From a virus (Duplodnaviria > Caudoviricetes): a stretch of DNA of 63,282 bases. How positions within the stretch are numbered: position 1 is the stretch's first letter; the number at the start of each line of letters is the position of its first letter. The stretch covers positions 1-63,282 of IMG/VR virus record IMGVR_UViG_3300043772_000427; one strand, written 5' to 3'. The notes under the pieces were generated by a model, which ran no database searches, was not told the DNA's origin, and was given only the letters and a program-made list of their open reading frames with translations. Shown one piece after another: positions 1 to 63,282 of this stretch. Both the position numbers and the translations under genes were made by a program.

Positions 1-127
1 CCGGGGAGTAATTCTTTGAGCAGTTGTGCGCGTGAAATAGCCATGATTTAGCTCCTTAGATGCCAACGGCGTTAGTGAAAGCGGAAGCGCCGGGATTGAA
101 CTTAACAAACACTTCAGTGTAAGTATC
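1..127. repeat. 127-bp terminal direct repeat (copy 1); circular-assembly overlap
   Basis: Identical to 63156-63282. The repeat cuts through coding sequence, and 127 is a common assembler k-mer size. Confidence 0.95.
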
Positions 128-658
128 GGTCAATGGGGAAGCGAAACCAATAATCTTAAACGCAGCGGCAGTAGTAACTACTGTGCTTTCCAAGGCGCTG
201 GTAGAGTTACCTGTACGGGTAGAACCTGTAGAAGTAGACTGAGCAGCAGCAAAGAAAGTGTTTGCGCCAAGGGCAGCTTGAGTAACTTGACCATCCAATT
301 GAGCTTGGAAAGTCACGTTAGGGTCAGTGATAACGTATGCAGTCACCACGCCGGTTGTGCCGGAGGGATAGTACTGACCGTAAATCTGCTGGCCTTGTGC
401 GTTGATGTATGAAGCACCAACAAAAACGCCCCAAGCACCAAGACTAGAGCCACCAAGGTTGTTGGTAGTTAAGTCTGCGCCAGTAGCGGTGGACAAAGCG
501 ATATAACCGTCTGCATTAATGAGAACAACTTGGCCATAGAACAAGTTGGACGCAAGACCTGCTGGGTCAATCAGGAACTGACTCGTAGCGCCAGCATAAG
601 GCATGCCATCGTTACGATTAATGGGACGTAGCCCATAGGGAGCATTGGTAGTTGACAT
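56..658 (-). CDS. putative capsid decoration / minor head protein
   Basis: 200 aa, rich in Gly/Thr/Ala. Across the circular junction it lies directly upstream of the major capsid gene. Confidence 0.55.
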   Translation of the reverse strand: MSTTNAPYGLRPINRNDGMPYAGATSQFLIDPAGLASNLFYGQVVLINADGYIALSTATGADLTTNNLGGSSLGAWGVFVGASYINAQGQQIYGQYYPSGTTGVVTAYVITDPNVTFQAQLDGQVTQAALGANTFFAAAQSTSTGSTRTGNSTSALESTVVTTAAAFKIIGFASPLTDTYTEVFVKFNPGASAFTNAVGI

Positions 659-675
659 TTAAGTCTCCAAAAAAA

Positions 676-1131
676 TTAAGTACCTTTTCCGAAAGTGACC
701 GTGGACTTACGTTCTTTAAACATAGGCATCCTCGGATCATTTTCGCGCATGTAAGTGTTGTCTACTGACTGCATTTGTGCTTCCGCTTGATTGCGGTAGT
801 ACGCATTGCGCTGTTCAGTAAGCTCCACAGGTGTTTTGCAAAGCAACAAACCGCCCACTTGAACGCTGTCAGGAAACTTGGCATTGCCGTCAGAACCAAA
901 CATACGAATCTCAGGGTGGTCAGAAGCCCTAACGGGTTCCCAGCCTTCGCGTAACTTACCGGAAATATTGGTGGCGTCGTCTTTCCCTAACGAGGCAATC
1001 CTGATCCAGCGATACGCATAGCCTGCTTCCGGAGTAGGATCAGGCAGAAGTTGAGGGGGCATCCATTGTTTTGGGCGCTCCATCTTTTCGCGTGTATCAA
1101 GTTCGCGTGTCATACGGTTAGATTTTTCCAT
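676..1131 (-). CDS. conserved head-module hypothetical protein
   Basis: 151-aa ORF between the scaffold and decoration genes; GYAYRWIR...GWEPV motif. Confidence 0.6.
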   Translation of the reverse strand: MEKSNRMTRELDTREKMERPKQWMPPQLLPDPTPEAGYAYRWIRIASLGKDDATNISGKLREGWEPVRASDHPEIRMFGSDGNAKFPDSVQVGGLLLCKTPVELTEQRNAYYRNQAEAQMQSVDNTYMRENDPRMPMFKERKSTVTFGKGT

Positions 1132-1133
1132 AA

Positions 1134-2090
1134 TTATTTCCTCATTTCTTCAGCAACCTTACGGGCGTATAGTTCCAACGGAACTCCCAACCGCTTGGCG
1201 ATATTCACCTGTGTCTGCGTAAGCACGATCTTTTTAGGCGCTGTGCTACGGGTTGCAGGTGCAACAACGTTGGACTTAGTGCGTTGAGGTTTCGCATCAA
1301 CGGACTCTTCGGCTCCAAACTGATCCGAGAATCTTTCCCTAATGTCAGTATTGATACGTCTATAGTATTCATCACTGCCACTTGGTATTCCTTCACCTAC
1401 CAAATCTTCATGTAAGCCTAGGGCATAGGCTGTCATTCGCTTGTTGCTTCCAAACCACTGATTTTGGTCTTGCCATGCAAGTAGTTTTTCATCAACTGGC
1501 GCAGCTCTGGTGGGCTGTTGAGTGATTTGTACAGGAGTTTCTTCTTCCTGTAAAGGGGTTGGTTTAAAATTATTTACCTTATCTGCGCGAATTTTTGCAG
1601 TAGTGAGGGCTTCCTGCGCCTCAACTAACTTATCAGAATCACCAGATTCGTAAGCTTCTTTGTACATGCGCTTAGCGTTTTCTACTTCGCTAGACACTAC
1701 TTTCTTGGCTTGCTCTAATAGTGCAGTCTGGTTCTGATTAACAGACCCCTTGAGTTTTTTGTTCTCCTCAAGCACGGATTGCGCTAAACGAATAGCTTCG
1801 TCTTTTTCACGTTCCGCTGTCTCTTTTGCGCGACGTTCTTCGTGATAACCCTTGGTAAAGTGCTTGATGCGCTTTTGTACACTCTCGTCGTACTTGGCCA
1901 ACTCCTCATCTGTCACCTCTTTAGGAGGTTCAGTCATAGGTTTGCGACCACGATCTTCGGGGGGCGTGTCGTCTACGACTTCTATAACCGGTTTGTTTTC
2001 CCCCTCGACTTCAAACTCAACTTTGTCGTCAGCTTTCGCTTCTTCCTTGTTAACTTCGTCAGGGAATTTAAATTCTTCTCTTTCGGCCAT
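1134..2090 (-). CDS. putative capsid scaffolding protein
   Basis: Acidic, coiled-coil-like 318-aa protein with a short basic C-terminal helix, located between portal and capsid. AGGAG RBS. Confidence 0.65.
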   Translation of the reverse strand: MAEREEFKFPDEVNKEEAKADDKVEFEVEGENKPVIEVVDDTPPEDRGRKPMTEPPKEVTDEELAKYDESVQKRIKHFTKGYHEERRAKETAEREKDEAIRLAQSVLEENKKLKGSVNQNQTALLEQAKKVVSSEVENAKRMYKEAYESGDSDKLVEAQEALTTAKIRADKVNNFKPTPLQEEETPVQITQQPTRAAPVDEKLLAWQDQNQWFGSNKRMTAYALGLHEDLVGEGIPSGSDEYYRRINTDIRERFSDQFGAEESVDAKPQRTKSNVVAPATRSTAPKKIVLTQTQVNIAKRLGVPLELYARKVAEEMRK

Positions 2091-2100
2091 GATTTACTCC

Positions 2101-2505
2101 TTAGTTAGGGCGTTGGATACCACGGGGGTCTTGCACAACAGCCTGAATGGAGTCATCATTGATGAGTCTCCACTCTGTACCATGAATCTTCATGCGGGTT
2201 CCGGTGTTAGGACGTACTAACACAAAGTCACCAACTTTACAGCTTGGGCCAGATGGAAAACGTTTCTCGTCTTTGAACGCATCAGGGCCAATCTTCGCAA
2301 CAAACAACACGGGGGATAGAAGCTCCTCGTGGTACATAGCTGTAGCGGACTTTAAAATACCAGTCTCGCTAAACTCTTCTTCTGCCTTGGGCAACATACA
2401 CAGGATGTGGTACGTCGCTGGATCCGGCACTTGTTTGGCTTTCTCTTCGGCGGAGGTGTTGAGCACACCGCTTAGATCAACCGCACTAACATCAAATTCA
2501 GTCAT
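2101..2505 (-). CDS. groES: GroES/Cpn10-like co-chaperonin
   Basis: P..Y.IL, SETGIL mobile loop, KVGDFVL and LINDDSIQAVV match the GroES pattern. Start moved to MTEFD, which has an AAGGA RBS. Confidence 0.8.
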   Translation of the reverse strand: MTEFDVSAVDLSGVLNTSAEEKAKQVPDPATYHILCMLPKAEEEFSETGILKSATAMYHEELLSPVLFVAKIGPDAFKDEKRFPSGPSCKVGDFVLVRPNTGTRMKIHGTEWRLINDDSIQAVVQDPRGIQRPN

Positions 2506-2695
2506 CTTCATATTCCTTAGTTTTACGCACGAGGTCAGCAAGTTCATACTGCGCGGTTTGCAGACCTCGGATAGTCCCGCACAGTTCTTTGTAGTGATCG
2601 TGGGATTTAGCTCCACCAGCACTTACAACATCGACCAACTGCTTGACGTGTTCCTCAAGCTTCCCGTTCAACACTTCAAGCAAATTAGCCATCAT
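2498..2695 (-). CDS. small hypothetical protein (portal-adjacent)
   Basis: 65 aa, overlapping the neighbouring genes on both sides; YKELCGTIRGL motif. Confidence 0.7.
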   Translation of the reverse strand: MMANLLEVLNGKLEEHVKQLVDVVSAGGAKSHDHYKELCGTIRGLQTAQYELADLVRKTKEYEDD

Positions 2696-5289
2696 TCATC
2701 CTTTTTCGTAGGTTTGTTCTGCTGCATCGCAGCTCTTCTCGCGGCTTCTTCAGCGTGACTTAGTTTCTGGGCATGAACTTGCCCGCCGTGAGCCAGCTTC
2801 TGCTGATGCACTTGCCCGCCGTGAGCCATCTTCTGCTGCGCCTGAGCTTGTTGCATCATCATCTGTTGTTGTTGCTGAGCTTGCGCTTGCTGCAACTCCA
2901 TCTGTTTAGCCGCCATCTCTAGAGCATGCAACTCTTGCGCTTGAGCAATCTCTTGCTGTAGTCGCATCGCAGCCAACGCTGGATCCTCGCCAACTCTAGC
3001 TGCGCTCTCTTGTGCCTTGAGTGACAACTCTTCAGCCTTGAGCTGCAAGTCACCCTTGACCTTAAGCGCTTTGATATCAGCTTCTTGTTTCTTGATCTGC
3101 AGTTCAGCTTGCTGCATCTGAATGATCGGATCTTGAGCCTGCGCCATCGCTTGCTGCTGAGCTGCCTTGGCTTTATCCATCTGCAAGAGCTGCGTCGCGG
3201 CCTGCGCCACAAGTTTAGACACCTGCACTTCAACGTTGTTATCAAGCTGTGCATCTGGTGCTGGCAATGTTGCACCCAACTGCTCTTGAACTTTCTGACG
3301 GTACGAGAACGCCAAGTGCTCCGCAACGTGGGCCATGATCGCGCCCTGCATCTGCTGAGCCATAGGGCTCTGACCAATCTGGCCCATGATCATGGGGTCC
3401 TGCATCATGCTGGTATGAACAGCAATGTGTGCATCGTGGTCTTGGTGGATGAACGCTTTTGTAGGTTTACCAGTCAGGAACGACATGTTCTCCGACACGG
3501 GGTCGCGTGGGGTCTGGTCATCATCAATGGGCACTAACTTATCTGCGTTCTTGATGCCAAGCACCTCGATCATCTGTCTGTGAAGTTGCGGCAAGTCATA
3601 GATCTGTGGAGCACCTTGAGCCAACTGAATCACAGCCTGATACTGCATGATGCGCTGAGCCATCGTTGCACTGTTGGGATCTGACACAGGAATCACTGAC
3701 ACCATGTCGTAGTCAGCTTGCTTCGCTTTTCTATCACCCTCAACTGGATCGAAGCTGTACTCTGGCGGAGTGTGATCACGAATGATGTCACGCAGGAGCT
3801 GAAACTCTTGCTTCATGCTGTAGTGAACACGAGCCTGAACTGCAGACATTGTCTTGAGCTGACGCTCCAAGAGAGCTAGCGTTGTACCGACAGGTGCGTT
3901 AGCAGACATATCGCTGATGTTCATATCAGCAATAGAACCCAGACGACGGCCTTCTTCTGTTATGCGGTCAAGCAACCCCGCCAAAACTTGACTTGGCTCT
4001 TTGTACGGCAGGGGCATGATGTTGTCACGCACTGAACCTGACGGCACATCTACATCACGGAACTCACCGGGGTTGATCGGCGTGTCATCTCCCTTGATAC
4101 GCAAGCCGCGTGCTTTAAGGCCGCCGGGCAAGTTACTCAGTGTGCCCGCATCAACAAGTTGTCGAATCAGGGACGTACCAGCACGGGCGTAGCCACCGAT
4201 CAAGTGAATCAAACCTAGACCATAAGCACCAAAACCGGGGACGTATGTGTACTGCACAAAGTGCTGGCGCTTTAACTTGCGCTTGTCATCTTCTTCCCAG
4301 TTGCGGCGAATAGCCAGAACTGTGTTTGTGCCACGCTCGATTGTGATGATATACGGCAGAGCGATACCATCTTCATCTTCATAACCGGGCAGGTCGTAGT
4401 CGATGTGCACTTCCAAGACTTGGTAGCGGTCATCGTCCGTCAGTGAGTAACCCTGATCCTCGGCTTTCTTCTTCTCCACATCTGTGTGGATCGAGACAGG
4501 CTCACCCAAATCTTCATCAACGTAGAAGCCTGCAACCTGCAACTTCTTCATCTCATTTTTGGTCTTACGCATCACATGCGTGAGTCGTTCAGCAGTGGCC
4601 GCGCTCGATGCACCGTAAGGTATGATGATGTCTTCAGCGGGGATGAACATCGCAATCTGACGATCAAGCGATGGGTCAAAATAAACTTTCTTGAATGCCG
4701 CGCCCGCGAGACCTAGGTTGTATAACATGCGCTCATGTTCTGGGCGATACTCAGTCATCACCTCGGTGAGCTGATAGTTCATGTCATCTCTTACACGCTC
4801 AGCCGCCTGCTCTTTAAGTTTATCAATTGCGCCGACGATCTCGGTTTTGACCGGACCCTGAGCAGGGAACGTTTCAATGATAGTCTCGCTTTGGAACCGT
4901 ACAGCAGCTTCTGTGAGTACCGTTGAGAAAACACCGCAAGCACCGAGCCACGGTTCAGTACGCTCTTCATACTTCATCCCCAAAACATCAAGACCTTTGA
5001 CATACATATCAACCCACTCTTTGCGGGAGTTAATGTCAGCATCTACCATCTCAATAATGTCGCTTGCTACTTTCGCCAGCTCGCTCTTATCCATGTCTTC
5101 TGCTAAGTTAGCATCAAAGTCCTCGGCCTTTTCCTCGGGCATCAAGTCAATCTCCATGCCGTCTAGTCCGATGCGAACACCCTCGGGATCCTCAATCTCT
5201 ATCTCAATCACGGGCTCATCACCCATATCTTCCAATGCACTTAAACCCAGCGGGGCTTGCGACAGTGAGGGAACCATATTCGTAGCCAT
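2692..5289 (-). CDS. portal protein (P22-like) with Gln-rich C-terminal barrel
   Basis: 865 aa directly after the terminase; EAAVRFQ, GAAFKKVYFD, YGLGL motifs; long Q/A-rich coiled-coil tail. Confidence 0.9.
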   Translation of the reverse strand: MATNMVPSLSQAPLGLSALEDMGDEPVIEIEIEDPEGVRIGLDGMEIDLMPEEKAEDFDANLAEDMDKSELAKVASDIIEMVDADINSRKEWVDMYVKGLDVLGMKYEERTEPWLGACGVFSTVLTEAAVRFQSETIIETFPAQGPVKTEIVGAIDKLKEQAAERVRDDMNYQLTEVMTEYRPEHERMLYNLGLAGAAFKKVYFDPSLDRQIAMFIPAEDIIIPYGASSAATAERLTHVMRKTKNEMKKLQVAGFYVDEDLGEPVSIHTDVEKKKAEDQGYSLTDDDRYQVLEVHIDYDLPGYEDEDGIALPYIITIERGTNTVLAIRRNWEEDDKRKLKRQHFVQYTYVPGFGAYGLGLIHLIGGYARAGTSLIRQLVDAGTLSNLPGGLKARGLRIKGDDTPINPGEFRDVDVPSGSVRDNIMPLPYKEPSQVLAGLLDRITEEGRRLGSIADMNISDMSANAPVGTTLALLERQLKTMSAVQARVHYSMKQEFQLLRDIIRDHTPPEYSFDPVEGDRKAKQADYDMVSVIPVSDPNSATMAQRIMQYQAVIQLAQGAPQIYDLPQLHRQMIEVLGIKNADKLVPIDDDQTPRDPVSENMSFLTGKPTKAFIHQDHDAHIAVHTSMMQDPMIMGQIGQSPMAQQMQGAIMAHVAEHLAFSYRQKVQEQLGATLPAPDAQLDNNVEVQVSKLVAQAATQLLQMDKAKAAQQQAMAQAQDPIIQMQQAELQIKKQEADIKALKVKGDLQLKAEELSLKAQESAARVGEDPALAAMRLQQEIAQAQELHALEMAAKQMELQQAQAQQQQQMMMQQAQAQQKMAHGGQVHQQKLAHGGQVHAQKLSHAEEAARRAAMQQNKPTKKDE

Positions 5290-5297
5290 ATCTATCC

Positions 5298-6803
5298 TTA
5301 GTAGTACGCAGCTTTCTTGCTGCGAAAATATCTTTCTTCTTCAGGCTCGTCGCTTGGCAAGCGAATAAACCCGCCTTGTCTAAACCGCATGAGCGCTAGT
5401 GTTGTTGAGTCAACCAAGTCATCATTTGTGCCCGACGGAAAGTCGTTGCATTCTTCAATAACTTCTCTTGCCCATCTGCGATCCGGTGCAAACACCACTC
5501 CACCTTGGAACAGTGCAGAAACCGCGTTCACCCGTGCGATCTTATCTTGTCCTTTACCCGGAGTAAACTCTCCGACAGGCACGCCCATCCGTCTAAACTC
5601 TTGGTAAAGCGCCGAGCCGTTGGACTTCTTCTCAACAATAAACACATCAGGCTCCCACTCTTTGTACTCCTCAAGCACCAAGGCTTTAAGGTCTGGGTAC
5701 TCCAGTCGCTTCTTAATTGAGTTGAGCAAAATAATCGCGTAGTTGTTTGTCTCTTCGTTAAAGAACACACCCCACACAGTCAGAGCGTTGTAGTCAGCCC
5801 TGTTGTTAGATTCCTGCGCCGCGTCAAGACTCATAATCGTAAACTCGCACTGAGGCGGGTCGTCCTTTTCCCAAATCTGCCACCACTCCCGTTTGAGTAG
5901 TGCGCCTTCTTCAGAGACAGGGTTCTGCATGTACTGGGCCTGCCAATACCGGGGGTCCATACCTGCCTTTTTACCCAGTAATTCTTCAAGCGACCAAAAG
6001 TCACCCCACAGCGGCTTTTCATTCAAAATGGCAGGGAACTCTACAATCTCCCACTGGTCAACATCTTCCTCTTTGGCCATCTGGTTCACGATCATTCCGG
6101 TTAAGTCAAGTTTTGACCACCTTGTCATTACTATAATGATAGAGCCACCCGGCATAAGACGCTGGAGAGGGCCAGACTGAAACCACTCCCAAGCAGGAAG
6201 AAATACGTCCGGTCGCCCAGTCTTAGCTTCTTGTTCCGAATGAGGGTCGTCAATAATAAATAGATCAGCGCCACGACCAGCAAGAGCGCCTCCGACACCA
6301 ATAGCAAAGTATTCTCCGTTGAAATTTGTGCCCCAACGTGACGCAGACTTACTGTCAGCTTGCAATTCGATCTGCGGAAACACGTCCCGATACGACTCAG
6401 AACCCACCAAATTACGCACTCTACGGCCAAAATTCACGGCTAAATCAGCCGTGTGAGAGGCCATAATGATCTTTTTATGCGGGTATTTACCTAGAAACCA
6501 CGCCGGTGCAAGGTAAGAAATCATCTCTGACTTACCGTGACGGGGGGCAATGTTCACAATAACCCGTCTTTTCTTACCATTTGCAATGTCTTCGAAGATT
6601 TTGGCTAGTCTTTTGTGGTGTGGACCCACTTTATAGCCCGGATATACGTGGTCAATGAAGGTTAAGAAGTCATCTTTACCCACTTCTTGCACGGATTCAC
6701 TGTCGTACGTCTTCAAAAGCTCCAAAGTATGGATTTTTTGCTCCAACGGCATCGTTGGAAGCGCGTCTTTGATGGCTTTTAGCTGTTCAGGCGTTATCTT
6801 CAC
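5298..6803 (-). CDS. terL: terminase large subunit
   Basis: Walker A (IAPRHGKSE), Walker B (LFIIDDP), VMTRW motif III, RNase-H-like nuclease residues (SLDAA...DDLVDS). Confidence 0.95.
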   Translation of the reverse strand: MKITPEQLKAIKDALPTMPLEQKIHTLELLKTYDSESVQEVGKDDFLTFIDHVYPGYKVGPHHKRLAKIFEDIANGKKRRVIVNIAPRHGKSEMISYLAPAWFLGKYPHKKIIMASHTADLAVNFGRRVRNLVGSESYRDVFPQIELQADSKSASRWGTNFNGEYFAIGVGGALAGRGADLFIIDDPHSEQEAKTGRPDVFLPAWEWFQSGPLQRLMPGGSIIIVMTRWSKLDLTGMIVNQMAKEEDVDQWEIVEFPAILNEKPLWGDFWSLEELLGKKAGMDPRYWQAQYMQNPVSEEGALLKREWWQIWEKDDPPQCEFTIMSLDAAQESNNRADYNALTVWGVFFNEETNNYAIILLNSIKKRLEYPDLKALVLEEYKEWEPDVFIVEKKSNGSALYQEFRRMGVPVGEFTPGKGQDKIARVNAVSALFQGGVVFAPDRRWAREVIEECNDFPSGTNDDLVDSTTLALMRFRQGGFIRLPSDEPEEERYFRSKKAAYY

Positions 6804-7356
6804 TGCGGATTACCTTGGCCTGTACATCAATTGTGCGTTTTTCCAGCTTAGCAAGCGTCTCAAGCAGTTCTTTTTCCACTTCTTCAAGGGATTGCTGCTT
6901 GTGAGTGACTTCAGTGCGCTTTTTAAATGCATCAACACCGTCTACATCACCTAATGCCTTGATTGCACCGAGTCTGACGGTACTGTTTGGGTTCTCTGTT
7001 TCGGCAACGAGCTTGTTGACAACGTACAACTTGAAGTCTGCCAGCTCCCGCACGATCATGTGGTCGTACTCAGCCACCATACCGGCAAGATATGCAATGG
7101 TTTCGTTAGGGTACTTGGCTAAATCGGGTGTTGTTTTATTAGCAACAACCTTTTCCATCAACTCAAGGGCTTGGCCTCGGTTCTCAGGGGTAGGTTCTAT
7201 GGGAGTCCCATTCAAATCAGAGATCATTTTGACCGTGCGGGCACGCATCTCAATCTCTTCCTTTGGGGAAAGAGGGGGCATAGCCTCGGTGGCTGAGGCT
7301 GGTAGCGGAATATCCGCTTCAACATTAGGCATCATCTGCATAAGAGGGAATCGCAC
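6787..7356 (-). CDS. putative terminase small subunit
   Basis: About 185-aa helical protein overlapping the terL start; first gene of the late arm. Exact start uncertain. Confidence 0.55.
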   Translation of the reverse strand: MRFPLMQMMPNVEADIPLPASATEAMPPLSPKEEIEMRARTVKMISDLNGTPIEPTPENRGQALELMEKVVANKTTPDLAKYPNETIAYLAGMVAEYDHMIVRELADFKLYVVNKLVAETENPNSTVRLGAIKALGDVDGVDAFKKRTEVTHKQQSLEEVEKELLETLAKLEKRTIDVQAKVIRSEDNA

Positions 7357-7655
7357 TCCTATAAAAGTCAGGTACTAGCCGCTCAATCGCTAGCTTTCGG
7401 AAAAAGTCTTTGCACAGCTTTCCCTGAGAAATAAATATACCACATATTTGTAAAGGGTGGTAGGAATCCTACCCGGGGGGTGTTCCTATATTGAGGGGGT
7501 GGGGTAAACCCTAGACGCTTTTATTTTTACTTGGGATGCTGGGAATGGTTGGGGGAATACGTGGTGGTTTGTGTAAGTCTTAGAGTATAGGGGAACACGG
7601 GAGTCCCAAAGTCTCTTGTGGGGGTCGGGTATGGGTGGGTCGACCCCGCCAGAAC

Positions 7656-7685
7656 TTTACTTTTAACCATGGGATCAGCTATAAC
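7656..7685 (+). promoter_or_regulatory. early promoter P1 (TTTACT-N18-TATAAC)
   Basis: Same layout as 8464-8493 and 9304-9333. Followed by a leader hairpin, an AGGAG RBS and the ATG at 7731. Confidence 0.7.
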
Positions 7686-7730
7686 AGAACCATGCAGAGC
7701 AATAGTGCTGTGCTGTAACAGGAGAGATAA

Positions 7731-7919
7731 ATGTTTAAAGCATTATGGGTTTGGTTGACGCACTACAAGGTTGTAGTGCAGTGGGAAGACAAGTTGTGTG
7801 TTCACTATGCATACACAATGAACGAAGCGCTGAGTTGGTCAGCTCAGTATCGTACCGACAACACGACAGTGCTGATCGGCATCAGGGGCAAGCTAGTCGC
7901 GGCACGCGGCGCTTGGTAA
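7731..7919 (+). CDS. early hypothetical protein
   Basis: 62 aa with AGGAG RBS, between a promoter and a hairpin. Confidence 0.75.
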   Translation: MFKALWVWLTHYKVVVQWEDKLCVHYAYTMNEALSWSAQYRTDNTTVLIGIRGKLVAARGAW

Positions 7920-7922
7920 CAC

Positions 7923-7946
7923 GAGGGGCTTCGGCCCCTCTTCTTT
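7923..7946 (+). terminator. probable intrinsic terminator
   Basis: GAGGGGC-TTCG-GCCCCTC followed by TTCTTT. Confidence 0.7.
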
Positions 7947-7962
7947 AACTTAGGAGAGAGTA

Positions 7963-8148
7963 ATGCAACAGTCAAACTTAGACGCCGTGCATCAGGTCAT
8001 AGTTGATGCAGTTCAAATGTGGGCCAGTGGATTAACTACTGACAACGAACTTTGTGAAGCGCTTCATGGAATCCACTTAGGTTTCTCGGAGCACAGAAAC
8101 AATATGTCCGAACTGATAGACCCAAACACTGGGCTTCGGTACAAATGA
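7963..8148 (+). CDS. early hypothetical protein
   Basis: 61 aa with TAGGAG RBS. Confidence 0.7.
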   Translation: MQQSNLDAVHQVIVDAVQMWASGLTTDNELCEALHGIHLGFSEHRNNMSELIDPNTGLRYK

Positions 8149-8339
8149 CAGTCGGACAGACCAACATATGGCGTAAGCATGTGATGGTTGCTATGCGGGA
8201 GGCGCTACATCAGCGCCGACCTCTTAGTGTCCTACCTAGTCGGTATGAGTTCTTTAAGAAGGCTAGGGAACAAGTGGCTCGCGCAACGTTTTGCGCAAAG
8301 CTAGATGGTGATGAGTACAGCAGGCTCAAGAACCGCTGA
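8145..8339 (+). CDS. early hypothetical protein (basic)
   Basis: 64 aa, ATGA overlap with the upstream gene, ends just before a terminator. Confidence 0.65.
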   Translation: MTVGQTNIWRKHVMVAMREALHQRRPLSVLPSRYEFFKKAREQVARATFCAKLDGDEYSRLKNR

Positions 8340-8341
8340 CC

Positions 8342-8369
8342 AGAGGAGGCTTCGGCCTCCTCTTTTTTT
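8342..8369 (+). terminator. intrinsic terminator
   Basis: AGAGGAGGC-TTCG-GCCTCCTCT plus a T tract. Confidence 0.9.
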
Positions 8370-8381
8370 GTGCCCCGAGAA

Positions 8382-8493
8382 TTGATACCAGTTATTTGTC
8401 GTCGCGGGCGTTAAGCGTGCGCGAGTCAAGCGGATCACTTAGCGTTTCACACCCCGCTGAAACTTTACTTTAGACCCTAGGGTCAGCTATAAC
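8382..8493 (+). repeat. structured intergenic element E1 plus promoter P2
   Basis: TTGATACCAGTTAT box, GC hairpin, CAAGC, TTTCA-N8-TGAAA, TTTACT-N18-TATAAC. Aligns without gaps to 9222-9333 (840-bp offset). Confidence 0.9.
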
Positions 8494-8555
8494 TATTACA
8501 TCAGATAGACAATTCGGTCTGTCTGATATTTCAAAATGCTTTATTAGGAGATATT

Positions 8556-9164
8556 ATGTCTAAAGCAAAACAAGTGGCCCCTTCATTGGGTTCTGTCAAC
8601 GTCACTTCTATGAAGGACGCAGGTTATCAGTCAGCGATCAGCGATGAACGTAAAGACAGCGTAGCGCGCTATGTATATGCGCAATGTCCCAACTTCACCA
8701 ATGAAGTCAGCGATGAAGTTAAAACCCAACTTCGCGCAGGTTGGGCATTACGTTGGCAAGAGTTGAACCCAGCGAAAAGTTATAACGACAGTTGGATTCC
8801 CGTAGAGAATGGCTCTTATGTAATGACTGTTGATGTTTGCTTCAGTTACAGTCAGCAGGCCTTTGGTCAGTTGAAAGAGGCTGACCCAGTCAAGCATGGC
8901 ATTATCAAGGGTGTACGCGATGCCTTCAACAAATACTGTTTTAATCGCATGGCTGACCTAAAGTCAGCGGTACGCAAAGTAGAGAATGAGGGCAAGCCTA
9001 AAGTGAAAGCGCCTACTAAGGGTTTCACGCAATACATTGACGAGACATTCAAGTCAGTCAAGGCCAGAGCCAAGACAGCAAAAGCAAGGGGTGACGATTC
9101 AGCACCTGATGAAGTTAAATTGCGCATGGCCATCGATGCCTTCCACAATACTCTAAGCAAGTAA
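8556..9164 (+). CDS. early hypothetical protein, paralog A
   Basis: 202 aa with TAGGAG RBS; shares long identical blocks with 9387-9980. Confidence 0.9.
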   Translation: MSKAKQVAPSLGSVNVTSMKDAGYQSAISDERKDSVARYVYAQCPNFTNEVSDEVKTQLRAGWALRWQELNPAKSYNDSWIPVENGSYVMTVDVCFSYSQQAFGQLKEADPVKHGIIKGVRDAFNKYCFNRMADLKSAVRKVENEGKPKVKAPTKGFTQYIDETFKSVKARAKTAKARGDDSAPDEVKLRMAIDAFHNTLSK

Positions 9165-9174
9165 CATTGCACCG

Positions 9175-9209
9175 ACCTAGTCAGCCGAAAGGTTGGCTAG
9201 GTTTTTTTT
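9175..9209 (+). terminator. intrinsic terminator
   Basis: ACCTAGTCAGCC-GAAA-GGTTGGCTAGGT plus a T tract. Confidence 0.9.
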
Positions 9210-9221
9210 CGCCTGTACCTT

Positions 9222-9333
9222 TTGATACCAGTTATTTGTCGACGCGCGTGCTTCGTGCGTGTTTGCCAAGCGCATGGTTTACCGTTTCACGCCTCGCTGA
9301 AACTGTACTTATGTGTCTTGTATCGGGTATAAC
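9222..9333 (+). repeat. structured intergenic element E2 plus promoter P3
   Basis: Second copy of the E element, ending in TGTACT-N18-TATAAC. Confidence 0.9.
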
Positions 9334-9386
9334 TTAATCACCAGATGACACGGTGTTGTCTGGATTAACGCTTACTTGGAGATACC

Positions 9387-9980
9387 ATGAGCAAAGCAAC
9401 AAAACCCCAAGAGACAATCGTCTCGTCGTTCAAAGATGCCGCATACCAATCGGCAAGGTCTAGTGAAACAATGGCAGTCATTGCCCGTTTTGTATACGAG
9501 CAGTGTCCTACATTCTGCGAATCACAACCAGATGAGGTCAAGACTCAACTGCGCCTCGGATGGGCTTTGAGATGGCAAGAGTTAAACCCTGCCACAGTAT
9601 TCGACAATGACTGGAAACCAAACCCCAAGGGAGGTTTTACCAATAGTCTGGATTACTGCTTGTCATACTCTCAACAAGCATTTGGGCAACTCAAAGAGGC
9701 CGATCCAATCAAGCATGGTGTCATCAAGGCCGTGCGTGATAACTTTAACAAGTATTGTTCCAATCGTCTTGCCGATCTCAAGGTTGCCGTGCGTAGAGTT
9801 GAGAATGAGGGCAAGCCCAAGGTCAAAGCCCCCACAAAACAATTTGATGATTTCATCAAAGAGTTGTTTACCACAGTCAAAGCCCGTGCCAAAACTGCCA
9901 ATGCACGAGGCGACACAACTGCACCCAATGAGGTTAAATTGCGCCAAGCAATCGATCTGTTTAACAATGCTTTGAAGTAA
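9387..9980 (+). CDS. early hypothetical protein, paralog B
   Basis: 197 aa with GGAG RBS; paralog of 8556-9164. Confidence 0.9.
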   Translation: MSKATKPQETIVSSFKDAAYQSARSSETMAVIARFVYEQCPTFCESQPDEVKTQLRLGWALRWQELNPATVFDNDWKPNPKGGFTNSLDYCLSYSQQAFGQLKEADPIKHGVIKAVRDNFNKYCSNRLADLKVAVRRVENEGKPKVKAPTKQFDDFIKELFTTVKARAKTANARGDTTAPNEVKLRQAIDLFNNALK

Positions 9981-9987
9981 GCATCTG

Positions 9988-10018
9988 TGCACCGCCAGTT
10001 AACGCTGGCGGTGCATTT
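9988..10018 (+). terminator. probable terminator hairpin
   Basis: TGCACCGCCAG-TTAACG-CTGGCGGTGCA with only a short T run. Confidence 0.6.
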
Positions 10019-10102
10019 GATACCAGTTATGAGTCCTCGCGTGCGCTAAGTGCGTGCGTGTGAGCCAAGCCGATCAACTACCGTTTCAGGGGTGCGTGAA
10101 AT
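10017..10102 (+). repeat. structured intergenic element E3 (no promoter part)
   Basis: TTGATACCAGTTAT, GC/GT hairpin, CCAAGC, CGTTTCA-N8-TGAAA. Confidence 0.85.
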
Positions 10103-10146
10103 GGGTAAGCAAGTAACAGCCATTGATTATCTCAAGAGACATGTCC

Positions 10147-10690
10147 TGTGGATAACTTTATTTGTTCCAAGATTCCAACTGGACTGGAACTTTGGAATCG
10201 CTAATTGGAATCTTGGAATCTGAGTAAAAACAAAATTCCAACTTGGAATTCCAGTATTTGCCTCTTATGTAAAGTTGTTCCAATTTGGAACACAAAATTG
10301 GAATCTTGTAAGTGCTTGATTTTAAACAAGAAAACACCACTTTTGACCTAAAAATTCCAAAATTCCAGTTTTTCAAAAGGACAAAGCTGGTTGGAGCAAT
10401 AATTTGGAAGAGCAAGACTGTGTCAGCAAGTGCGATGTCCCACAAAACAGCAAATTATGGTGTTTTTCTCATTTTGCCCGACGTCCCTGCAAATCGCTGG
10501 AATCTTGGAATTTTGGAATAAATATAATTTTTTTTTTTTTTTACTACTACTACTACTCTACTCTTTATATTCATTTCATAACCTTAGTAGTACTTTTCCA
10601 GATTCCAATTCACCCCAATTTGTTCCAAAAACCCGTTCCAATAACCCCCCAAAAAGTCTAACTGTACATATCCAATTCCAATCCCTGTAC
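10147..10690. other. putative replication origin
   Basis: Gene-free and AT-rich. Nine exact TTCCAA and nine exact TTGGAA hexamers, a DnaA-box match (10147-10155), an IHF consensus match (10309-10321) and a T15 tract (10528-10542). Confidence 0.65.
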
Positions 10691-10711
10691 ACTACGCCCC
10701 AAGCCCTGCAC

Positions 10712-10781
10712 CTCAACAAAGTCACCCCACACCCCTATGTTTATAAGTAAAGTTATGTTACAATTGAGTCTGAGTCGGGGA
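10712..10781 (+). promoter_or_regulatory. class-II promoter repeat, copy 1 (extended -10 TGtTACAAT)
   Basis: Near-identical to 12450-12519 (CTCAACAAAGT...CCCTATGTTTATAnGTAAAGTTATGnTACAAT...GTCGGGGA). Confidence 0.75.
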
Positions 10782-10842
10782 ATAAGCGCCTGCAAACCTC
10801 TCCAACTCAAGCCTTTGCCAACCCCAAGACGACCAACAATCG

Positions 10843-10860
10843 TTTCACGGGTGGGTGAAA
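10843..10860. promoter_or_regulatory. TTTCA-N8-TGAAA palindrome (putative operator)
   Basis: One of six copies; lies in the leader upstream of 10902. Confidence 0.65.
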
Positions 10861-10901
10861 TCAAGTTAGTTCAATTCAGTTCAATTTAGTTAGGAGTCAT
10901 C

Positions 10902-11237
10902 ATGAAAGCTAAGTTTGTCGTCTCTCCCTCCCTCGTTGCCAAAATGCAACGCGAGATGCTCGACCATCTCCCCCGTTCTATCCGCAAGACATTGCGCATT
11001 ACAACCCCCAAGGCACAACCCATTGCCAAAACACCCATCGACACAGACCAAATCGTGTCGGACTGGCTAGCGATTCACGACCCCATGAACGAGTCGCACT
11101 ACTACTGCACAAACACAGTTGACCCTGCGTTTGACTTCGATGAATTCCGCGACATCGACAACGAGTACGAGGGTCTGACAGTTGTCAGTATGGGCAAAGA
11201 CACAAGACGTTGGCTCAAGGGCTACAACATCCTCTGA
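10902..11237 (+). CDS. hypothetical protein
   Basis: 111 aa with TAGGAG RBS. Confidence 0.8.
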   Translation: MKAKFVVSPSLVAKMQREMLDHLPRSIRKTLRITTPKAQPIAKTPIDTDQIVSDWLAIHDPMNESHYYCTNTVDPAFDFDEFRDIDNEYEGLTVVSMGKDTRRWLKGYNIL

Positions 11238-11258
11238 ACAAATTACAAAGGAAACAAC

Positions 11259-11411
11259 ATGACTGATATAAACATTGTGCTGATGGAGATAGCACGTATA
11301 GCCTTGGAAGACGAGGCTACTTTCAACCGCATCGGGCATGAGCTTGACTTGTCCGATGAGGAACTTAACAAAGTCCGTGCCCATGTTGCGCTAGAGGAGG
11401 AAACAACATGA
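11259..11411 (+). CDS. small hypothetical protein (50 aa; not in the ORF track)
   Basis: AAGGA RBS; MTDINIVLMEIARIAL...; ATGA overlap with 11408. Confidence 0.65.
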   Translation: MTDINIVLMEIARIALEDEATFNRIGHELDLSDEELNKVRAHVALEEETT

Positions 11412-11671
11412 AACATTACATTGGTGAAGTCGAGACTTATTTCGGTGAAAGTGAGGTCAGTACTATGATTAAGTTCAAGACTGATTCACACCCCGATGAA
11501 TACCTAGATAAAGTTGCTTCAGACTTTTGGGGTAACGAGGGTGAGCAGATTGGTGACGAGACTGTCAGCATCTACGACTTCGGTGATAAGAACGCAAGCG
11601 CAGGGCGTTGGCAAGAGATTGATGCCGACATGTTCAACAAACTAACTTTAATTGTGGAGATAGTGCGATGA
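11408..11671 (+). CDS. acidic hypothetical protein
   Basis: 87 aa with GAGGAGG RBS. Confidence 0.75.
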   Translation: MKHYIGEVETYFGESEVSTMIKFKTDSHPDEYLDKVASDFWGNEGEQIGDETVSIYDFGDKNASAGRWQEIDADMFNKLTLIVEIVR

Positions 11672-11871
11672 AAGTAAGAGACATACGCAAGCGCAGGGCA
11701 AAGAGCAAGTACCAATCCAATGGTTCGTTCAGCTTCTTACGCCTGAGTCAGACTAAGCGTTGCCGTACCTACGAGGAGGGATGCTTTATCTGTGACCCAT
11801 GGCACTTCTACGACACGCACAAGCGTTTCCCCACATGGCACGAATTGATGGATGAAGGAGTAATGAAATGA
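11668..11871 (+). CDS. hypothetical protein (Cys-containing)
   Basis: 67 aa with ATGA coupling. Confidence 0.7.
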   Translation: MKVRDIRKRRAKSKYQSNGSFSFLRLSQTKRCRTYEEGCFICDPWHFYDTHKRFPTWHELMDEGVMK

Positions 11872-12041
11872 AAGCATGGAAAGGTGTGGTGATAACCACA
11901 TATCAGGAAGAAATCACAGTACTGGCTGACACGAAAGAGGAAGCCGAGTTACTCATGTACGACCGCGCAAACCCAATGGGTGACAGCATAAGTGGTGAGA
12001 TGGAAGTGCATGACTTAATTGAATTGGGAGAAACAAAATGA
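11868..12041 (+). CDS. small acidic hypothetical protein (57 aa; not in the ORF track)
   Basis: AAGGAG RBS; MKAWKGVVITTYQEEITVLADTKEEAE...; ATGA coupling on both sides. Confidence 0.7.
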   Translation: MKAWKGVVITTYQEEITVLADTKEEAELLMYDRANPMGDSISGEMEVHDLIELGETK

Positions 12042-12229
12042 AAATGGTATGGATACTGTGGAGCAACGATATGTTCAGCAGTAAGGTAAAGCACGATGAC
12101 AAGCAAGGCGTTCACATTGTTGAGTTGTTTGCTCACAAGATTGATGCCGAGGCGTTCATGCGTATATGCAGGGAGGAAGATGACCCGATTGGTGGTCGCT
12201 ATTGGATACAAGAAAGGGAAGTGAAATGA
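12038..12229 (+). CDS. hypothetical protein
   Basis: 63 aa, translationally coupled. Confidence 0.7.
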   Translation: MKMVWILWSNDMFSSKVKHDDKQGVHIVELFAHKIDAEAFMRICREEDDPIGGRYWIQEREVK

Positions 12230-12435
12230 CTGACCAACAGAACTTACCCACAATACACGTTCGCGTAATGGATGTGTATGGGAAGAGAGTTGTTTACCCC
12301 GTGTGCGACCATGCCAAAGTGTTTGCCAGTATCGCGGGCACAAAGACTCTGACTGAAGTAACTCTCAGATGTATTCAGAAGCTCGGCTATGAGATACATG
12401 TCATACCGCAAGAGCCTTTAACGCTAGACCTTTAA
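12226..12435 (+). CDS. hypothetical protein
   Basis: Start at MTDQQ; DVYG...YPVC..AK.FA.IAGTKTLT motif. Confidence 0.7.
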   Translation: MTDQQNLPTIHVRVMDVYGKRVVYPVCDHAKVFASIAGTKTLTEVTLRCIQKLGYEIHVIPQEPLTLDL

Positions 12436-12449
12436 CGCTATACATATAG

Positions 12450-12519
12450 CTCAACAAAGTTGGGGTAAATCCCTATGTTTATATGTAAAGTTATGGTACA
12501 ATGGAATCTGTGTCGGGGA
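12450..12519 (+). promoter_or_regulatory. class-II promoter repeat, copy 2 (extended -10 TGgTACAAT)
   Basis: Repeat of 10712-10781. Followed by a leader hairpin (12508-12533) and TTTCA-N8-TGAAA (12547-12564). Confidence 0.75.
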
Positions 12520-12596
12520 GTAACTCGACACAGCCATCACTTACCGTTTCACGGTACGGTGAAATTCAATTCAGTTTTATTTAGTCAGGAGATAGT

Positions 12597-12878
12597 ATGG
12601 GACAGTTCAAAAACATCGACACAATCCTGCGTCAAATCGCAGACGACACCAACGTACATCCATCCATCCGCGATGCGATGCGCAACACATCCGTAAAGCA
12701 AGCACCTGTCGACAAAGTGTATTTGCTTCTTTGCGACGGCAATGTGACCGACGTATTCACCGACAAAGACATGGCGATGTACGACCTGCATACATGCATC
12801 AAGGCAGACGAGGCAGAGGGTCTTGACCATGAGTGGAAAGTCATTGTCCGTCAGCTCACAACCACAACCCTTCCATGA
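12597..12878 (+). CDS. hypothetical protein
   Basis: 93 aa with AGGAG RBS. Confidence 0.75.
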   Translation: MGQFKNIDTILRQIADDTNVHPSIRDAMRNTSVKQAPVDKVYLLLCDGNVTDVFTDKDMAMYDLHTCIKADEAEGLDHEWKVIVRQLTTTTLP

Positions 12879-13078
12879 TACCTAGCTGTTCAGCCTGTGG
12901 TGAACTTTACTCTGCACAACGCCATCGCATGGGATATACATTGTGTATGCCATGTGGCGAGAAACACGCGCGTAGTACCAAACACACTATCGTGCCGATG
13001 CCCAAGTCCAACTACATCGTTGTGACTGATCGTTCTCTATTACTTAATCTCAACTCAAGCCACAAGGGAGGCCGTTAA
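12875..13078 (+). CDS. small CxxC-CxxC zinc-finger protein
   Basis: CSAC...R...GY.LCMPC, resembling a DksA/TraR-type C4 finger. Confidence 0.65.
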   Translation: MIPSCSACGELYSAQRHRMGYTLCMPCGEKHARSTKHTIVPMPKSNYIVVTDRSLLLNLNSSHKGGR

Positions 13079-13079
13079 C

Positions 13080-13988
13080 ATGAACTTCGAACTTCAACAA
13101 CCCAACCACATCATCTCACTTGCAACGTCAGCACTCGTTGTCTGCGTGGATGTCAACGTGTGGACTGCAACGAAACAGGATCGCGCCATCTCTAACGAGG
13201 TGACAACATCTAAGAAAGCCTCTGCTGATGCAGGCAAGTTCACCAAGAACTTACTCTCCGATTCACCCGATCACAAGGCGCTACTGAACTATCGGCAGAC
13301 CGTGTATAACTGGCTTCAGAGGTCGACATACGACTGGGCGGGCTCAATGCGTCTGCTTCCAACGATCAACCTTGAGAAGTTCAAGAAAGAGTACGCCCAA
13401 CATGAGGCCGACTTCAAAGCTCTGCTCGAGAAGTTTATTACTGCATACCCGCAGATTGTCAGCGATGCGGCGTTCAAACAAGGCGATATGTTTAATCGTT
13501 CAGAGTACCCTGAACCTGAAGAAGTTCGCACCAAGTTCCGCATGCGTCTGCATGTACAGAAAGTACCGCAGGCTGACTTTCGTTCGTCTGTGAGCGAAGC
13601 ATTGGCAGAAGATTTGAAGAACCACTACGAGCGTCAAACACAGGAGATCATCAACGCTGTGATGGACGATGCATCCGAGCGTCTTGTAGAGATTGCTTCA
13701 CGGTTAGCCAACGCATGTACCGAGGCAACGCCCGACGAGGATGGCAAGGTAAGGCGCAAGAAGATATACGACAGTACTGTGAGCCAAGCCAAGGAGATTT
13801 GCAAGACCATCGAGAACTTCAACCTGACAAACAACAAGGCATTATCACAAGCAGTAGTAGACCTTAGCTTTGCGCTTGACGGTATCAGCACAGAGGATTT
13901 GCGTGAGAGTTCTTATACACGAAGCGTAGTCAAAGAGAATGTCGATGACATGCTGTCTAAATTTAAACCGATAAGGAGTTTTGTATGA
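13080..13988 (+). CDS. DUF3150-like helical protein
   Basis: 302 aa with W.A.K.D and YP...E motifs, upstream of the AAA+/vWA pair. Family assigned from memory. Confidence 0.55.
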   Translation: MNFELQQPNHIISLATSALVVCVDVNVWTATKQDRAISNEVTTSKKASADAGKFTKNLLSDSPDHKALLNYRQTVYNWLQRSTYDWAGSMRLLPTINLEKFKKEYAQHEADFKALLEKFITAYPQIVSDAAFKQGDMFNRSEYPEPEEVRTKFRMRLHVQKVPQADFRSSVSEALAEDLKNHYERQTQEIINAVMDDASERLVEIASRLANACTEATPDEDGKVRRKKIYDSTVSQAKEICKTIENFNLTNNKALSQAVVDLSFALDGISTEDLRESSYTRSVVKENVDDMLSKFKPIRSFV

Positions 13989-14170
13989 CCGACCTAGAGA
14001 TCGTATTGTTGATTGCGTTTGCAGTCATGACATTCATGTACTTCAAGGCGCAACGTCGTGTTGTGTTCTTGTCATGCACATTGGTTGCGATAGGCATGAA
14101 GGAGGCGTATGTTGAAGTAGATGAAGTAGAGAAAACATACACCATCAAGCAACTGAAAATTAACAAGTAA
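13985..14170 (+). CDS. small membrane protein
   Basis: 61 aa with an N-terminal hydrophobic segment. Confidence 0.65.
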   Translation: MTDLEIVLLIAFAVMTFMYFKAQRRVVFLSCTLVAIGMKEAYVEVDEVEKTYTIKQLKINK

Positions 14171-14210
14171 TCATTCACCCAACCCTGAAACATTAACCGA
14201 AGGAAACACC

Positions 14211-15281
14211 ATGTCTAAAATCAATTTCAACCTGAACATTACCATCGATGACTGCGCAAACGTCATCAAGACAATCGGTAATTCAATTACTCCCATCATT
14301 GTCTCTGAGCCTGGTTGTGGCAAGTCATCAATCCTGAAGATGCTTGAGGCTGATCTCGGTACTGATGAGTATGACTTCATCTATGTCGACTGTCCTGTTA
14401 AAGACATGATGGACGTTGCGGCATCGATCCCCAACCATGCAAGCAAGACTCTTGAGTATTATGTGTCGTCTCTCTTCAAGCTAGGCAACGGCAAGAAGAA
14501 AGTCATCATGCTTGACGAGTTCATGAAGTCTCCCAAGCTATTGCAGATTATCTTCACCCGACTCATGCTCGAGCGTAGTGTTGGCGATGAACCCCTGCCC
14601 GAGGGTAGCATCGTGTTCGGTACAAGTAACAATGCAAGCGATGGTGTAGGCGACAGCATGTTGGCTCACGTTGGTAATCGTGTGTGTATCTTGCACATGA
14701 GCAAGCCCAATGCAGAGTTGTGGAATGTGTGGGCGACTAAGCACAAGGTTGCTAGACCGATTCGTGCATGGGTGGCGATGACTCCCAAGGCCATGCGTAG
14801 CTATCTGGACGGTGATGAGAGCGACAACCCATATATATTTAAACCATCATCTCCCGCACGTTCATTCGTGTCGCCTCGTTCATTGGCGAAAGCATCTCCC
14901 ATTGTGGAAGCTAAGGACATCATCGGTGAACACGCAATGATGGCGGCGTTGGCAGGCACTATCGGTGAAGCGGCGGCTAAGAGTATGTCAGCGTTCATTG
15001 CACTCGAAGGTAAGTTGATCTCATTCGCTGATGTGTTGAAAGCACCATCAACCATTAAAGTTCCTGACGATGTGTCAGCGCAAGTCATGATGATGTTCGA
15101 GGCGGTCGACGTAGTAGAGACTCAGGATGAGCTGAACAAGTACATGCAGTTCGTTGAGCGTATTCCGTCCTCTGAAGTTCAGTCTGTGTTCTTCACGATG
15201 ATTATGCGCGGTAAGCCTCGCATTGCGCGATACAACCAAGCGATCAACACTTGGGCATCAAACAACCACAAGTTGATGTGA
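14211..15281 (+). CDS. AAA+ ATPase (MoxR/dynein-related type)
   Basis: Walker A SEPGCGKS, Walker B IMLDEF, sensor GTSN, NR arginine finger, SPRS motif. Confidence 0.85.
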   Translation: MSKINFNLNITIDDCANVIKTIGNSITPIIVSEPGCGKSSILKMLEADLGTDEYDFIYVDCPVKDMMDVAASIPNHASKTLEYYVSSLFKLGNGKKKVIMLDEFMKSPKLLQIIFTRLMLERSVGDEPLPEGSIVFGTSNNASDGVGDSMLAHVGNRVCILHMSKPNAELWNVWATKHKVARPIRAWVAMTPKAMRSYLDGDESDNPYIFKPSSPARSFVSPRSLAKASPIVEAKDIIGEHAMMAALAGTIGEAAAKSMSAFIALEGKLISFADVLKAPSTIKVPDDVSAQVMMMFEAVDVVETQDELNKYMQFVERIPSSEVQSVFFTMIMRGKPRIARYNQAINTWASNNHKLM

Positions 15282-15289
15282 GGTAATCA

Positions 15290-15379
15290 ATGCTGACCCA
15301 ATGGGAAAAGTTTGAGCGAGTGGCGTTGCTGATGTCACTCATTGTTTTATTGTTAGACCTTTTTTACTGGAGACCATAA
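15290..15379 (+). CDS. 29-aa membrane peptide (not in the ORF track)
   Basis: GAGG RBS; MLTQWEKFERVALLMSLIVLLLDLFYWRP; TAATG coupling to the next gene. Confidence 0.55.
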   Translation: MLTQWEKFERVALLMSLIVLLLDLFYWRP

Positions 15380-16575
15380 TGTTGACTGAAGAAGAACGCG
15401 TCAAGAAGGCGCACATTGCCATGATGAAACATCCTGAGACAGCTTTGTATTCAGGTGTGATGATGATGGGTACGACAGCCGTGATCGATGATGCGATAAC
15501 TGCATACACCGATGGTATCAACAAGCGTTACGGCAGAGCGTTCCTCAAAGCCGTGTGCAAGACAGACCAAGAAGTAGCAGGCTTAGTGCTTCATGAGAAT
15601 CTGCACATCGTATTGCGTCACATGCTCCACGGCATTGACATGTTCAGAGAAGATCGTCAGCGAGCCAACAAAGCGGCAGACTATGTTGTCAACGACATCA
15701 TCATGAACATCAAGGACAAGAACCTTGTGAAGCTACCCGAAGGCGGATGCTATGACCCCAAGTACCACAACATGAACATGCGTGAGGTGTACAAGTTATT
15801 GGAGGAAGAGGAGTGTGGTGGCGGAGGAAGTGGTGATTCAGGGGATGGTGAATCGCAAGGTGGAGGTGGTGAGTATTCGTTCGATGAGCACGACACCGAG
15901 GGCGATGGTAATCCGATGACTCCTGAGAAAGCCAAGGAAGTCGAGGCGCGTATCGACAGAGCGTTGCGTGAAGGCGCGTTGTTAGCGGGTCGCTTAGGTA
16001 TTGATCTGCCACGAGCAATCACAGACATTCTCAACCCGAAGGTGGACTGGCGTGAGGTGTTACGAGATTTTGTTTCTTCAGCGACGAAGGGCAAGGACGA
16101 GTACACATGGCGCAAGTTCAACCGCAGAGTGTTGCCCAATGATTTGTACATCCCAACTGTGGAGAACGAGACTATCGGAGAGATTGTCGTTGCTATCGAT
16201 ACATCGGGTTCGATTGGCGAGAAGGAACTCAATGAGTTCGCCTCGGAACTGGTCTCTATCTGTGAGGTCGTATCGCCCGAAGCTGTGCGCGTTCTGTGGT
16301 GGGACACTAAGGTTCATGGCGAGCAACTGTTCAAAGATGATTATCAGAACATCGGAGCAATGCTCAAGCCCTTGGGCGGCGGAGGAACTAAGGTTTCATG
16401 CGTGGCTGAATACATCAACAAGAAGCGTGTCAACGCTGAATGTGTATTGGTGTTCACCGACGGTTATGTTGAGAACGATGTTGCGTGGCAGATTTCAGCA
16501 CCGACATTGTGGATGGTGACAGAGAACGAGAGTTGGCAACCGCCAACAGGTAAGAAAGTTATGGTGAAGGAGTAA
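15379..16575 (+). CDS. HExxH metallopeptidase-like + vWA domain protein (DUF2201-like)
   Basis: TAYTDG, LHENLH, Gly/acidic linker, MIDAS DTSGS, GGGT, VFTDG. Confidence 0.85.
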   Translation: MLTEEERVKKAHIAMMKHPETALYSGVMMMGTTAVIDDAITAYTDGINKRYGRAFLKAVCKTDQEVAGLVLHENLHIVLRHMLHGIDMFREDRQRANKAADYVVNDIIMNIKDKNLVKLPEGGCYDPKYHNMNMREVYKLLEEEECGGGGSGDSGDGESQGGGGEYSFDEHDTEGDGNPMTPEKAKEVEARIDRALREGALLAGRLGIDLPRAITDILNPKVDWREVLRDFVSSATKGKDEYTWRKFNRRVLPNDLYIPTVENETIGEIVVAIDTSGSIGEKELNEFASELVSICEVVSPEAVRVLWWDTKVHGEQLFKDDYQNIGAMLKPLGGGGTKVSCVAEYINKKRVNAECVLVFTDGYVENDVAWQISAPTLWMVTENESWQPPTGKKVMVKE

Positions 16576-16577
16576 TC

Positions 16578-17519
16578 ATGGGTTTTTATGACATCAACAG
16601 AATTAGTTATGAGTCCTTGGCTAACACAGTCAAGAACAGCAAGCCTTATCGTGGCTCAGGCAATGCGTACCACTTAGGTGACAGGACATATTCATCGCGG
16701 CATTTCAGAGCGTTGGAGGATGGTTCATTCAGCATTTGGTATTCGCACCGAGAAATGATTGACAAACTTGAGAAAGGCGATTTGAAAGAGGGATGGTATG
16801 TAGGCAAGAAACCATTAGGCATTGTGCGCCCTGACAATTCGTTTGAGTTCACCACAATCAATGGACTGCATCAAGGTGAGAACACTCTCATGTCTGAATT
16901 GCTTGGTGTGTACATACATCAGGTGAAGGCTAAGGGCGGCGCGATCATGAGCGTTGGAGGTTTTGAAGACTATCCGATCTTCACAGGATTGCGGTTTGAT
17001 ATTGGAACTAAGAAGCCCCTGACGCAGTTCACAGTTGTTCAGCCTACCCTGAATCGCAAAAGATCAAACGCAATCATGAAGCAGTACAAAGAGTTTTTAG
17101 ATGTTTATCCGATGTACATCAAGGCAATGAACGACAAGGCGGCAATCGAAGTCATCAAAGATTTACACGATCAGACTGACAAGTTCAATGGTGCAAATTT
17201 CAACGCCAAGACATTGAAAGAGACAGTTGATAAGAAACATTATGTAGATGCGGCGTTCATACAGTATCTATTGCATAACCATTGGATTCGTAGCAACTTT
17301 AGATACCAACTAGGTGATGGCGGCTCAGGCGAACCAAGGATGCCGCGCGAATGGCAAGAAAGTGTTGAGAGTGTCATCGTTAGACATTTCCGTAAGACTA
17401 TTTTAGGAGAGATTGACGAAGCGTTTGATTGGGTGGAGTTACCCAAGGGTAAGTTATGTGCATCTTCATGGGATCACAAAATCGTTTCACCTACTGGTGA
17501 AGAATTTAAACAACTGTAA
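16578..17519 (+). CDS. hypothetical protein
   Basis: 313 aa with AAGGAG RBS. Confidence 0.8.
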   Translation: MGFYDINRISYESLANTVKNSKPYRGSGNAYHLGDRTYSSRHFRALEDGSFSIWYSHREMIDKLEKGDLKEGWYVGKKPLGIVRPDNSFEFTTINGLHQGENTLMSELLGVYIHQVKAKGGAIMSVGGFEDYPIFTGLRFDIGTKKPLTQFTVVQPTLNRKRSNAIMKQYKEFLDVYPMYIKAMNDKAAIEVIKDLHDQTDKFNGANFNAKTLKETVDKKHYVDAAFIQYLLHNHWIRSNFRYQLGDGGSGEPRMPREWQESVESVIVRHFRKTILGEIDEAFDWVELPKGKLCASSWDHKIVSPTGEEFKQL

Positions 17520-17529
17520 GGAGAGAGTT

Positions 17530-18480
17530 ATGAACATAGCAACAGACAAAGTCGACCAAGACAAACTGACTGAACTGTTTACCAACAAGCCGAACCTCAA
17601 GAAGTTTGTGTATGAGTTCTGCACGGCGTTCAATGTGAAGGTCGACAGAGTTAAGAACAGCGGAGCGTTGCGCGTAGTAACGCCCAATGGATTGGATGGC
17701 GGTGAGTTGTCTACAAATACTAACTCACGCGACAGAAGTGAGACAGTCTACATCTACGAGAATCAGTATCTTGTTAAAAAAGAGAAGTCGAGTTCAAACT
17801 CCAGCAGAAGTGAGCGTGACTCTAATAAGATTGCAACACTCATTAGAACGCTGAAGAAGAACAACGAGTTTCCTAGCGATGAGAGTATGACTAAGGCTTA
17901 CGCAGAAGAAGTCATTACTGCGATTCATCCAGTCAAAGATTCGGCTAGATATGGCGCACCTAAAATAGAAGTGAATGTTGATATTGTAAAAATGTTGGTA
18001 GAAAGCCAATTAGGTGTTGACACTATTTCAATACAGCAGTACGCTAGCGATCTCAAAGATTCGTACAGTAAATATTTAGTCAAAATGAAAACATACAATG
18101 AGTCAGCAGACGACCATAAAAGATTCTGCAAGGGCTTCAAACTCATAGGCATTGACTACGAGAACTACTATGAAAACGATGGTACTCTCCCAGTCAAGTA
18201 TCTTGTCGGTGAGGGCGTGGTTGATAACACTAACAACCGCGAGAAGGTACTCATTCAGGGTAGCCTGAAACGCTATTCAACTCTTAAAGATATACCCGAA
18301 GTCGCAGTTGATGCGATGATGATCGCTACCTACATGCAAGGTAAGTCTACCGAAAGAATCTACTCCAACAGAAACGAGTTGTTCATAGGTAAGATTGACA
18401 GATTCTTACCTGAACTCGACATCAGCGCGGGCTATCGCAACAACATCGTGTGGGTGGTCATTCCCAAAGAGCCCAAGTAA
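17530..18480 (+). CDS. hypothetical protein
   Basis: Start at MNIATD, following TAAGGAG. Confidence 0.8.
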   Translation: MNIATDKVDQDKLTELFTNKPNLKKFVYEFCTAFNVKVDRVKNSGALRVVTPNGLDGGELSTNTNSRDRSETVYIYENQYLVKKEKSSSNSSRSERDSNKIATLIRTLKKNNEFPSDESMTKAYAEEVITAIHPVKDSARYGAPKIEVNVDIVKMLVESQLGVDTISIQQYASDLKDSYSKYLVKMKTYNESADDHKRFCKGFKLIGIDYENYYENDGTLPVKYLVGEGVVDNTNNREKVLIQGSLKRYSTLKDIPEVAVDAMMIATYMQGKSTERIYSNRNELFIGKIDRFLPELDISAGYRNNIVWVVIPKEPK

Positions 18481-18896
18481 TGTACAGCGAACTTGAATAC
18501 GTTACGCAATATATGCGCTCACTACACGACGCTAAGAAGTGGCCTTCCATGCCATACAAGACCCCTGATATGTGGCGCGTTCCTGTATACAGAGAAGACG
18601 ACGGTTATGCAGTTGTTGTGCAACCTGACAGAGTGCGGTACTTCACCGAAGAAACATTACCTGACTTCATGAAGGCTTCACTTGCAATGATTCACGCATT
18701 TCCGCCGCCTAAGAAAGAACTATATCAAGTCTCGGTCACGGATTCGTTTATCAATTACCACAACCCAAAGCTCGACGATGTGGGGTGGATGGTGTGCAAA
18801 GATTTGTACATCGTAGTCATGCACTATTCGCAGCTTGGTGAGATTGGCTACAACAAGGAGAAGTCTACATGGCAGATACACCTGAACGCAAAGTAA
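18480..18896 (+). CDS. hypothetical protein
   Basis: TAATG coupling; 138 aa. Confidence 0.7.
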   Translation: MYSELEYVTQYMRSLHDAKKWPSMPYKTPDMWRVPVYREDDGYAVVVQPDRVRYFTEETLPDFMKASLAMIHAFPPPKKELYQVSVTDSFINYHNPKLDDVGWMVCKDLYIVVMHYSQLGEIGYNKEKSTWQIHLNAK

Positions 18897-19165
18897 AGAA
18901 GAAAGTCCTCATGGAACTGGCTTCTATCGGGGCTTACTACACCATGCCCGTAACGAGTGGATTTGGTAATTCAGGAGTGCCTGACATTCTATGTTGCTAC
19001 AACGGATGGTTCATTGGCATAGAGTGCAAAGCGAACGGCGGTAAGCCAACGAAATTACAGCAGTCTCACTTAGATGAGATTGAGATGCGGGGCGGCTTGT
19101 CGTTCATCGTTGATGAACACAATGTCGGGATTATCAAACAACTCATATTGGACAACGCAAAATGA
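18869..19165 (+). CDS. VRR-NUC domain nuclease (Holliday-junction-resolvase-like)
   Basis: PE..VK, GVPDI, FIGIECK, PTKLQ. Confidence 0.85.
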   Translation: MADTPERKVKKKVLMELASIGAYYTMPVTSGFGNSGVPDILCCYNGWFIGIECKANGGKPTKLQQSHLDEIEMRGGLSFIVDEHNVGIIKQLILDNAK

Positions 19166-19326
19166 AAGAACTTAAATATCTCTCAAGAGCATTACCCACA
19201 CGCATGTGTACAGACCCGAAGTTTAAATTTAAGAACGCCTCACAAACCGATGTGCGCCGTACATGGCGCAAAGCGAGATTACTCATGCGATTAGCAAAAG
19301 GAAACCCCTATGAAAGCCTTACTTGA
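19162..19326 (+). CDS. small basic hypothetical protein (54 aa; not in the ORF track)
   Basis: ATGA coupling; DPKFKF...TDVRRTWRK. Confidence 0.55.
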   Translation: MKELKYLSRALPTRMCTDPKFKFKNASQTDVRRTWRKARLLMRLAKGNPYESLT

Positions 19327-19492
19327 ATTTGCGTACCCTGAAGATGGACTGAAATTACAGCATGCGTTGAAGGCTAACGAGTACTACGAGGCATTATGCG
19401 ACATAGACAACATACTAGCGATGCCTTACACGAAGGCGGAAGCCTACACAAAGATCAGAACAGTAATACTAGAAGTGTTGGAGGGTACATGA
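19310..19492 (+). CDS. hypothetical protein
   Basis: 60 aa, starts MKALLEF, AAGGA RBS. Confidence 0.7.
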   Translation: MKALLEFAYPEDGLKLQHALKANEYYEALCDIDNILAMPYTKAEAYTKIRTVILEVLEGT

Positions 19493-19587
19493 CATGGCCC
19501 TTCCCCCCATTCCCAAACCCCAAGAACAAGAACGACAAGCGAGAGCCGAAGTTCAACCCCGACAACTACGAGGACGCACCGAGATGA
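19489..19587 (+). CDS. 32-aa Pro-rich peptide
   Basis: GGAGG RBS; MTWPFPPFP...EDAPR; coupled on both sides. Confidence 0.55.
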   Translation: MTWPFPPFPNPKNKNDKREPKFNPDNYEDAPR

Positions 19588-19856
19588 CACAAGATGAAAT
19601 CATTGAGATGGCTAGACAGGCGGGTGGCATAGACATCACAAACACACGGGCAGGAAACTTTACTGCTTGGATTGGCACAGGAACTCCTGAGTTCCTTGAA
19701 CGCTTTGCCAAGCTAGTAGCACAGCATGAGCGTGAGGCGTGTGCATGGGTGTGTGATTCGCTTGAGGAGCAGTGCGAAAAACTTCTTGTACCCGACGAAA
19801 AATGGCCGACACCATCTGACTGCGCCAACATCATCCGAGCAAGGGGACAAGCATGA
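19584..19856 (+). CDS. hypothetical protein (LERFA/EREACA/IRARG type)
   Basis: Start at MTQDEIIEMARQAG. Confidence 0.75.
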   Translation: MTQDEIIEMARQAGGIDITNTRAGNFTAWIGTGTPEFLERFAKLVAQHEREACAWVCDSLEEQCEKLLVPDEKWPTPSDCANIIRARGQA

Positions 19857-20053
19857 CACAAGATGACGATGACATTCAAGACTACGTTCGCCCTTGGGTG
19901 GGTCTGACGGATGCGGAAAGGCTTGAAGCTTTGCGATCTGTTGATGTTGTTACTGCGGTCAGCTTGTTAATGAGCCAGTATGAGATGCCTCCAACATTTA
20001 AAGTTTATGCCGAAGCGATTGAAGCCAAGCTGAAGGAGAAGAACCATGGATAA
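19853..20053 (+). CDS. hypothetical protein (WVGLT...AIEAKLKEKN type)
   Basis: Shares motifs with 20046-20261. Confidence 0.75.
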   Translation: MTQDDDDIQDYVRPWVGLTDAERLEALRSVDVVTAVSLLMSQYEMPPTFKVYAEAIEAKLKEKNHG

Positions 20054-20261
20054 ACCAATAGCATGGTACGACCCAAGCAACGGCATGGTAAGTACAGACA
20101 AAGACAGCCCTTTGTTTACACCATTGGGTCAGGTATGGGGTTTGTATCCAAAGCAAGAGTGGGTAGGTCTGACACAAGAAGAAATTGAAAATTCGTATGT
20201 TCCTAACTATCAAGAACAAACTCGAGCCATTGAAGCCAAACTCAAGGAGAAGAACACTTGA
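20046..20261 (+). CDS. hypothetical protein (WVGLT...AIEAKLKEKN type)
   Basis: Shares motifs with 19853-20053. Confidence 0.75.
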   Translation: MDKPIAWYDPSNGMVSTDKDSPLFTPLGQVWGLYPKQEWVGLTQEEIENSYVPNYQEQTRAIEAKLKEKNT

Positions 20262-20485
20262 GCAAATCCAAAACACCTGAACCACTGTACAGGCAGATTA
20301 TTCCTGAAGAAGATCGAGGCAAGACAGTGGTCAGCAAGTACTACAGAGTTAGTCAGAACAGGGATGGGTTGGGCGTGGGTTTGCACCCGTACCTTGTCGA
20401 GTGCAACTTACGAATCGACTTTGGCTTGGATGGTGGCATCTACAAGGTTGAATGGAGCAACAAAGTTTTAGGAGAAAGAAAATGA
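20258..20485 (+). CDS. hypothetical protein
   Basis: TTG start with AAGGAG RBS. Confidence 0.6.
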   Translation: MSKSKTPEPLYRQIIPEEDRGKTVVSKYYRVSQNRDGLGVGLHPYLVECNLRIDFGLDGGIYKVEWSNKVLGERK

Positions 20486-20691
20486 TTCACACAGACGAAG
20501 ACGATGAGTTCGAGCGCATTGCACATGAAGCTGAGATGAAGAAGGGGCAACCCTACCACTACGACGTTTTTGTGTCGCCATCACAGCGCAATACAGTCTT
20601 AGAAGAAGTGGCTAAGGAGTTTGACGCAATGAAACCATTTGGTGATACCGCCGCAAGCTTTGCGGCATTTGTAAGGGGTATGAAGAAATGA
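20482..20691 (+). CDS. hypothetical protein
   Basis: Start at MIHTDEDD; RNTVLEEVA motif. Confidence 0.7.
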   Translation: MIHTDEDDEFERIAHEAEMKKGQPYHYDVFVSPSQRNTVLEEVAKEFDAMKPFGDTAASFAAFVRGMKK

Positions 20692-20939
20692 CAGTACTTA
20701 ACCCATGGGAAGAGTTAGCGCAAGTTGACCGCCCAAGTATTTTCTTGACAGACCCGTACTTTCGTGCGCGTAACCCAAGCAATCAAATCAAAAGCAAGGA
20801 GGATCTAGGATACAAACAATTCGGCACATTTACACGAGCAAAGGAGAGACAACCAAACAAGCATGAAGGAACACTAGAACATGCCAAGACCAAAACCCCC
20901 CGCCCCCCTAAAGGCACGATACGTACGTTTGTCCGATAG
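20688..20939 (+). CDS. hypothetical protein
   Basis: 83 aa with ATGA coupling. Confidence 0.55.
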   Translation: MTVLNPWEELAQVDRPSIFLTDPYFRARNPSNQIKSKEDLGYKQFGTFTRAKERQPNKHEGTLEHAKTKTPRPPKGTIRTFVR

Positions 20940-21063
20940 AGAGTGGCTGATATTTAAACAACTAGGTGGCGCTGAATGGCTAAGAGAAACCTTAGACAAA
21001 AAAGCACCAATGCCCAAACAATACTACGACAATTTTTTACAACCAACCAAGGAAATAAAATGA
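20881..21063 (+). CDS. small putative DNA-binding protein (ribbon-helix-helix-like)
   Basis: MPRPKPP...YVRLSDREW..FKQLGGAEWLR pattern (strand followed by two helices). Confidence 0.5.
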   Translation: MPRPKPPAPLKARYVRLSDREWLIFKQLGGAEWLRETLDKKAPMPKQYYDNFLQPTKEIK

Positions 21064-21542
21064 CATTTCATGCAAAAAGCAAAGCCCAAGAGATTCGTTC
21101 TTATGTTGCGGCTAACCCCAACGCTAAACCTAAAGACGTTGCCAAAGCAATCGGTACTGGAATTCAGTATGTGTACGCAGTCTTGTGGACTGCTAAGAAG
21201 AAAGCCAAGGTCAAGAAGCCAAGTCTCCCACGCGAAGTGATGACATTAAAACAAATCAAAGAAGCAACCGCTCGTGTACAAGAGTTTATTAAGCAAGATT
21301 TACCGCCGATGCCGTCAACTCAAATAGAAATGTTTGAGCCAGCGAGTGACCCCGTCAATCACCCTGAGCACTACAAGGTAGGCGGTATTGAGACCATTGA
21401 CTTTATTGAAGCCAAGAAGCTGAACTACAACATCGGTAATGTGGTGAAGTATCTTACAAGAGCTGACCACAAGGGCAACCGCAAGCAAGACCTTGAGAAG
21501 GCATTGTGGTATCTGACACGCGAAATCAATTCACTCAAGTGA
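21060..21542 (+). CDS. HTH-like N-terminus fused to DUF3310 (SaV / T7 gp1.7-like) domain
   Basis: DPVNHPEHY..GGIETIDFI...GNVVKYLTRADHKG...DLEKALWYL; N-terminal KPKDVAKAIG. Confidence 0.8.
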   Translation: MTFHAKSKAQEIRSYVAANPNAKPKDVAKAIGTGIQYVYAVLWTAKKKAKVKKPSLPREVMTLKQIKEATARVQEFIKQDLPPMPSTQIEMFEPASDPVNHPEHYKVGGIETIDFIEAKKLNYNIGNVVKYLTRADHKGNRKQDLEKALWYLTREINSLK

Positions 21543-21546
21543 GTCG

Positions 21547-22029
21547 ATGATGCTTGAAGGAATCAAGATACTAGGGGAACGTATAGTCAACATGCCTGAA
21601 CTGTACGACCCGAATGAGAACAGAGTGACGGAAGTCAAAATGACTGATCCTGAAATTCCTCTTTCTCACCAAGTAGATCAGCTTATTCAGCTTGTTTGTG
21701 AGAACCGTGATGGAATCTTTACTGATGAGGAAATTAAACACATCAAAGACTCCATTACTGAGTGCAGGCGCAGAGTGTTTAACTCTTGGGTGGTGGGCAT
21801 CATCGCAGACCAAGACTTAATTCTGCCAAGAACTCGTGAGCAAATGAAAGCTGAGATAGAGCGCGAGGAAGAAGAACGCAAGTGGCGCATGGAGAAAGAG
21901 AAAGAAAAACGCCAAATGGAAAGAGAACGACAACTTGCTATGGAGCAAATACAACAACGTATGAAGCAAGATGAAATGCTACGTGGTGGCAGAGGTATCG
22001 CTAATAACAATTTAACAGGATTTATTTAA
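21547..22029 (+). CDS. hypothetical coiled-coil protein
   Basis: 160 aa with an E/R-rich C-terminus. Confidence 0.7.
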   Translation: MMLEGIKILGERIVNMPELYDPNENRVTEVKMTDPEIPLSHQVDQLIQLVCENRDGIFTDEEIKHIKDSITECRRRVFNSWVVGIIADQDLILPRTREQMKAEIEREEEERKWRMEKEKEKRQMERERQLAMEQIQQRMKQDEMLRGGRGIANNNLTGFI

Positions 22030-23897
22030 TGAGCCTTATAACCATCGACTTTGAGACCTACTACACCAACACTGGACTGGGTTTCTCCAAGCAAACAACA
22101 GAAGAGTACATCCGCGACCCGAAGTTTGAGGTCATAGGTGTTGCTGTTCAGATAGATGCTGGCGATCCAGTTTGGTATTCAGGCGACCGTGAAACGCTAC
22201 GCAAGTGGCTTGGGCAATTTGACTGGAAGAATAGCATGGTCATTGCTCACAACATGCTGTTTGACGGCGCGATTCTGAAGTGGCACTTTGGTATCACACC
22301 GATGGGGTATCTCGATACTCTGTCCATGGCGAGAGCCATTCATGGTGTTGAAGTCGGTGGTTCACTGGCCAAACTAGCGTTGCGCTACCAAATAGGAGAG
22401 AAAGGTACGGAAGTTAACGACGCAGTTAACAAACGCCGTGTCGACTTCACACCCGAGGACTTGGCGCAATATGGTCGTTATTGTGAGAATGATGTCAAGC
22501 TGACCTACGAGTTGTTTGTACGCATGGCGCAAGGCTTTCCGATGGAGGAGTTAAAGCTCATCGACATGACCTTGCGTATGTATATCCATCCGATGCTGTG
22601 TATCAATCAGGATACATTGAAGGAACGTCTCGACGGATTACAGAAAGAGAAATCAGAATTACTTTCTTCACTGATGGTAAAGCTCGAGTGTGAGACTGAG
22701 GAAGACGTTCGCAAGAATTTATCTAGCAACAGCAAGTTTGCAAAGATACTGCAAGACTTAGGCATTGAAGTGCCGATGAAGGTCAGCCCAACTACCGGCA
22801 AGCAGATGCCAGCACTCGCTAAGAAAGACGAAGGGTTCATTGCCCTGTCTGAGAGTGAAGATACTTTTATACAACACTTGTGCGCTGTGCGCCTTGGAAC
22901 GAAGTCAACGCTTGAAGAGAAACGCATCGAGCGTTTCATGAAGATTGGCGAACGCAATAAGGGAATGATTCCCATCCCCCTGAAATACTATGGGGCACAC
23001 ACCGGTAGATGGTCGGGTACTGACAAGATTAACTTTCAGAACTTACCGAGCCGTGACCCAAAGAAAAAGGCTTTGAAGAAAGCCATTGTGCCGCCCGAAG
23101 GCTATGTCGTAATCAACTGTGACTCATCGCAGATTGAAGCGCGGGTGCTACCTTGGCTTGCGGGTCAAGATGACATCGTTAAACTGTTTGCTGATGGAGA
23201 AGATGTTTACTCCGTCTTTGCGTCTGCTGTGTACGAGCGACCCATCACCAAGAAGAATCCTGTGGAACGGTTTGTGGGTAAGACCTGTATTCTGGGCCTT
23301 GGCTATGGCACTGGGGCTTTAAAGTTACAACACACACTAGCTACCACGCCTCCCGGTGTAAAGCTAACCGAGGACGAGTGCAAAGGACTCGTGACCAAGT
23401 ACCGTCAACTCAACGACAAGATCATTGATCTGTGGGCTGAGGGTGATCAGATGCTTGATGAGATGATGAACTCAAAGATCACCGAGCCACGAACATTCGG
23501 TAAACACAACTGCGTGTTCTACGACAACGAAGGGCTGATACTGCCTAACGGTTTTCGTATCCGATACCCCAACTTGCGCCGCGAGTACGAGGACGGCAAG
23601 TCCAAAGTAATGTACGATTCACGCAAGGGTAAGGTTTCTATTTGGGGCGGTGCGGTGGTTGAGAACGTGGTTCAAGCTCTAGCAAGGATCGTCGTGGGCA
23701 CTCAGATGGCTGAGATCAACGAGAAGTATCGCGTTGCGCTAACCGTGCATGACGCCGCTGTTAATGTTGTTCCAGCGGATGAGGCTGACGAGGCCGTGGC
23801 CTTCATAACTGGCATCATGTCTAAAGCCCCCGAGTGGGCAACCGGACTTCCTGTCGCGTGTGAGGCCGGCGTTGGTGAAACCTACGGAGACTGCTAA
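22029..23897 (+). CDS. polA: DNA polymerase, family A (3'-5' exonuclease + polymerase)
   Basis: ExoI IDFET, ExoII AHNMLFD, HTGRWS, motif A DSSQIEAR, motif B R...KTCILGLGYG, motif C VHD. Confidence 0.95.
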   Translation: MSLITIDFETYYTNTGLGFSKQTTEEYIRDPKFEVIGVAVQIDAGDPVWYSGDRETLRKWLGQFDWKNSMVIAHNMLFDGAILKWHFGITPMGYLDTLSMARAIHGVEVGGSLAKLALRYQIGEKGTEVNDAVNKRRVDFTPEDLAQYGRYCENDVKLTYELFVRMAQGFPMEELKLIDMTLRMYIHPMLCINQDTLKERLDGLQKEKSELLSSLMVKLECETEEDVRKNLSSNSKFAKILQDLGIEVPMKVSPTTGKQMPALAKKDEGFIALSESEDTFIQHLCAVRLGTKSTLEEKRIERFMKIGERNKGMIPIPLKYYGAHTGRWSGTDKINFQNLPSRDPKKKALKKAIVPPEGYVVINCDSSQIEARVLPWLAGQDDIVKLFADGEDVYSVFASAVYERPITKKNPVERFVGKTCILGLGYGTGALKLQHTLATTPPGVKLTEDECKGLVTKYRQLNDKIIDLWAEGDQMLDEMMNSKITEPRTFGKHNCVFYDNEGLILPNGFRIRYPNLRREYEDGKSKVMYDSRKGKVSIWGGAVVENVVQALARIVVGTQMAEINEKYRVALTVHDAAVNVVPADEADEAVAFITGIMSKAPEWATGLPVACEAGVGETYGDC

Positions 23898-24547
23898 TGC
23901 TTAATAAACACGAACTTTGGGCGCGGGCAAACGGTATCAACATCCAATCACTCCGACTTCCCATACAACAAACTCCCGCACAATACCAAGCTGAACAGAA
24001 GCGCAAGCAACAGCTGTTTGCGGCTGACTACGCTACCGAGAAGGCGGCTTCCAAGTTAGTGAGCGAACTGCTCGACGAGAAGGGGTGGAGCTATGAGAAA
24101 GAAGTTAAAACAACAAGCGGTAAGGCAATCGACTTTGTTGTGACTGCGTACCACGAGGACCGTGAGATCAAGTTTGGTATAGAAGTTAAACGGCAGATGT
24201 CACCCCATTACCCCAACGGTCTCGCCGCAACAACCCTTGCAGATCATTTGGAGCAAGCGGCGGCTTATGCGCGTGATCTCAACATGCCTGTATTCATAGG
24301 GCCAGTCCAAACAAGCAAGTCGCCAAGTAGCATGTACACGGGCGGTAAGACTGTTGACTCAGTATGCGCTTTAAATATCTTTGGTGGTCGTATGAATGTA
24401 GGCACGTTTGTTGTTGGCAACACTTGGCATGGCGACAAGTTCTTCATGATCTTGCGTGGCGCATCCTTTTACGAGAACGGGTTCAACCCTAAGCGCTTAA
24501 ATATGGTAACTTCTACTGGTTCTAAAAAGGAGCGCACAGATATATGA
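23897..24547 (+). CDS. PD-(D/E)XK restriction-endonuclease-fold protein
   Basis: E...IDFVV...GIEVK...QAAAY. Confidence 0.6.
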   Translation: MLNKHELWARANGINIQSLRLPIQQTPAQYQAEQKRKQQLFAADYATEKAASKLVSELLDEKGWSYEKEVKTTSGKAIDFVVTAYHEDREIKFGIEVKRQMSPHYPNGLAATTLADHLEQAAAYARDLNMPVFIGPVQTSKSPSSMYTGGKTVDSVCALNIFGGRMNVGTFVVGNTWHGDKFFMILRGASFYENGFNPKRLNMVTSTGSKKERTDI

Positions 24548-25206
24548 AAGCCAGTGAAATTAAGTGGTCGTACTCCGGCCTCAAGGACTTTGCAAATTGT
24601 CCGAAGCAGTACCATGAAGTTAAGGTCTTAAAAAATTTTAAGAAAGAAGCTACAAAGCAAATGTTATACGGCACAGAGGTTCACTCTGCGCTGGAGAACT
24701 ACGTCAAAGACGGTACACCCCTAGCCAAAAACTATGAGCGGTTCAAATCCCAACTCGATCCCCTACGGGAGATGGAAGGGGTTAAGTATCCTGAACATGA
24801 AATGGCTCTGACTTACGATAAGAAGCCTTGCGCGTTCGATGCACCTGACTACTGGGTGCGGGGCATCGCTGACTTGCTGGTCGTGCGGGATGATGTTGGT
24901 TTTATTGTTGATTACAAGACCGGCAGTAACCGCTACCCTGACCCCAAGCAGTTGCAGTTAATGGCTCTTATGGCATTTGCGCACTTCCCGCAGCTGCAAC
25001 AGATTAACGCTGGCCTGTTATTTGTTGCACACAATCACTTTGTAACTTCCGAGTATTCGAGAGACAATATGGACTCGCTGTGGGAGGATTTTTACTGGAA
25101 TCTTGAGCGCTTGCGCTTGTCCCATGAGAATAATTCTTGGCAGGCTAACCCTACGCCCTTGTGCGGATGGTGTCCAGTAAAGACTTGTCAATTCCACAAG
25201 GGGTAA
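24544..25206 (+). CDS. Cas4/RecB-like PD-(D/E)XK exonuclease
   Basis: WSYS...CP, RGIADL, IVDYKTG, QL, C-terminal CGWCP...C. Confidence 0.85.
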   Translation: MKASEIKWSYSGLKDFANCPKQYHEVKVLKNFKKEATKQMLYGTEVHSALENYVKDGTPLAKNYERFKSQLDPLREMEGVKYPEHEMALTYDKKPCAFDAPDYWVRGIADLLVVRDDVGFIVDYKTGSNRYPDPKQLQLMALMAFAHFPQLQQINAGLLFVAHNHFVTSEYSRDNMDSLWEDFYWNLERLRLSHENNSWQANPTPLCGWCPVKTCQFHKG

Positions 25207-25208
25207 TC

Positions 25209-25520
25209 ATGCCTTATGTAAACAAACCTAGACCGTACAAAAAAGAGTACGAACAACAGAAGGCTCGAGGTGAGCACGAACGCCGTATGGAACGCCAGCG
25301 TGGACGCCGTTCAATCGACAAAACCGGCACTGATGCCAATGGGAATGGCAAGGCAGACCGCCGAGAGGGTAAGGATGTAGCGCACGTTCGCGCCCTAGAT
25401 AAAGGCGGCTCAAATAAGGATGGCCTACGCATCCAAAGCGTTGCTAAAAATCGCTCGTTCCGGCGCGATTCAAAGGGTAATTTGGTCTCAGAGACCAGCA
25501 AAAAAGAACGCTCTAGGTGA
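25209..25520 (+). CDS. small basic HNH-like protein
   Basis: GKDVAH...LDKGGSN...NRS. Confidence 0.6.
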   Translation: MPYVNKPRPYKKEYEQQKARGEHERRMERQRGRRSIDKTGTDANGNGKADRREGKDVAHVRALDKGGSNKDGLRIQSVAKNRSFRRDSKGNLVSETSKKERSR

Positions 25521-25550
25521 AAATACCTACGATTCCAACAAAAAAATTAC

Positions 25551-25578
25551 TTGACTTATAGAGTTTTGGCCTCATAAT
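25551..25578 (+). promoter_or_regulatory. sigma70-like promoter (TTGACT-N16-CATAAT)
   Basis: Preceded by an A tract; upstream of a structured leader and the helicase operon. Confidence 0.55.
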
Positions 25579-25589
25579 TAAGTCAATCA

Positions 25590-25750
25590 GGTTCAGTCGT
25601 TAGGCGTGAGTGGACTGATGAGGGTTTTGTTGCAGTTGCTCGCTTGTTTTACCCTCATAAACCGCGTCAGTTAGTCGGTGGGAACTCTCCTTTGGACATA
25701 CTTTCGCCCACGACAGGACTAACCGGATGGGGGGCCGTGCCCCCCGTTCG
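25590..25750 (+). ncRNA. putative structured leader / ncRNA
   Basis: Stems ATGAGGGT/ACCCTCAT, GTTAGTC/GACTAAC, GTGGG/CCCAC and a terminal GC hairpin, all in a gene-free gap. Confidence 0.5.
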
Positions 25751-25777
25751 TAACACCAATTTAGTTTGAAAGGCAGT

Positions 25778-27343
25778 ATGAATATAGTTGACGACACCGC
25801 ACTGCGGTTCCATTGCTCTCATGATGTGGCTAAGCAAATTACCACGTACATCGACAAGAGTGAATTAATTGGAGCCGAAGGTGGACACTCAGAGGTGCTG
25901 ATGTACTGGGGCATCAACGAGGTGCAAAAGCTCGTTCGCTTACTGCCTGACTCTAATAAGATTCCATCTCCCATTGAGCGTGACTATCAATGGCCCGGAA
26001 TGTTTACGCCATTCGATCACCAACGCGATACCGCACGGTTCTTGACACTACATCGCCGCGCTTTCTGTTTTAACGAAGCTGGTACAGGCAAGACTTCTGC
26101 CGCAATTTGGGCGGCTGATTATCTAATGAATCACGGGCTGGTGAAACGTGTGTTGGTTGTCTGCCCCTTGTCCATCATGCAGAGCGCATGGCAAGCTGAT
26201 TTGTTTAAAACTGTGATGCACCGCACATGTGGCGTAGCGCACGGATCAAAGCGCAAGAAAGTTATCAACGGTGGTTACGAGTTTGTAATCATCAATTACG
26301 ATGGTGTTAACGCAGAGCGCGAAACAATCATGGATGGTGGTTTTGATCTCATCATTGTTGACGAAGCTAATGCCTACAAGAACCCAAGCACCGTCCGTTG
26401 GAAAAATCTTGCCAAGATAATTCGTCCCGACACGTATTTGTGGATGATGACCGGCACTCCCGCTTCTCAGTCACCCGAGGATGCGTTTGGTCTAGCCAAG
26501 TTGGTCAACCCCAATAACATTCCTAAGTACAAGACTGCATGGAAAGATGCGGTCATGCAACAGATTACTCGCTTTAAGTGGATACCCAAGCCCCACGCCA
26601 AGGGTCTTGTATTCAACGCCTTACAACCCGCGATCCGGTACGAGAAAGCCCAGTGCCTTGATCTGCCTGACCTGATGTATCAGACACGCGAAGTGCCACT
26701 CAGTGCTCAAGCCACTAGCTACTACAAAGAGTTGCGCAAGGAAATGCAGATCGAAGCGGCTGGCGAAACAATCAGTACAGTTAATGCGGCGGCGGCTCTC
26801 ACGAAGCTCTTGCAGTTGTCAGGCGGCGCTGTGTACACCGATGACCACAACGTCATTGAGTTTGATGTTTCACCACGCTTGAACGTGCTTGGCGAAGTGA
26901 TTGATGAAGCATCGCACAAAGTCATCGTGTTCATTCCATACAAGCACACGATCAAAGTGGTTCAGGACTACCTGACAAAGAACAATATAACGACTGAGAT
27001 TATTTCAGGTGATGTGACTGCGTCTAACCGCGCCGCCATATTCAACAAGTTCCAAACAACCGACACACCACGGGTGTTGTTGATTCAACCACAAGCGGCA
27101 TCGCATGGCGTAACGCTGACTGCGGCAGACACGATTGTGTTTTGGTCGCCTGTGATGTCCGTAGAAACTTATCTGCAATGCGTTGCGCGTATCGACCGTG
27201 TTGGACAGAAAAACAAAATGACTGTGATTCACCTTCAAGGGTCTGAGGTGGAGAAGCGTATGTACACAATGCTACAAGGCAAAGTAGACATGCACACTCA
27301 GTTGGTAGACCTGTACAAAGAGGAAATAGGAGAGTCTGTATGA
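25778..27343 (+). CDS. SNF2-family helicase
   Basis: EAGTGKT, IVDEA, MTGTP, SHGVTL, Q...RIDRVGQ. Confidence 0.9.
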   Translation: MNIVDDTALRFHCSHDVAKQITTYIDKSELIGAEGGHSEVLMYWGINEVQKLVRLLPDSNKIPSPIERDYQWPGMFTPFDHQRDTARFLTLHRRAFCFNEAGTGKTSAAIWAADYLMNHGLVKRVLVVCPLSIMQSAWQADLFKTVMHRTCGVAHGSKRKKVINGGYEFVIINYDGVNAERETIMDGGFDLIIVDEANAYKNPSTVRWKNLAKIIRPDTYLWMMTGTPASQSPEDAFGLAKLVNPNNIPKYKTAWKDAVMQQITRFKWIPKPHAKGLVFNALQPAIRYEKAQCLDLPDLMYQTREVPLSAQATSYYKELRKEMQIEAAGETISTVNAAAALTKLLQLSGGAVYTDDHNVIEFDVSPRLNVLGEVIDEASHKVIVFIPYKHTIKVVQDYLTKNNITTEIISGDVTASNRAAIFNKFQTTDTPRVLLIQPQAASHGVTLTAADTIVFWSPVMSVETYLQCVARIDRVGQKNKMTVIHLQGSEVEKRMYTMLQGKVDMHTQLVDLYKEEIGESV

Positions 27344-27759
27344 CAATAAATAATACAGAAGAGTTGGTGTCTGACTACCTTGAGATTCGCAGGATGCGCG
27401 AATCATTAAAGGCCAACTATGAGTCTCAAGACGAAGAACTGAAAGACGCTATGGATGCGATTAAAGAAGCGCTTTTGGCTATTTGCAACGAGAACAACCA
27501 AAACGGTTTCAAGACAGACAGCGGTACTGTCACGAGACAAGTTAAGGAAAGATATTTTTGCACTGACTGGGACAACTTCAGGAAGTTTGTCGAGAACGAA
27601 GGCTCGATTGATTTGCTTGAACGCCGTATCCATCAGCGCAACTTCAAAGAATTTATGTCCGAGCGGGTAGGAGATGGATTGCCGCCCGGAGTAAATGCCT
27701 TACGTGAGTATGACATTGTTGTACGCAAGGCTTCTTCAACCAGTGAAACTTTAGTTTAA
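27340..27759 (+). CDS. replication-module hypothetical protein
   Basis: N-terminal coiled coil; T..GTV, DW..F, LLERRI, PPGV. Confidence 0.7.
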   Translation: MTINNTEELVSDYLEIRRMRESLKANYESQDEELKDAMDAIKEALLAICNENNQNGFKTDSGTVTRQVKERYFCTDWDNFRKFVENEGSIDLLERRIHQRNFKEFMSERVGDGLPPGVNALREYDIVVRKASSTSETLV

Positions 27760-27776
27760 TTTAATTAGGAAACATC

Positions 27777-28640
27777 ATGAGTAACGAACTCGCAAACATT
27801 TTTCAAAACGCCGGTGGTTTAATGGAATTGGGCCTCGATGAGGACACACTTGCCGTAGCCGGTAATGCCACAAAAGGCAACAAGCGCATTTCTATCGAGG
27901 GTCGCGTATTCCGCAAGATCGTTGGTGGTAAAGAGCAGAGCGTCAATACAGACAACTCTATGAATGTCATCATCGTTAAGATGGCCCATGACGCATCGCG
28001 TACCTTCTATAACTCTACCTACAAAAAGGGTGTGAAGTTAGCCCCTGCTTGCTGGTCAAATGACTCGAAGACCCCTGACCCCGAGGTTAAATCTCCTTGT
28101 GCGCCGACTTGCGCTGAGTGCCCCAACTCAGTCAAGGGTTCAGGTCAAGGCGGTCAAGGCACTGCTTGCCGACTCTCATGGAGAGCCGCTGTTGTATTGC
28201 CTAACGATCCCGAGGGAGATGTGTATCAGTTGGTGTTGCCAGCTACTTCAGCGTTCGGCAAAGAAGAAGGCGGCAAGTGGCCCTTCCGTCCGTACATTCA
28301 GATGCTTGCTAACAACAATGTGTCTGCTGGTCGTGTCGTAACTAAGATGCAGTTTGACATTAACTTCCCAGTGCCACGCTTGTTGTTTTCTCCAACGTCT
28401 GCTGTACCTAATGAAATACGCGATGTAATCGTTCAGCAAGGCAAGACTCCAGCCGCAGAGAACGCAGTCAAGTTGTCTGTGTTTAAAACTGATGGTGTTG
28501 ATGAAGTTGAAGCCCCTGCTCAACCAGCCGCTTTTGCTGAGCCTGTTCCTGAGCCAGTGAAACGCGCGTCTGCTCCTAAAGCATCTACTGAAGCTCCAGA
28601 AGATGTTAGCGACATCGTTAAAAAGTGGTCTAAGAAATAA
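27777..28640 (+). CDS. putative ssDNA-binding / annealing protein
   Basis: Cys cluster (CWS.D...C..CP...C), flexible Pro/Ala/acidic C-terminal tail, position in the replication module. Confidence 0.45.
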   Translation: MSNELANIFQNAGGLMELGLDEDTLAVAGNATKGNKRISIEGRVFRKIVGGKEQSVNTDNSMNVIIVKMAHDASRTFYNSTYKKGVKLAPACWSNDSKTPDPEVKSPCAPTCAECPNSVKGSGQGGQGTACRLSWRAAVVLPNDPEGDVYQLVLPATSAFGKEEGGKWPFRPYIQMLANNNVSAGRVVTKMQFDINFPVPRLLFSPTSAVPNEIRDVIVQQGKTPAAENAVKLSVFKTDGVDEVEAPAQPAAFAEPVPEPVKRASAPKASTEAPEDVSDIVKKWSKK

Positions 28641-28975
28641 TGGCCCGCACATACAGCCCCGAACTACTAAGCATTGTTGATACAACTGAAGGGGACAATG
28701 TAGGCATCACGCTGGCGAAGGCGTGTATTGAAGCCAACTTGCCTGCCGCATACGCATCAGCAATTCTCGGTGTATCACGTATGGGTATCCATGCGTGGTT
28801 TCGGGGCGGGTATGTACGTAGTGGTCGTCGTGAAAAAATCAGGTTGTTTCTGCAACTTCTAAAGGAGGATACCGAAGCGGGACTCTTGCCAGCCAAGAAT
28901 CTCAAAGAAGCCCGTACATACACTGAGAACATCCTCGGTCGCGCAGTTACGGAAGTTTCTAAAAAGTCGGGTTAA
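28640..28975 (+). CDS. HTH DNA-binding protein
   Basis: AAYASAILGVSRMGIHAWFRG, an XRE-like HTH. Confidence 0.65.
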   Translation: MARTYSPELLSIVDTTEGDNVGITLAKACIEANLPAAYASAILGVSRMGIHAWFRGGYVRSGRREKIRLFLQLLKEDTEAGLLPAKNLKEARTYTENILGRAVTEVSKKSG

Positions 28976-28992
28976 CAGCCCATATTGTTTAC

Positions 28993-29018
28993 AGGCGAGG
29001 CCGGTCCTCGCCTTTATT
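28993..29018 (+). terminator. hairpin / weak terminator before the primase
   Basis: AGGCGAGG-CCGGT-CCTCGCCT followed by TTATT. Confidence 0.5.
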
Positions 29019-29030
29019 GTCTCTGCGATT

Positions 29031-31895
29031 ATGAACGAACAATTTTTTGATAAGGTATTGCCAACGCAGGGCAACATTTGTGTAGTCGGAATCAAGGGTG
29101 ACTCAGTGCGCCCCAAATTCTCTGAGTACCTTAGTGAAGCGATTGACTTCATGAAGGACTTTGATGCTGGTGACTTCAACACATTTTTTGCGCTTGGGAC
29201 ATTTGAGGGGTATCAACGTAGGGCTAGTGCGTGTATTTTTATGCGCTCGTTCTTTGTTGACCTAGACTGCGGCCCTGATAAGCCGTATGCGGCGTGGGAA
29301 GACGGACTGATAGCATTGCACAAGTTTCTGTCCGATACTGAACTGCCGCAACCAATCATCGTAAACTCCGGTAACGGCATCCATGCTTACTGGCCTTTTA
29401 CTGCTGATGTACCTACGGACATTTGGAAACCGTACGCTGAAAAGTTTAAACAGTATTGTTTAGACAACGGCCTCATGATTGATGAGGTAGTTACGGCAGA
29501 TGCCGCAAGGATTCTTAGAGTCCCCGGCAGTCGCAATCTAAAACGCGCTCCGTTACCGGTTGAAGTCATACAGGACGGTGAGCCTACAGACTTTCAAGAC
29601 TGGGAAAGCCTGCTTGGTAAAGTTGAAAAAGCATTTGACTTGAGCCAAGTTGAAAAGGGTCTTGATGATGAGACTCAAGCGCTGTTCGACAAGATGAACG
29701 GCAATTATGAATACGTCTTCCAAAAGCTCGCGGAGGATAGCTTAGAAGGAGTAGGCTGTGGACAAATTAAATACATTCTCGAAAACGCGGCTAGTTGTCC
29801 AGAGCCGTTGTGGTACGCTGGACTATCTGTCGCCTCAAGGTGTGTTGATGGCGACACTGCCATACATCTCATGTCAGAAGACCACCCCGACTATTCGCGG
29901 GACGAAACTGAACGAAAAGCAGAGCAGTCAAGAAGTGAAGCGGCTTGGGCACACAGTTGCGACGCCTTTGAACGTGAGAACAGGGCTGGATGCGTTGGAT
30001 GCCCACACAAAGGAAAACTCGGAAAGTCAGGGCCTATTGCACTTGCCCGATCTATCAAACTCGCAGTTGAATATACCGAGTCCTCTGACGGAACTCCTGA
30101 CGATGAAGGAGGCGAAGCCGAAGATGAAGCGGAGCCAACTGGGGCCAAAAAGGATCCCAAGAACCTCTTAGTCTTTCCTGAGTTTCTTAAGCCATTCTTT
30201 CGCCCAATCAACGGCGGTGTGTACTTTCAACCAGCGCCACGAATAAACAAGGATGGCAAGAAAGTCCAAGACCCACCCGAGATGCTGACACCAAATGATG
30301 TGTATCCCATTCAGCGACTGTTCAGCCCCCACGATGGCGAGTGCTTAGTCATTCGCTTGCACTTACCACGAGATGCGTCTCGTGAATTTATGTTACCGCT
30401 GAAAGACATCGGCGCATTAGACAAACTCAAGGCAACCCTGCTATCTAACGGCGTTGCATTTGAACCCGCGCTCGCTCCCAAGTTTGCGAGCTATCTAATG
30501 AAGTGGACAAGTTATTTAATCAATACACAAAAGGCAGACATCATGCGAATCCAACAAGGCTGGACAGAAGATCACGAATCATTTGTTATCGGTACAAGCG
30601 AAGTATTTAAAGACGAGATCAGGCACTGCCCTCCGTCTCCCATGTCTAAGAACATTGTGCGCTATGTCAAGAAAAGCGGTACGTTTGAAGGCTGGCTTAC
30701 GGCGGCTCGTATGCTCAACGACCCGGGCTATGAGTTTCATGCGTTCACGCTACTGTGCGGATTTGCTACACCCTTGATGGAGTTCTCCAACGTCAACGGT
30801 ATTGTGCTTTCCTTGCATGGTGAGTCTGGCGTTGGTAAGACAGGCGCTTTGTATTCTGCAATGAGTATCTGGGGATCACCTGAAAGCTTGACTGTTAACG
30901 ATGCAACACCCAATGCGCTAACACAGCGCATGATTACCTCTAAGAATATTACGTTTGGTCTTGATGAGCAGACTAACTTGGACGGCAAAGTAGCATCTGA
31001 TGTGGTCTACAAAACTTCCGCTGGTCGCCCAAAGATTAGACTTCAGGCGTCATCCAACCAAGAACGTGAGTCAGAGTTCATCACCCGATTGATTGCGATT
31101 ATTACAACAAACAACTCACTGATCGATATTATTTCAACCTACAAGGCAAACACCAGCGCCGAAGAAATGCGTGTACTTGAGCCATACATGACTAGGCCAA
31201 ATGTTCAGGGGTATGAACTGACACTTGAGCGCGGCAAAGACATGTTTGATGCCTATCACTACCACTACGGCCATGCCGGTATACCCTATGTGCAAGAACT
31301 GTTGAAAGTTGGCAAGAAAGAGTTGACTCGTAGGATCCACATTGAGTACATGAATGTAGCGGACAAGTATTCAAAGAGTGGTGAGTATCGCTACATTGCC
31401 AGTTTGATTGCCAACGTCTACACCGCTGAGCGCATCCTGCGTGAACTGGGCTGGTTTGAGTTTGACATGGTTCGTATCATGAACGTAGTTGGCGGAGCGT
31501 TCAACGACATCATCAATGGTAAGCGCAAAGCTGACTCCAATACCCGCGAAGATGTTTTAGGTGACTTCATCAATAAGAACATTCAGAACATGCTGGTCGT
31601 GAACAACGGCAAGGTATCCACAGCACCTCGTGGCCCTCTGTACATCAGGGCTGAAGTTGAAGAAAGCACAATCTTTGTATCTACTTCTGCGCTCAAAGCG
31701 TATCTGCATGAGATCAAACTGGGTATCAAGGAGTTTGAGACTAAGCTAACAGATGCCGGTGTACTGAAAGGCAAGTTGCGCAAACAGATGGCGGCTGGAT
31801 GGTCTGACGCAGTTGGCAGTACAAACGTACAAGCCTATGCTTTTGAAACTGATCTGACTCACTTGATTAAAGATGAGCAAGAAACCACCGAGTGA
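29031..31895 (+). CDS. primase (AEP/RepB-like) fused to DUF927-type helicase
   Basis: FVDLD, SGNGIHAYW, DAARILRVPG, Cys cluster C...CVGCPH, Walker A GESGVGKT, LDE. Confidence 0.85.
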   Translation: MNEQFFDKVLPTQGNICVVGIKGDSVRPKFSEYLSEAIDFMKDFDAGDFNTFFALGTFEGYQRRASACIFMRSFFVDLDCGPDKPYAAWEDGLIALHKFLSDTELPQPIIVNSGNGIHAYWPFTADVPTDIWKPYAEKFKQYCLDNGLMIDEVVTADAARILRVPGSRNLKRAPLPVEVIQDGEPTDFQDWESLLGKVEKAFDLSQVEKGLDDETQALFDKMNGNYEYVFQKLAEDSLEGVGCGQIKYILENAASCPEPLWYAGLSVASRCVDGDTAIHLMSEDHPDYSRDETERKAEQSRSEAAWAHSCDAFERENRAGCVGCPHKGKLGKSGPIALARSIKLAVEYTESSDGTPDDEGGEAEDEAEPTGAKKDPKNLLVFPEFLKPFFRPINGGVYFQPAPRINKDGKKVQDPPEMLTPNDVYPIQRLFSPHDGECLVIRLHLPRDASREFMLPLKDIGALDKLKATLLSNGVAFEPALAPKFASYLMKWTSYLINTQKADIMRIQQGWTEDHESFVIGTSEVFKDEIRHCPPSPMSKNIVRYVKKSGTFEGWLTAARMLNDPGYEFHAFTLLCGFATPLMEFSNVNGIVLSLHGESGVGKTGALYSAMSIWGSPESLTVNDATPNALTQRMITSKNITFGLDEQTNLDGKVASDVVYKTSAGRPKIRLQASSNQERESEFITRLIAIITTNNSLIDIISTYKANTSAEEMRVLEPYMTRPNVQGYELTLERGKDMFDAYHYHYGHAGIPYVQELLKVGKKELTRRIHIEYMNVADKYSKSGEYRYIASLIANVYTAERILRELGWFEFDMVRIMNVVGGAFNDIINGKRKADSNTREDVLGDFINKNIQNMLVVNNGKVSTAPRGPLYIRAEVEESTIFVSTSALKAYLHEIKLGIKEFETKLTDAGVLKGKLRKQMAAGWSDAVGSTNVQAYAFETDLTHLIKDEQETTE

Positions 31896-32097
31896 AGCGG
31901 CCCCACTCGACGAACCCGAGTGGCTTTTCCCCTACGAGTACATGCTTGTGGGGGAGAGTTTCTTTATCCCAACTATGCGCCCCGCATATATGGGCTACAT
32001 CATAGACACAACGTCTAAAAAAGTTGGAATAAAGATGAAGACTTTCACTTGCACCGAGAACGGCGTCCTCGGTGTTCGTTCTTGGCGCATGGGTTAG
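31873..32097 (+). CDS. small hypothetical protein
   Basis: FP...M.VGESFFIP...GVRSWR; converges with the - arm. Confidence 0.7.
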   Translation: MSKKPPSEAAPLDEPEWLFPYEYMLVGESFFIPTMRPAYMGYIIDTTSKKVGIKMKTFTCTENGVLGVRSWRMG

Positions 32098-35000
32098 GGT
32101 TCAACACCCATCATCTCAAAGTCTTCAATGATTCCACGCTTAACTAAGTTTTGGAACTTAACAACATTCTTAACAGCTTCCGTCCGTTCCTTGGGAGTCA
32201 GGCCCGGCATACGGCGGTAGATGTTTGCCTCTTCCCGCAACTTCTTCAAGTCTTGGTTGATTACTTTGTTGTAATGCTCAACTATGTACTCGTCCATGGG
32301 ATTCTTCTCAACGTATCGAGCGTACGCTTCTGGGTTTGAATCCTTGAACATGTTGAGCTTTTGTTGCTTAGTCAAGATTTGTTTCTCAACCTCTGAGAAC
32401 TGCCGTGCGTCAAAGTTTGACGGTGCGCCAAAAAAGCTATCAAAGAACACGGTGTCAGTCTTAGGATTAAATGCCTTCTCACCAGCCGCAAGCAAACCGT
32501 AGTTGTATCCAGTCTGCGCCAAACGCATCAGTCCATCGCCATAGTTATTGGCAAAGAAGTACATCGTGTTAGGACTCCAGTCCACTTTACCGTCCGTGAT
32601 TTCAGCCAGAGTACGTGCGGCAGACTTATACAACTCAGGGATGTTGTCGCCACCTGTGTAGGCATCTCCGTAGCGTGACTGACGGTTGTTATAAATCTCA
32701 CGACCTAGACCGTCAATGTTCATCACCCACTCAAGGAACGGACGCGCAACGGAAGGTGTAGCAGAGTCCATCGCCCATGCTGGGAAGTTGTCTATTGGAC
32801 TAATGCGCGAAACCGGCAGCGGCAAGAACGAATCCAAACCTGTCACAACAATGTTGCTAAGCGCAGTCTTAACAGATGAGTTGCCTGTAGCCAACGCCGC
32901 GATTTGTCCACCAGCAGATGCAAATGCGCCAAGTCCAAAGCCCCAAGGGATCTGGATGGGTGTATCCATGCCGGGAATATGGAAGCGAGCGTAACGTGAC
33001 CAGCGGTTTGCGTCATCAGTAGCAGTGCGGTTGCGGCCTAAATCATCATCGTCAGACAATGCCATAGACATCAAATAGATTGCACTACCCATACCAAGCA
33101 AGCCCAAGGTCATTGCGGTAGCGGCCTTCTTCTGGTCGTTGTACTTCTTCAAGAATTCAGCGCTAGCTACTTTATCTTTCTGAATGTACTCAGGCAGTTC
33201 TTTCAACGCATCTTTTGGGTCGCGTAGCATTGGGCCTAATGTTTCAATAGCCCTAACAGCACCAGTAGCGGCTGGACGGAAGAACATGAACGCCGCACCA
33301 GCGGCACGGCCCCACTCACCAACTTGTTCAAAGTTAGCAAGACCTTTAGCATAACCAGCAGCTTTGACTTGCGCATCGGCGGGGGAAAGATTTTCTGCCA
33401 GTGCTTGAGATTTGGCAATACGATACGCCGCAGTGCGGCTTGCCAATTCAAACATGTCGGTGTAAATGTCAACAAACTTGTCGATCTGATCCTTGGTCTT
33501 TAGGATGCCTGTGCGGTCAAGCGACTTCTGTAACTCTTTAAACTGACCCTTAGAAGAAAGACCAGCAAGATACGATACTTTGCCGCCCTGCTCGATGAAC
33601 TCAAGCATGTCACGTACATAGTCACTCTTCTTTGCCATTGCTCTAATTTGGTCAAACTTACCAGCTTCATACAGCGCGGCAACTTTAGCGGCGCGGAACA
33701 AACCACCATTTGCTACATTTGTAGCGATAGCGCCGATGTATTGCGCGGAAGCTTTTGGACCCATCTCAACACCAATTGAGTATGCGTTGGTCAGAGCATC
33801 GCGGAAGAAGTTAACTGGCGCGAACGCTATGTTGTAACGAGTATGCATCTGACCAACAGTGCTAGTAACGTGGTTCAGCATGTCAATGATTGGTTGAGAC
33901 TGCTCGTAAGTGCGGCGGATAGCGTTGCGTTGCGCCTTGTCATAGATCTCGATTACATCAATACTGCCATCTTTGTTGTAATGGAAGATGACGTTTTCTT
34001 TTTTCTCTTCGCCAATGTTTAAGTCTTTGTAGCGATCTGCAAATGGAATTGTTTTAGCGATCCTACCTTTAAGTAGTTGATTACCGTCTTTGTCTTTGGC
34101 TACGGCGTTCTTGATAGCAAGTGTTACGTCTCTACGGCCAGCACGCATAGCGGCACGCGTTGCATCAGTCAACGATTGGACGATAGAGTTATCGGAGTCA
34201 GTCTCACGACCTTCAAAAGAGTTTTGACCCTCTTGCATTTCACGGCCTAGACGGTTGCTATTGAAGTCAAGCATCGCATCAGCTTCATTGGTGTACTTTT
34301 CTTTACCAGCAAAAGGTACGTAGTTCTTCCAGCCGTAAAAGTCCACAATACTTTGCACGGGCGCTGACCAGTAGTTAGCTTCTTTGTTCAGCTCTTTTGT
34401 GGCGTCTTGCAGTTTGCGCATGGCGGCAATGACTTTGTCCACTTCTTTCCTGTTAGGATCACCCTCATAAGACTTAATGAAGTTCTTGATAGAGTTTGGT
34501 GTGTAGCCACCAATGACGTTGTACTCCTCATTGTCACGTTCAATAGACTTAGAACCGTTGGGGCTTGAGCCAGTTGGATCTTTATACTTAGCCACAACAT
34601 TATTAAGCGCATTGCGAGCGGTCTCAATCTGTGTCTTGTTCAATGTGCCAGACAACACTTCATCCATGATGCGCTCACGGAACCCGGCGGGGCTTAAGAT
34701 TTCATTACCAATCTTAAGAATCTTGTCATCCTTAAGCGGTACATTGAGCATGTACTTCACGTCACGACGTTCACCTTCGTGCAGACCCATCAGGTATACA
34801 TGTAAACGCTCGGTCGCTTCTTTGGTAGTCAAACCTGAAGCTTTAGCATACGCACCAATAGCACTCTGCATATCACTTGCTGGAGTATTTACTCTGGTTA
34901 AGTACAAGTCTTTGGCGCGTGAAGCAGCTAAGGCAATCTGTGTATAGATGTTGTTTAGTTTGCTACCGCTATAAATAATTTTACCGGCACGGGTCAAACC

Positions 35001-38000
35001 ATCTTCCCAGCTCTTAATTGCATAACGAGCATTTTGGAATTTAGTCACCAAGTTCATACCGCCTTGGCGCGTTGTAAACAATCTGCGCACCGCATTGATA
35101 CCGCTTGTCTCAGGCAGTTCATTACGCTTAATTGCTTCTTCAGTTGTTACATCAACTTTACCTTCAGCTTTTTGTGTAGTTGGAGCGGCTTTAGGAGCGG
35201 GAAGCGGTGCGCGTTCAATCCCGCCCTCTGGCACTTCAATAATACTTTCAAATGCGGTGAAGGCTTCGGACAGTAAGTTTGCTTTACCAAACGCGCCAGA
35301 TTTTGTAAACAGATTCTTTAAATTAAGAATCTCAATAACATTCTCTATAAACCTAGAGAGCGCACTGCGGTCTGGGGTAAGTGTGTACTCAAGTCCTGTG
35401 GCTGGATATTTTTTCAGCGCATCCTGAAACTCTGGGTTAGAAATCGCTTCACTAACAAACTCAAAAATGTTTTTGTACGCATTGGGGAACAACTCGGCAA
35501 GATCACTTGCCGTAAGTGCCATGATGTCATCAAGCTGGTTAGCCGCATCAATCTGCTCAGGCGTCAGGTTAGCAATATCGTTATTAGATACTCTATCAAG
35601 AATTTTTATTGTTGCGGCATGAACAAGCTCATGCAGTAGTGTAGTGGCTGTTGCGCCTTCTGGTGTCACTAAGATAGTGTCAGACTCTGGGTTGTACTGC
35701 GCAATGTCACCATCAGGCAGTGAGTCAACGTACTTGATCTTTGTCTTTAGTCCTAAACTTTTAATACGTGAAGCAACGAGTCGCTGAAGCTTTATAGCGA
35801 TTGTTTTATTAGGATTAGGAATTGAAGTAGACAACCAATTTAGCACTGCTCCAAGATCACCTTCTTTGATCTTATCAATCAAAGCATTGGGGACTTTCTT
35901 TTCGCCCGTAGGTTTAGCTTTCTTGCCTTCGCGCTTTTCTTTAATTTCACGTTGCGCACGCTCTTGAGACTCAGCTTCAGACTTTTTAAGTTGCGCTTCA
36001 CGTACATCAAGATAGGTCTTACCGGGAGCGGGAATGTAACCTTCTTGTACAAGCTTATCTGCAACTGCTTTAAAAGCCGTATCGTGATCTTCAGCGGTGG
36101 CGTTCTTTATGTCTTTTTGTTTGTCAGACAAAGTTTTGTTGTACAGCGCACGTTGCTCATCATTGAGCTGCTCCCATGTGGGGTACTCTAGCCTGTCACG
36201 AGATTTGTATGCTTGGCGGTTGCGCTCATAGATGCCGGCAGACGGATCAGCTTTAAGATCTTTGGGCTTACCTTGCGTCTCACGCAGTTGCTTGCGGTAT
36301 CTAACCAAAGCGCGACGCGCACTAGCGTGTTCTTGAGCAGTGTTGTTGCGGACGTTATCCAAATAGACCTGACGCTGGTCATCTGTAAGTTTCTCCCATG
36401 GCACAAGCACGGCACGCTTATCGTCAATCTGCTGTTTCAGATCGTTAAGCGCTTCGTTTACTGCTTCAACCTTAGCTTGTGGTGGCAGTGTTTCAAAGTT
36501 GTCTGGCAGGTCAGGCAGTTCTAACTCATTGCGCTCAAGCACGGCATCAAGACGAGCAGTGCCCAACTCCATACCAGCCGGAAGTTTTCCAGTTTGAAGC
36601 GCGTCATAAAGGTTTGCGCCGTCGTCATCTAGTTTGGCATACTCGCGCTCTTCGTCATACAAGTCAGCAACCTGTTTGACTTTCTCGTCCATTTCTTTTT
36701 TAACTTCTTCGGAAGGACCGGTCTTTACTGCAACGGACTCTGTTCCTTTTCCTTCAGCAGCACCTGTAACATCCGGTCCAGTAGAAACCACTCCATCTCG
36801 TTTAGCTTCTCCAGATCCCGGGGCGGGGGGAACGATGACGGTTGATTGTGGAGGTAGCGTAGTGCTCGTTCCAGCTGCTTCACTGACAGTTCCTGTAACA
36901 TCTTCCGCTCCCTTCGGGCTGATCTTAGATAACGCATCGTCAATCTTTGCTTTAAGTTCCGCGTTTTCTTTACGTTTTCTAGTGAGTTTGGATTTTTCAC
37001 CCGCATTAAGTGTAGTGCCGCGAGACTCTAGTTCTTTGATCTCAGCATCACGTTTATCGTAATCGGCCTGCATAGCGGCGACTTCTGCCGGTGCTCCAGT
37101 CTTAATTTCTGCCGGTGTTTCTACAACAGTGCCGGGCGCAACTTCTTCAAACTCAGTGCCAACGATTGAAGGCTTACCTTCTTTTTTAACTTCTGTTGTA
37201 GCGGGTTCTTCTACGACAGCTTCTTGTTTCTGTTGTTCCTCTTCGCGCTGCTTGAGTGCTTCTTGTCTTAGAACTTCATCACGTATTTGTTGATCTGTTT
37301 GACGGCCCCCAACGATGCCAGTTACTCCGCCCATACCAGCAGCGCCCAATGACGCCATAGCCGCAGTTTCGCCTAAGCCCGAAGTTAAATCACGATCAAG
37401 ACCAGCGGTGCGGGCTGCAATGTTTTGCGCAAGGCGACCACCAACTTCTTCAACGTTCTCACTAGGCAGTTCTTTAAGTGCGCCTGCAACACCACCACGT
37501 ATGATCCCTTTACCTGTTTTCTCGCCAGCAAGCACGCGCTCAAGCGCACTACCACCGGGCAAGAAACGATTTGCAAGAACAGACAGCGCGTAGCCCGATA
37601 CACCAGCGGCACGGGCTAAATTAATTGTCTCAGCCGCAGCGCGTTCAGCGGGCATTCTCTTAGACAACTCTGCGTAGATCTCGTCGTATGAGCCAGCGCC
37701 AATGTCTGCGCCTTGTTGTACTGCGCCAGTTTGAACAGCGGCAGTTGTACCAGACTTAATAGCGGCTTTCTTAGCGGCAGCTTCAGCGGCTTCTTTTGCC
37801 GTGCCTTTAGCTAGTTCTTTGGCTAACGTACTACCAGATGTAAGCGCGGCTGTACCACCACCTGTGATAGCGGCAGGGATAATCTGTGGAAGTTGCTCAG
37901 CTAAGAATGATGTCAACAGCGCTGGGTCAGAAACAGTCTCACCAAAAGCTGCTTTAAATGCGGCAAGTTGACCTTCTTTTTCTGCTTGCGCAACCTTCTC

Positions 38001-38348
38001 AGAGCGAGCCTTTTCACGAGCAAGCAAGGACGCGGACTTTAAGCCCTTTGCATATTCTTCAATGTCTTGACCAGCGCCCAATGCGCCCGTCTTAGAAAAG
38101 TCGCCTGTAGCTAAACCGTAGAGCTGACCGGGAAGTTGGACCAAACTGCCAATACCACCCAAACCAGCGGCCCCAATATCGGTAAACGCTTCACCAAAAG
38201 TACGCTCTGGGATTTTAGGCGCGGCAGGTTTAGGAGCAGGTCTTTGTCCTTGTGCATGAGTTGTATATGCCCATTGCCAAGCAGTGTTAGGGTCTGGCGC
38301 ATCTACTTCGTATGTTTTATTCCCAACATCTACTTGGTATGTAGGCAT
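32094..38348 (-). CDS. giant virion / ejection protein with HExxH and LPD38-like C-terminus
   Basis: 2084 aa; N-terminal Ala/Gly membrane-like helices, TLLHELVH, C-terminal IP..WGFG and P.LE...N.D..GR.I. Confidence 0.7.
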   Translation of the reverse strand: MPTYQVDVGNKTYEVDAPDPNTAWQWAYTTHAQGQRPAPKPAAPKIPERTFGEAFTDIGAAGLGGIGSLVQLPGQLYGLATGDFSKTGALGAGQDIEEYAKGLKSASLLAREKARSEKVAQAEKEGQLAAFKAAFGETVSDPALLTSFLAEQLPQIIPAAITGGGTAALTSGSTLAKELAKGTAKEAAEAAAKKAAIKSGTTAAVQTGAVQQGADIGAGSYDEIYAELSKRMPAERAAAETINLARAAGVSGYALSVLANRFLPGGSALERVLAGEKTGKGIIRGGVAGALKELPSENVEEVGGRLAQNIAARTAGLDRDLTSGLGETAAMASLGAAGMGGVTGIVGGRQTDQQIRDEVLRQEALKQREEEQQKQEAVVEEPATTEVKKEGKPSIVGTEFEEVAPGTVVETPAEIKTGAPAEVAAMQADYDKRDAEIKELESRGTTLNAGEKSKLTRKRKENAELKAKIDDALSKISPKGAEDVTGTVSEAAGTSTTLPPQSTVIVPPAPGSGEAKRDGVVSTGPDVTGAAEGKGTESVAVKTGPSEEVKKEMDEKVKQVADLYDEEREYAKLDDDGANLYDALQTGKLPAGMELGTARLDAVLERNELELPDLPDNFETLPPQAKVEAVNEALNDLKQQIDDKRAVLVPWEKLTDDQRQVYLDNVRNNTAQEHASARRALVRYRKQLRETQGKPKDLKADPSAGIYERNRQAYKSRDRLEYPTWEQLNDEQRALYNKTLSDKQKDIKNATAEDHDTAFKAVADKLVQEGYIPAPGKTYLDVREAQLKKSEAESQERAQREIKEKREGKKAKPTGEKKVPNALIDKIKEGDLGAVLNWLSTSIPNPNKTIAIKLQRLVASRIKSLGLKTKIKYVDSLPDGDIAQYNPESDTILVTPEGATATTLLHELVHAATIKILDRVSNNDIANLTPEQIDAANQLDDIMALTASDLAELFPNAYKNIFEFVSEAISNPEFQDALKKYPATGLEYTLTPDRSALSRFIENVIEILNLKNLFTKSGAFGKANLLSEAFTAFESIIEVPEGGIERAPLPAPKAAPTTQKAEGKVDVTTEEAIKRNELPETSGINAVRRLFTTRQGGMNLVTKFQNARYAIKSWEDGLTRAGKIIYSGSKLNNIYTQIALAASRAKDLYLTRVNTPASDMQSAIGAYAKASGLTTKEATERLHVYLMGLHEGERRDVKYMLNVPLKDDKILKIGNEILSPAGFRERIMDEVLSGTLNKTQIETARNALNNVVAKYKDPTGSSPNGSKSIERDNEEYNVIGGYTPNSIKNFIKSYEGDPNRKEVDKVIAAMRKLQDATKELNKEANYWSAPVQSIVDFYGWKNYVPFAGKEKYTNEADAMLDFNSNRLGREMQEGQNSFEGRETDSDNSIVQSLTDATRAAMRAGRRDVTLAIKNAVAKDKDGNQLLKGRIAKTIPFADRYKDLNIGEEKKENVIFHYNKDGSIDVIEIYDKAQRNAIRRTYEQSQPIIDMLNHVTSTVGQMHTRYNIAFAPVNFFRDALTNAYSIGVEMGPKASAQYIGAIATNVANGGLFRAAKVAALYEAGKFDQIRAMAKKSDYVRDMLEFIEQGGKVSYLAGLSSKGQFKELQKSLDRTGILKTKDQIDKFVDIYTDMFELASRTAAYRIAKSQALAENLSPADAQVKAAGYAKGLANFEQVGEWGRAAGAAFMFFRPAATGAVRAIETLGPMLRDPKDALKELPEYIQKDKVASAEFLKKYNDQKKAATAMTLGLLGMGSAIYLMSMALSDDDDLGRNRTATDDANRWSRYARFHIPGMDTPIQIPWGFGLGAFASAGGQIAALATGNSSVKTALSNIVVTGLDSFLPLPVSRISPIDNFPAWAMDSATPSVARPFLEWVMNIDGLGREIYNNRQSRYGDAYTGGDNIPELYKSAARTLAEITDGKVDWSPNTMYFFANNYGDGLMRLAQTGYNYGLLAAGEKAFNPKTDTVFFDSFFGAPSNFDARQFSEVEKQILTKQQKLNMFKDSNPEAYARYVEKNPMDEYIVEHYNKVINQDLKKLREEANIYRRMPGLTPKERTEAVKNVVKFQNLVKRGIIEDFEMMGVEP

Positions 38349-38356
38349 TCTTTACC

Positions 38357-40198
38357 TCATGATTTTTTGACTGTTTCACGCACCGCACCGGGTGGTGGAG
38401 GAGGAATATTAACAGTTCCGCCGCCCGCAGTGGGCAACATCTTTGCAATTTTTTCGTTTATTGCATCAACCGCTGCTTGGGCTTTTTCCTGTGCCTTAGG
38501 ATCAATATTTGGCATGTACAACAAACGTTCTTGGAAGGAGCGTTGATCTATTAATTTTTTGTATTCAGGATTTCTGCTTAAAGTATCTTGCCACTTACGT
38601 TCTTGCTCAGCAATCCAGTTTTGTTGTCTTTGTTGACGTTCAGATTTTTTACCTTCTGCTTGCGCAGCAGCAAGAGCTTCCCGAGATTTACGGTTGTCCT
38701 CCGCAATCTGTCTAGTCTGCGCAAGAGTTGCTTGTTTATTAAGCAAACTAGTACCGGAAGCTTCTGATTGTTTCTTCTCAGAGATAAGATCTTTAACGGC
38801 TTCTTTGCCAGCCGCCACGTCTTTGTAACGACCTTCAATTCTGGCCTTGTCAATCTCAGAGTTAAGTTTGTTAAGTTCATCAAGGAATTTAAGGTCTTCA
38901 GCGTCGTAGTTTTGTTTCCCAGATATAGCGCCTACGGCCATGTTTTGAAGAACACCGGCAATACCGCCTTTGGTAGGCTTACCAGCAGACATCAACGCAT
39001 CGATCCACAGCGGCTGACGGCTGCCTTGTATTTCTTTGATCCTTGCTTCGCGAGCAGCAGCGCGGTCTTGCGCAGGTTTCAACAACGCATCCAGACCCAT
39101 AAACTGGGCGTTCTGTTCCATAGCCTTCTTGCGAACAGCTTCTGGATCTTTTGCCAGTGCATCCATAATGCTTTTGCGAAGCGCCGTCTCCATAGGGTCC
39201 ATAGCTTCTGAAGCGGGCTTGGCTGGTTCAGCGGGCTTGGCTGGCGCATTAACGTTTGCAGCAGGTGGGCGAGGTGGTTTTGGAGCAGGTGCGGGAGGCT
39301 GGGGCGCTGATATTGGGTAGCGAGGAACAATTCTGTCACCCGCTCCTTGTGAAGTAGGGATCTGCTCGGTACGAGCATTTGCCACTAATTTTTTCCACGA
39401 TTCATCACTCATACCCACAGGGCGCACAAACGTCTTACCGTCTTTATCTGTATACATGTTGTTTACAGTTGGCGCAGCAATATTCCCGGGTTTTTCGTAG
39501 GTAGTACCGGGCTTACTAGATTGCACAGTGGGCGCTTCACTGGGCGTTTCTCTTTCTGTTGGCTTACGCAACATGTCTGTAAACGGAGTTGGGCTAAATC
39601 TAAATTTATTACCAACTTGATCGTCTGATTGAGTATTAACTTCTTTCCCAGTCAATGCACTACCAATACGGTTTAGGAAACGTTCTAGCCCAGAGCCGGT
39701 ATCTGCGGCTAAGTTGTAACCAGCGGCTATGGGCAACTGCGCAATATCCACTACAGCGGCCAAAGGCTCTAACAGCGCTCTACGATCTTCTTCACGTTGT
39801 TTAGCTTTTTTATCTTCTACTTCGCTACCTTTAGTGCCATCAAACGCAACAATACCGCCGCCAGCGTAGTACTGGCCAAGGTTAGACATAAGTTGATCAA
39901 TACTGCCACCACGAGCCGCCATAACGGGTTGGCCTTGCATTTGACCTTGGGCTTGCATACCGCCAAGCATCTGGCGTAGTTTTTCTACAACAGACTGTTG
40001 AGCACCGCCCGCTTGCATAGCCTGTTGGCCTTGCGCACTGTTACGCAACTCGGCAATCTTTTGAAGCGCCATGGCTTCTTCTAAGTCAGGAGGGATTTCA
40101 CCCGGTGGCTGACCCTGCTGGGCCTTCTGCACCTTAGCCTGCAAGGGTTGGGGATTACCCTTATATGTATCTACAAGTTGGTTGATTCCGCCGTTCAT
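38357..40198 (-). CDS. putative internal virion (ejection) protein
   Basis: 613 aa, Q/A-rich and helical; MAARGG and YAGGG motifs. Confidence 0.6.
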   Translation of the reverse strand: MNGGINQLVDTYKGNPQPLQAKVQKAQQGQPPGEIPPDLEEAMALQKIAELRNSAQGQQAMQAGGAQQSVVEKLRQMLGGMQAQGQMQGQPVMAARGGSIDQLMSNLGQYYAGGGIVAFDGTKGSEVEDKKAKQREEDRRALLEPLAAVVDIAQLPIAAGYNLAADTGSGLERFLNRIGSALTGKEVNTQSDDQVGNKFRFSPTPFTDMLRKPTERETPSEAPTVQSSKPGTTYEKPGNIAAPTVNNMYTDKDGKTFVRPVGMSDESWKKLVANARTEQIPTSQGAGDRIVPRYPISAPQPPAPAPKPPRPPAANVNAPAKPAEPAKPASEAMDPMETALRKSIMDALAKDPEAVRKKAMEQNAQFMGLDALLKPAQDRAAAREARIKEIQGSRQPLWIDALMSAGKPTKGGIAGVLQNMAVGAISGKQNYDAEDLKFLDELNKLNSEIDKARIEGRYKDVAAGKEAVKDLISEKKQSEASGTSLLNKQATLAQTRQIAEDNRKSREALAAAQAEGKKSERQQRQQNWIAEQERKWQDTLSRNPEYKKLIDQRSFQERLLYMPNIDPKAQEKAQAAVDAINEKIAKMLPTAGGGTVNIPPPPPGAVRETVKKS

Positions 40199-40207
40199 AT
40201 TAATCCC

Positions 40208-41911
40208 TTATGGTTTTGGTGCTGGTGTAGCAGGAGTAGGACCTAAACCCAGATTTTTCAACAAACTAGCCACGCTACCCGCGCCTGTTAGCGCATTTGC
40301 AAACGCACTAGGTTGTACGGTGTTAATACTCTGAGCCGCTAATGGAAGACCGCTAAGCAATGACTGTTGGAACTGAACCATCTTATAAGGGTTTGCCCTA
40401 GCTTCTTCAAACGCTGTTTTATCTGCGGCAATTCCTTCAGACTCAATGCCACGCTCAATTCCACCTTGACCAGCCATAAGGTTAGCCAGACCCATACTTT
40501 GACCCTGCTCAGTATTGAACTGTTGCATGGCCTTGTCGTATGCGTTGGAGTACCCTTGGCCAATCGCAGTATTCTGTGCATTGAGCAGATTGCGGCCTGC
40601 TTCAGACTCCATGATGGCTTGACGGCCACCACCAAACGCACCTGCTTTAGTCAATGCGCCAAGACCAGATTGGTTTGTGATTTCTGCTTGACGACGCATC
40701 TCAGCCAACTGGGGCTGCAACACTGACTGCAGATACGGGTTCATGTATTGCGATGCAGGGCTAGTTCCACCACCAACAGGTTGACCACCAGCACCAATAG
40801 TTGGCGCACCGGCAGAACTAAATGATTGTCCAAGCTGGCCGGGGAAGTTAACGTTTGATAACCCGCTAAACACTTTATTCTGCAAATTAGATGCGCCCGC
40901 AGTCAGTGGGCCACCGTACTCTTGATATGGCATCTCAGACAAAGCCTGACCTTTGCCGAGCATATCAGTCACATAAGGACCAGCCCAGTTAGACAGGTTA
41001 GATTCAGTGCCGGTCACACCTGCGTTAGCGGCAGTACCAACGCCAGAAATACCACCAGTTTGGAAGCGTTGAACTTCACCACCAGCGGCATAAGCTTTGG
41101 CTAAACCACCGGGCATAAAACTATCAGGGTTGATCTCTTTACCTTGCTCTTTTGTGCCGGTACGAGCCTCACGGATTTTGTCCATCATGTCGTATAACCT
41201 TTGTGCACCTGCATCAGAGTTACCATTACCTAAGTGAGAGACGACATCAGCGGGGATAACAAACTCACCGTGGCTAAGCGCCGCTGGTTGATCTTCACCA
41301 ATTTGCGCTGGGATTTCATCAGCCATACCGTCAGTCCCGCCTTGTAAGTATCTACCTTGCGCCAATCCCATTAAACCACCTTGCGCGGCTTTAACTTCTT
41401 CAGGAGCTGTTGGGGCTACAGGGGCTTGCGCCGCTACTTTGGGCATAAAAGATACGTCACCACCGTAACGAGTGCCGCCAGCACCGGGACGACGACCGGC
41501 TTGAGGCGCAGTAACCATGTTCCGTGTCGCAGTGTATTTAGGAATACTGCCTTGGTATCCAGTAGGCGTGGATGAAGAGCTGTTTGCGCCAAACAGACTA
41601 GCCAAGCCACCACCCAAAGCGCCAAGTTTAAGAATATCTATGCCGCCCTTACCGTCGCTAAACAAAGATTTAATTAGGTTGCCTAGCCCGCCCGCATCCA
41701 CGGGTGTATTACTAGTGCCATAGCCACCGCCAGTGTCAGGGTTGACGGTTACTGTGCCGTCAGGGTTTTGTGTGTAAGACGTGCCGGGGCCACCTATGCC
41801 AGTTGAAGGAGGATCAACGTCACCGTAGTTTGTGGGGTATGGATTAAACACAGATTCGTTGTCTCCTCCAGAACTAGGCAGGATGTTTAAGTTGTACTCA
41901 TCTTCGGTCAT
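40208..41911 (-). CDS. putative internal virion (pilot/ejection) protein
   Basis: Gly/Gln-rich; YMNPY and GAFGG.R motifs, LSHGEFVIPADVV domain, several xxxGG motifs. Confidence 0.65.
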   Translation of the reverse strand: MTEDEYNLNILPSSGGDNESVFNPYPTNYGDVDPPSTGIGGPGTSYTQNPDGTVTVNPDTGGGYGTSNTPVDAGGLGNLIKSLFSDGKGGIDILKLGALGGGLASLFGANSSSSTPTGYQGSIPKYTATRNMVTAPQAGRRPGAGGTRYGGDVSFMPKVAAQAPVAPTAPEEVKAAQGGLMGLAQGRYLQGGTDGMADEIPAQIGEDQPAALSHGEFVIPADVVSHLGNGNSDAGAQRLYDMMDKIREARTGTKEQGKEINPDSFMPGGLAKAYAAGGEVQRFQTGGISGVGTAANAGVTGTESNLSNWAGPYVTDMLGKGQALSEMPYQEYGGPLTAGASNLQNKVFSGLSNVNFPGQLGQSFSSAGAPTIGAGGQPVGGGTSPASQYMNPYLQSVLQPQLAEMRRQAEITNQSGLGALTKAGAFGGGRQAIMESEAGRNLLNAQNTAIGQGYSNAYDKAMQQFNTEQGQSMGLANLMAGQGGIERGIESEGIAADKTAFEEARANPYKMVQFQQSLLSGLPLAAQSINTVQPSAFANALTGAGSVASLLKNLGLGPTPATPAPKP

Positions 41912-41913
41912 TG

Positions 41914-43818
41914 TTATTTCCTTTGTGTGGTGTTCTCACCAGCGGGCGTTAAATTAATCTCTGACCCGAACAAATCTTCCATCAATTTTATATGGGCGTA
42001 AGGGTCTTGCATAGGGGCTTGCTGCATAGGTTGTTGTTGCCCACCTAAAAGCGCTAGTAAACCCATCATATCCATGCCAGATGAGCTTGATAGACGCGCA
42101 GGGGTTGTTGGAGCTTTAACTGGCCCAGTTGGTGCTGGAGTCGTACCCGGTGTAGTTGGTGCAGGGGTTGATGTAGTTGGCTGTTTATCGCCAGTAATTG
42201 TTAGTTCACCGCCGTCGTCAATCGGCGTAGGCATGAAGTCATCATCCGGACTCGGCATAGGCCGGTCGCCCGTTATCACTAACTCAGAAAGTTTTTCTGC
42301 TGGCGCTTTGTATGGCTCTAATGATTTAATAAACTCGTCTATGTTTGCAGGCTCTTGTTGAACCGTAGTCTCTTCTTTTGGACGGTCGCCCGTTACTACC
42401 AACTCGGAAAGTTTTTCTGCTGGAGTCAGCGAAGGGGGTTCACCCGCGTCCTCAAGATTCCTGAAAATGTCCTCAGACACACCCTTGCCAACCGTATCGC
42501 GGTTAGATGTAACAAGCACCTCGTTGTCGGCATTAATTAAATTAAGGATGTCTTGGTTGCTTAACCCGCCATCAGACGGCTTGTCGATTGTATTAATACC
42601 AATAGACTTTAAAAAATCATCAACCTCCTCAACCTGCGGCTCACCCAAAGAGCGTGTAGGCAAAGACGGTAAAGTAGTTGTTGACTCTGGCCCGTATATG
42701 CGCTCAAGTTCCTCAATTCCCCCTTGCGTATTTGCGTCTTCTTCTTCAGGAGAAATTTGTGACCGAGAAATAGCCGTGTTAAGTCTGTTCTCTATAAGTT
42801 GTGCTTGCTCTTCTGGGCTAAGCGGGTCTTCTGCTTGCAAATCTGCGCTGGACTTTGTTGGTGAACTTCCACCGGATCCTGACATTGCATCCATGCCGTA
42901 AAGCATCATGGCTAACGGATCACCGCTCTCGATAGCTTTAACTGCGCCGATTGCTTTAGAAACATCTTTAAGGTTTACACCGCCAACGTCGCTTACACCC
43001 GCCAAATTAGCGCCAGAAAACGCAATCGCTAATGGATCGCCACTTTTTACAGCACCTGCAAATCTAGCAGCATTGGCAACATCAGCCATACCACTAACAC
43101 CCGCAAGATTCCCCACGCCCGCAAGGTTGGTAATAACACCTAGAGGATTGTCTTGCTTTGCGGCAATAGCCGCGTTAGCAGCCATAGCAAATGGAGCCAA
43201 GCCGGGAACAAACGACGCAAGTGTTAAGAACGGAGCAATAGAACCCATGTCACTGCTAGATGCGCCTTGCGTGTAGAAAACTGGCAAGCCTTGGTCATCA
43301 AACTGAACACCATAACCAGTATTACCTTTACCCTCATAAGTTCCGCCAAAGAAGTTACCTGTTTGGCGTTCTGTGTAGGTGTTAGGTACAGCTTGGCCTG
43401 TTACTTTATTGCCAAAAGTTTGCTCAGTTACAGTCTGATAAATTGGGTCACCCCAATCCTCGTATCCAACAACCTTTTGTACTTCTCTTGTGATTGGGCC
43501 AAACTGGCTAATGTCTGTGATTCCTGTTTCAGCAAGAATTCGAGCCATGTCTTTAGTAGCTTGATCAGCACCATAGCCGCCTGTCCATCGAGATGTGTCG
43601 CTTCGGGCTTGGATTTGTTTTATCAACGCCTCAATTGTGGCGTTGTTAGTTTTAGGCGCAGGCGTTTCTGCGGGTTTTTCAACGGGCGCTGGAATTGGGG
43701 CAGCTATAGGTGGGTTAATAATGTTTGCCAACGCTTCGTTCTGCTCCATAGCACTGCCGCCAAAGCCATTGTCTTCAAAATCTACGAAGAAGTTGTTTCC
43801 GCGATCACGAATAGGCAT
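41914..43818 (-). CDS. putative internal virion protein with acidic disordered C-half
   Basis: Central Ala/Gly hydrophobic helices; repeated ELVVTGDR-like motifs. Start may be 43836. Confidence 0.6.
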   Translation of the reverse strand: MPIRDRGNNFFVDFEDNGFGGSAMEQNEALANIINPPIAAPIPAPVEKPAETPAPKTNNATIEALIKQIQARSDTSRWTGGYGADQATKDMARILAETGITDISQFGPITREVQKVVGYEDWGDPIYQTVTEQTFGNKVTGQAVPNTYTERQTGNFFGGTYEGKGNTGYGVQFDDQGLPVFYTQGASSSDMGSIAPFLTLASFVPGLAPFAMAANAAIAAKQDNPLGVITNLAGVGNLAGVSGMADVANAARFAGAVKSGDPLAIAFSGANLAGVSDVGGVNLKDVSKAIGAVKAIESGDPLAMMLYGMDAMSGSGGSSPTKSSADLQAEDPLSPEEQAQLIENRLNTAISRSQISPEEEDANTQGGIEELERIYGPESTTTLPSLPTRSLGEPQVEEVDDFLKSIGINTIDKPSDGGLSNQDILNLINADNEVLVTSNRDTVGKGVSEDIFRNLEDAGEPPSLTPAEKLSELVVTGDRPKEETTVQQEPANIDEFIKSLEPYKAPAEKLSELVITGDRPMPSPDDDFMPTPIDDGGELTITGDKQPTTSTPAPTTPGTTPAPTGPVKAPTTPARLSSSSGMDMMGLLALLGGQQQPMQQAPMQDPYAHIKLMEDLFGSEINLTPAGENTTQRK

Positions 43819-43820
43819 GA

Positions 43821-44162
43821 TTATCCTACCTTCCAATTTGTGCCGTCAGAGTATACGGGTGTAGCCACTGCACCACCGCCAGCTACAGTTGATCCAAATG
43901 TTGGAGCAGACGCATCAGTCACAAAAGACCTTGAGCCTTTTCCAGATGTTACCGCACTTGGCAACGTTGCCACAGTGTAATTAGTTAGGGCTGGAACAAT
44001 GTTGTCTGTCTTTAACTGGTCAAGAATTGCATCAACACGATTAAAGTACAAACGCAACACGTTGTTAAGCTGGTCGGTATACGCACGAGAGTATTCCTCT
44101 GTAGCCAATGGTAAGTTGGGCGCTGCAACCTGACTAAGTTCAAACTCTGACGTAACGATCAT
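43821..44162 (-). CDS. virion-associated hypothetical protein
   Basis: APNLP...Y...LRLYF N-terminus; TVATLP...VYSDGTNW C-terminal fibre-like domain. Confidence 0.65.
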   Translation of the reverse strand: MIVTSEFELSQVAAPNLPLATEEYSRAYTDQLNNVLRLYFNRVDAILDQLKTDNIVPALTNYTVATLPSAVTSGKGSRSFVTDASAPTFGSTVAGGGAVATPVYSDGTNWKVG

Positions 44163-46030
44163 GAGTTACCCCTGCGACCGTCTTGCCTGATGTCAATACG
44201 CGGGCTACCTAGTTGCCACTGAGTGCCAAGCTGACTAGACTCAAGCTTTAAGATCATTTGACGACCACGAACCCTGACATAAACCTGACCAGTAAACTCT
44301 TCAATAGGGACGGTAGCTGTACGAGCAATGGTTGCATTGCTGTTGCCCCCTACAGAAATAGGGTCGTTAAAGCCTGAGCCAGAGTTCTGCATTGGGATTA
44401 AAGTCATGGTGACTTGCGGAGCGCTTGCGCCCGTAGACCCACTAAAGGTAATGTCTGGAAGCATACGCCACACAAAACCAAAGTGATGGCCGTCATCAAT
44501 ATCAAACTCAGCAGTTTCAATGACTGCGTTAATTGCAGTGGTAACTTCTGTTGAGTTATCGTCTACACCGTACTCATGGTAGACGACGTTGTTGATGTCT
44601 GTAGCGGCCATTGGGTAGTTACGCAAGCCGGAGTCAAGCCATGCGGTTCTAACCATGTTGCCGTAATACCATACGCCTTCGCCGTTGTTCTCAAAATAGT
44701 TGTAGACCACGTACCGGTCAATTGAGGAGGACGATGCTGAACAATAGAAGAACCAAACTTCATTAAAGCCTTCATTGGTACTGGCAAAAAATTGATCTGA
44801 CTGTTCTGCATTAATATCTTCAAAAATAAATTTACGTAAGTCGCAACGTAATGTTTGAACGCGACCGTCGTATTTGTAGAACTTGTCTACGCCCATCCAA
44901 TAAACCACACCCGAACCAATTGCCACAGCGTTTTGGCTGGCAATAGAAATGTTGTCACCTAGCAGCTGGGAACTCCAAATGACTGGCGGGCCTTGGTATT
45001 GTAAAGAATACAGCGTTGAATCCGTGTACACCAAAATCTCTTGGCGAGTCTGAAGCGCAGTCACAATCTTGGAGCCATGTGACAACAGTAAACTACCGGC
45101 TTGGTTTGTAGCTGCGGGCGTCCACATTGCAATGTCTTCTTGATCCGACCAGCGAAGCAACATCTGGTTTTGCACAATACTGCCGTAGTCGTTTACACCA
45201 AACGCAAACACAAACCTTGACGCATCAGAAACAAGTAAATAGTTCTGCATCAACGGAACGTCCGATGCGCCAACCAAACTAGAAACTAAAACACCTCTGG
45301 TGGTTAACCCAGTAGCATTGTCCCAGTAATAGATTTCTCCACCACGATAACCAAAGACTAAGTTTTCACCAAAGTTTGACTGGCTCCAAATCCGGATTGG
45401 AAAGCTCGTAGATGTACCAACACCCCAACCACCAGTACCCCATCCACCTGCACCCCATCCCAGAACAGGCAGGGCAGTAGCAGGGCCAACGTTAATTTGA
45501 TACGCAGCCACCACAGCCGCGCCGCCATAGGATCCAGCTGGAATAGCAGATGCTACAGTGATTGTGTAGGTATCTACAGTCAGAACTGTAATTTGATACT
45601 CTTGATTCCAAGTGGTCGCGTATGTGCCGGTAGCACCGCTGAATGTGACAAAGTCGCCCGTTACCCCGCCGTGAGCGGTATCGGTTACTGTAACTGTGGT
45701 TGTCCCGTTACCGGCAAAAGGATTGTTGTTAATTGTGGGGGCTGGAACTACCCGCAGTGGGGTAATGTCGTAGTATGTGCCGCCAAACTCAATGTAAAAC
45801 TTTAAATTGGTTCCAACGCTTAACAAGTTAGCGCCGCCTAACGTCACCCAGTTCCACAAAGAACGGCAAACCCCAAGGAAAAAATTGGCTGAAATGCGTG
45901 TCCACCCACCAATTTTCTCAGGTGTACCTTGACGAAAGCGCACCTTGTCGGACACATAGTATCCGTTTTCATTGGTATAACGAGTGTTCTCTCTGTTTAC
46001 ACCGGCTTTCAGGGTAAGTTTTTTGAGCAT
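44159..46030 (-). CDS. tail hub / DNA-stabilisation protein (P22 gp10 / T7 gp12-like)
   Basis: 623 aa, beta-rich; VRF..G.PEKIGGW, RWSDQE, W..G...RTAW; inserted TVTVT..AHG...GDFVT domain. Confidence 0.7.
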   Translation of the reverse strand: MLKKLTLKAGVNRENTRYTNENGYYVSDKVRFRQGTPEKIGGWTRISANFFLGVCRSLWNWVTLGGANLLSVGTNLKFYIEFGGTYYDITPLRVVPAPTINNNPFAGNGTTTVTVTDTAHGGVTGDFVTFSGATGTYATTWNQEYQITVLTVDTYTITVASAIPAGSYGGAAVVAAYQINVGPATALPVLGWGAGGWGTGGWGVGTSTSFPIRIWSQSNFGENLVFGYRGGEIYYWDNATGLTTRGVLVSSLVGASDVPLMQNYLLVSDASRFVFAFGVNDYGSIVQNQMLLRWSDQEDIAMWTPAATNQAGSLLLSHGSKIVTALQTRQEILVYTDSTLYSLQYQGPPVIWSSQLLGDNISIASQNAVAIGSGVVYWMGVDKFYKYDGRVQTLRCDLRKFIFEDINAEQSDQFFASTNEGFNEVWFFYCSASSSSIDRYVVYNYFENNGEGVWYYGNMVRTAWLDSGLRNYPMAATDINNVVYHEYGVDDNSTEVTTAINAVIETAEFDIDDGHHFGFVWRMLPDITFSGSTGASAPQVTMTLIPMQNSGSGFNDPISVGGNSNATIARTATVPIEEFTGQVYVRVRGRQMILKLESSQLGTQWQLGSPRIDIRQDGRRGNS

Positions 46031-46038
46031 CGGCAGTC

Positions 46039-46515
46039 CTACGAAAGAAACACGGCGCGTTCGTCGATGCGACGTTTTTGCAGCCCTTTGAGAATTTTAC
46101 CCCCCGCCATGCAATACTTCAAGAGTTCTTCTGCCGCACCTTCCATATCACCACGCATCACCTTCTGGCGCAGAGTTGAACGCTGTAATGTGCCTAGCCC
46201 CACATTGAAGGAAAATGATACCAACGCATCAAACTGTCCTTGAGTAAGAGGCACAGGACAATAAGTAGCCACGCCTTTCTCAAAGCGAGCAAGATCTGCC
46301 CTAAGTATTGCATCAACTTCCTCCATTGAATATTTACGCATGGCTTCTGCGGGTGGTGTAAACGCATCCCGCTGGTCTATCTTCAACTTGCCTTGCTCTG
46401 GAAACATGACATGGCCGACCCCGATTGTCCAAAGCTTTGCTGGACATTTATACGGGTTTACCCTCACGCCCTCATGGTGGCGGATCATGTGTAAACACTT
46501 GTCTGAGATTTTCAT
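46039..46515 (-). CDS. endolysin, GH24 lysozyme
   Basis: HEG...Y.CP...WTIGVGH, QGQFDALVSFSFNVG, GL.KRR..E. Confidence 0.92.
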   Translation of the reverse strand: MKISDKCLHMIRHHEGVRVNPYKCPAKLWTIGVGHVMFPEQGKLKIDQRDAFTPPAEAMRKYSMEEVDAILRADLARFEKGVATYCPVPLTQGQFDALVSFSFNVGLGTLQRSTLRQKVMRGDMEGAAEELLKYCMAGGKILKGLQKRRIDERAVFLS

Positions 46516-47027
46516 TTCCCAAACGCCCGGCCACCAAAGTGGAACGCTATGATTGAAGCAAACAACGCTTGGGTGTCAGAGTCCCACAGCATCTCGGCCA
46601 ACTCAGTGAACGGTACACCACGGCTCCAGCCGTAGGCAAACAGGCCGATGTCAATAAACAACAGCAGGAAGAAGAAGCCGTAGGTGATGACTGGGCGAAC
46701 AGAAGCTCGGAGGTTCTTCATCCATGTGGATGTACCCTCGTTTAAACTCATATCGTGGGCGTAGATAGCTTGCATTTCTGCCTGCTGTGCACCAATCAAA
46801 ACCTGTTTAGTATTGGCCGCGCTCTCTGTTTCTAGCTGCTCAGACTTGATATGTTCAATTCTTTCTTGAGCCTCAAAGCCTGCTTTACGCAGTTCAAGCT
46901 CGCGGGTGATCTGCATCTGGGCAAGATTTAACTCATGCTTTTTATCCGCCCGGTCTTGAAAGAATTCCAGAATCTTGGGCAAACCGCCCATTAAAAACGA
47001 AATTAGCGTGGAGAGTAGTGTCAGCAT
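46512..47027 (-). CDS. putative holin (membrane protein)
   Basis: N-terminal hydrophobic helix, RASVRPVITY transmembrane segment, IIAFHFGGR; coupled to the lysozyme gene. Confidence 0.6.
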   Translation of the reverse strand: MLTLLSTLISFLMGGLPKILEFFQDRADKKHELNLAQMQITRELELRKAGFEAQERIEHIKSEQLETESAANTKQVLIGAQQAEMQAIYAHDMSLNEGTSTWMKNLRASVRPVITYGFFFLLLFIDIGLFAYGWSRGVPFTELAEMLWDSDTQALFASIIAFHFGGRAFGK

Positions 47028-47036
47028 AATGATCCT

Positions 47037-47648
47037 TTACTGTTTACTTTTACTGAGCATAGTACTTGCAATCTGCAGCATCCCTATGGCTTTGGTTAAA
47101 TCCTTGGGTTCTTTTTCCCACCCGACCGTAATCTGTCCAACAAACCGGCCCTGCTCTGGCGGCACACTGACCCGGCATCCAAAGGTTACACCCTTGTCGA
47201 TATACCACAATCCAATCTCGCTTTGGGGCGCGGCATATTCACTACAAGGTATCTCATTGGCCATCAACGCAACCACATCACGGTTGTTGGCTGAACTCTG
47301 TGTAAACAACCCTACGTCTAAACCTTCATGGGTTCTGTCCCTGCCCTCGCGGGTATACGCCCGATATAGCACCCTTGTACCAAACAGAGGGTTGACTTTG
47401 AATATCGCCACCACCGCCGCATTGGTGTTCTTGAACAAATGCGCTGCAACGTCTTCCGCCCTGTCCTCTGCAATCGTTGGGAGCTTCTTATTCTCTTTGT
47501 ACGCCTCAAACAAAAAGGCTTGGTTCTGCCAGACAAAGTACCCAGAGAAAGCAAGCACCGCCATGAGTATCAGCGCAAACAGTTTAAACGGGCTGTCTAC
47601 GTAGGACAGCACCTTACTCAATACGTCTGCTGGCTTCTCGTCACTCAT
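47037..47648 (-). CDS. single-TM protein with large soluble domain (T4 gpT-like holin candidate)
   Basis: Transmembrane segment at about aa 22-40, two Cys, C-terminal CRVSVP...VGQITVGW. Confidence 0.5.
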   Translation of the reverse strand: MSDEKPADVLSKVLSYVDSPFKLFALILMAVLAFSGYFVWQNQAFLFEAYKENKKLPTIAEDRAEDVAAHLFKNTNAAVVAIFKVNPLFGTRVLYRAYTREGRDRTHEGLDVGLFTQSSANNRDVVALMANEIPCSEYAAPQSEIGLWYIDKGVTFGCRVSVPPEQGRFVGQITVGWEKEPKDLTKAIGMLQIASTMLSKSKQ

Positions 47649-47794
47649 AGACCAACCATTCCAAGTACTTTATTCACAATTTTGTCCGAAATAAAGTTCG
47701 GCAATATCTTGATGAAGTCTAAAAACAGATTTGCACCCCACCAAGCACCAATAATCTTGAAGCTCATGTCAGCGGCTTTTTGGTACTCGTTCAC
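47645..47794 (-). CDS. 49-aa amphipathic peptide (not in the ORF track)
   Basis: GTG start, coupled on both sides; NEYQKAADMSFKIIGAWWGANLFLDFIKILP... Confidence 0.55.
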   Translation of the reverse strand: MNEYQKAADMSFKIIGAWWGANLFLDFIKILPNFISDKIVNKVLGMVGL

Positions 47795-48282
47795 CGCCCG
47801 CACCTTACTTTAGCGCAGTGCTCCATAACCTCGTAGACTCCAACGTACAACATAAACAACAGGATCGCAAGGCCACCCAGCATCAGGCCAAACTCCAGTT
47901 GCTCCTGCTCTTTCTGTTTACGCTTCTTCTCTTCTTCCTTCTCCCGCCTAGCGGTGTGGGCATCTTCCACATCCATTGCCTGCGCTCTGGCTTTGATTTT
48001 GTTCCACACATCAATCTTGCCCGCTTGCATGAACAGTATCTGCAAGTCAGCCTCAAACGTCTTGGCTTGGTCAAGCGCCATCTCAATCTGAAGCGCGGTC
48101 CCCATAGAGGAACCACCCTTTTTCTTAGACTCTACAACAGCCTTAGCCGCAGTTGACTTAGCATCAAAATACTTACCCAGCATTGGCCCAAGCGAAGCCA
48201 CATCATCCACAGTCTTAGAAGCCTGCTTAATCAGTTTTACTGCAGACTGAATACCGGCTAGGGCCGTGATCGGATCAATCAT
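47791..48282 (-). CDS. membrane protein (C-terminal TM)
   Basis: MIDPIT start, coiled coil, C-terminal hydrophobic helix. Confidence 0.7.
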   Translation of the reverse strand: MIDPITALAGIQSAVKLIKQASKTVDDVASLGPMLGKYFDAKSTAAKAVVESKKKGGSSMGTALQIEMALDQAKTFEADLQILFMQAGKIDVWNKIKARAQAMDVEDAHTARREKEEEKKRKQKEQEQLEFGLMLGGLAILLFMLYVGVYEVMEHCAKVRCGR

Positions 48283-48289
48283 GTTTAAA

Positions 48290-50152
48290 CTACGATGTGA
48301 TTGTTTGACCTACAGAACCCCCAGCCAAGTACGCGCCATTGGCATACACAACGCCGCCGGGAGAAGTTACGGAGGTTCTTAACACCCAGTTAATACCATC
48401 TGCGCTTGTTGCAATACCAGTCGTTTGAGACACAACAACAAAGTTAAATCCGTTGTAATACAAGTTAGAAGCCACAGAAACTTTTGCATCAACTTGTGTA
48501 AAACTCACGCCATCAGTGCTATATGCCACGCAATTTGTAACTGTTGATGGATTTGTACCGCAAGCCAAGAATAAGCCGTTGGCATAAATAACATCAGTCA
48601 AACCGCTGGGTGGGAGATTGGTCGGGGTGAAATAAATCCATGTAACGCCACCATCGCTGGACTTAGCCATAGCTGAACTGTCTGACTTGTAGTAATACAA
48701 AGATGCTCCATCCGACACAAGGTACCCAACGGAACCTGTAAATGGCCCAGACGCAGAAACGGTAGTCCAAGTTGAGCCGTCCGATGACGACTTAACATCG
48801 CTTGTGGCTAAATTTATAGTTAAAAAATTAGAACCATCCCAAGCAATTGCAGCATTGGAACTACTCACGCCGCTGGGGTTTGTCCAAGTAGTTCCGTTCG
48901 TTGTACGCGCTGGAGCACAAGTGCCGTCAGTGGAAAAGGCCAATAGCGCAGACGGGGATTGAACAAAACGAATGTTGGAGGTTGACGTAGCGCTAGTGCC
49001 GCTTAATCCGTTGCCAGCAGTCCATGTAGTTTTGTTGGAGCTGGAATAAGCAAGGATGTTGGTAGTTCCATACAACGATGGCCCCGCCAGCAGGTACAAA
49101 GAATTAAAATACGCTGCATCAGTTGCCTGAAAGAAAGGCGGAATGCTTGGGTAATATGTTGCAGTAAATCCACCTGTTGCTAGCGTTGTACTTGTATATG
49201 CAACTGGGTATTGCGGAAAGCCAGCCCCAGCCACACCGGGCAAAACATACGTTGAACCGACAACAGATAGATTAAATTGGCTGACTGTATTTCTTAAACA
49301 GGTAAAGTTGTAAGGCGATGTGCCCACAAATGTTGGCATTGTGGTTCCGCTAGAACTTTCGTAAAAAGCAAAAGAAGAACGAAATACAAATCTACTCCCG
49401 TCCCAGCAAACATATCGCATATTTGTTGGTGAGGTACTTGAACCAACCAATGTCCATGTCGTACCATTGGTGCTGGTGTAAACATAATAAGTTGAAGAAC
49501 TTGTATTGCTTGAAACACCCACTAATCGAGAGCCACTCCACGCAATAGACAGCGTATTGTTACTAACGCCAAGGTTTCCGCGATCAGTCCAAGCCAAGCC
49601 ATCCGTACTAGAGTACGCTTTCATGTTGGCGCTCATTACCCATAAAGATAAAGAACTTGCGTATACCAAAGACCTTGCTGTATTTTGAACTGTAGCGGGG
49701 CCAATGGTTGTTCCGGTTGTCCAAGATGTACCGTTATCTGCTGTTTTATATGAGAAGAAGCCACTAAACGTCACCATATTGGTTCCGTCACCAGCAACAC
49801 CGTTTAACGTAGCAGATACGGGCGCAGTCTTCTCCGTCCAAGTCAATCCGTCTGAACTAACAGCAATATATCCCAGAGAGCCAAACGCCACAAACTGTGA
49901 GTTGACATAACTAACACCTGTGATCGCAACACTGGGGTTTGATGGTGTGATTGTGTATAGGCTGAAGTTAACTGTGTCGGTGCTGTACGAGATGGTATTG
50001 CCCGTACCAAGGAGTAAAGTGACTGACCCAGACGTTGCGGAGTCTCTCCAATATACAACAGGAGCTGGGCTAGGTGTATTGCTAGTCCATGTTACGCCAG
50101 GCTGAGTTCCCCCTGCGCTGGCTGCCGCCAGAAGAGTGCTCGTAATGTCCAT
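48290..50152 (-). CDS. putative receptor-binding protein with Asp-box/BNR repeats
   Basis: Many S-x-D/N-G-x-x-W repeats; Ser/Thr-rich; beta-propeller-like. Confidence 0.7.
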   Translation of the reverse strand: MDITSTLLAAASAGGTQPGVTWTSNTPSPAPVVYWRDSATSGSVTLLLGTGNTISYSTDTVNFSLYTITPSNPSVAITGVSYVNSQFVAFGSLGYIAVSSDGLTWTEKTAPVSATLNGVAGDGTNMVTFSGFFSYKTADNGTSWTTGTTIGPATVQNTARSLVYASSLSLWVMSANMKAYSSTDGLAWTDRGNLGVSNNTLSIAWSGSRLVGVSSNTSSSTYYVYTSTNGTTWTLVGSSTSPTNMRYVCWDGSRFVFRSSFAFYESSSGTTMPTFVGTSPYNFTCLRNTVSQFNLSVVGSTYVLPGVAGAGFPQYPVAYTSTTLATGGFTATYYPSIPPFFQATDAAYFNSLYLLAGPSLYGTTNILAYSSSNKTTWTAGNGLSGTSATSTSNIRFVQSPSALLAFSTDGTCAPARTTNGTTWTNPSGVSSSNAAIAWDGSNFLTINLATSDVKSSSDGSTWTTVSASGPFTGSVGYLVSDGASLYYYKSDSSAMAKSSDGGVTWIYFTPTNLPPSGLTDVIYANGLFLACGTNPSTVTNCVAYSTDGVSFTQVDAKVSVASNLYYNGFNFVVVSQTTGIATSADGINWVLRTSVTSPGGVVYANGAYLAGGSVGQTITS

Positions 50153-50161
50153 GCCAACTCC

Positions 50162-50908
50162 TTAAGCTGCGTAGCCAGTCAAAGAAGCAGCCCGCCATAC
50201 TGTGCCGCCATCGCTAGTGACAAACATCAACAAAGCCTTAGTTCCCGCAGAAAAAGATGGTGCAACACTGTTAGGCCAGTACACAGAAGCAGGCCATGTA
50301 ATAGCACCACTTGTGTAAGTTAACTGCAAGGTAAACCCAAAGGCCGTTCCTGTAGCGGGTGGATTACTAAAAGTAAAGGTTGTTGAGCCTGCGACCGTCT
50401 TTGTAAAGTAGGTGGCTGTGGAGCAATCAATGTCAGAGGCGGCAACAGCTGTTACGTTATTGGCAGTTTGGCCTGAAAGCAAAGCACTGTAAATTACCGT
50501 ATCTGCGGGCTTAACATTGGTTGCATCGTTGTATACAAATGCACGGCGTCCATTAGGGATGGTTACGCCTGTACCACTGCTGTTGCTGATTGTGATGGAC
50601 TGCCCACCGGTTGTGTTGTTGATGACCAAATATGGTTTTTCAATCGCTGGTACAAACAATGTACGGGTCGCAGTCAAACTACCAGAAGAAGTTAAATTTA
50701 AAGCAAAGTTACGTGCAGACTGGCTGGCTGTCGTGTCTGTTAACGTAATGGTTTTATTGGCATCCGTGGCAAAGTTCACAGTATCCATGCCAACAATTGC
50801 TTCTTCAATGGCCGTGCCGATGTTGGAGTTAGTGGTTGTACCCCAAGATCCGGACTGCTCGCCCGTGCCGATTAGCTCAAATTTAAGATTGGAAAAGCTG
50901 CTTGACAT
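50162..50908 (-). CDS. tail fibre-associated protein
   Basis: ELIGTGEQSGSWGTTTN N-terminus; ITWPASVYWP...T.DGG C-terminal domain. Confidence 0.65.
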   Translation of the reverse strand: MSSSFSNLKFELIGTGEQSGSWGTTTNSNIGTAIEEAIVGMDTVNFATDANKTITLTDTTASQSARNFALNLTSSGSLTATRTLFVPAIEKPYLVINNTTGGQSITISNSSGTGVTIPNGRRAFVYNDATNVKPADTVIYSALLSGQTANNVTAVAASDIDCSTATYFTKTVAGSTTFTFSNPPATGTAFGFTLQLTYTSGAITWPASVYWPNSVAPSFSAGTKALLMFVTSDGGTVWRAASLTGYAA

Positions 50909-50917
50909 ATTAAATCC

Positions 50918-53155
50918 TTACGGGAGAACCGGGTTCCAGCCCGGTGTTTGGGTGTCGTCTACATCCGTCCAACCAGATGTTTGCGTATTGTTGACATTTT
51001 GCCAGTTTGTTGTCTGGCTGTCATCTACTGCCAACCATGTTGTTGTCTGAACATTGTTTATATCACCCCAGTTGGCAACTTGGTCATCGTTAATATCAAT
51101 CCACAGGAACGCGCCAATCAGGGAATCCGCAAGCGTTGCAGACTCTAGCACCTGTGCGTTGTAGATCGAGCCGGGTGGGTTGACCTGATCCAGCATCTGC
51201 GCAACCGCCAGAACTATGGCGTTGTAGATTGATCCGGGAGGCGATACCTCGTCAGCAATGTTGGCAGACTCTGCCGTCTGTGCAACAAAAACAGCTAAGG
51301 CGGACGCAACATCCGTAGCGGTCGCGGACTCCGAGATTGCGGCAAGCGGTATAAACGCCGCGCTGTTGGTTTCTGCTCCTGTGGCTGCCTCTATGACGGC
51401 GCTTGGGAATGTAGCTGCCGCTTGTACTGCGTCTTGAAGCGTTGCCAGCTCAACAACCGGTGCTGAGTAAGTAGACCCCGGAGCGTTAACAGAATCTGTT
51501 AAGGTGGCAATCTCTTGCAAAATACTTTGGAACACTGCACTGGCTGACACTTCGTCCAAGCCGGAAACAGCCTCTACAACAGCAGCAGCAAGATCACGAA
51601 GGGCGCTGACCTGATCCGCACCAGAGGCAGACTCTGAAATCTGTACGGCTATTACCAAGAAGCCAAGCACAATGTCTTGGGCTGAGGATGCCTCTGTGAC
51701 CTGCGACTGGAATACGGCCACTGCGTTTTGGCTGTCTATCCCGCTGGCTGTCTCAGCAACATTGCTTAACTGAACTGCAGAAGAAGCTGTGGCATCAACA
51801 CCACTAGAGGCTTCGGAGATTGCGCTGCCAAGCAATGCAAGGGCGGCAACCACATCGGCTCCACTGGAAGTCTCGGCAACTACGCCGCCAACCGAAACAC
51901 GAGTGCTTGCTGCGTCTGCGCCGCTGGCTGCTTCGGAGGCATTTGCCACCAGTGTTTGAGCGCCGGATACCGTATCAACGCCGCTTGCCGTTTCAGAAAG
52001 TAAAGATGGGAAGCTGATAAACCCGACCGTCGAGTCAATACCGCTTGCCGTTTCCAAGACAATTCCGCCAAACGTGGCGAGAGAAGAAACTGTGTCAATC
52101 CCGCTTGCAGTCTCAGAAGCAGAAGATGTGAAAACAACGGTAGATGCGTTGCTATCCAGACCACTTGCGGTTTCGCTTGCAACGCTAACGAGCACCGTCA
52201 ACGCTGATGCCGCATCAATCCCGCTGGCTGTTTCGGAGGCGGAAGACGCAAAAACGGGGGATACTGAGGTGCTGTCCACGCCGCTGGCGGCTTCGGAAAT
52301 AGCTCCGGGCAATGCTCTAAGCCCCGCTACGGTATCTACACCGCTGGCTGTTTCGGAAACTGCGCTTCCAAGCGAGGCAAGGGCTGAAGTTGTGTCAATA
52401 CCACTGGAGGTTTCGGCTATTGCGCCACCAAGCACTGCGAGACTGGATACGGAATCAACTGCACTGGCTGTTTCAGATACGCTCCTGCCAACACCTGAGA
52501 AGGCTGTCACACTGTCCACGCCGCTTGCTGTTTCAGAAATAACAGGAGTAAGAACTGCAGATCCCTCTATGGCGTCAACTCCGCTTGCGGCTTCAATAAT
52601 TGACTGCGTGTAAACAGGGAACGACGCAATATCATCAACTCCGCTTGCGGTTTCGGAAACTGCGCTGCCTAAAACGGCCAATACCGACACAGCATCAACG
52701 CCACTGGAGGTTTCGGAAACTGCGCCTCCCAGCTGCGCAGACGATGAAACAGTGTCAATACCGCTGGCAGATTCAGAGGCGCTAGAAGTAAAAACTGCAC
52801 TTCCTGCTGTGGCGTCAGCTCCGCTTGCGGCTTCGGCAATGCTACTTGGCAGTGTTAGGGATGCGCTCTGGGCGTCAACTGCGCTGGCTGTTTCGGCAAC
52901 AGCGCTATTTAATGACGCAAACGCGGACGTTGCATCAATCCCACTGGCCGACTCCGCTATGGCGATCCCCAAAGCAGCCAACGCTGAAACAACGTCAATC
53001 CCGCTGGCGGACTCGTTGATTGCGCCACCAAATACAACAAACGCTGCTACGGCGTCAACCCCGCTTGCGGCTTCGCTTATGCTGGCGTTATAAATCGCCC
53101 CGCCAAAAGGCAGGGTCGAGTACGGCGTTTCTGAAAAAGCGGAGAAGCCAAACAT
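50918..53155 (-). CDS. fibre-like protein with 19-aa tandem repeats
   Basis: MFGFSAFSETP start; E-[TAS]-A-S-G-x-D every 19 aa; C-terminal Trp repeats every 11 aa. Confidence 0.75.
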   Translation of the reverse strand: MFGFSAFSETPYSTLPFGGAIYNASISEAASGVDAVAAFVVFGGAINESASGIDVVSALAALGIAIAESASGIDATSAFASLNSAVAETASAVDAQSASLTLPSSIAEAASGADATAGSAVFTSSASESASGIDTVSSSAQLGGAVSETSSGVDAVSVLAVLGSAVSETASGVDDIASFPVYTQSIIEAASGVDAIEGSAVLTPVISETASGVDSVTAFSGVGRSVSETASAVDSVSSLAVLGGAIAETSSGIDTTSALASLGSAVSETASGVDTVAGLRALPGAISEAASGVDSTSVSPVFASSASETASGIDAASALTVLVSVASETASGLDSNASTVVFTSSASETASGIDTVSSLATFGGIVLETASGIDSTVGFISFPSLLSETASGVDTVSGAQTLVANASEAASGADAASTRVSVGGVVAETSSGADVVAALALLGSAISEASSGVDATASSAVQLSNVAETASGIDSQNAVAVFQSQVTEASSAQDIVLGFLVIAVQISESASGADQVSALRDLAAAVVEAVSGLDEVSASAVFQSILQEIATLTDSVNAPGSTYSAPVVELATLQDAVQAAATFPSAVIEAATGAETNSAAFIPLAAISESATATDVASALAVFVAQTAESANIADEVSPPGSIYNAIVLAVAQMLDQVNPPGSIYNAQVLESATLADSLIGAFLWIDINDDQVANWGDINNVQTTTWLAVDDSQTTNWQNVNNTQTSGWTDVDDTQTPGWNPVLP

Positions 53156-53179
53156 GGCTTACTCTACCAATTTTTTACT

Positions 53180-53443
53180 TCAGCAGTCTTGCGCATTTTC
53201 AAAGCCAACTTGCAGCTTCAGGTCGGCATACAAGCCATCCATCAAGTTGCCTTGTGGTGTAGCGCAATAGAAAGCGTGTTGTGCGACTTCCTGTGCGTTT
53301 GCTTGACGGGCATCAGCATTGGCAGACACTGACACTTGGTATTGCACCTGATCCTTGTTGCCAAAGATGTTGGTGATACGTGCGTAAGCGTCTGTGAAAG
53401 GGACGCCGACATTGCTTGTGGAGATAGAGATTTTCAGAGCCAT
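53180..53443 (-). CDS. small tail-fibre-associated protein (possible chaperone)
   Basis: MALK...GV...AYARI...Y..LK....F..A.DC; AAAGGA RBS. Confidence 0.6.
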   Translation of the reverse strand: MALKISISTSNVGVPFTDAYARITNIFGNKDQVQYQVSVSANADARQANAQEVAQHAFYCATPQGNLMDGLYADLKLQVGFENAQDC

Positions 53444-53453
53444 GATGTTTCCT

Positions 53454-54773
53454 TTAAAAAGTGACTTCAGTTGTTTCAATTTTTGTTACCCAGCGGATTG
53501 TGGTTGCTGCTGCACCAGTAACTTCAACTTTAATGCCGCCGTTAGTAGTGTCAGCAGTAATAGCCAAAACCCAAGTAACAGCACCTGCATCTTGGGCAAT
53601 CACCAATGGAGTAACAGCCGCAACCAAAGCTGTGGACGCAGCGTTAGCGCCTCGCTTAATAACGCCTTCAAACTTCCAGCCTGATGTAGTACCGCCAGCC
53701 GTGACGTTGGCAATGCAAGTGCCTTGGAATGTATAGGCGCTGTTGTTGGGTAGGATTACTTGGTTGGTTGTGGATGCGGCAGATGTGTTGCTTGTTAAAA
53801 CTGTTGCAGTTGCATCAGTTGTTTGGCGACCAAGTAACAATGTTGCAAGTTGCTGAACACCTGTTGTTGCGTTAATAGGAGCAGCACTTGCAGGCAAAAC
53901 CGTGTTGCCCTGTATTAATCTTGTTGTTCCAGACCTCCCACCAGCAACAATGCCACTGTTACTGTTTGCAGTATTGGATTGACCCCCAACAACAGAAGCA
54001 TTAGTAGCGTTTGCAGTATTAAATGATCCGCCTAAAATTGCTGAATAAGTCCCACTTGCCGCGCTAGTTTCGCCGCCAACAACAGCAGCACTTGTACCGC
54101 TTGCTGTGTTGCTTGACCCACCAACAACAGCAGCACTTGAACCGCTTGCTGTGTTAGTGCCGCCACCAACAACTGCTGCTAAATCCGCGCTTGCTGTGTG
54201 ACCCGAGCCACCAATAACAGTAGCTCTTATATTGTTTACTGTGCTGTTTTGACTGCAAAAAACTGAAGCATAAGATGCGCTTGCTGTATTGCCTGAACCT
54301 CCAATAACAGCAGAATAAGGCTGAGTTGCTTTATTTCCTGATCCTGCCAAAACCACAGCATAGTGGTTTGCACTAGAAGCAGGCGCAGAGTTTAAAGTAA
54401 CCCACCCAGTTGCAACGTATCCACTAACACTACCAAAACTAATTAAATTTTTAGAATAACAAATGTCAACAGTTTGACCTGCGCCAATATTTAATATTTC
54501 AACTAATGTGCCAAGAGAAGAAACATCTGAAGCATACAAAAATATTTGTTGCGCCGAACTACCAAATATTGTGTTAACAATTTTTATTTGCTTACCCTCT
54601 ATTGGAGCCGAAGGCAAATAAAGTTGTATTGCAGTTGTATTGCCGCCAGTACGGATTATTTGTATAGGAGCGCAATCATCTGCAAGTGAAACTCTTGCAG
54701 TTCCTGTATATGGCCTAAAGAAATCCCACACCTGAATTGCAGGTGTGTTCTCGGATGCAAACCCCGTAAACAT
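53454..54773 (-). CDS. tail fibre / adhesin with YadA-head-like repeats
   Basis: 14-aa repeats of the form SAVVGGxxNTASG. Confidence 0.7.
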   Translation of the reverse strand: MFTGFASENTPAIQVWDFFRPYTGTARVSLADDCAPIQIIRTGGNTTAIQLYLPSAPIEGKQIKIVNTIFGSSAQQIFLYASDVSSLGTLVEILNIGAGQTVDICYSKNLISFGSVSGYVATGWVTLNSAPASSANHYAVVLAGSGNKATQPYSAVIGGSGNTASASYASVFCSQNSTVNNIRATVIGGSGHTASADLAAVVGGGTNTASGSSAAVVGGSSNTASGTSAAVVGGETSAASGTYSAILGGSFNTANATNASVVGGQSNTANSNSGIVAGGRSGTTRLIQGNTVLPASAAPINATTGVQQLATLLLGRQTTDATATVLTSNTSAASTTNQVILPNNSAYTFQGTCIANVTAGGTTSGWKFEGVIKRGANAASTALVAAVTPLVIAQDAGAVTWVLAITADTTNGGIKVEVTGAAATTIRWVTKIETTEVTF

Positions 54774-55216
54774 TAGTAATCCCCGCCAATGGCAGTTAAA
54801 TGGAATCCTGCCGCAACAGCCGTACCAAACGTAGCGTACACACGATACCCTGCTGCCAAACTGATGTTCAAAGGCAAAATGATGTCTGGAAGTTCTGCTG
54901 TTTGAGATACGGTTGTTGCAGACAAGGTGCGCTCAAGATACAGCGTGTTGTTGGCTGCTGTTGTAGTCACTGATCCGTTGTTCAACCAGATGCGGATAAC
55001 AGTCGCCACGTTAGTTCCAAGCGCCCTAACCTTGATGAAATCAAGTCGTGAGCCTTCCACCGCACCCGCTGTTTCAATCGGGCCGTAGATCGTGCCAGCA
55101 GTTAGGTCTGTGGTCGTGTTGGCTGTTAGGCCGGGAGTACCCGCAGTTGCGGCTGTTCCGCTTACCCAAGAGTTAACAGGGATTAGCGGAAAAATAGGGT
55201 TTGTATTCTGTGCCAT
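54773..55216 (-). CDS. virion structural protein
   Basis: MAQNTNPIF...GGDY; beta-rich; coupled to its neighbours. Confidence 0.6.
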   Translation of the reverse strand: MAQNTNPIFPLIPVNSWVSGTAATAGTPGLTANTTTDLTAGTIYGPIETAGAVEGSRLDFIKVRALGTNVATVIRIWLNNGSVTTTAANNTLYLERTLSATTVSQTAELPDIILPLNISLAAGYRVYATFGTAVAAGFHLTAIGGDY

Positions 55217-55669
55217 TTACATTGCTCCGATTGACCAAGATTGTAATTTGGGGATAGGTGAAGATGATCCTCCACCACCTGCCGCCTGAAAAGTTGCGGC
55301 TACGTTAGGTCCGTTGGAGGTAAGCACCTGTCCAGCTGTGCCAAAGTTGTTACTTGCTACAACAGCATACTCAGCGGGGTACGTGACAAAGACGTCTTTG
55401 GTGCCTGCGGAGAATGTAACGAGCGAGCCAGAATTGCTGGACTCTAAAACGGTGTCCCGACTAAGCGTAGTTCCGGAAGACGTATACGTGCCAATGCCAA
55501 CCTCCCACTCCGTAGAGGGGGACTGACCAACAATGGCGTAGTAGGTTACGTTGGCATTACCAACAACCGAAAAAGATTGAAAGCCGGAGACTGCCCCGGC
55601 CAGTGTTATGGTACCCGTACCCGTGGAGGTCGTGGTTTCCTTGACCCTGTCCTTGAGTACGAGTGCCAT
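55217..55669 (-). CDS. tail fibre base / adaptor protein
   Basis: LKDRVKETT...GTG, EWEVGIG, LSR..V..SSN, GTKDVFVTYPA. Confidence 0.65.
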   Translation of the reverse strand: MALVLKDRVKETTTSTGTGTITLAGAVSGFQSFSVVGNANVTYYAIVGQSPSTEWEVGIGTYTSSGTTLSRDTVLESSNSGSLVTFSAGTKDVFVTYPAEYAVVASNNFGTAGQVLTSNGPNVAATFQAAGGGGSSSPIPKLQSWSIGAM

Positions 55670-55672
55670 AAA

Positions 55673-55852
55673 TTACGCCTGTTCTAACTGAGCCTCTTCA
55701 AACCAGCGCTGCGTGACGTTACCATCCGCATCAGTCCACTCAATCATGTAGAAGAAGTTGCCGTCTTCGTCCATGCGCAGAGCTTGAACTGGGCCTTCTG
55801 GTACGACTGCGATCAATTTGACAGCTTGGCCTTTTGCAAATTTTGTTGCCAT
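55673..55852 (-). CDS. small protein, 59 aa (not in the ORF track)
   Basis: AGGAG RBS; MATKFAKGQAVKL...EWTDADG...RWFEEAQL (SH3-like/DUF2158-like pattern). Confidence 0.65.
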   Translation of the reverse strand: MATKFAKGQAVKLIAVVPEGPVQALRMDEDGNFFYMIEWTDADGNVTQRWFEEAQLEQA

Positions 55853-55866
55853 GATTTAACTCCTGA

Positions 55867-56451
55867 TTAAGTCGCTGTTAAGCTGAATGTGTAAGTTACG
55901 TTCAAGGTATCGCCTGACACCACCGAGCGGTCGCCGGGAGATTGAAAGTCAGAAGCCGAGAACAAGATACCAGTAGTGCCGGACTTGGTGCTGTTGCTGA
56001 TCAAAAACGCACCAGCAATTGTTGAAGTGGCATTGATGCTAAATGAAGCCGGAGAAGCTGAGTTAGTCTGCACGGATGGGTTGGCTGTGGTGGCCGTACC
56101 AAATGTGGCAGCGGGGCGAGTTGCGTTGCTGTAACCGACGTTCTCTGTCCAACCACCGTGAGAGGAGGCGGTGTCGCCAGCCGCAATCGTAGTGCCAGAA
56201 CCCGGACCGTCAATCAGACCGATAAACCAAGCGGCTGTGTACGCAGAACCTTTAAAATACTGAGCGTTCATGTCCTGTAGACCGACGTTCACCACCAAGT
56301 TGTGGGAGCTGTGTTCCCACTTTAGCTTGCCGTCTTTGTCGAAGCACTGGAGTGTATAGACACCGCCAGCGCCAACGCCTTCGGTTACAGGTTTTGCAGT
56401 TGCCAAGGCTGCGGCTACGATGTCTGTAGAGCGGGCGATTTCATTAAACAT
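55867..56451 (-). CDS. virion structural protein (tail)
   Basis: KW....NLVVNVG, GAFL, GDTLNVTY. Confidence 0.65.
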   Translation of the reverse strand: MFNEIARSTDIVAAALATAKPVTEGVGAGGVYTLQCFDKDGKLKWEHSSHNLVVNVGLQDMNAQYFKGSAYTAAWFIGLIDGPGSGTTIAAGDTASSHGGWTENVGYSNATRPAATFGTATTANPSVQTNSASPASFSINATSTIAGAFLISNSTKSGTTGILFSASDFQSPGDRSVVSGDTLNVTYTFSLTAT

Positions 56452-56460
56452 GATATTTCC

Positions 56461-56877
56461 TTAATTTGAAGAGCGAATTAACGCGGTTGTTGCCGTATTA
56501 GATGGCATGGTTACGAGGAAGGAGCTGGATGTTTTATCTGAGCCAAAGTCCAACACCGCCACCGATCTGTTTGCCTTGGTAACATTGTAGATCAAAGCGC
56601 ATCGCGCTGTCACTGCCGCACCAAAAGCTGCATTGTTAAAGTTCACGTAGGCGGTGTAGCCATCCGAATTAATGGTCACGCCAGTCAACGCAATCCCACC
56701 TGCCACATAACCACCACCCGTCACCTCATTGGTAACGCTATAAACCGTTGTGGTTTCGTTTAAATCTGCGCTAGCTGTGTACAGAGCAATATTGAACGTG
56801 TCTGTCGTAAAGTCATGCACGGCCTGATACAGCTCCTTTTTGAAGCTGGTGGTTTGCGTTTGGACAATAGAACTCAT
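56461..56877 (-). CDS. virion structural protein (tail)
   Basis: SFK.EL, ALYT, NEV.G.GY.AGG, ALIYN, VLDFG.DK. Confidence 0.65.
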   Translation of the reverse strand: MSSIVQTQTTSFKKELYQAVHDFTTDTFNIALYTASADLNETTTVYSVTNEVTGGGYVAGGIALTGVTINSDGYTAYVNFNNAAFGAAVTARCALIYNVTKANRSVAVLDFGSDKTSSSFLVTMPSNTATTALIRSSN

Positions 56878-57524
56878 GAAACTTGAATCCTAAGTTGGCC
56901 GTCACGGTAAGCATCCTGACGCTGTTTGCCATCACCCAAGTTCTTGAGCAGAGCAATCGCTTGCACATAGCGATCTTGATACAACTTAACCATGTCTGCC
57001 TCACCCTTCATGTAGGTGACTGCCTCGCACATCGTTCCATACAACAGCGCAGAGTCAAAGTTATCACCCAACCAAGTCTGGCCAGCAGTCACAATGGATT
57101 CTGGGTAGTAGTAAAAATGCAACTCAACACCGTAGTTGGTATTTGGTGTAGGGCCAAGGATAAACGACAGCTCTTTGGAATCAGATGTTGACGGGCCAAA
57201 GATGGCGTAATGCTTTGGAAGACCCGTTGCAGATGAGCTGGGATATGCTTCACGGATGAAGTTCACATCTTTGTTGAGCAAATAAACATAGTCGCCGTTG
57301 GTGTTAATCACTGCCAAAGAATATGTAGACAGGAAGTCGCCGGGAGCAGACAAGTATTTATTGTTTGCCGACAAAGTACCCGTCATGTTTCTACGCAAAT
57401 TAGCAATCTGAACAGTGTTGTAAATACGCTGCTCCGCCTGCCGAATGAACGTGTCCATATCCACCGTGGGAAACGTGTTCTCACAGTAATCTGAAACCAA
57501 CGTGACGAGTTCGTTGTATGTCAT
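56874..57524 (-). CDS. head-tail adaptor-like protein
   Basis: MTY.EL...FI.QAE.RI, G.P.HY, PTP...Y, LLYG...EA. Confidence 0.6.
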   Translation of the reverse strand: MTYNELVTLVSDYCENTFPTVDMDTFIRQAEQRIYNTVQIANLRRNMTGTLSANNKYLSAPGDFLSTYSLAVINTNGDYVYLLNKDVNFIREAYPSSSATGLPKHYAIFGPSTSDSKELSFILGPTPNTNYGVELHFYYYPESIVTAGQTWLGDNFDSALLYGTMCEAVTYMKGEADMVKLYQDRYVQAIALLKNLGDGKQRQDAYRDGQLRIQVS

Positions 57525-57784
57525 GCCATCGGGCCTCTAGACATAAAGCCTTTAGTAGCTGCACCTGCGCCACGCATTTTGATGCCAGTTGTCTTAGTTG
57601 CTGGCTGTGCACGGCGACTAATATTTCCAACAGACATATTGACGGTATTGGCATCGCTATGGTCAGGGCCAGAACCCGGATTGTCGGAAGCCTTAACAAC
57701 TTTACCAGTCATGGTGTGGGGTGTGGCATAGACGGCAGCATCGCCGACTTCTTTACCCATTAATTTTTTGCTAAATGTAGCCAT
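57521..57784 (-). CDS. small basic protein
   Basis: C-terminal MRGAGAATKG...GPMA. Confidence 0.65.
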   Translation of the reverse strand: MATFSKKLMGKEVGDAAVYATPHTMTGKVVKASDNPGSGPDHSDANTVNMSVGNISRRAQPATKTTGIKMRGAGAATKGFMSRGPMA

Positions 57785-57786
57785 GA

Positions 57787-57975
57787 TTAGCCTCGTTTCT
57801 GTGCGGCAATTTTTGCCAAGTTACGGCCCATAGACAACATATCGGCATTGGTTTTACCCTTACCTTTGCCTTTGCCGCCGTGCATCATTTTAGCAACGGG
57901 GCCACTATCGCCGTAGTTTTTACCTTCGGTCTTGCCTTTTTTAGCAATACCGTCAGCTGATTTTGTAAATGCCAT
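57787..57975 (-). CDS. small basic protein (ADGIAKKGKT motif)
   Basis: AAGGAG RBS; start at MAFTK. Confidence 0.65.
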   Translation of the reverse strand: MAFTKSADGIAKKGKTEGKNYGDSGPVAKMMHGGKGKGKGKTNADMLSMGRNLAKIAAQKRG

Positions 57976-57985
57976 AATTAACTCC

Positions 57986-58369
57986 TTAAGATATTGATAC
58001 TGTACCAACAAATGTCGTTGCCACCAAGTAGTTGGGGGTCAATTCTGCATCAAAAAATCTAGATCCACCAACAGGCTGCCAACCCCACTGAATGTCCCGT
58101 GAACCACCTGAAAGATTGCCGTTAGCGTTTACACCAGAAGTCACATACGTTGTATCTTTACGTGGATTACGCAAAGCCTGTGGATCATCTACTGGAAACG
58201 TTCCAAGCATTAACTGCGGCTGATCTGGATCCCAACACGTAGGGCAAACCAACAGCTCGTACTTACGCTGCTTAATGATCTCAGTCTTAAGCCGCTTTAA
58301 TCTGTACTGTTGGCCGCAGCGATCACATTCAGCAATCGCTATCTTGCCGGATGCAAATCTATTGCCCAT
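57986..58369 (-). CDS. zinc-ribbon protein
   Basis: CDRCG...VCPTCW, PQL, DPQAL..PR.D. Confidence 0.7.
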   Translation of the reverse strand: MGNRFASGKIAIAECDRCGQQYRLKRLKTEIIKQRKYELLVCPTCWDPDQPQLMLGTFPVDDPQALRNPRKDTTYVTSGVNANGNLSGGSRDIQWGWQPVGGSRFFDAELTPNYLVATTFVGTVSIS

Positions 58370-59298
58370 TAGTAGCTACCACCAATGTACTGCTGACGAG
58401 GCACAAACCTGACCGGGGCTTTCTCACGGTCTTCACCAGCGGCGATCTCAAATGTCTCGTCGTAAATCTGTTTCAACATCTGGATGCGGGGCATCAGCTC
58501 AGGCACTTTAACTGCGATGTGATACGCCAAGCCCGCTACCAAACATGGCAGGAAGCGGAAGTTCATGTCTGCTGTCTCAACACCAGCGCCAGCATCTTGT
58601 ACTCGGCGCAGTCTCCAGTACACAAACTGGTAAGGAGTAGAGTTGTCAGGCGTAGGCCAGACAGTTACAGCAGGAAGCTGAGGAACATACACGGCAGTAT
58701 TAATCACATGAGAAGCTGCGGTCGTATTGTTCTGGCCACGGAACACACCGCCTAGGGTATTCCCTGTGACGTATGTGTAATAGATGTCTTCGGTGTCTAG
58801 GCGTATAAACCCAGCATTGGCTAACCCAACCACCGTGTTAAGCGTGATCGTGGTGTCTGTAGAGTTGATGGCCGTGGCGAGCACAGAGCTTGTAGGATTA
58901 GTTTCCCCAGATAGACGCTGAATCCAAACTTGAATTGGGCGAGCCTGACTAAGTTTATTTGGGATAGTGGCGTAAGTAGAAACACTAATACGCGAGATTG
59001 TTAAGTCTGCCTGTGTAGAAGAAGTGTTTGATCCGGTACGAATCACATGCTCCAGCAAATCAATCGTATCTGTTGGTAGTGCATATGTAGCTAAACCGGG
59101 AGTCAGGTTAATGATCCCCTGCTCCATCGTCCACATATTGATACCCTTGTTCTGCCACTCGATGGTCATCAAGTTCATAGACCTGCGAGCTGTACGCAAG
59201 TCATAACCAGAACGCATTTCACGACCGGCTCGCTCCCACGCTTCCTCGGCAATCTCCGTGAAGTCCATATTGAACAGTGTGGTTCCGGTAGTGGTCAT
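58369..59298 (-). CDS. head-tail connector / tubular-A-like protein with an inserted beta domain
   Basis: EEAWER.G, GYD..TARRS.N, W.N.G.N.W, WP.PD, FLPCL.AGLAY. Confidence 0.6.
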   Translation of the reverse strand: MTTTGTTLFNMDFTEIAEEAWERAGREMRSGYDLRTARRSMNLMTIEWQNKGINMWTMEQGIINLTPGLATYALPTDTIDLLEHVIRTGSNTSSTQADLTISRISVSTYATIPNKLSQARPIQVWIQRLSGETNPTSSVLATAINSTDTTITLNTVVGLANAGFIRLDTEDIYYTYVTGNTLGGVFRGQNNTTAASHVINTAVYVPQLPAVTVWPTPDNSTPYQFVYWRLRRVQDAGAGVETADMNFRFLPCLVAGLAYHIAVKVPELMPRIQMLKQIYDETFEIAAGEDREKAPVRFVPRQQYIGGSY

Positions 59299-59528
59299 CT
59301 AAATCCTGCCGTTTTCTTTGCAATCGTTTTGGGTTGGGCTACAAACTGTTTACCAGACGCCTTGCCAGCACGTTTAGCTTTGGTTGTAGCCGCATACTCT
59401 TGAGGAGACAAAGATTTAATCGCTGCTTCAGGCAAATACCGCTCACCCGTCTTACTCGACGGTTTACCAGACTTAGTGCGCCACTTTTGGTCGCCCCAGT
59501 CTTTAAGCGATTTCTGAGGAGCTTTCAA
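59295..59528 (-). CDS. small basic protein (DUF5872-like)
   Basis: SLK.W..QKWRTKSGK...ERYLP. Confidence 0.65.
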   Translation of the reverse strand: MKAPQKSLKDWGDQKWRTKSGKPSSKTGERYLPEAAIKSLSPQEYAATTKAKRAGKASGKQFVAQPKTIAKKTAGFR

Positions 59529-59800
59529 TCTTTATACCCTCCACCGGCTTCTTTGTATTTTTTAGCTACAAGCTGCGCTTTACGGGCTGACCATTGGCCT
59601 GCTCCAGTGCCATGAGTCGCTGCGGCTTTTACTTGAGACACAATCCGCTTACGCAGGCCGGGCTTGGTGTAGTTACCGGCAGCGTTAACTTTACCGCCTT
59701 CAGCATACTGCGTGAAGTCAGTATCATCACGGCGGGCTTTCTTTTTCCCGCCGGGCATCTTAGATGGGGATATGGCCCCCATGCCGCGACTGGCCATCAT
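59525..59800 (-). CDS. small basic protein
   Basis: YAEGG; NYTKP.LR; GQWSARKAQ...YK..GGGY. Confidence 0.7.
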   Translation of the reverse strand: MMASRGMGAISPSKMPGGKKKARRDDTDFTQYAEGGKVNAAGNYTKPGLRKRIVSQVKAAATHGTGAGQWSARKAQLVAKKYKEAGGGYKD

Positions 59801-59803
59801 GGT

Positions 59804-60031
59804 TTAGCACATCTTTCCGCGTGTTTTACCACGCTTAGCAATACCGTCTGCGCGGGTAACGCCACCTTTAGCATAACCAGCAGCCTTGATCTTAGAACGA
59901 ACTTTTTCGTCCTCAACATCGCGCTTAGCCTCTTCTATTTTGGCGCGTGTTTCTGGATAAACTACCTCATCCAAAGAACCGGGTGTGCGGCGTGGTTTGT
60001 ATTGCTTTGCAGCTTCTGGTGTCATTGGCAT
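59804..60031 (-). CDS. small protein with YAKGG and RADGIAKRGKTRG
   Basis: 75 aa with AAGGA RBS. Confidence 0.7.
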   Translation of the reverse strand: MPMTPEAAKQYKPRRTPGSLDEVVYPETRAKIEEAKRDVEDEKVRSKIKAAGYAKGGVTRADGIAKRGKTRGKMC

Positions 60032-60040
60032 GATGTTTCC

Positions 60041-60517
60041 TTAGCATTTGCCACCATTACGCATAGCAATCATTGTTCCTTTGGTCTTGCCTTTGGAAGC
60101 AATGCCATCAGGTGTCTTGCCAGTCTTTACAGCGCCCATCTTAGATGCAGCCATACCGCCACCGGCCAGCTTAGTCATAGATGCGCCTTTATGCAAACGG
60201 CCTTCGTGTTTGTTCACGGCCTTCTGCATCATGGACTTGTCCATCTTTACATCTTTGTGGGCCATACCGCCTTTGGCCATCTTGCCTTTGCCATCAGCAG
60301 CAAAGTCAGGAACCATTTTGCCGCCCTTTTTGACCATAGTCATACCGCCGTCTGCGTAACCTTTTTTCATATCGCCACCTTTAGAAAATTTACGGCCTTT
60401 ATCAGCCTCATTAAACTCTTTACCCACAGACTGTGGGACGCCTGCTTTCTTAGCAAACGCTGGGTTGTTAGCCACCGCCGCCATGAAATTGTGTTGCTTC
60501 TTGCTTGTACTTGGCAT
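60041..60517 (-). CDS. Lys/Met/Gly-rich protein with six xxxGG motifs
   Basis: MPSTSKKQ..FMAA start. Confidence 0.75.
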   Translation of the reverse strand: MPSTSKKQHNFMAAVANNPAFAKKAGVPQSVGKEFNEADKGRKFSKGGDMKKGYADGGMTMVKKGGKMVPDFAADGKGKMAKGGMAHKDVKMDKSMMQKAVNKHEGRLHKGASMTKLAGGGMAASKMGAVKTGKTPDGIASKGKTKGTMIAMRNGGKC

Positions 60518-60789
60518 TACAGCACTCGGCCCTTAGTCTTACCACGTTCAGCTATGCCATCAGCACGCTTAGAAGCGGAACCAACTTTACCGCCCTTGTT
60601 AAAACTTTTACTCCAACGAACGCCATATCCTTTGCCAACTTTGGCGGGTTCTAGCTTACCGCCGCCAAGAGGAATACTTACGGCATCGCGAAGGCTTCTG
60701 CCAAGTGATGATGGCTCCCCAAAATTTGGAGTGCCATCGCCTCTAGGTGGCGGCGGTGGAGGTGGTGGTGCAGGGTTTCCATTTGACAT
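60517..60789 (-). CDS. small protein with poly-Pro, FNKGG and RADGIAERGKTKG
   Basis: 90 aa, translationally coupled. Confidence 0.65.
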   Translation of the reverse strand: MSNGNPAPPPPPPPPRGDGTPNFGEPSSLGRSLRDAVSIPLGGGKLEPAKVGKGYGVRWSKSFNKGGKVGSASKRADGIAERGKTKGRVL

Positions 60790-60795
60790 GATTAA

Positions 60796-61041
60796 TTATC
60801 CTTTTTGAATAAGTTGGTCAATTTTTGCTTCAAGCTTGTTAAAGCGCTGGTCAATGTGGTTTGTAATGCGGTCAACTTCTGCTTGAGTAACATTATCACG
60901 GGCAACCTCCTCGCGTGTTTTGTTCAAAAGAATACTGATACGAGCCAGCTCCCTGAACTTTTCATTCATCATGTAGCCCAGCAGTCCCATCACCAAAGAA
61001 AGGACAGCAGACCATGCGGTGTTTAGATCTAACAATTCCAA
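60796..61041 (-). CDS. small TM + coiled-coil protein
   Basis: N-terminal hydrophobic helix; TREEVARD...RFNKLEAKID. Confidence 0.7.
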   Translation of the reverse strand: MELLDLNTAWSAVLSLVMGLLGYMMNEKFRELARISILLNKTREEVARDNVTQAEVDRITNHIDQRFNKLEAKIDQLIQKG

Positions 61042-61274
61042 GCCCTCAATGATTTATTGATTCTTGAATTCGGATCGTTGGCGGTCTTGGCAGAGGTCAG
61101 TTTCTTTTTCATGCCACTCATCCTTGCACAGAAGGAGTCGCGCCGTGAGCCGCCTTCCGGCTGGGGAGGTTTCAAGTTCATGCCTTGCGCTTTCGCGGAG
61201 GCCCGACCTTTGGCGTTCAAGCCGCCCTTCTCGGACTTGCCTTCTTTCCTCTGCCATGCTGGTGACTTAGCCAT
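61029..61274 (-). CDS. small basic protein (DUF6321-like)
   Basis: GGLNAKGR...SFCARM...NSR...LRAWNC. Confidence 0.7.
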   Translation of the reverse strand: MAKSPAWQRKEGKSEKGGLNAKGRASAKAQGMNLKPPQPEGGSRRDSFCARMSGMKKKLTSAKTANDPNSRINKSLRAWNC

Positions 61275-61551
61275 AAAACACCGTGATTTTTGAAGCTGTA
61301 GGTAGGGTTACGTGTATATCAGTAATATACAAAACTCCTTCGCCCGGCACTAAAACAGAAAACGCAGATTGGTTGGTAGACAAATTAAACTGAAGACGAG
61401 CTGTGCCGGAAGCACCACCATCTCTAAGAATAATGTCTCCCGCAGTACCACCGGGCGTAACAATCAGACCCTTAAGCCTGTTGCGTCCCGACACCACTGT
61501 GCCTGTAGTTTCTCTGTGAACCGCTTTAACGTCAGTTTGCATCATAATCAA
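61267..61551 (-). CDS. small virion structural protein
   Basis: QTDVKA...RLKG...PGEGVL...TVFYG. Confidence 0.65.
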   Translation of the reverse strand: MIMMQTDVKAVHRETTGTVVSGRNRLKGLIVTPGGTAGDIILRDGGASGTARLQFNLSTNQSAFSVLVPGEGVLYITDIHVTLPTASKITVFYG

Positions 61552-61560
61552 TCTCCTTTA

Positions 61561-61580
61561 AAAACGGGGCCGAAGCCCCT
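61561..61580 (-). terminator. intrinsic terminator / attenuator
   Basis: Minus strand GGGGC-TTCG-GCCCC followed by GTTTTT. Confidence 0.7.
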
Positions 61581-61588
61581 TGAGTTGA

Positions 61589-62137
61589 TTAGGAATCTGC
61601 GAATGGTGTAGCAACAGTACCGGAACCAATAACGTTTCCAGTCACCATGTACTTGTCAGCAGCAATAGCAACAATTTGAATCCATGTGCCAGCAACACCG
61701 CCGGTAGTTGTACCGTTCAAGTTGATGAAGTCATTGGAAGAACCGTTAGCAGAGAAGGCAACCACAGCGCCAGATGAGTCTGAATCAATAGACATTACAG
61801 CGCCAACGTACAAATCGCTGGAACCAGAAGTTGTACCAATCTTCAAAGAGCTTGTAGAGATGGTTGTAGGAACCCAGATTGTGTAAACAACGCCTTCGTT
61901 GTTGGCTGTGCTTGGGTCTTGACCGGGGCCAGACGTTGTAGAGTTAGTTGAAACATTGATCGCAGGCAGTGTCAATGTTAGTGCAGCAGCCAAAGAACCA
62001 CCAACTGCGATGATACGACCGCCGTGAGCTTCTGGGCTTAATGTGGTGCTTGTTGTGATCTCAACGACAGCCGCTGGGCCTTGTTGATAAATGCCGCCCA
62101 ATGAACGAACTGGGCCTTGAAACGTGGTACGTGCCAT
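61589..62137 (-). CDS. putative capsid decoration / fibre protein
   Basis: MARTTFQGPVRS start with AAGGA RBS; Ser/Thr/Gly-rich; directly downstream of the major capsid gene. Confidence 0.6.
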   Translation of the reverse strand: MARTTFQGPVRSLGGIYQQGPAAVVEITTSTTLSPEAHGGRIIAVGGSLAAALTLTLPAINVSTNSTTSGPGQDPSTANNEGVVYTIWVPTTISTSSLKIGTTSGSSDLYVGAVMSIDSDSSGAVVAFSANGSSNDFINLNGTTTGGVAGTWIQIVAIAADKYMVTGNVIGSGTVATPFADS

Positions 62138-62145
62138 GATATGTG

Positions 62146-62222
62146 TCCTTACATACAAGTTAAGTGCATCAGTCTGTATGTCGTCAGCCGGGACTGTCTA
62201 ATGCACCGGATAAGCCCGGATT
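62146..62222 (-). ncRNA. putative pseudoknotted 5' leader RNA
   Basis: Three interleaved stems ending at the RBS, starting just after a TTGTGC-N17-TATATT promoter match. Confidence 0.55.
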
Positions 62223-62237
62223 GAAAGCAATATACAA

Positions 62238-62268
62238 CAAAAGAAAAGGGGGCACAAGGCCCCCCTTC
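62238..62268 (-). terminator. capsid-gene terminator overlapping a promoter -35
   Basis: Minus strand GAAGGGGGGC-CTTGT-GCCCCCTTTTC followed by TTTT. Confidence 0.75.
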
Positions 62269-62287
62269 AAATATTTCCAAAGAAATA

Positions 62288-63199
62288 TTAGGCTCCGGGT
62301 GAACCGAAGATACCCAGTGGGTCAGACACGCCGAAGCTGTAACGCTCACGGGCTTTGTAACGAACGTTACCTGTGTCAAAATCACCGTCCATGCTGGTAG
62401 ACATGGGGGTGCGGATGAAGTGCTTCAAACCGTTAGGCACATCAGTCAACAGGAACCAAGCATTGGTGTCTGTCAAATAGTGGTTAACGCAATAGCCATC
62501 AGGGATAGAACCATTGTTCTTCAATGCGTTGATGTCATTGTCAGCTGTAGAAACACGGAGTTCGGTTTCAAGCAAACGAGTGGCAACGAATTGCAGAGCA
62601 GGTGGAATCACCAACTTCTTGGGCTTAGCGGCGATCAACAAGCTACGCTCATCTGTCCAAGCAGCGATTTGAATAACAGCGTTTTCCAACGATGTTTCAT
62701 TCAAGTCAGAAGCGGTAGATGGAGTGTTACTGTTAGTACCACCAGAAACCAATGGGTGGGCAGTGTTACACAAAGTAACGCCGTCACCGTAGGTGATGCC
62801 TGAGCCAGAAAAAGCGTTGTTCAGAACGAACGCGGCCTTAACTTGCTTTGTGTAAGCCATACCACGGGCCAGAGCCTTGGTATAACGTGAAGACAGGCTG
62901 TCGTACAAGTTATCTTCCACAGCTTCCTCTGTGATGGCAAAGCCCATCGCAATGGTTTCGTGGGTGTAACGTGCAGTAAAAGCTTCCTGTGCGTTGTCAT
63001 AAGCGATGGCAGCGCCCTCGTTCTTGACTGGTGCAGCAGCAAAGCCAGACAGCTTTGTCTCTTCTTCAAAGCTACGCTCAGATGACTCTGTTTCGTAGAT
63101 TTCTTTGTGCTCTTCGCCGTATTTAGCGTACTCAAGACCGAACAATGCGTTCAAGCCGGGGAGTAATTCTTTGAGCAGTTGTGCGCGTGAAATAGCCAT
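62288..63199 (-). CDS. major capsid protein (HK97 fold)
   Basis: MAISRAQLLKELLPGLNALFG, K.EG..I.YD, P.KL..PP.L, AWFL, K.RERYSFG..D; AAGGAG RBS; followed by a terminator. Confidence 0.9.
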   Translation of the reverse strand: MAISRAQLLKELLPGLNALFGLEYAKYGEEHKEIYETESSERSFEEETKLSGFAAAPVKNEGAAIAYDNAQEAFTARYTHETIAMGFAITEEAVEDNLYDSLSSRYTKALARGMAYTKQVKAAFVLNNAFSGSGITYGDGVTLCNTAHPLVSGGTNSNTPSTASDLNETSLENAVIQIAAWTDERSLLIAAKPKKLVIPPALQFVATRLLETELRVSTADNDINALKNNGSIPDGYCVNHYLTDTNAWFLLTDVPNGLKHFIRTPMSTSMDGDFDTGNVRYKARERYSFGVSDPLGIFGSPGA

Positions 63200-63282
63200 G
63201 ATTTAGCTCCTTAGATGCCAACGGCGTTAGTGAAAGCGGAAGCGCCGGGATTGAACTTAACAAACACTTCAGTGTAAGTATC
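63156..63282. repeat. 127-bp terminal direct repeat (copy 2)
   Basis: Identical to 1-127. Confidence 0.95.

Follow-up and report, generated by a model that had tools for sequence, protein, structure and literature searches.

In a phage genome of 63,282 bp (the window, meaning the whole stretch of DNA that was analysed), two neighbouring genes, geneA and geneB, alternate with three copies of an intergenic element, E1, E2 and E3, in the order E1-geneA-E2-geneB-E3 (Table 1). The two genes are paralogues, 65% identical in DNA and protein alike, and the three copies of the element described in a first-pass annotation of this DNA are real. An exact 14-mer, TTGATACCAGTTAT, here called the box, is present at 8382, 9222 and 10017, each time on the + strand, and every other site in the window has at least two mismatches to it. 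The complete genome has exactly these three box sites, which lie inside one 1.7-kb block. At a spacing of 840 bp, E1 and E2 give an ungapped alignment of 125 nt with 71% identity, and the sequence CAAGC is invariant in E1, E2 and E3.

The element is not one structured unit; distinct modules follow one another in the fixed order terminator hairpin, core of ∼30 nt, variable tract of alternating (C/T)G, inverted repeat and then either a promoter or an iteron-rich region; the conserved core, the tract and the inverted repeat together are indeed more than a promoter needs, as had been remarked. A hairpin precedes each copy. Those at 8342-8363 and 9174-9203 are terminator-like and have T runs, and the third, at about 9988-10015, abuts the box. 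In the wider phage family, which provides 210 unique cores, 207 of the 210 elements display a hairpin of at least 5 bp (median 10 bp) no more than 50 nt upstream of the box, in most cases followed by a T run. About 45 of these 207 hairpins lack a complete T run, and the box would therefore be included in some read-through RNA. Hexamers that resemble -35 and -10 sequences follow E1 and E2, and a putative promoter scores at least 8 of 12 in 89 of the 210 elements. The distance from box to -10 varies from 64 to 144 nt; the box is not tied to the promoter and stands at no fixed distance from it.

Table 1. Features in and around the three elements (positions are those of the window)
Feature	Position	Strand	Basis
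Intrinsic terminator (9-bp stem, TTCG loop, T run), ends upstream small-ORF unit	8342..8370	+	hairpin scan, sequence
E1 core: invariant box TTGATACCAGTTAT + n-TGTC-nn-CGCG-n-G-n-G	8382..8411	+	exact match, information profile, weight matrix
E1 (C/T)G-alternating tract (the 'GC hairpin' of the first-pass annotation) + CAAGC	8401..8431	+	alignment, pairing controls
E1 inverted repeat GTTTCA-N8-TGAAAC, directly upstream of -35	8444..8463		repeat search, covariation
Putative sigma70-like promoter of geneA (-35 TTTACT, 18-nt spacer, -10 TATAAC), of the family of the 7643-7685 promoter	8464..8493	+	inferred from sequence
geneA, 202 aa, basic, all-alpha, no recognised family, predicted homodimer	8556..9164	+	ORF, profile and structure searches, model
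Intrinsic terminator after geneA (13 pairs, T run)	9174..9211	+	hairpin scan
E2 core (box + TGTC/CGCG block)	9222..9251	+	exact match, weight matrix
E2 inverted repeat GTTTCA-N8-TGAAAC	9284..9303		repeat search
Putative sigma70-like promoter of geneB (-10 TATAAC at 9328-9333)	9304..9333	+	inferred from sequence
geneB, 197 aa, geneA paralogue (65% identity)	9387..9980	+	ORF, alignment
Hairpin after geneB, abuts box; short T tract supplied by the box's first T's	9988..10015	+	sequence; class of abutting hairpins
E3 core (box + GAGTC-CT-CGCG block)	10017..10046	+	exact match, weight matrix
E3 inverted repeat GTTTCA-N8-TGAAAT	10083..10102		repeat search
DnaA-box consensus, sole exact match in genome	10147..10155	-	consensus scan
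Iteron-rich non-coding region, putative replication origin, bordered by E3	10164..10681		repeat counts

The box is part of a rigid and asymmetric core of ∼30 nt, TTGAnACCAGTTAT-n-TGTC-nn-CGCG-n-G-n-G. A fuller consensus is T-TTGA(t/a/g)(A/g)CCAGTTAT-n-TGTC-n-y-CGCG-n-G-n-G. The information content is ∼1.3-2 bits at positions 1-14, 16-19, 22-25 and 27 (0.9 bit at position 5), with the caveat that positions 7-11 and a CG[CA]G were demanded by the filter, and it is near 0 in the flanks. When a weight matrix is built from other family members only, the E1-E3 sites score 44-49 bits, and the next best site scores -0.6, which is the level of shuffled sequence.

Several known signals were considered for the core and rejected. 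With TTGATA as its -35, a sigma70 promoter would lack a -10 at 16-18 nt. Matches to a sigma54 promoter, an IHF site and a heat-shock or ECF-type two-block promoter are only partial, and conservation extends into the 'spacer'. Inconsistent lengths, the lack of an RBS and variable positions that are out of codon phase speak against a leader peptide. The sequence also led to the rejection of a leftward promoter and of a bidirectional terminator. The box may resemble a plasmid primase-type origin.

The inverted repeat GTTTCA-N8-TGAAA is found in all three copies, as had been described. Judged by its sequence it is a real, separable module that is operator-like, in positions typical of an operator. 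The repeat (TTCA-N8-TGAA) covaries: 79.5% of cells are paired compared with 69.0 ± 0.9% after shuffling, a value that none of 500 shuffles reaches, and double changes are found in 64 cells where 17.7 are expected. Half-sites differ between clades, and the helix is of 5-6 bp with almost no G-U pairs. Exact copies are present away from the box at 10842, 12546 and 35411, and the repeat recurs at other promoters. As the inverted repeat is separate and is also found without a box, the 'element' represents a concatenation of modules.

The GC-rich hairpin, in which pairing was said to be kept while the sequence varies, does not withstand the same kind of examination. Among 130 family members 75.7% of cells are paired in the proposed register versus 75.7 ± 0.4% in shuffled controls, and 226 of 500 shuffles reach the observed value. 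With the 3′ partner slid by -2 or +2 columns, 74.4% and 71.9% are paired; the covariation score is 0.192 versus 0.190, and when the 3′ region is reversed without complementing, the stems are equal or longer. Single sequences fold into stems of 6-10 bp with G-T pairs, which amount to 28% of pairs (375 of 1342) and are present because of the alternating (C/T)G composition of the tract. On its + strand the tract is rich in G+T (G 40%, C 29%); it ranges in length from ∼10 to ∼60 nt, and loop lengths vary widely too. The proposed pairing of the box with a downstream ATAACT is not conserved, as the hexamer is found downstream in 48 of 210 unique elements, and in E3 it is part of the DnaA-box match.

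The reading of the element as a structured small RNA or a single-strand-folding signal rested on covariation of the hairpin; since this fails the shuffled and slid controls, the reading is not supported. The statement that no described RNA family is recognisable holds, with no Rfam match at the gathering score over the whole window. In E-value mode, 7350-13000 gives sub-threshold matches at chance level only, none of them on an element. A Frpo/ssi-type signal was also rejected: the GC tract is without structural covariation, and the sole covarying helix is the 5-6-bp inverted repeat that is found elsewhere too. Nor is the tract hypervariable; in 32 pairs with both coding flanks at least 90% identical, its mean identity is 0.907 (median 1.0) versus 0.95-0.96 for the flanks. 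Chi-like or Z-DNA roles of the tract are possible.

The box is widespread. It is found in 145-149 IMG/VR loci, with one to four copies in each and always on one strand; among 145 of these loci, 47 have one box, 50 have two and 48 have three, and strands are mixed in none. The core marks an uncultured clade of more than 119 IMG/VR contigs. In a test independent of the box, 21 loci were retrieved by the geneA protein alone, at 37-95% identity. Twenty of the 21 carry two or three boxes with at most two mismatches on the strand of the gene, and the remaining locus is without upstream DNA. A geneA-family ORF adjoins 203 of the 237 boxes that have adequate flanks, and 43 of 45 loci with 2.5-kb flanks encode a geneA-family protein. 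Thus, the box co-occurs with homologs of the open reading frames at 8556 and 9387, a question raised in the first-pass annotation, and the gene between boxes does vary: the geneA family and three other gene clusters are present, in cassette architectures such as (0,0), (1,0), (1,0,0) and others.

The cultured TerL relatives 023Pt_psg01, DSL-LC04 and HTVC023P have box-like matches no better than those to a backwards-pattern control, and they are without geneA as well as without the box. The region 7900-10600, compared by blastn (distant mode) with 50,697 phage records, has no match. A pattern of 19 specified bases yields two loci in species-representative bacterial genomes, a search that host sites sharing just the 14-nt box would escape; one is a lone match, the second a phage-like contig of 1.9 kb from a MAG bin. 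Among 8.4 million papers and preprints, the motif strings match unrelated primers only.

That geneA and geneB are paralogues and that E1 and E2 are colinear might suggest that one gene was duplicated or triplicated in tandem together with its upstream region, and that the elements are a neutral remnant of this event. This explanation is refuted and retains practically no probability. The box is identical at 14 of 14 positions in the three copies versus 65% identity in the coding sequences and only 42-69% in the flanks, which is far above what neutral decay would leave. The same box flanks non-homologous genes, homologous elements outside this duplication are abundant in a diverse family, and the box is kept with at most two mismatches even in phages whose flanked protein is only 37% identical. 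The three copies are therefore not a relic of local duplication.

Comparisons of flanks point to a boundary at the box. In 220 element pairs the right flanks are at least 85% identical; 44 of these pairs have no homology on the left, and in 31 of the 44 the similarity ends exactly at the left edge of the box. The reverse case, with the left side conserved and the right without homology, is represented by only four pairs, and 22 more are partial. The suggestion of a cassette-shuffling site is thus upheld in part: a boundary role gains support from the varying genes and the junctions at the box, but the left-edge junctions are no proof of recombination inside the box, as they would arise at whichever conserved feature comes first in a downstream unit.

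Of the 39 TTGGAAY sites in the genome, 17 fall in the 518-bp non-coding region that E3 borders, which also has a T15 run and (TAC)7. In the family, the next 500 nt contain some 6-mer at least six times for 68 of 76 last boxes, versus 15 of 138 inner boxes. The iteron-rich and AT-rich region past the last box is, by its sequence, probably the replication origin. The phage encodes a 954-aa DUF927 primase-helicase, the helicase part of which matches PDB 8tch_A (E 3e-7); this protein is nearly restricted to the clade, with just five weak matches among the 50,697 phage records. An initiator helicase acts at iteron origins of the SaPI type or P4 type. The region next to E3 resembles these in its clustered iterons, AT-rich stretch and DnaA-box match, as does the phage in having the primase-helicase; such origins are not known to have a counterpart of the box.

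Neither an RNA polymerase nor a sigma factor was recognised among ORFs of at least 500 aa, each either scanned with Pfam and PHROGs or matched to a non-polymerase PHROGs family (the terminase by tblastn), or among those early and middle ORFs that were scanned; a very divergent polymerase could have escaped. A 2084-aa ORF displays an HExxH motif and LPD38, with no PDB sequence match. No repressor-like domain or integrase was recognised in the ORFs scanned, and none of the early ORFs scanned has a recognisable DNA-binding domain.

The geneA protein has no Pfam or PHROG family and no PDB profile match, and tblastn finds no match in the 50,697 phage records. Foldseek matches its model to nothing in PDB or BFVD at E≤0.001; VIA-align detects a helical hairpin only (Z≤5.9), and in the ESM Atlas the matches are to viral hypothetical clusters only. 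The protein is predicted to form a symmetric homodimer, with an ipSAE of 0.83 compared with 0.00 for the best of three controls, a partner pLDDT of at least 87 and 100% of contacts in agreement among three runs; the mark used is reached by 20 of 30 solved homodimers and by one of 23 solved single chains. By association, geneA is the best candidate for a protein that binds the core. The symmetry of the modelled dimer would suit a palindrome better than an asymmetric site of 30 nt.

The elements share features with the PeSLs of T4-type phages, described as terminator-promoter composites and as exchange points between unrelated sequences (PMC4122927, PMC2839356). As in the PeSL descriptions (Arbiol et al. 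2010; Comeau et al. 2014), an intergenic stem-loop terminator with G-T pairs is combined with a sigma70-like early promoter, which is putative here, the unit is repeated in one genome and flanks small genes without assigned function, and it is found at junctions that join otherwise unrelated sequences; both the stem-loop terminator within the motif and the exchange point between unrelated sequences are present here. However, PeSLs as described in these sources number about 50 per genome in the hyperplastic regions of T4-type myoviruses and consist of promoter, AT-rich upstream region and stem-loop only (PMC2839356, PMC4122927). The elements in the ∼63-kb non-T4 phage are found in two to four copies confined to an origin-proximal block, and they contain in addition the conserved 30-nt core, which is neither promoter nor terminator, and a separate covarying inverted repeat.

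A working analogy is provided by the stoperators of Cluster A mycobacteriophages, short asymmetric intergenic sites in one orientation to transcription (PMC9283540, PMC6550527) that are reported to be recognised by a monomeric protein (PMC9283540). The box, 14 nt long where stoperators have 13-14 bp, is likewise an asymmetric intergenic site with a single orientation relative to transcription. Stoperators, as those accounts present them, are numerous and genome-wide and serve the immunity repressor of a temperate phage, whereas here there are three sites in one block. The early promoters of N4, described as template-strand hairpins with a 5-7-bp stem and a 3-nt loop that are read by a giant virion RNA polymerase (PMC4496689), are similar in that three conserved copies with GC-rich inverted-repeat sequence lie upstream of early genes. 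Unlike N4 as there described, this phage has no recognisable virion RNA polymerase among ORFs of at least 500 aa, and its putative hairpin, unsupported by covariation, could pair on the non-template strand alone.

The reading put forward, tentatively and at a little under an even chance, is that a conserved trans-acting factor recognises the core as a DNA site, set in a PeSL-like regulatory cassette. The composite control region, conserved in the family, runs from terminator through core, tract and operator to a putative sigma70-type promoter with its small cassette gene, mostly of the geneA family, and the last copy leads instead into the iteron-rich, AT-rich probable origin. The core would serve as a double-stranded DNA site for one such factor, would mark where each origin-proximal cassette, and the origin too, has its 5′ edge, and may act in cis on cassette transcription or insulation, or on origin use. 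Being conserved, it would also be a joint at which unrelated upstream genes recombine onto cassettes, a PeSL-like modular shuffling. We infer that a protein binds the core, what that protein is and what effect its binding has.

Some observations fit this recognition site poorly. The best candidate, geneA, is a predicted symmetric homodimer, and the core is asymmetric. The core is invariant while iterons, palindromes and geneA diverge strongly, which is unusual for the site of a phage regulator and suggests that its partner evolves slowly, as host machinery or a replication enzyme would. Such a partner also fits a rather unlikely alternative in which the core is a non-canonical initiation signal: either a promoter that host RNA polymerase reads with the help of an alternative or phage-supplied specificity factor, or a sequence-specific priming or loading site for the primase-helicase. 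Synthesis would then begin at the box or immediately past it; chains begun at E3 would enter the origin, and those begun at E1 and E2 would enter the cassettes. A contiguous, asymmetric block of ∼30 nt with an A/T-rich end, strictly co-oriented with the genes, placed after a terminator and variably spaced from the sigma70 promoter, is expected of a promoter-like signal as well. The last copy faces iterons and no gene in those 68 of 76 cases, invariance across clades where regulators' sites drift is expected for a conserved enzyme, and the near restriction of the primase-helicase to the clade and the G+T-rich + strand of the tract are in agreement. Against initiation, the ORFs scanned yielded no polymerase or sigma factor, the TTGAnA of the box has no -10-like hexamer at a workable distance, and conserved 'spacer' bases are unexpected for a sigma-type promoter. 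As all three copies share a strand and lie to one side of the origin, priming would go in one direction only.

It is improbable that the core is a PeSL-like linker only, persisting through its share in normal terminator and promoter function or because recombination and gene conversion, between copies as well as between co-infecting phages, keep it homogeneous, with a sole role as a shuffling joint. The mosaic junctions at the box and the varying content and number of cassettes are what a linker would produce; in addition, in one close relative (L122) the E2 promoter region is more like that of E1 than like the E2 of the window, which suggests conversion between copies. Yet the core is neither terminator nor promoter but lies between both, at a variable distance from the promoter; homogenisation alone should not hold it to two mismatches or fewer beside a 37%-identical protein, and the intergenic DNA next to it varies freely (information near 0). 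Very improbable is the original proposal of a structured RNA, either a small RNA or one acting in cis, partnered with the paralogous proteins, or of a Frpo/ssi-like fold of single-stranded DNA with G-T pairs on the + strand. Strict strand bias, the folding of single sequences into stems with G-T pairs and the possible read-through RNA are consistent with it. Opposed to it are the failed covariation and reversed-control stems of the GC hairpin, the wide range of tract lengths, the position of the box directly after a terminator with no promoter upstream, and the lack of an Rfam match; the sole covarying helix is nearly free of G-U pairs, occurs off the box and has an operator-like position.

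A bolder reading, rather unlikely, is that the core represents a new kind of sequence-specific initiation or barrier signal that couples early-cassette transcription to origin firing, found three times on one strand by an iteron origin. In one version the clade-specific primase-helicase would start there, or host RNA polymerase would, diverted to it by a phage factor that escaped recognition. In the other, a protein bound to the DNA would form a polar roadblock, and the core would be the 'stoperator' of a lytic marine phage.

The core provides a sharp, searchable marker of 30 nt, of ∼45 bits in the three sites of the window, that identifies a large uncultured phage clade and locates its origin-proximal early block. 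A real covarying operator can be told apart from a compositional pseudo-hairpin, with the caution that alternating (C/T)G tracts mimic covariation. PeSL-like modular exchange is found outside the T4-type phages. If the core is a new initiation or roadblock signal, it would offer a handle on early transcription around the origin in phages without an RNA polymerase of their own.

The 14-bp box TTGATACCAGTTAT is found at exactly 8382, 9222 and 10017 (element copies E1, E2 and E3), on the plus strand only. With a weight matrix derived from the family but excluding the window, these three sites score 44–49 bits; the next-best genomic site scores −0.6, the level of shuffled sequence. The box is identical at 14 of 14 positions across the copies, compared with 42–69% identity in adjacent intergenic DNA. 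Because of this exact recurrence, the matrix scores and the identity above that of flanking DNA, the copies are real and under constraint. Other features reported by the first-pass annotation also hold: E1 and E2 lie 840 bp apart and align colinearly, with 71% identity along 125 nt, terminator-like hairpins lie 5′ of both, a hairpin abuts E3, and geneA and geneB, the small early genes that follow E1 and E2, are paralogs with 65% identity in DNA and protein alike. The annotation had also treated the element as one unit. The copies stand, but the element is modular, and parts of it recur without a box elsewhere in the window: the promoter part at 7643–7685 and the inverted repeat at the sites tabulated below.

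The window, 63,282 bp long, comprises a single complete virus record, whose 127 bp terminal repeat is an assembly overlap. The closest cultured phages by terminase, 023Pt_psg01, DSL-LC04 and the Pelagibacter phages HTVC023P and HTVC027P, have an identity of only 47–52%, and the core, the conserved stretch of ∼30 nt that begins with the box, was not found in 023Pt_psg01, DSL-LC04 or HTVC023P. The 2084-amino-acid open reading frame probably encodes an ejection-type polyvalent protein rather than an RNA polymerase; no recognisable RNA polymerase or sigma factor was found among open reading frames of at least 500 amino acids and the scanned early and middle frames. The divergent intergenic region between the two gene modules is rich in G runs (7440–7640), and a similar G-rich stretch is directly 5′ of the first box in the relative L164.

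Gene modules and boxless copies of the inverted repeat in the window
Feature	Position	Direction or strand	Remarks
Packaging/structural genes	from ~7356	leftward	terminase, portal, capsid, 2084-aa LPD38/HExxH virion protein
Small early genes, then replication genes	from ~7731	rightward	family-A DNA polymerase, SNF2 helicase, PD-(D/E)XK nuclease, DUF927 primase-helicase
2084-aa virion-module ORF	32094–38348	−	HExxH motif, LPD38 domain, C-terminal hydrophobic region
GTTTCA-N8-TGAAA, boxless	10842–10861, 12546–12565		exact; 5′ leaders after repeated promoters 10712–10785, 12450–12523
GTTTCA-N8-TGAAA, boxless, exact	35411–35430		within 2084-aa gene
GTTTCA-N8-TGAAA, one mismatch	14173–14191		intergenic, just 5′ of ATPase gene at 14211

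A search with the geneA protein alone retrieved 21 IMG/VR loci (37–95% identity), 20 of which carry two or three boxes, with up to two mismatches, on the strand of the gene; the remaining locus ends at the gene. A degenerate pattern added at least 119 further IMG/VR stretches. The box is present in at least 145 loci (47 once, 50 twice, 48 three times), with 210 unique cores; among the matches listed for these loci none has boxes on mixed strands, and four boxes appear in some when one extra mismatch is permitted. The conserved block, T-TTGA(t/a/g)(A/g)CCAGTTAT-n-TGTC-n-y-CGCG-n-G-n-G, is indel-free. Positions 7–11 and a CG[CA]G were imposed by the family filter; the same block emerges from the protein-anchored subset, to which this bias does not apply. 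It is followed 3′ by a tract of ∼10–60 nt, the inverted repeat and a promoter-like block (family alignment A3). GeneA-family frames adjoin 203 of the 237 boxes with adequate flanks and are encoded in 43 of 45 loci with 2.5-kb flanks. They predominate between boxes (110 unique), where three unrelated gene clusters are found too; locus architectures include (0,0), (0), (1,0) and (1,0,0), with n = 39, 44, 10 and 5.

In some relatives, tandem boxes are spaced 46–120 nt and lack an intervening gene; these are seen at L236:4692–4800, L095:3171–3279, L148:2114–2222 and in L075 (minus strand, ∼3220–3270 of the reversed locus), and the downstream block is degenerate in the first box of these pairs. At L122:4667–4800, in a relative whose geneA is ∼95% identical, the E2 promoter region is closer to the E1 promoter than to the window's own E2 (9222–9360), which suggests gene conversion between element copies. 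L255, a 1.9-kb contig from a Bacteroidetes MAG bin with two boxes and a geneA-family frame, probably represents a stray phage fragment binned there and gives no evidence of a host.

The tract had been described as a GC hairpin whose pairing is kept. In A3 (n = 130), 75.7% of cells are paired in the proposed register against 75.7 ± 0.4% after shuffling (226 of 500 shuffles reach the observed value), 74.4% or 71.9% are paired once the partner is slid by −2 or +2, respectively, and the covariation score of 0.192 compares with 0.190. Single sequences have stems of 6–10 bp, with G-T as 28% of pairs; these are equal or longer when the 3′ region is reversed, not complemented, and only about one pair shorter when it is shuffled. 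CG, GC, GT and TG comprise 57% of tract dinucleotides, and the median length of the longest purine/pyrimidine alternation is 10 nt, compared with 5 in control DNA. Such an alternating pyrimidine-G tract self-pairs in any even register, so the apparent covariation is compositional. Against the shuffled, slid and reversed controls, the GC hairpin fails as a covarying structure.

In the inverted repeat, 79.5% of cells are paired, compared with 69.0 ± 0.9% after shuffling (0 of 500 reach the observed value) and 11–45% in slid registers, and double-sided changes number 64 cells against 17.7 expected. G-U pairs are few, half-sites are clade-specific (TTTCA, GGTCA, CTCAG, CCAC and others), and the repeat lies directly against a −35-like block in most aligned members. 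We read it as a putative operator for a dimeric regulator; its copies away from boxes together suggest a small operator regulon. Members of the geneA/geneB family are exclusively viral and belong to no Pfam or PHROG family. The geneA protein is basic (pI 9.3), with an all-alpha AlphaFold model (pLDDT 93.6) for which Foldseek found nothing similar in PDB or BFVD at E ≤ 0.001. A symmetric homodimer is predicted (ipSAE 0.83; best of three controls 0.00), a mark that 20 of 30 solved homodimers attain, as does 1 of 23 solved single chains; contacts agree 100% over three runs, with partner pLDDT of at least 87. Since the protein is a predicted basic, all-alpha homodimer, we infer only that geneA is a candidate binder of the operator.

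The repeated promoters, two 74-nt sequences that share 81% identity and combine an extended −10-like promoter (TGnTACAAT) with a hairpin 3′ of it, are a putative second early-promoter family, distinct from that after E1 and E2. The −10 regions at 8486–8493 and 7678–7685 are GCTATAAC. The alphaproteobacterial −10 consensus is GCTANAWC, which we take the window sequence to fit. The pattern is found 3′ of 21 of 210 elements, where 2.5 would be expected, and the fit may offer a weak lead to the host.

After the last box there is a non-coding region of ∼540 bp (10157–10700), dense in TTGGAAY/RTTCCAA repeats in both orientations. Seventeen of the genome's 39 TTGGAAY sites are within 10164–10681, which also contains (TAC)7 and a T15 run; the one exact DnaA-box match in the genome lies at the left edge of this iteron-rich region. 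In relatives, a 6-mer repeated at least six times (median 12) follows 68 of 76 last boxes versus 15 of 138 inner boxes; the repeats after the last box are clade-specific (TTCCAA, AGAACA, GTTCAA, AATGTTACC). The window region is probably a replication origin. The C-terminal part of the primase-helicase matches PDB 8tch_A, a replication protein from a pathogenicity island, at E 3e-7. SaPI and P4 initiators offer an analogy by which this enzyme is the likely iteron binder.

A hairpin is upstream of the core in 207 of 210 elements. In one class (∼45 cases) it abuts the box with a gap of −2 to +2 nt, the T's of the box doubling as T tract; in the other a T run is followed by a gap of ∼10–20 nt. Among 220 element pairs with right flanks at least 85% identical over at least 400 nt, left flanks are shared in 114, partly shared in 62 and unrelated in 44, and in 31 of these 44 similarity ends at the left edge of the box. 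The reverse mosaic, left conserved and right without homology, is limited to four pairs, with 22 more partial. Because similarity stops at this edge and the reverse case is rare, the core belongs to the downstream unit, as its first conserved feature.

An RNA is a weak and highly improbable reading of the element, which matches no Rfam family over the whole window or, in E-value mode, over 7350–13000. The core is also not a bacterial-genome repeat (species-representative genomes, 19-specified-base pattern), and the motif strings had no literature match. Nor is the core tied to the promoter: among the 89 of 210 elements whose promoter score is at least 8, box and −10 are separated by anything between 64 and 144 nt. 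Operators, iterons and geneA drift, but the core stays invariant; this contrast suggests a slowly evolving partner, either host machinery or a replication enzyme. Such a partner fits a promoter-like or priming signal and therefore keeps that reading alive as an unlikely alternative. The best-supported reading is that the core is a putative DNA-level recognition site heading each origin-proximal cassette and the origin. It would sit inside a terminator–promoter composite that evolves like the promoter-early stem-loops (PeSLs) of T4-type phages (PMC2839356, PMC4122927).
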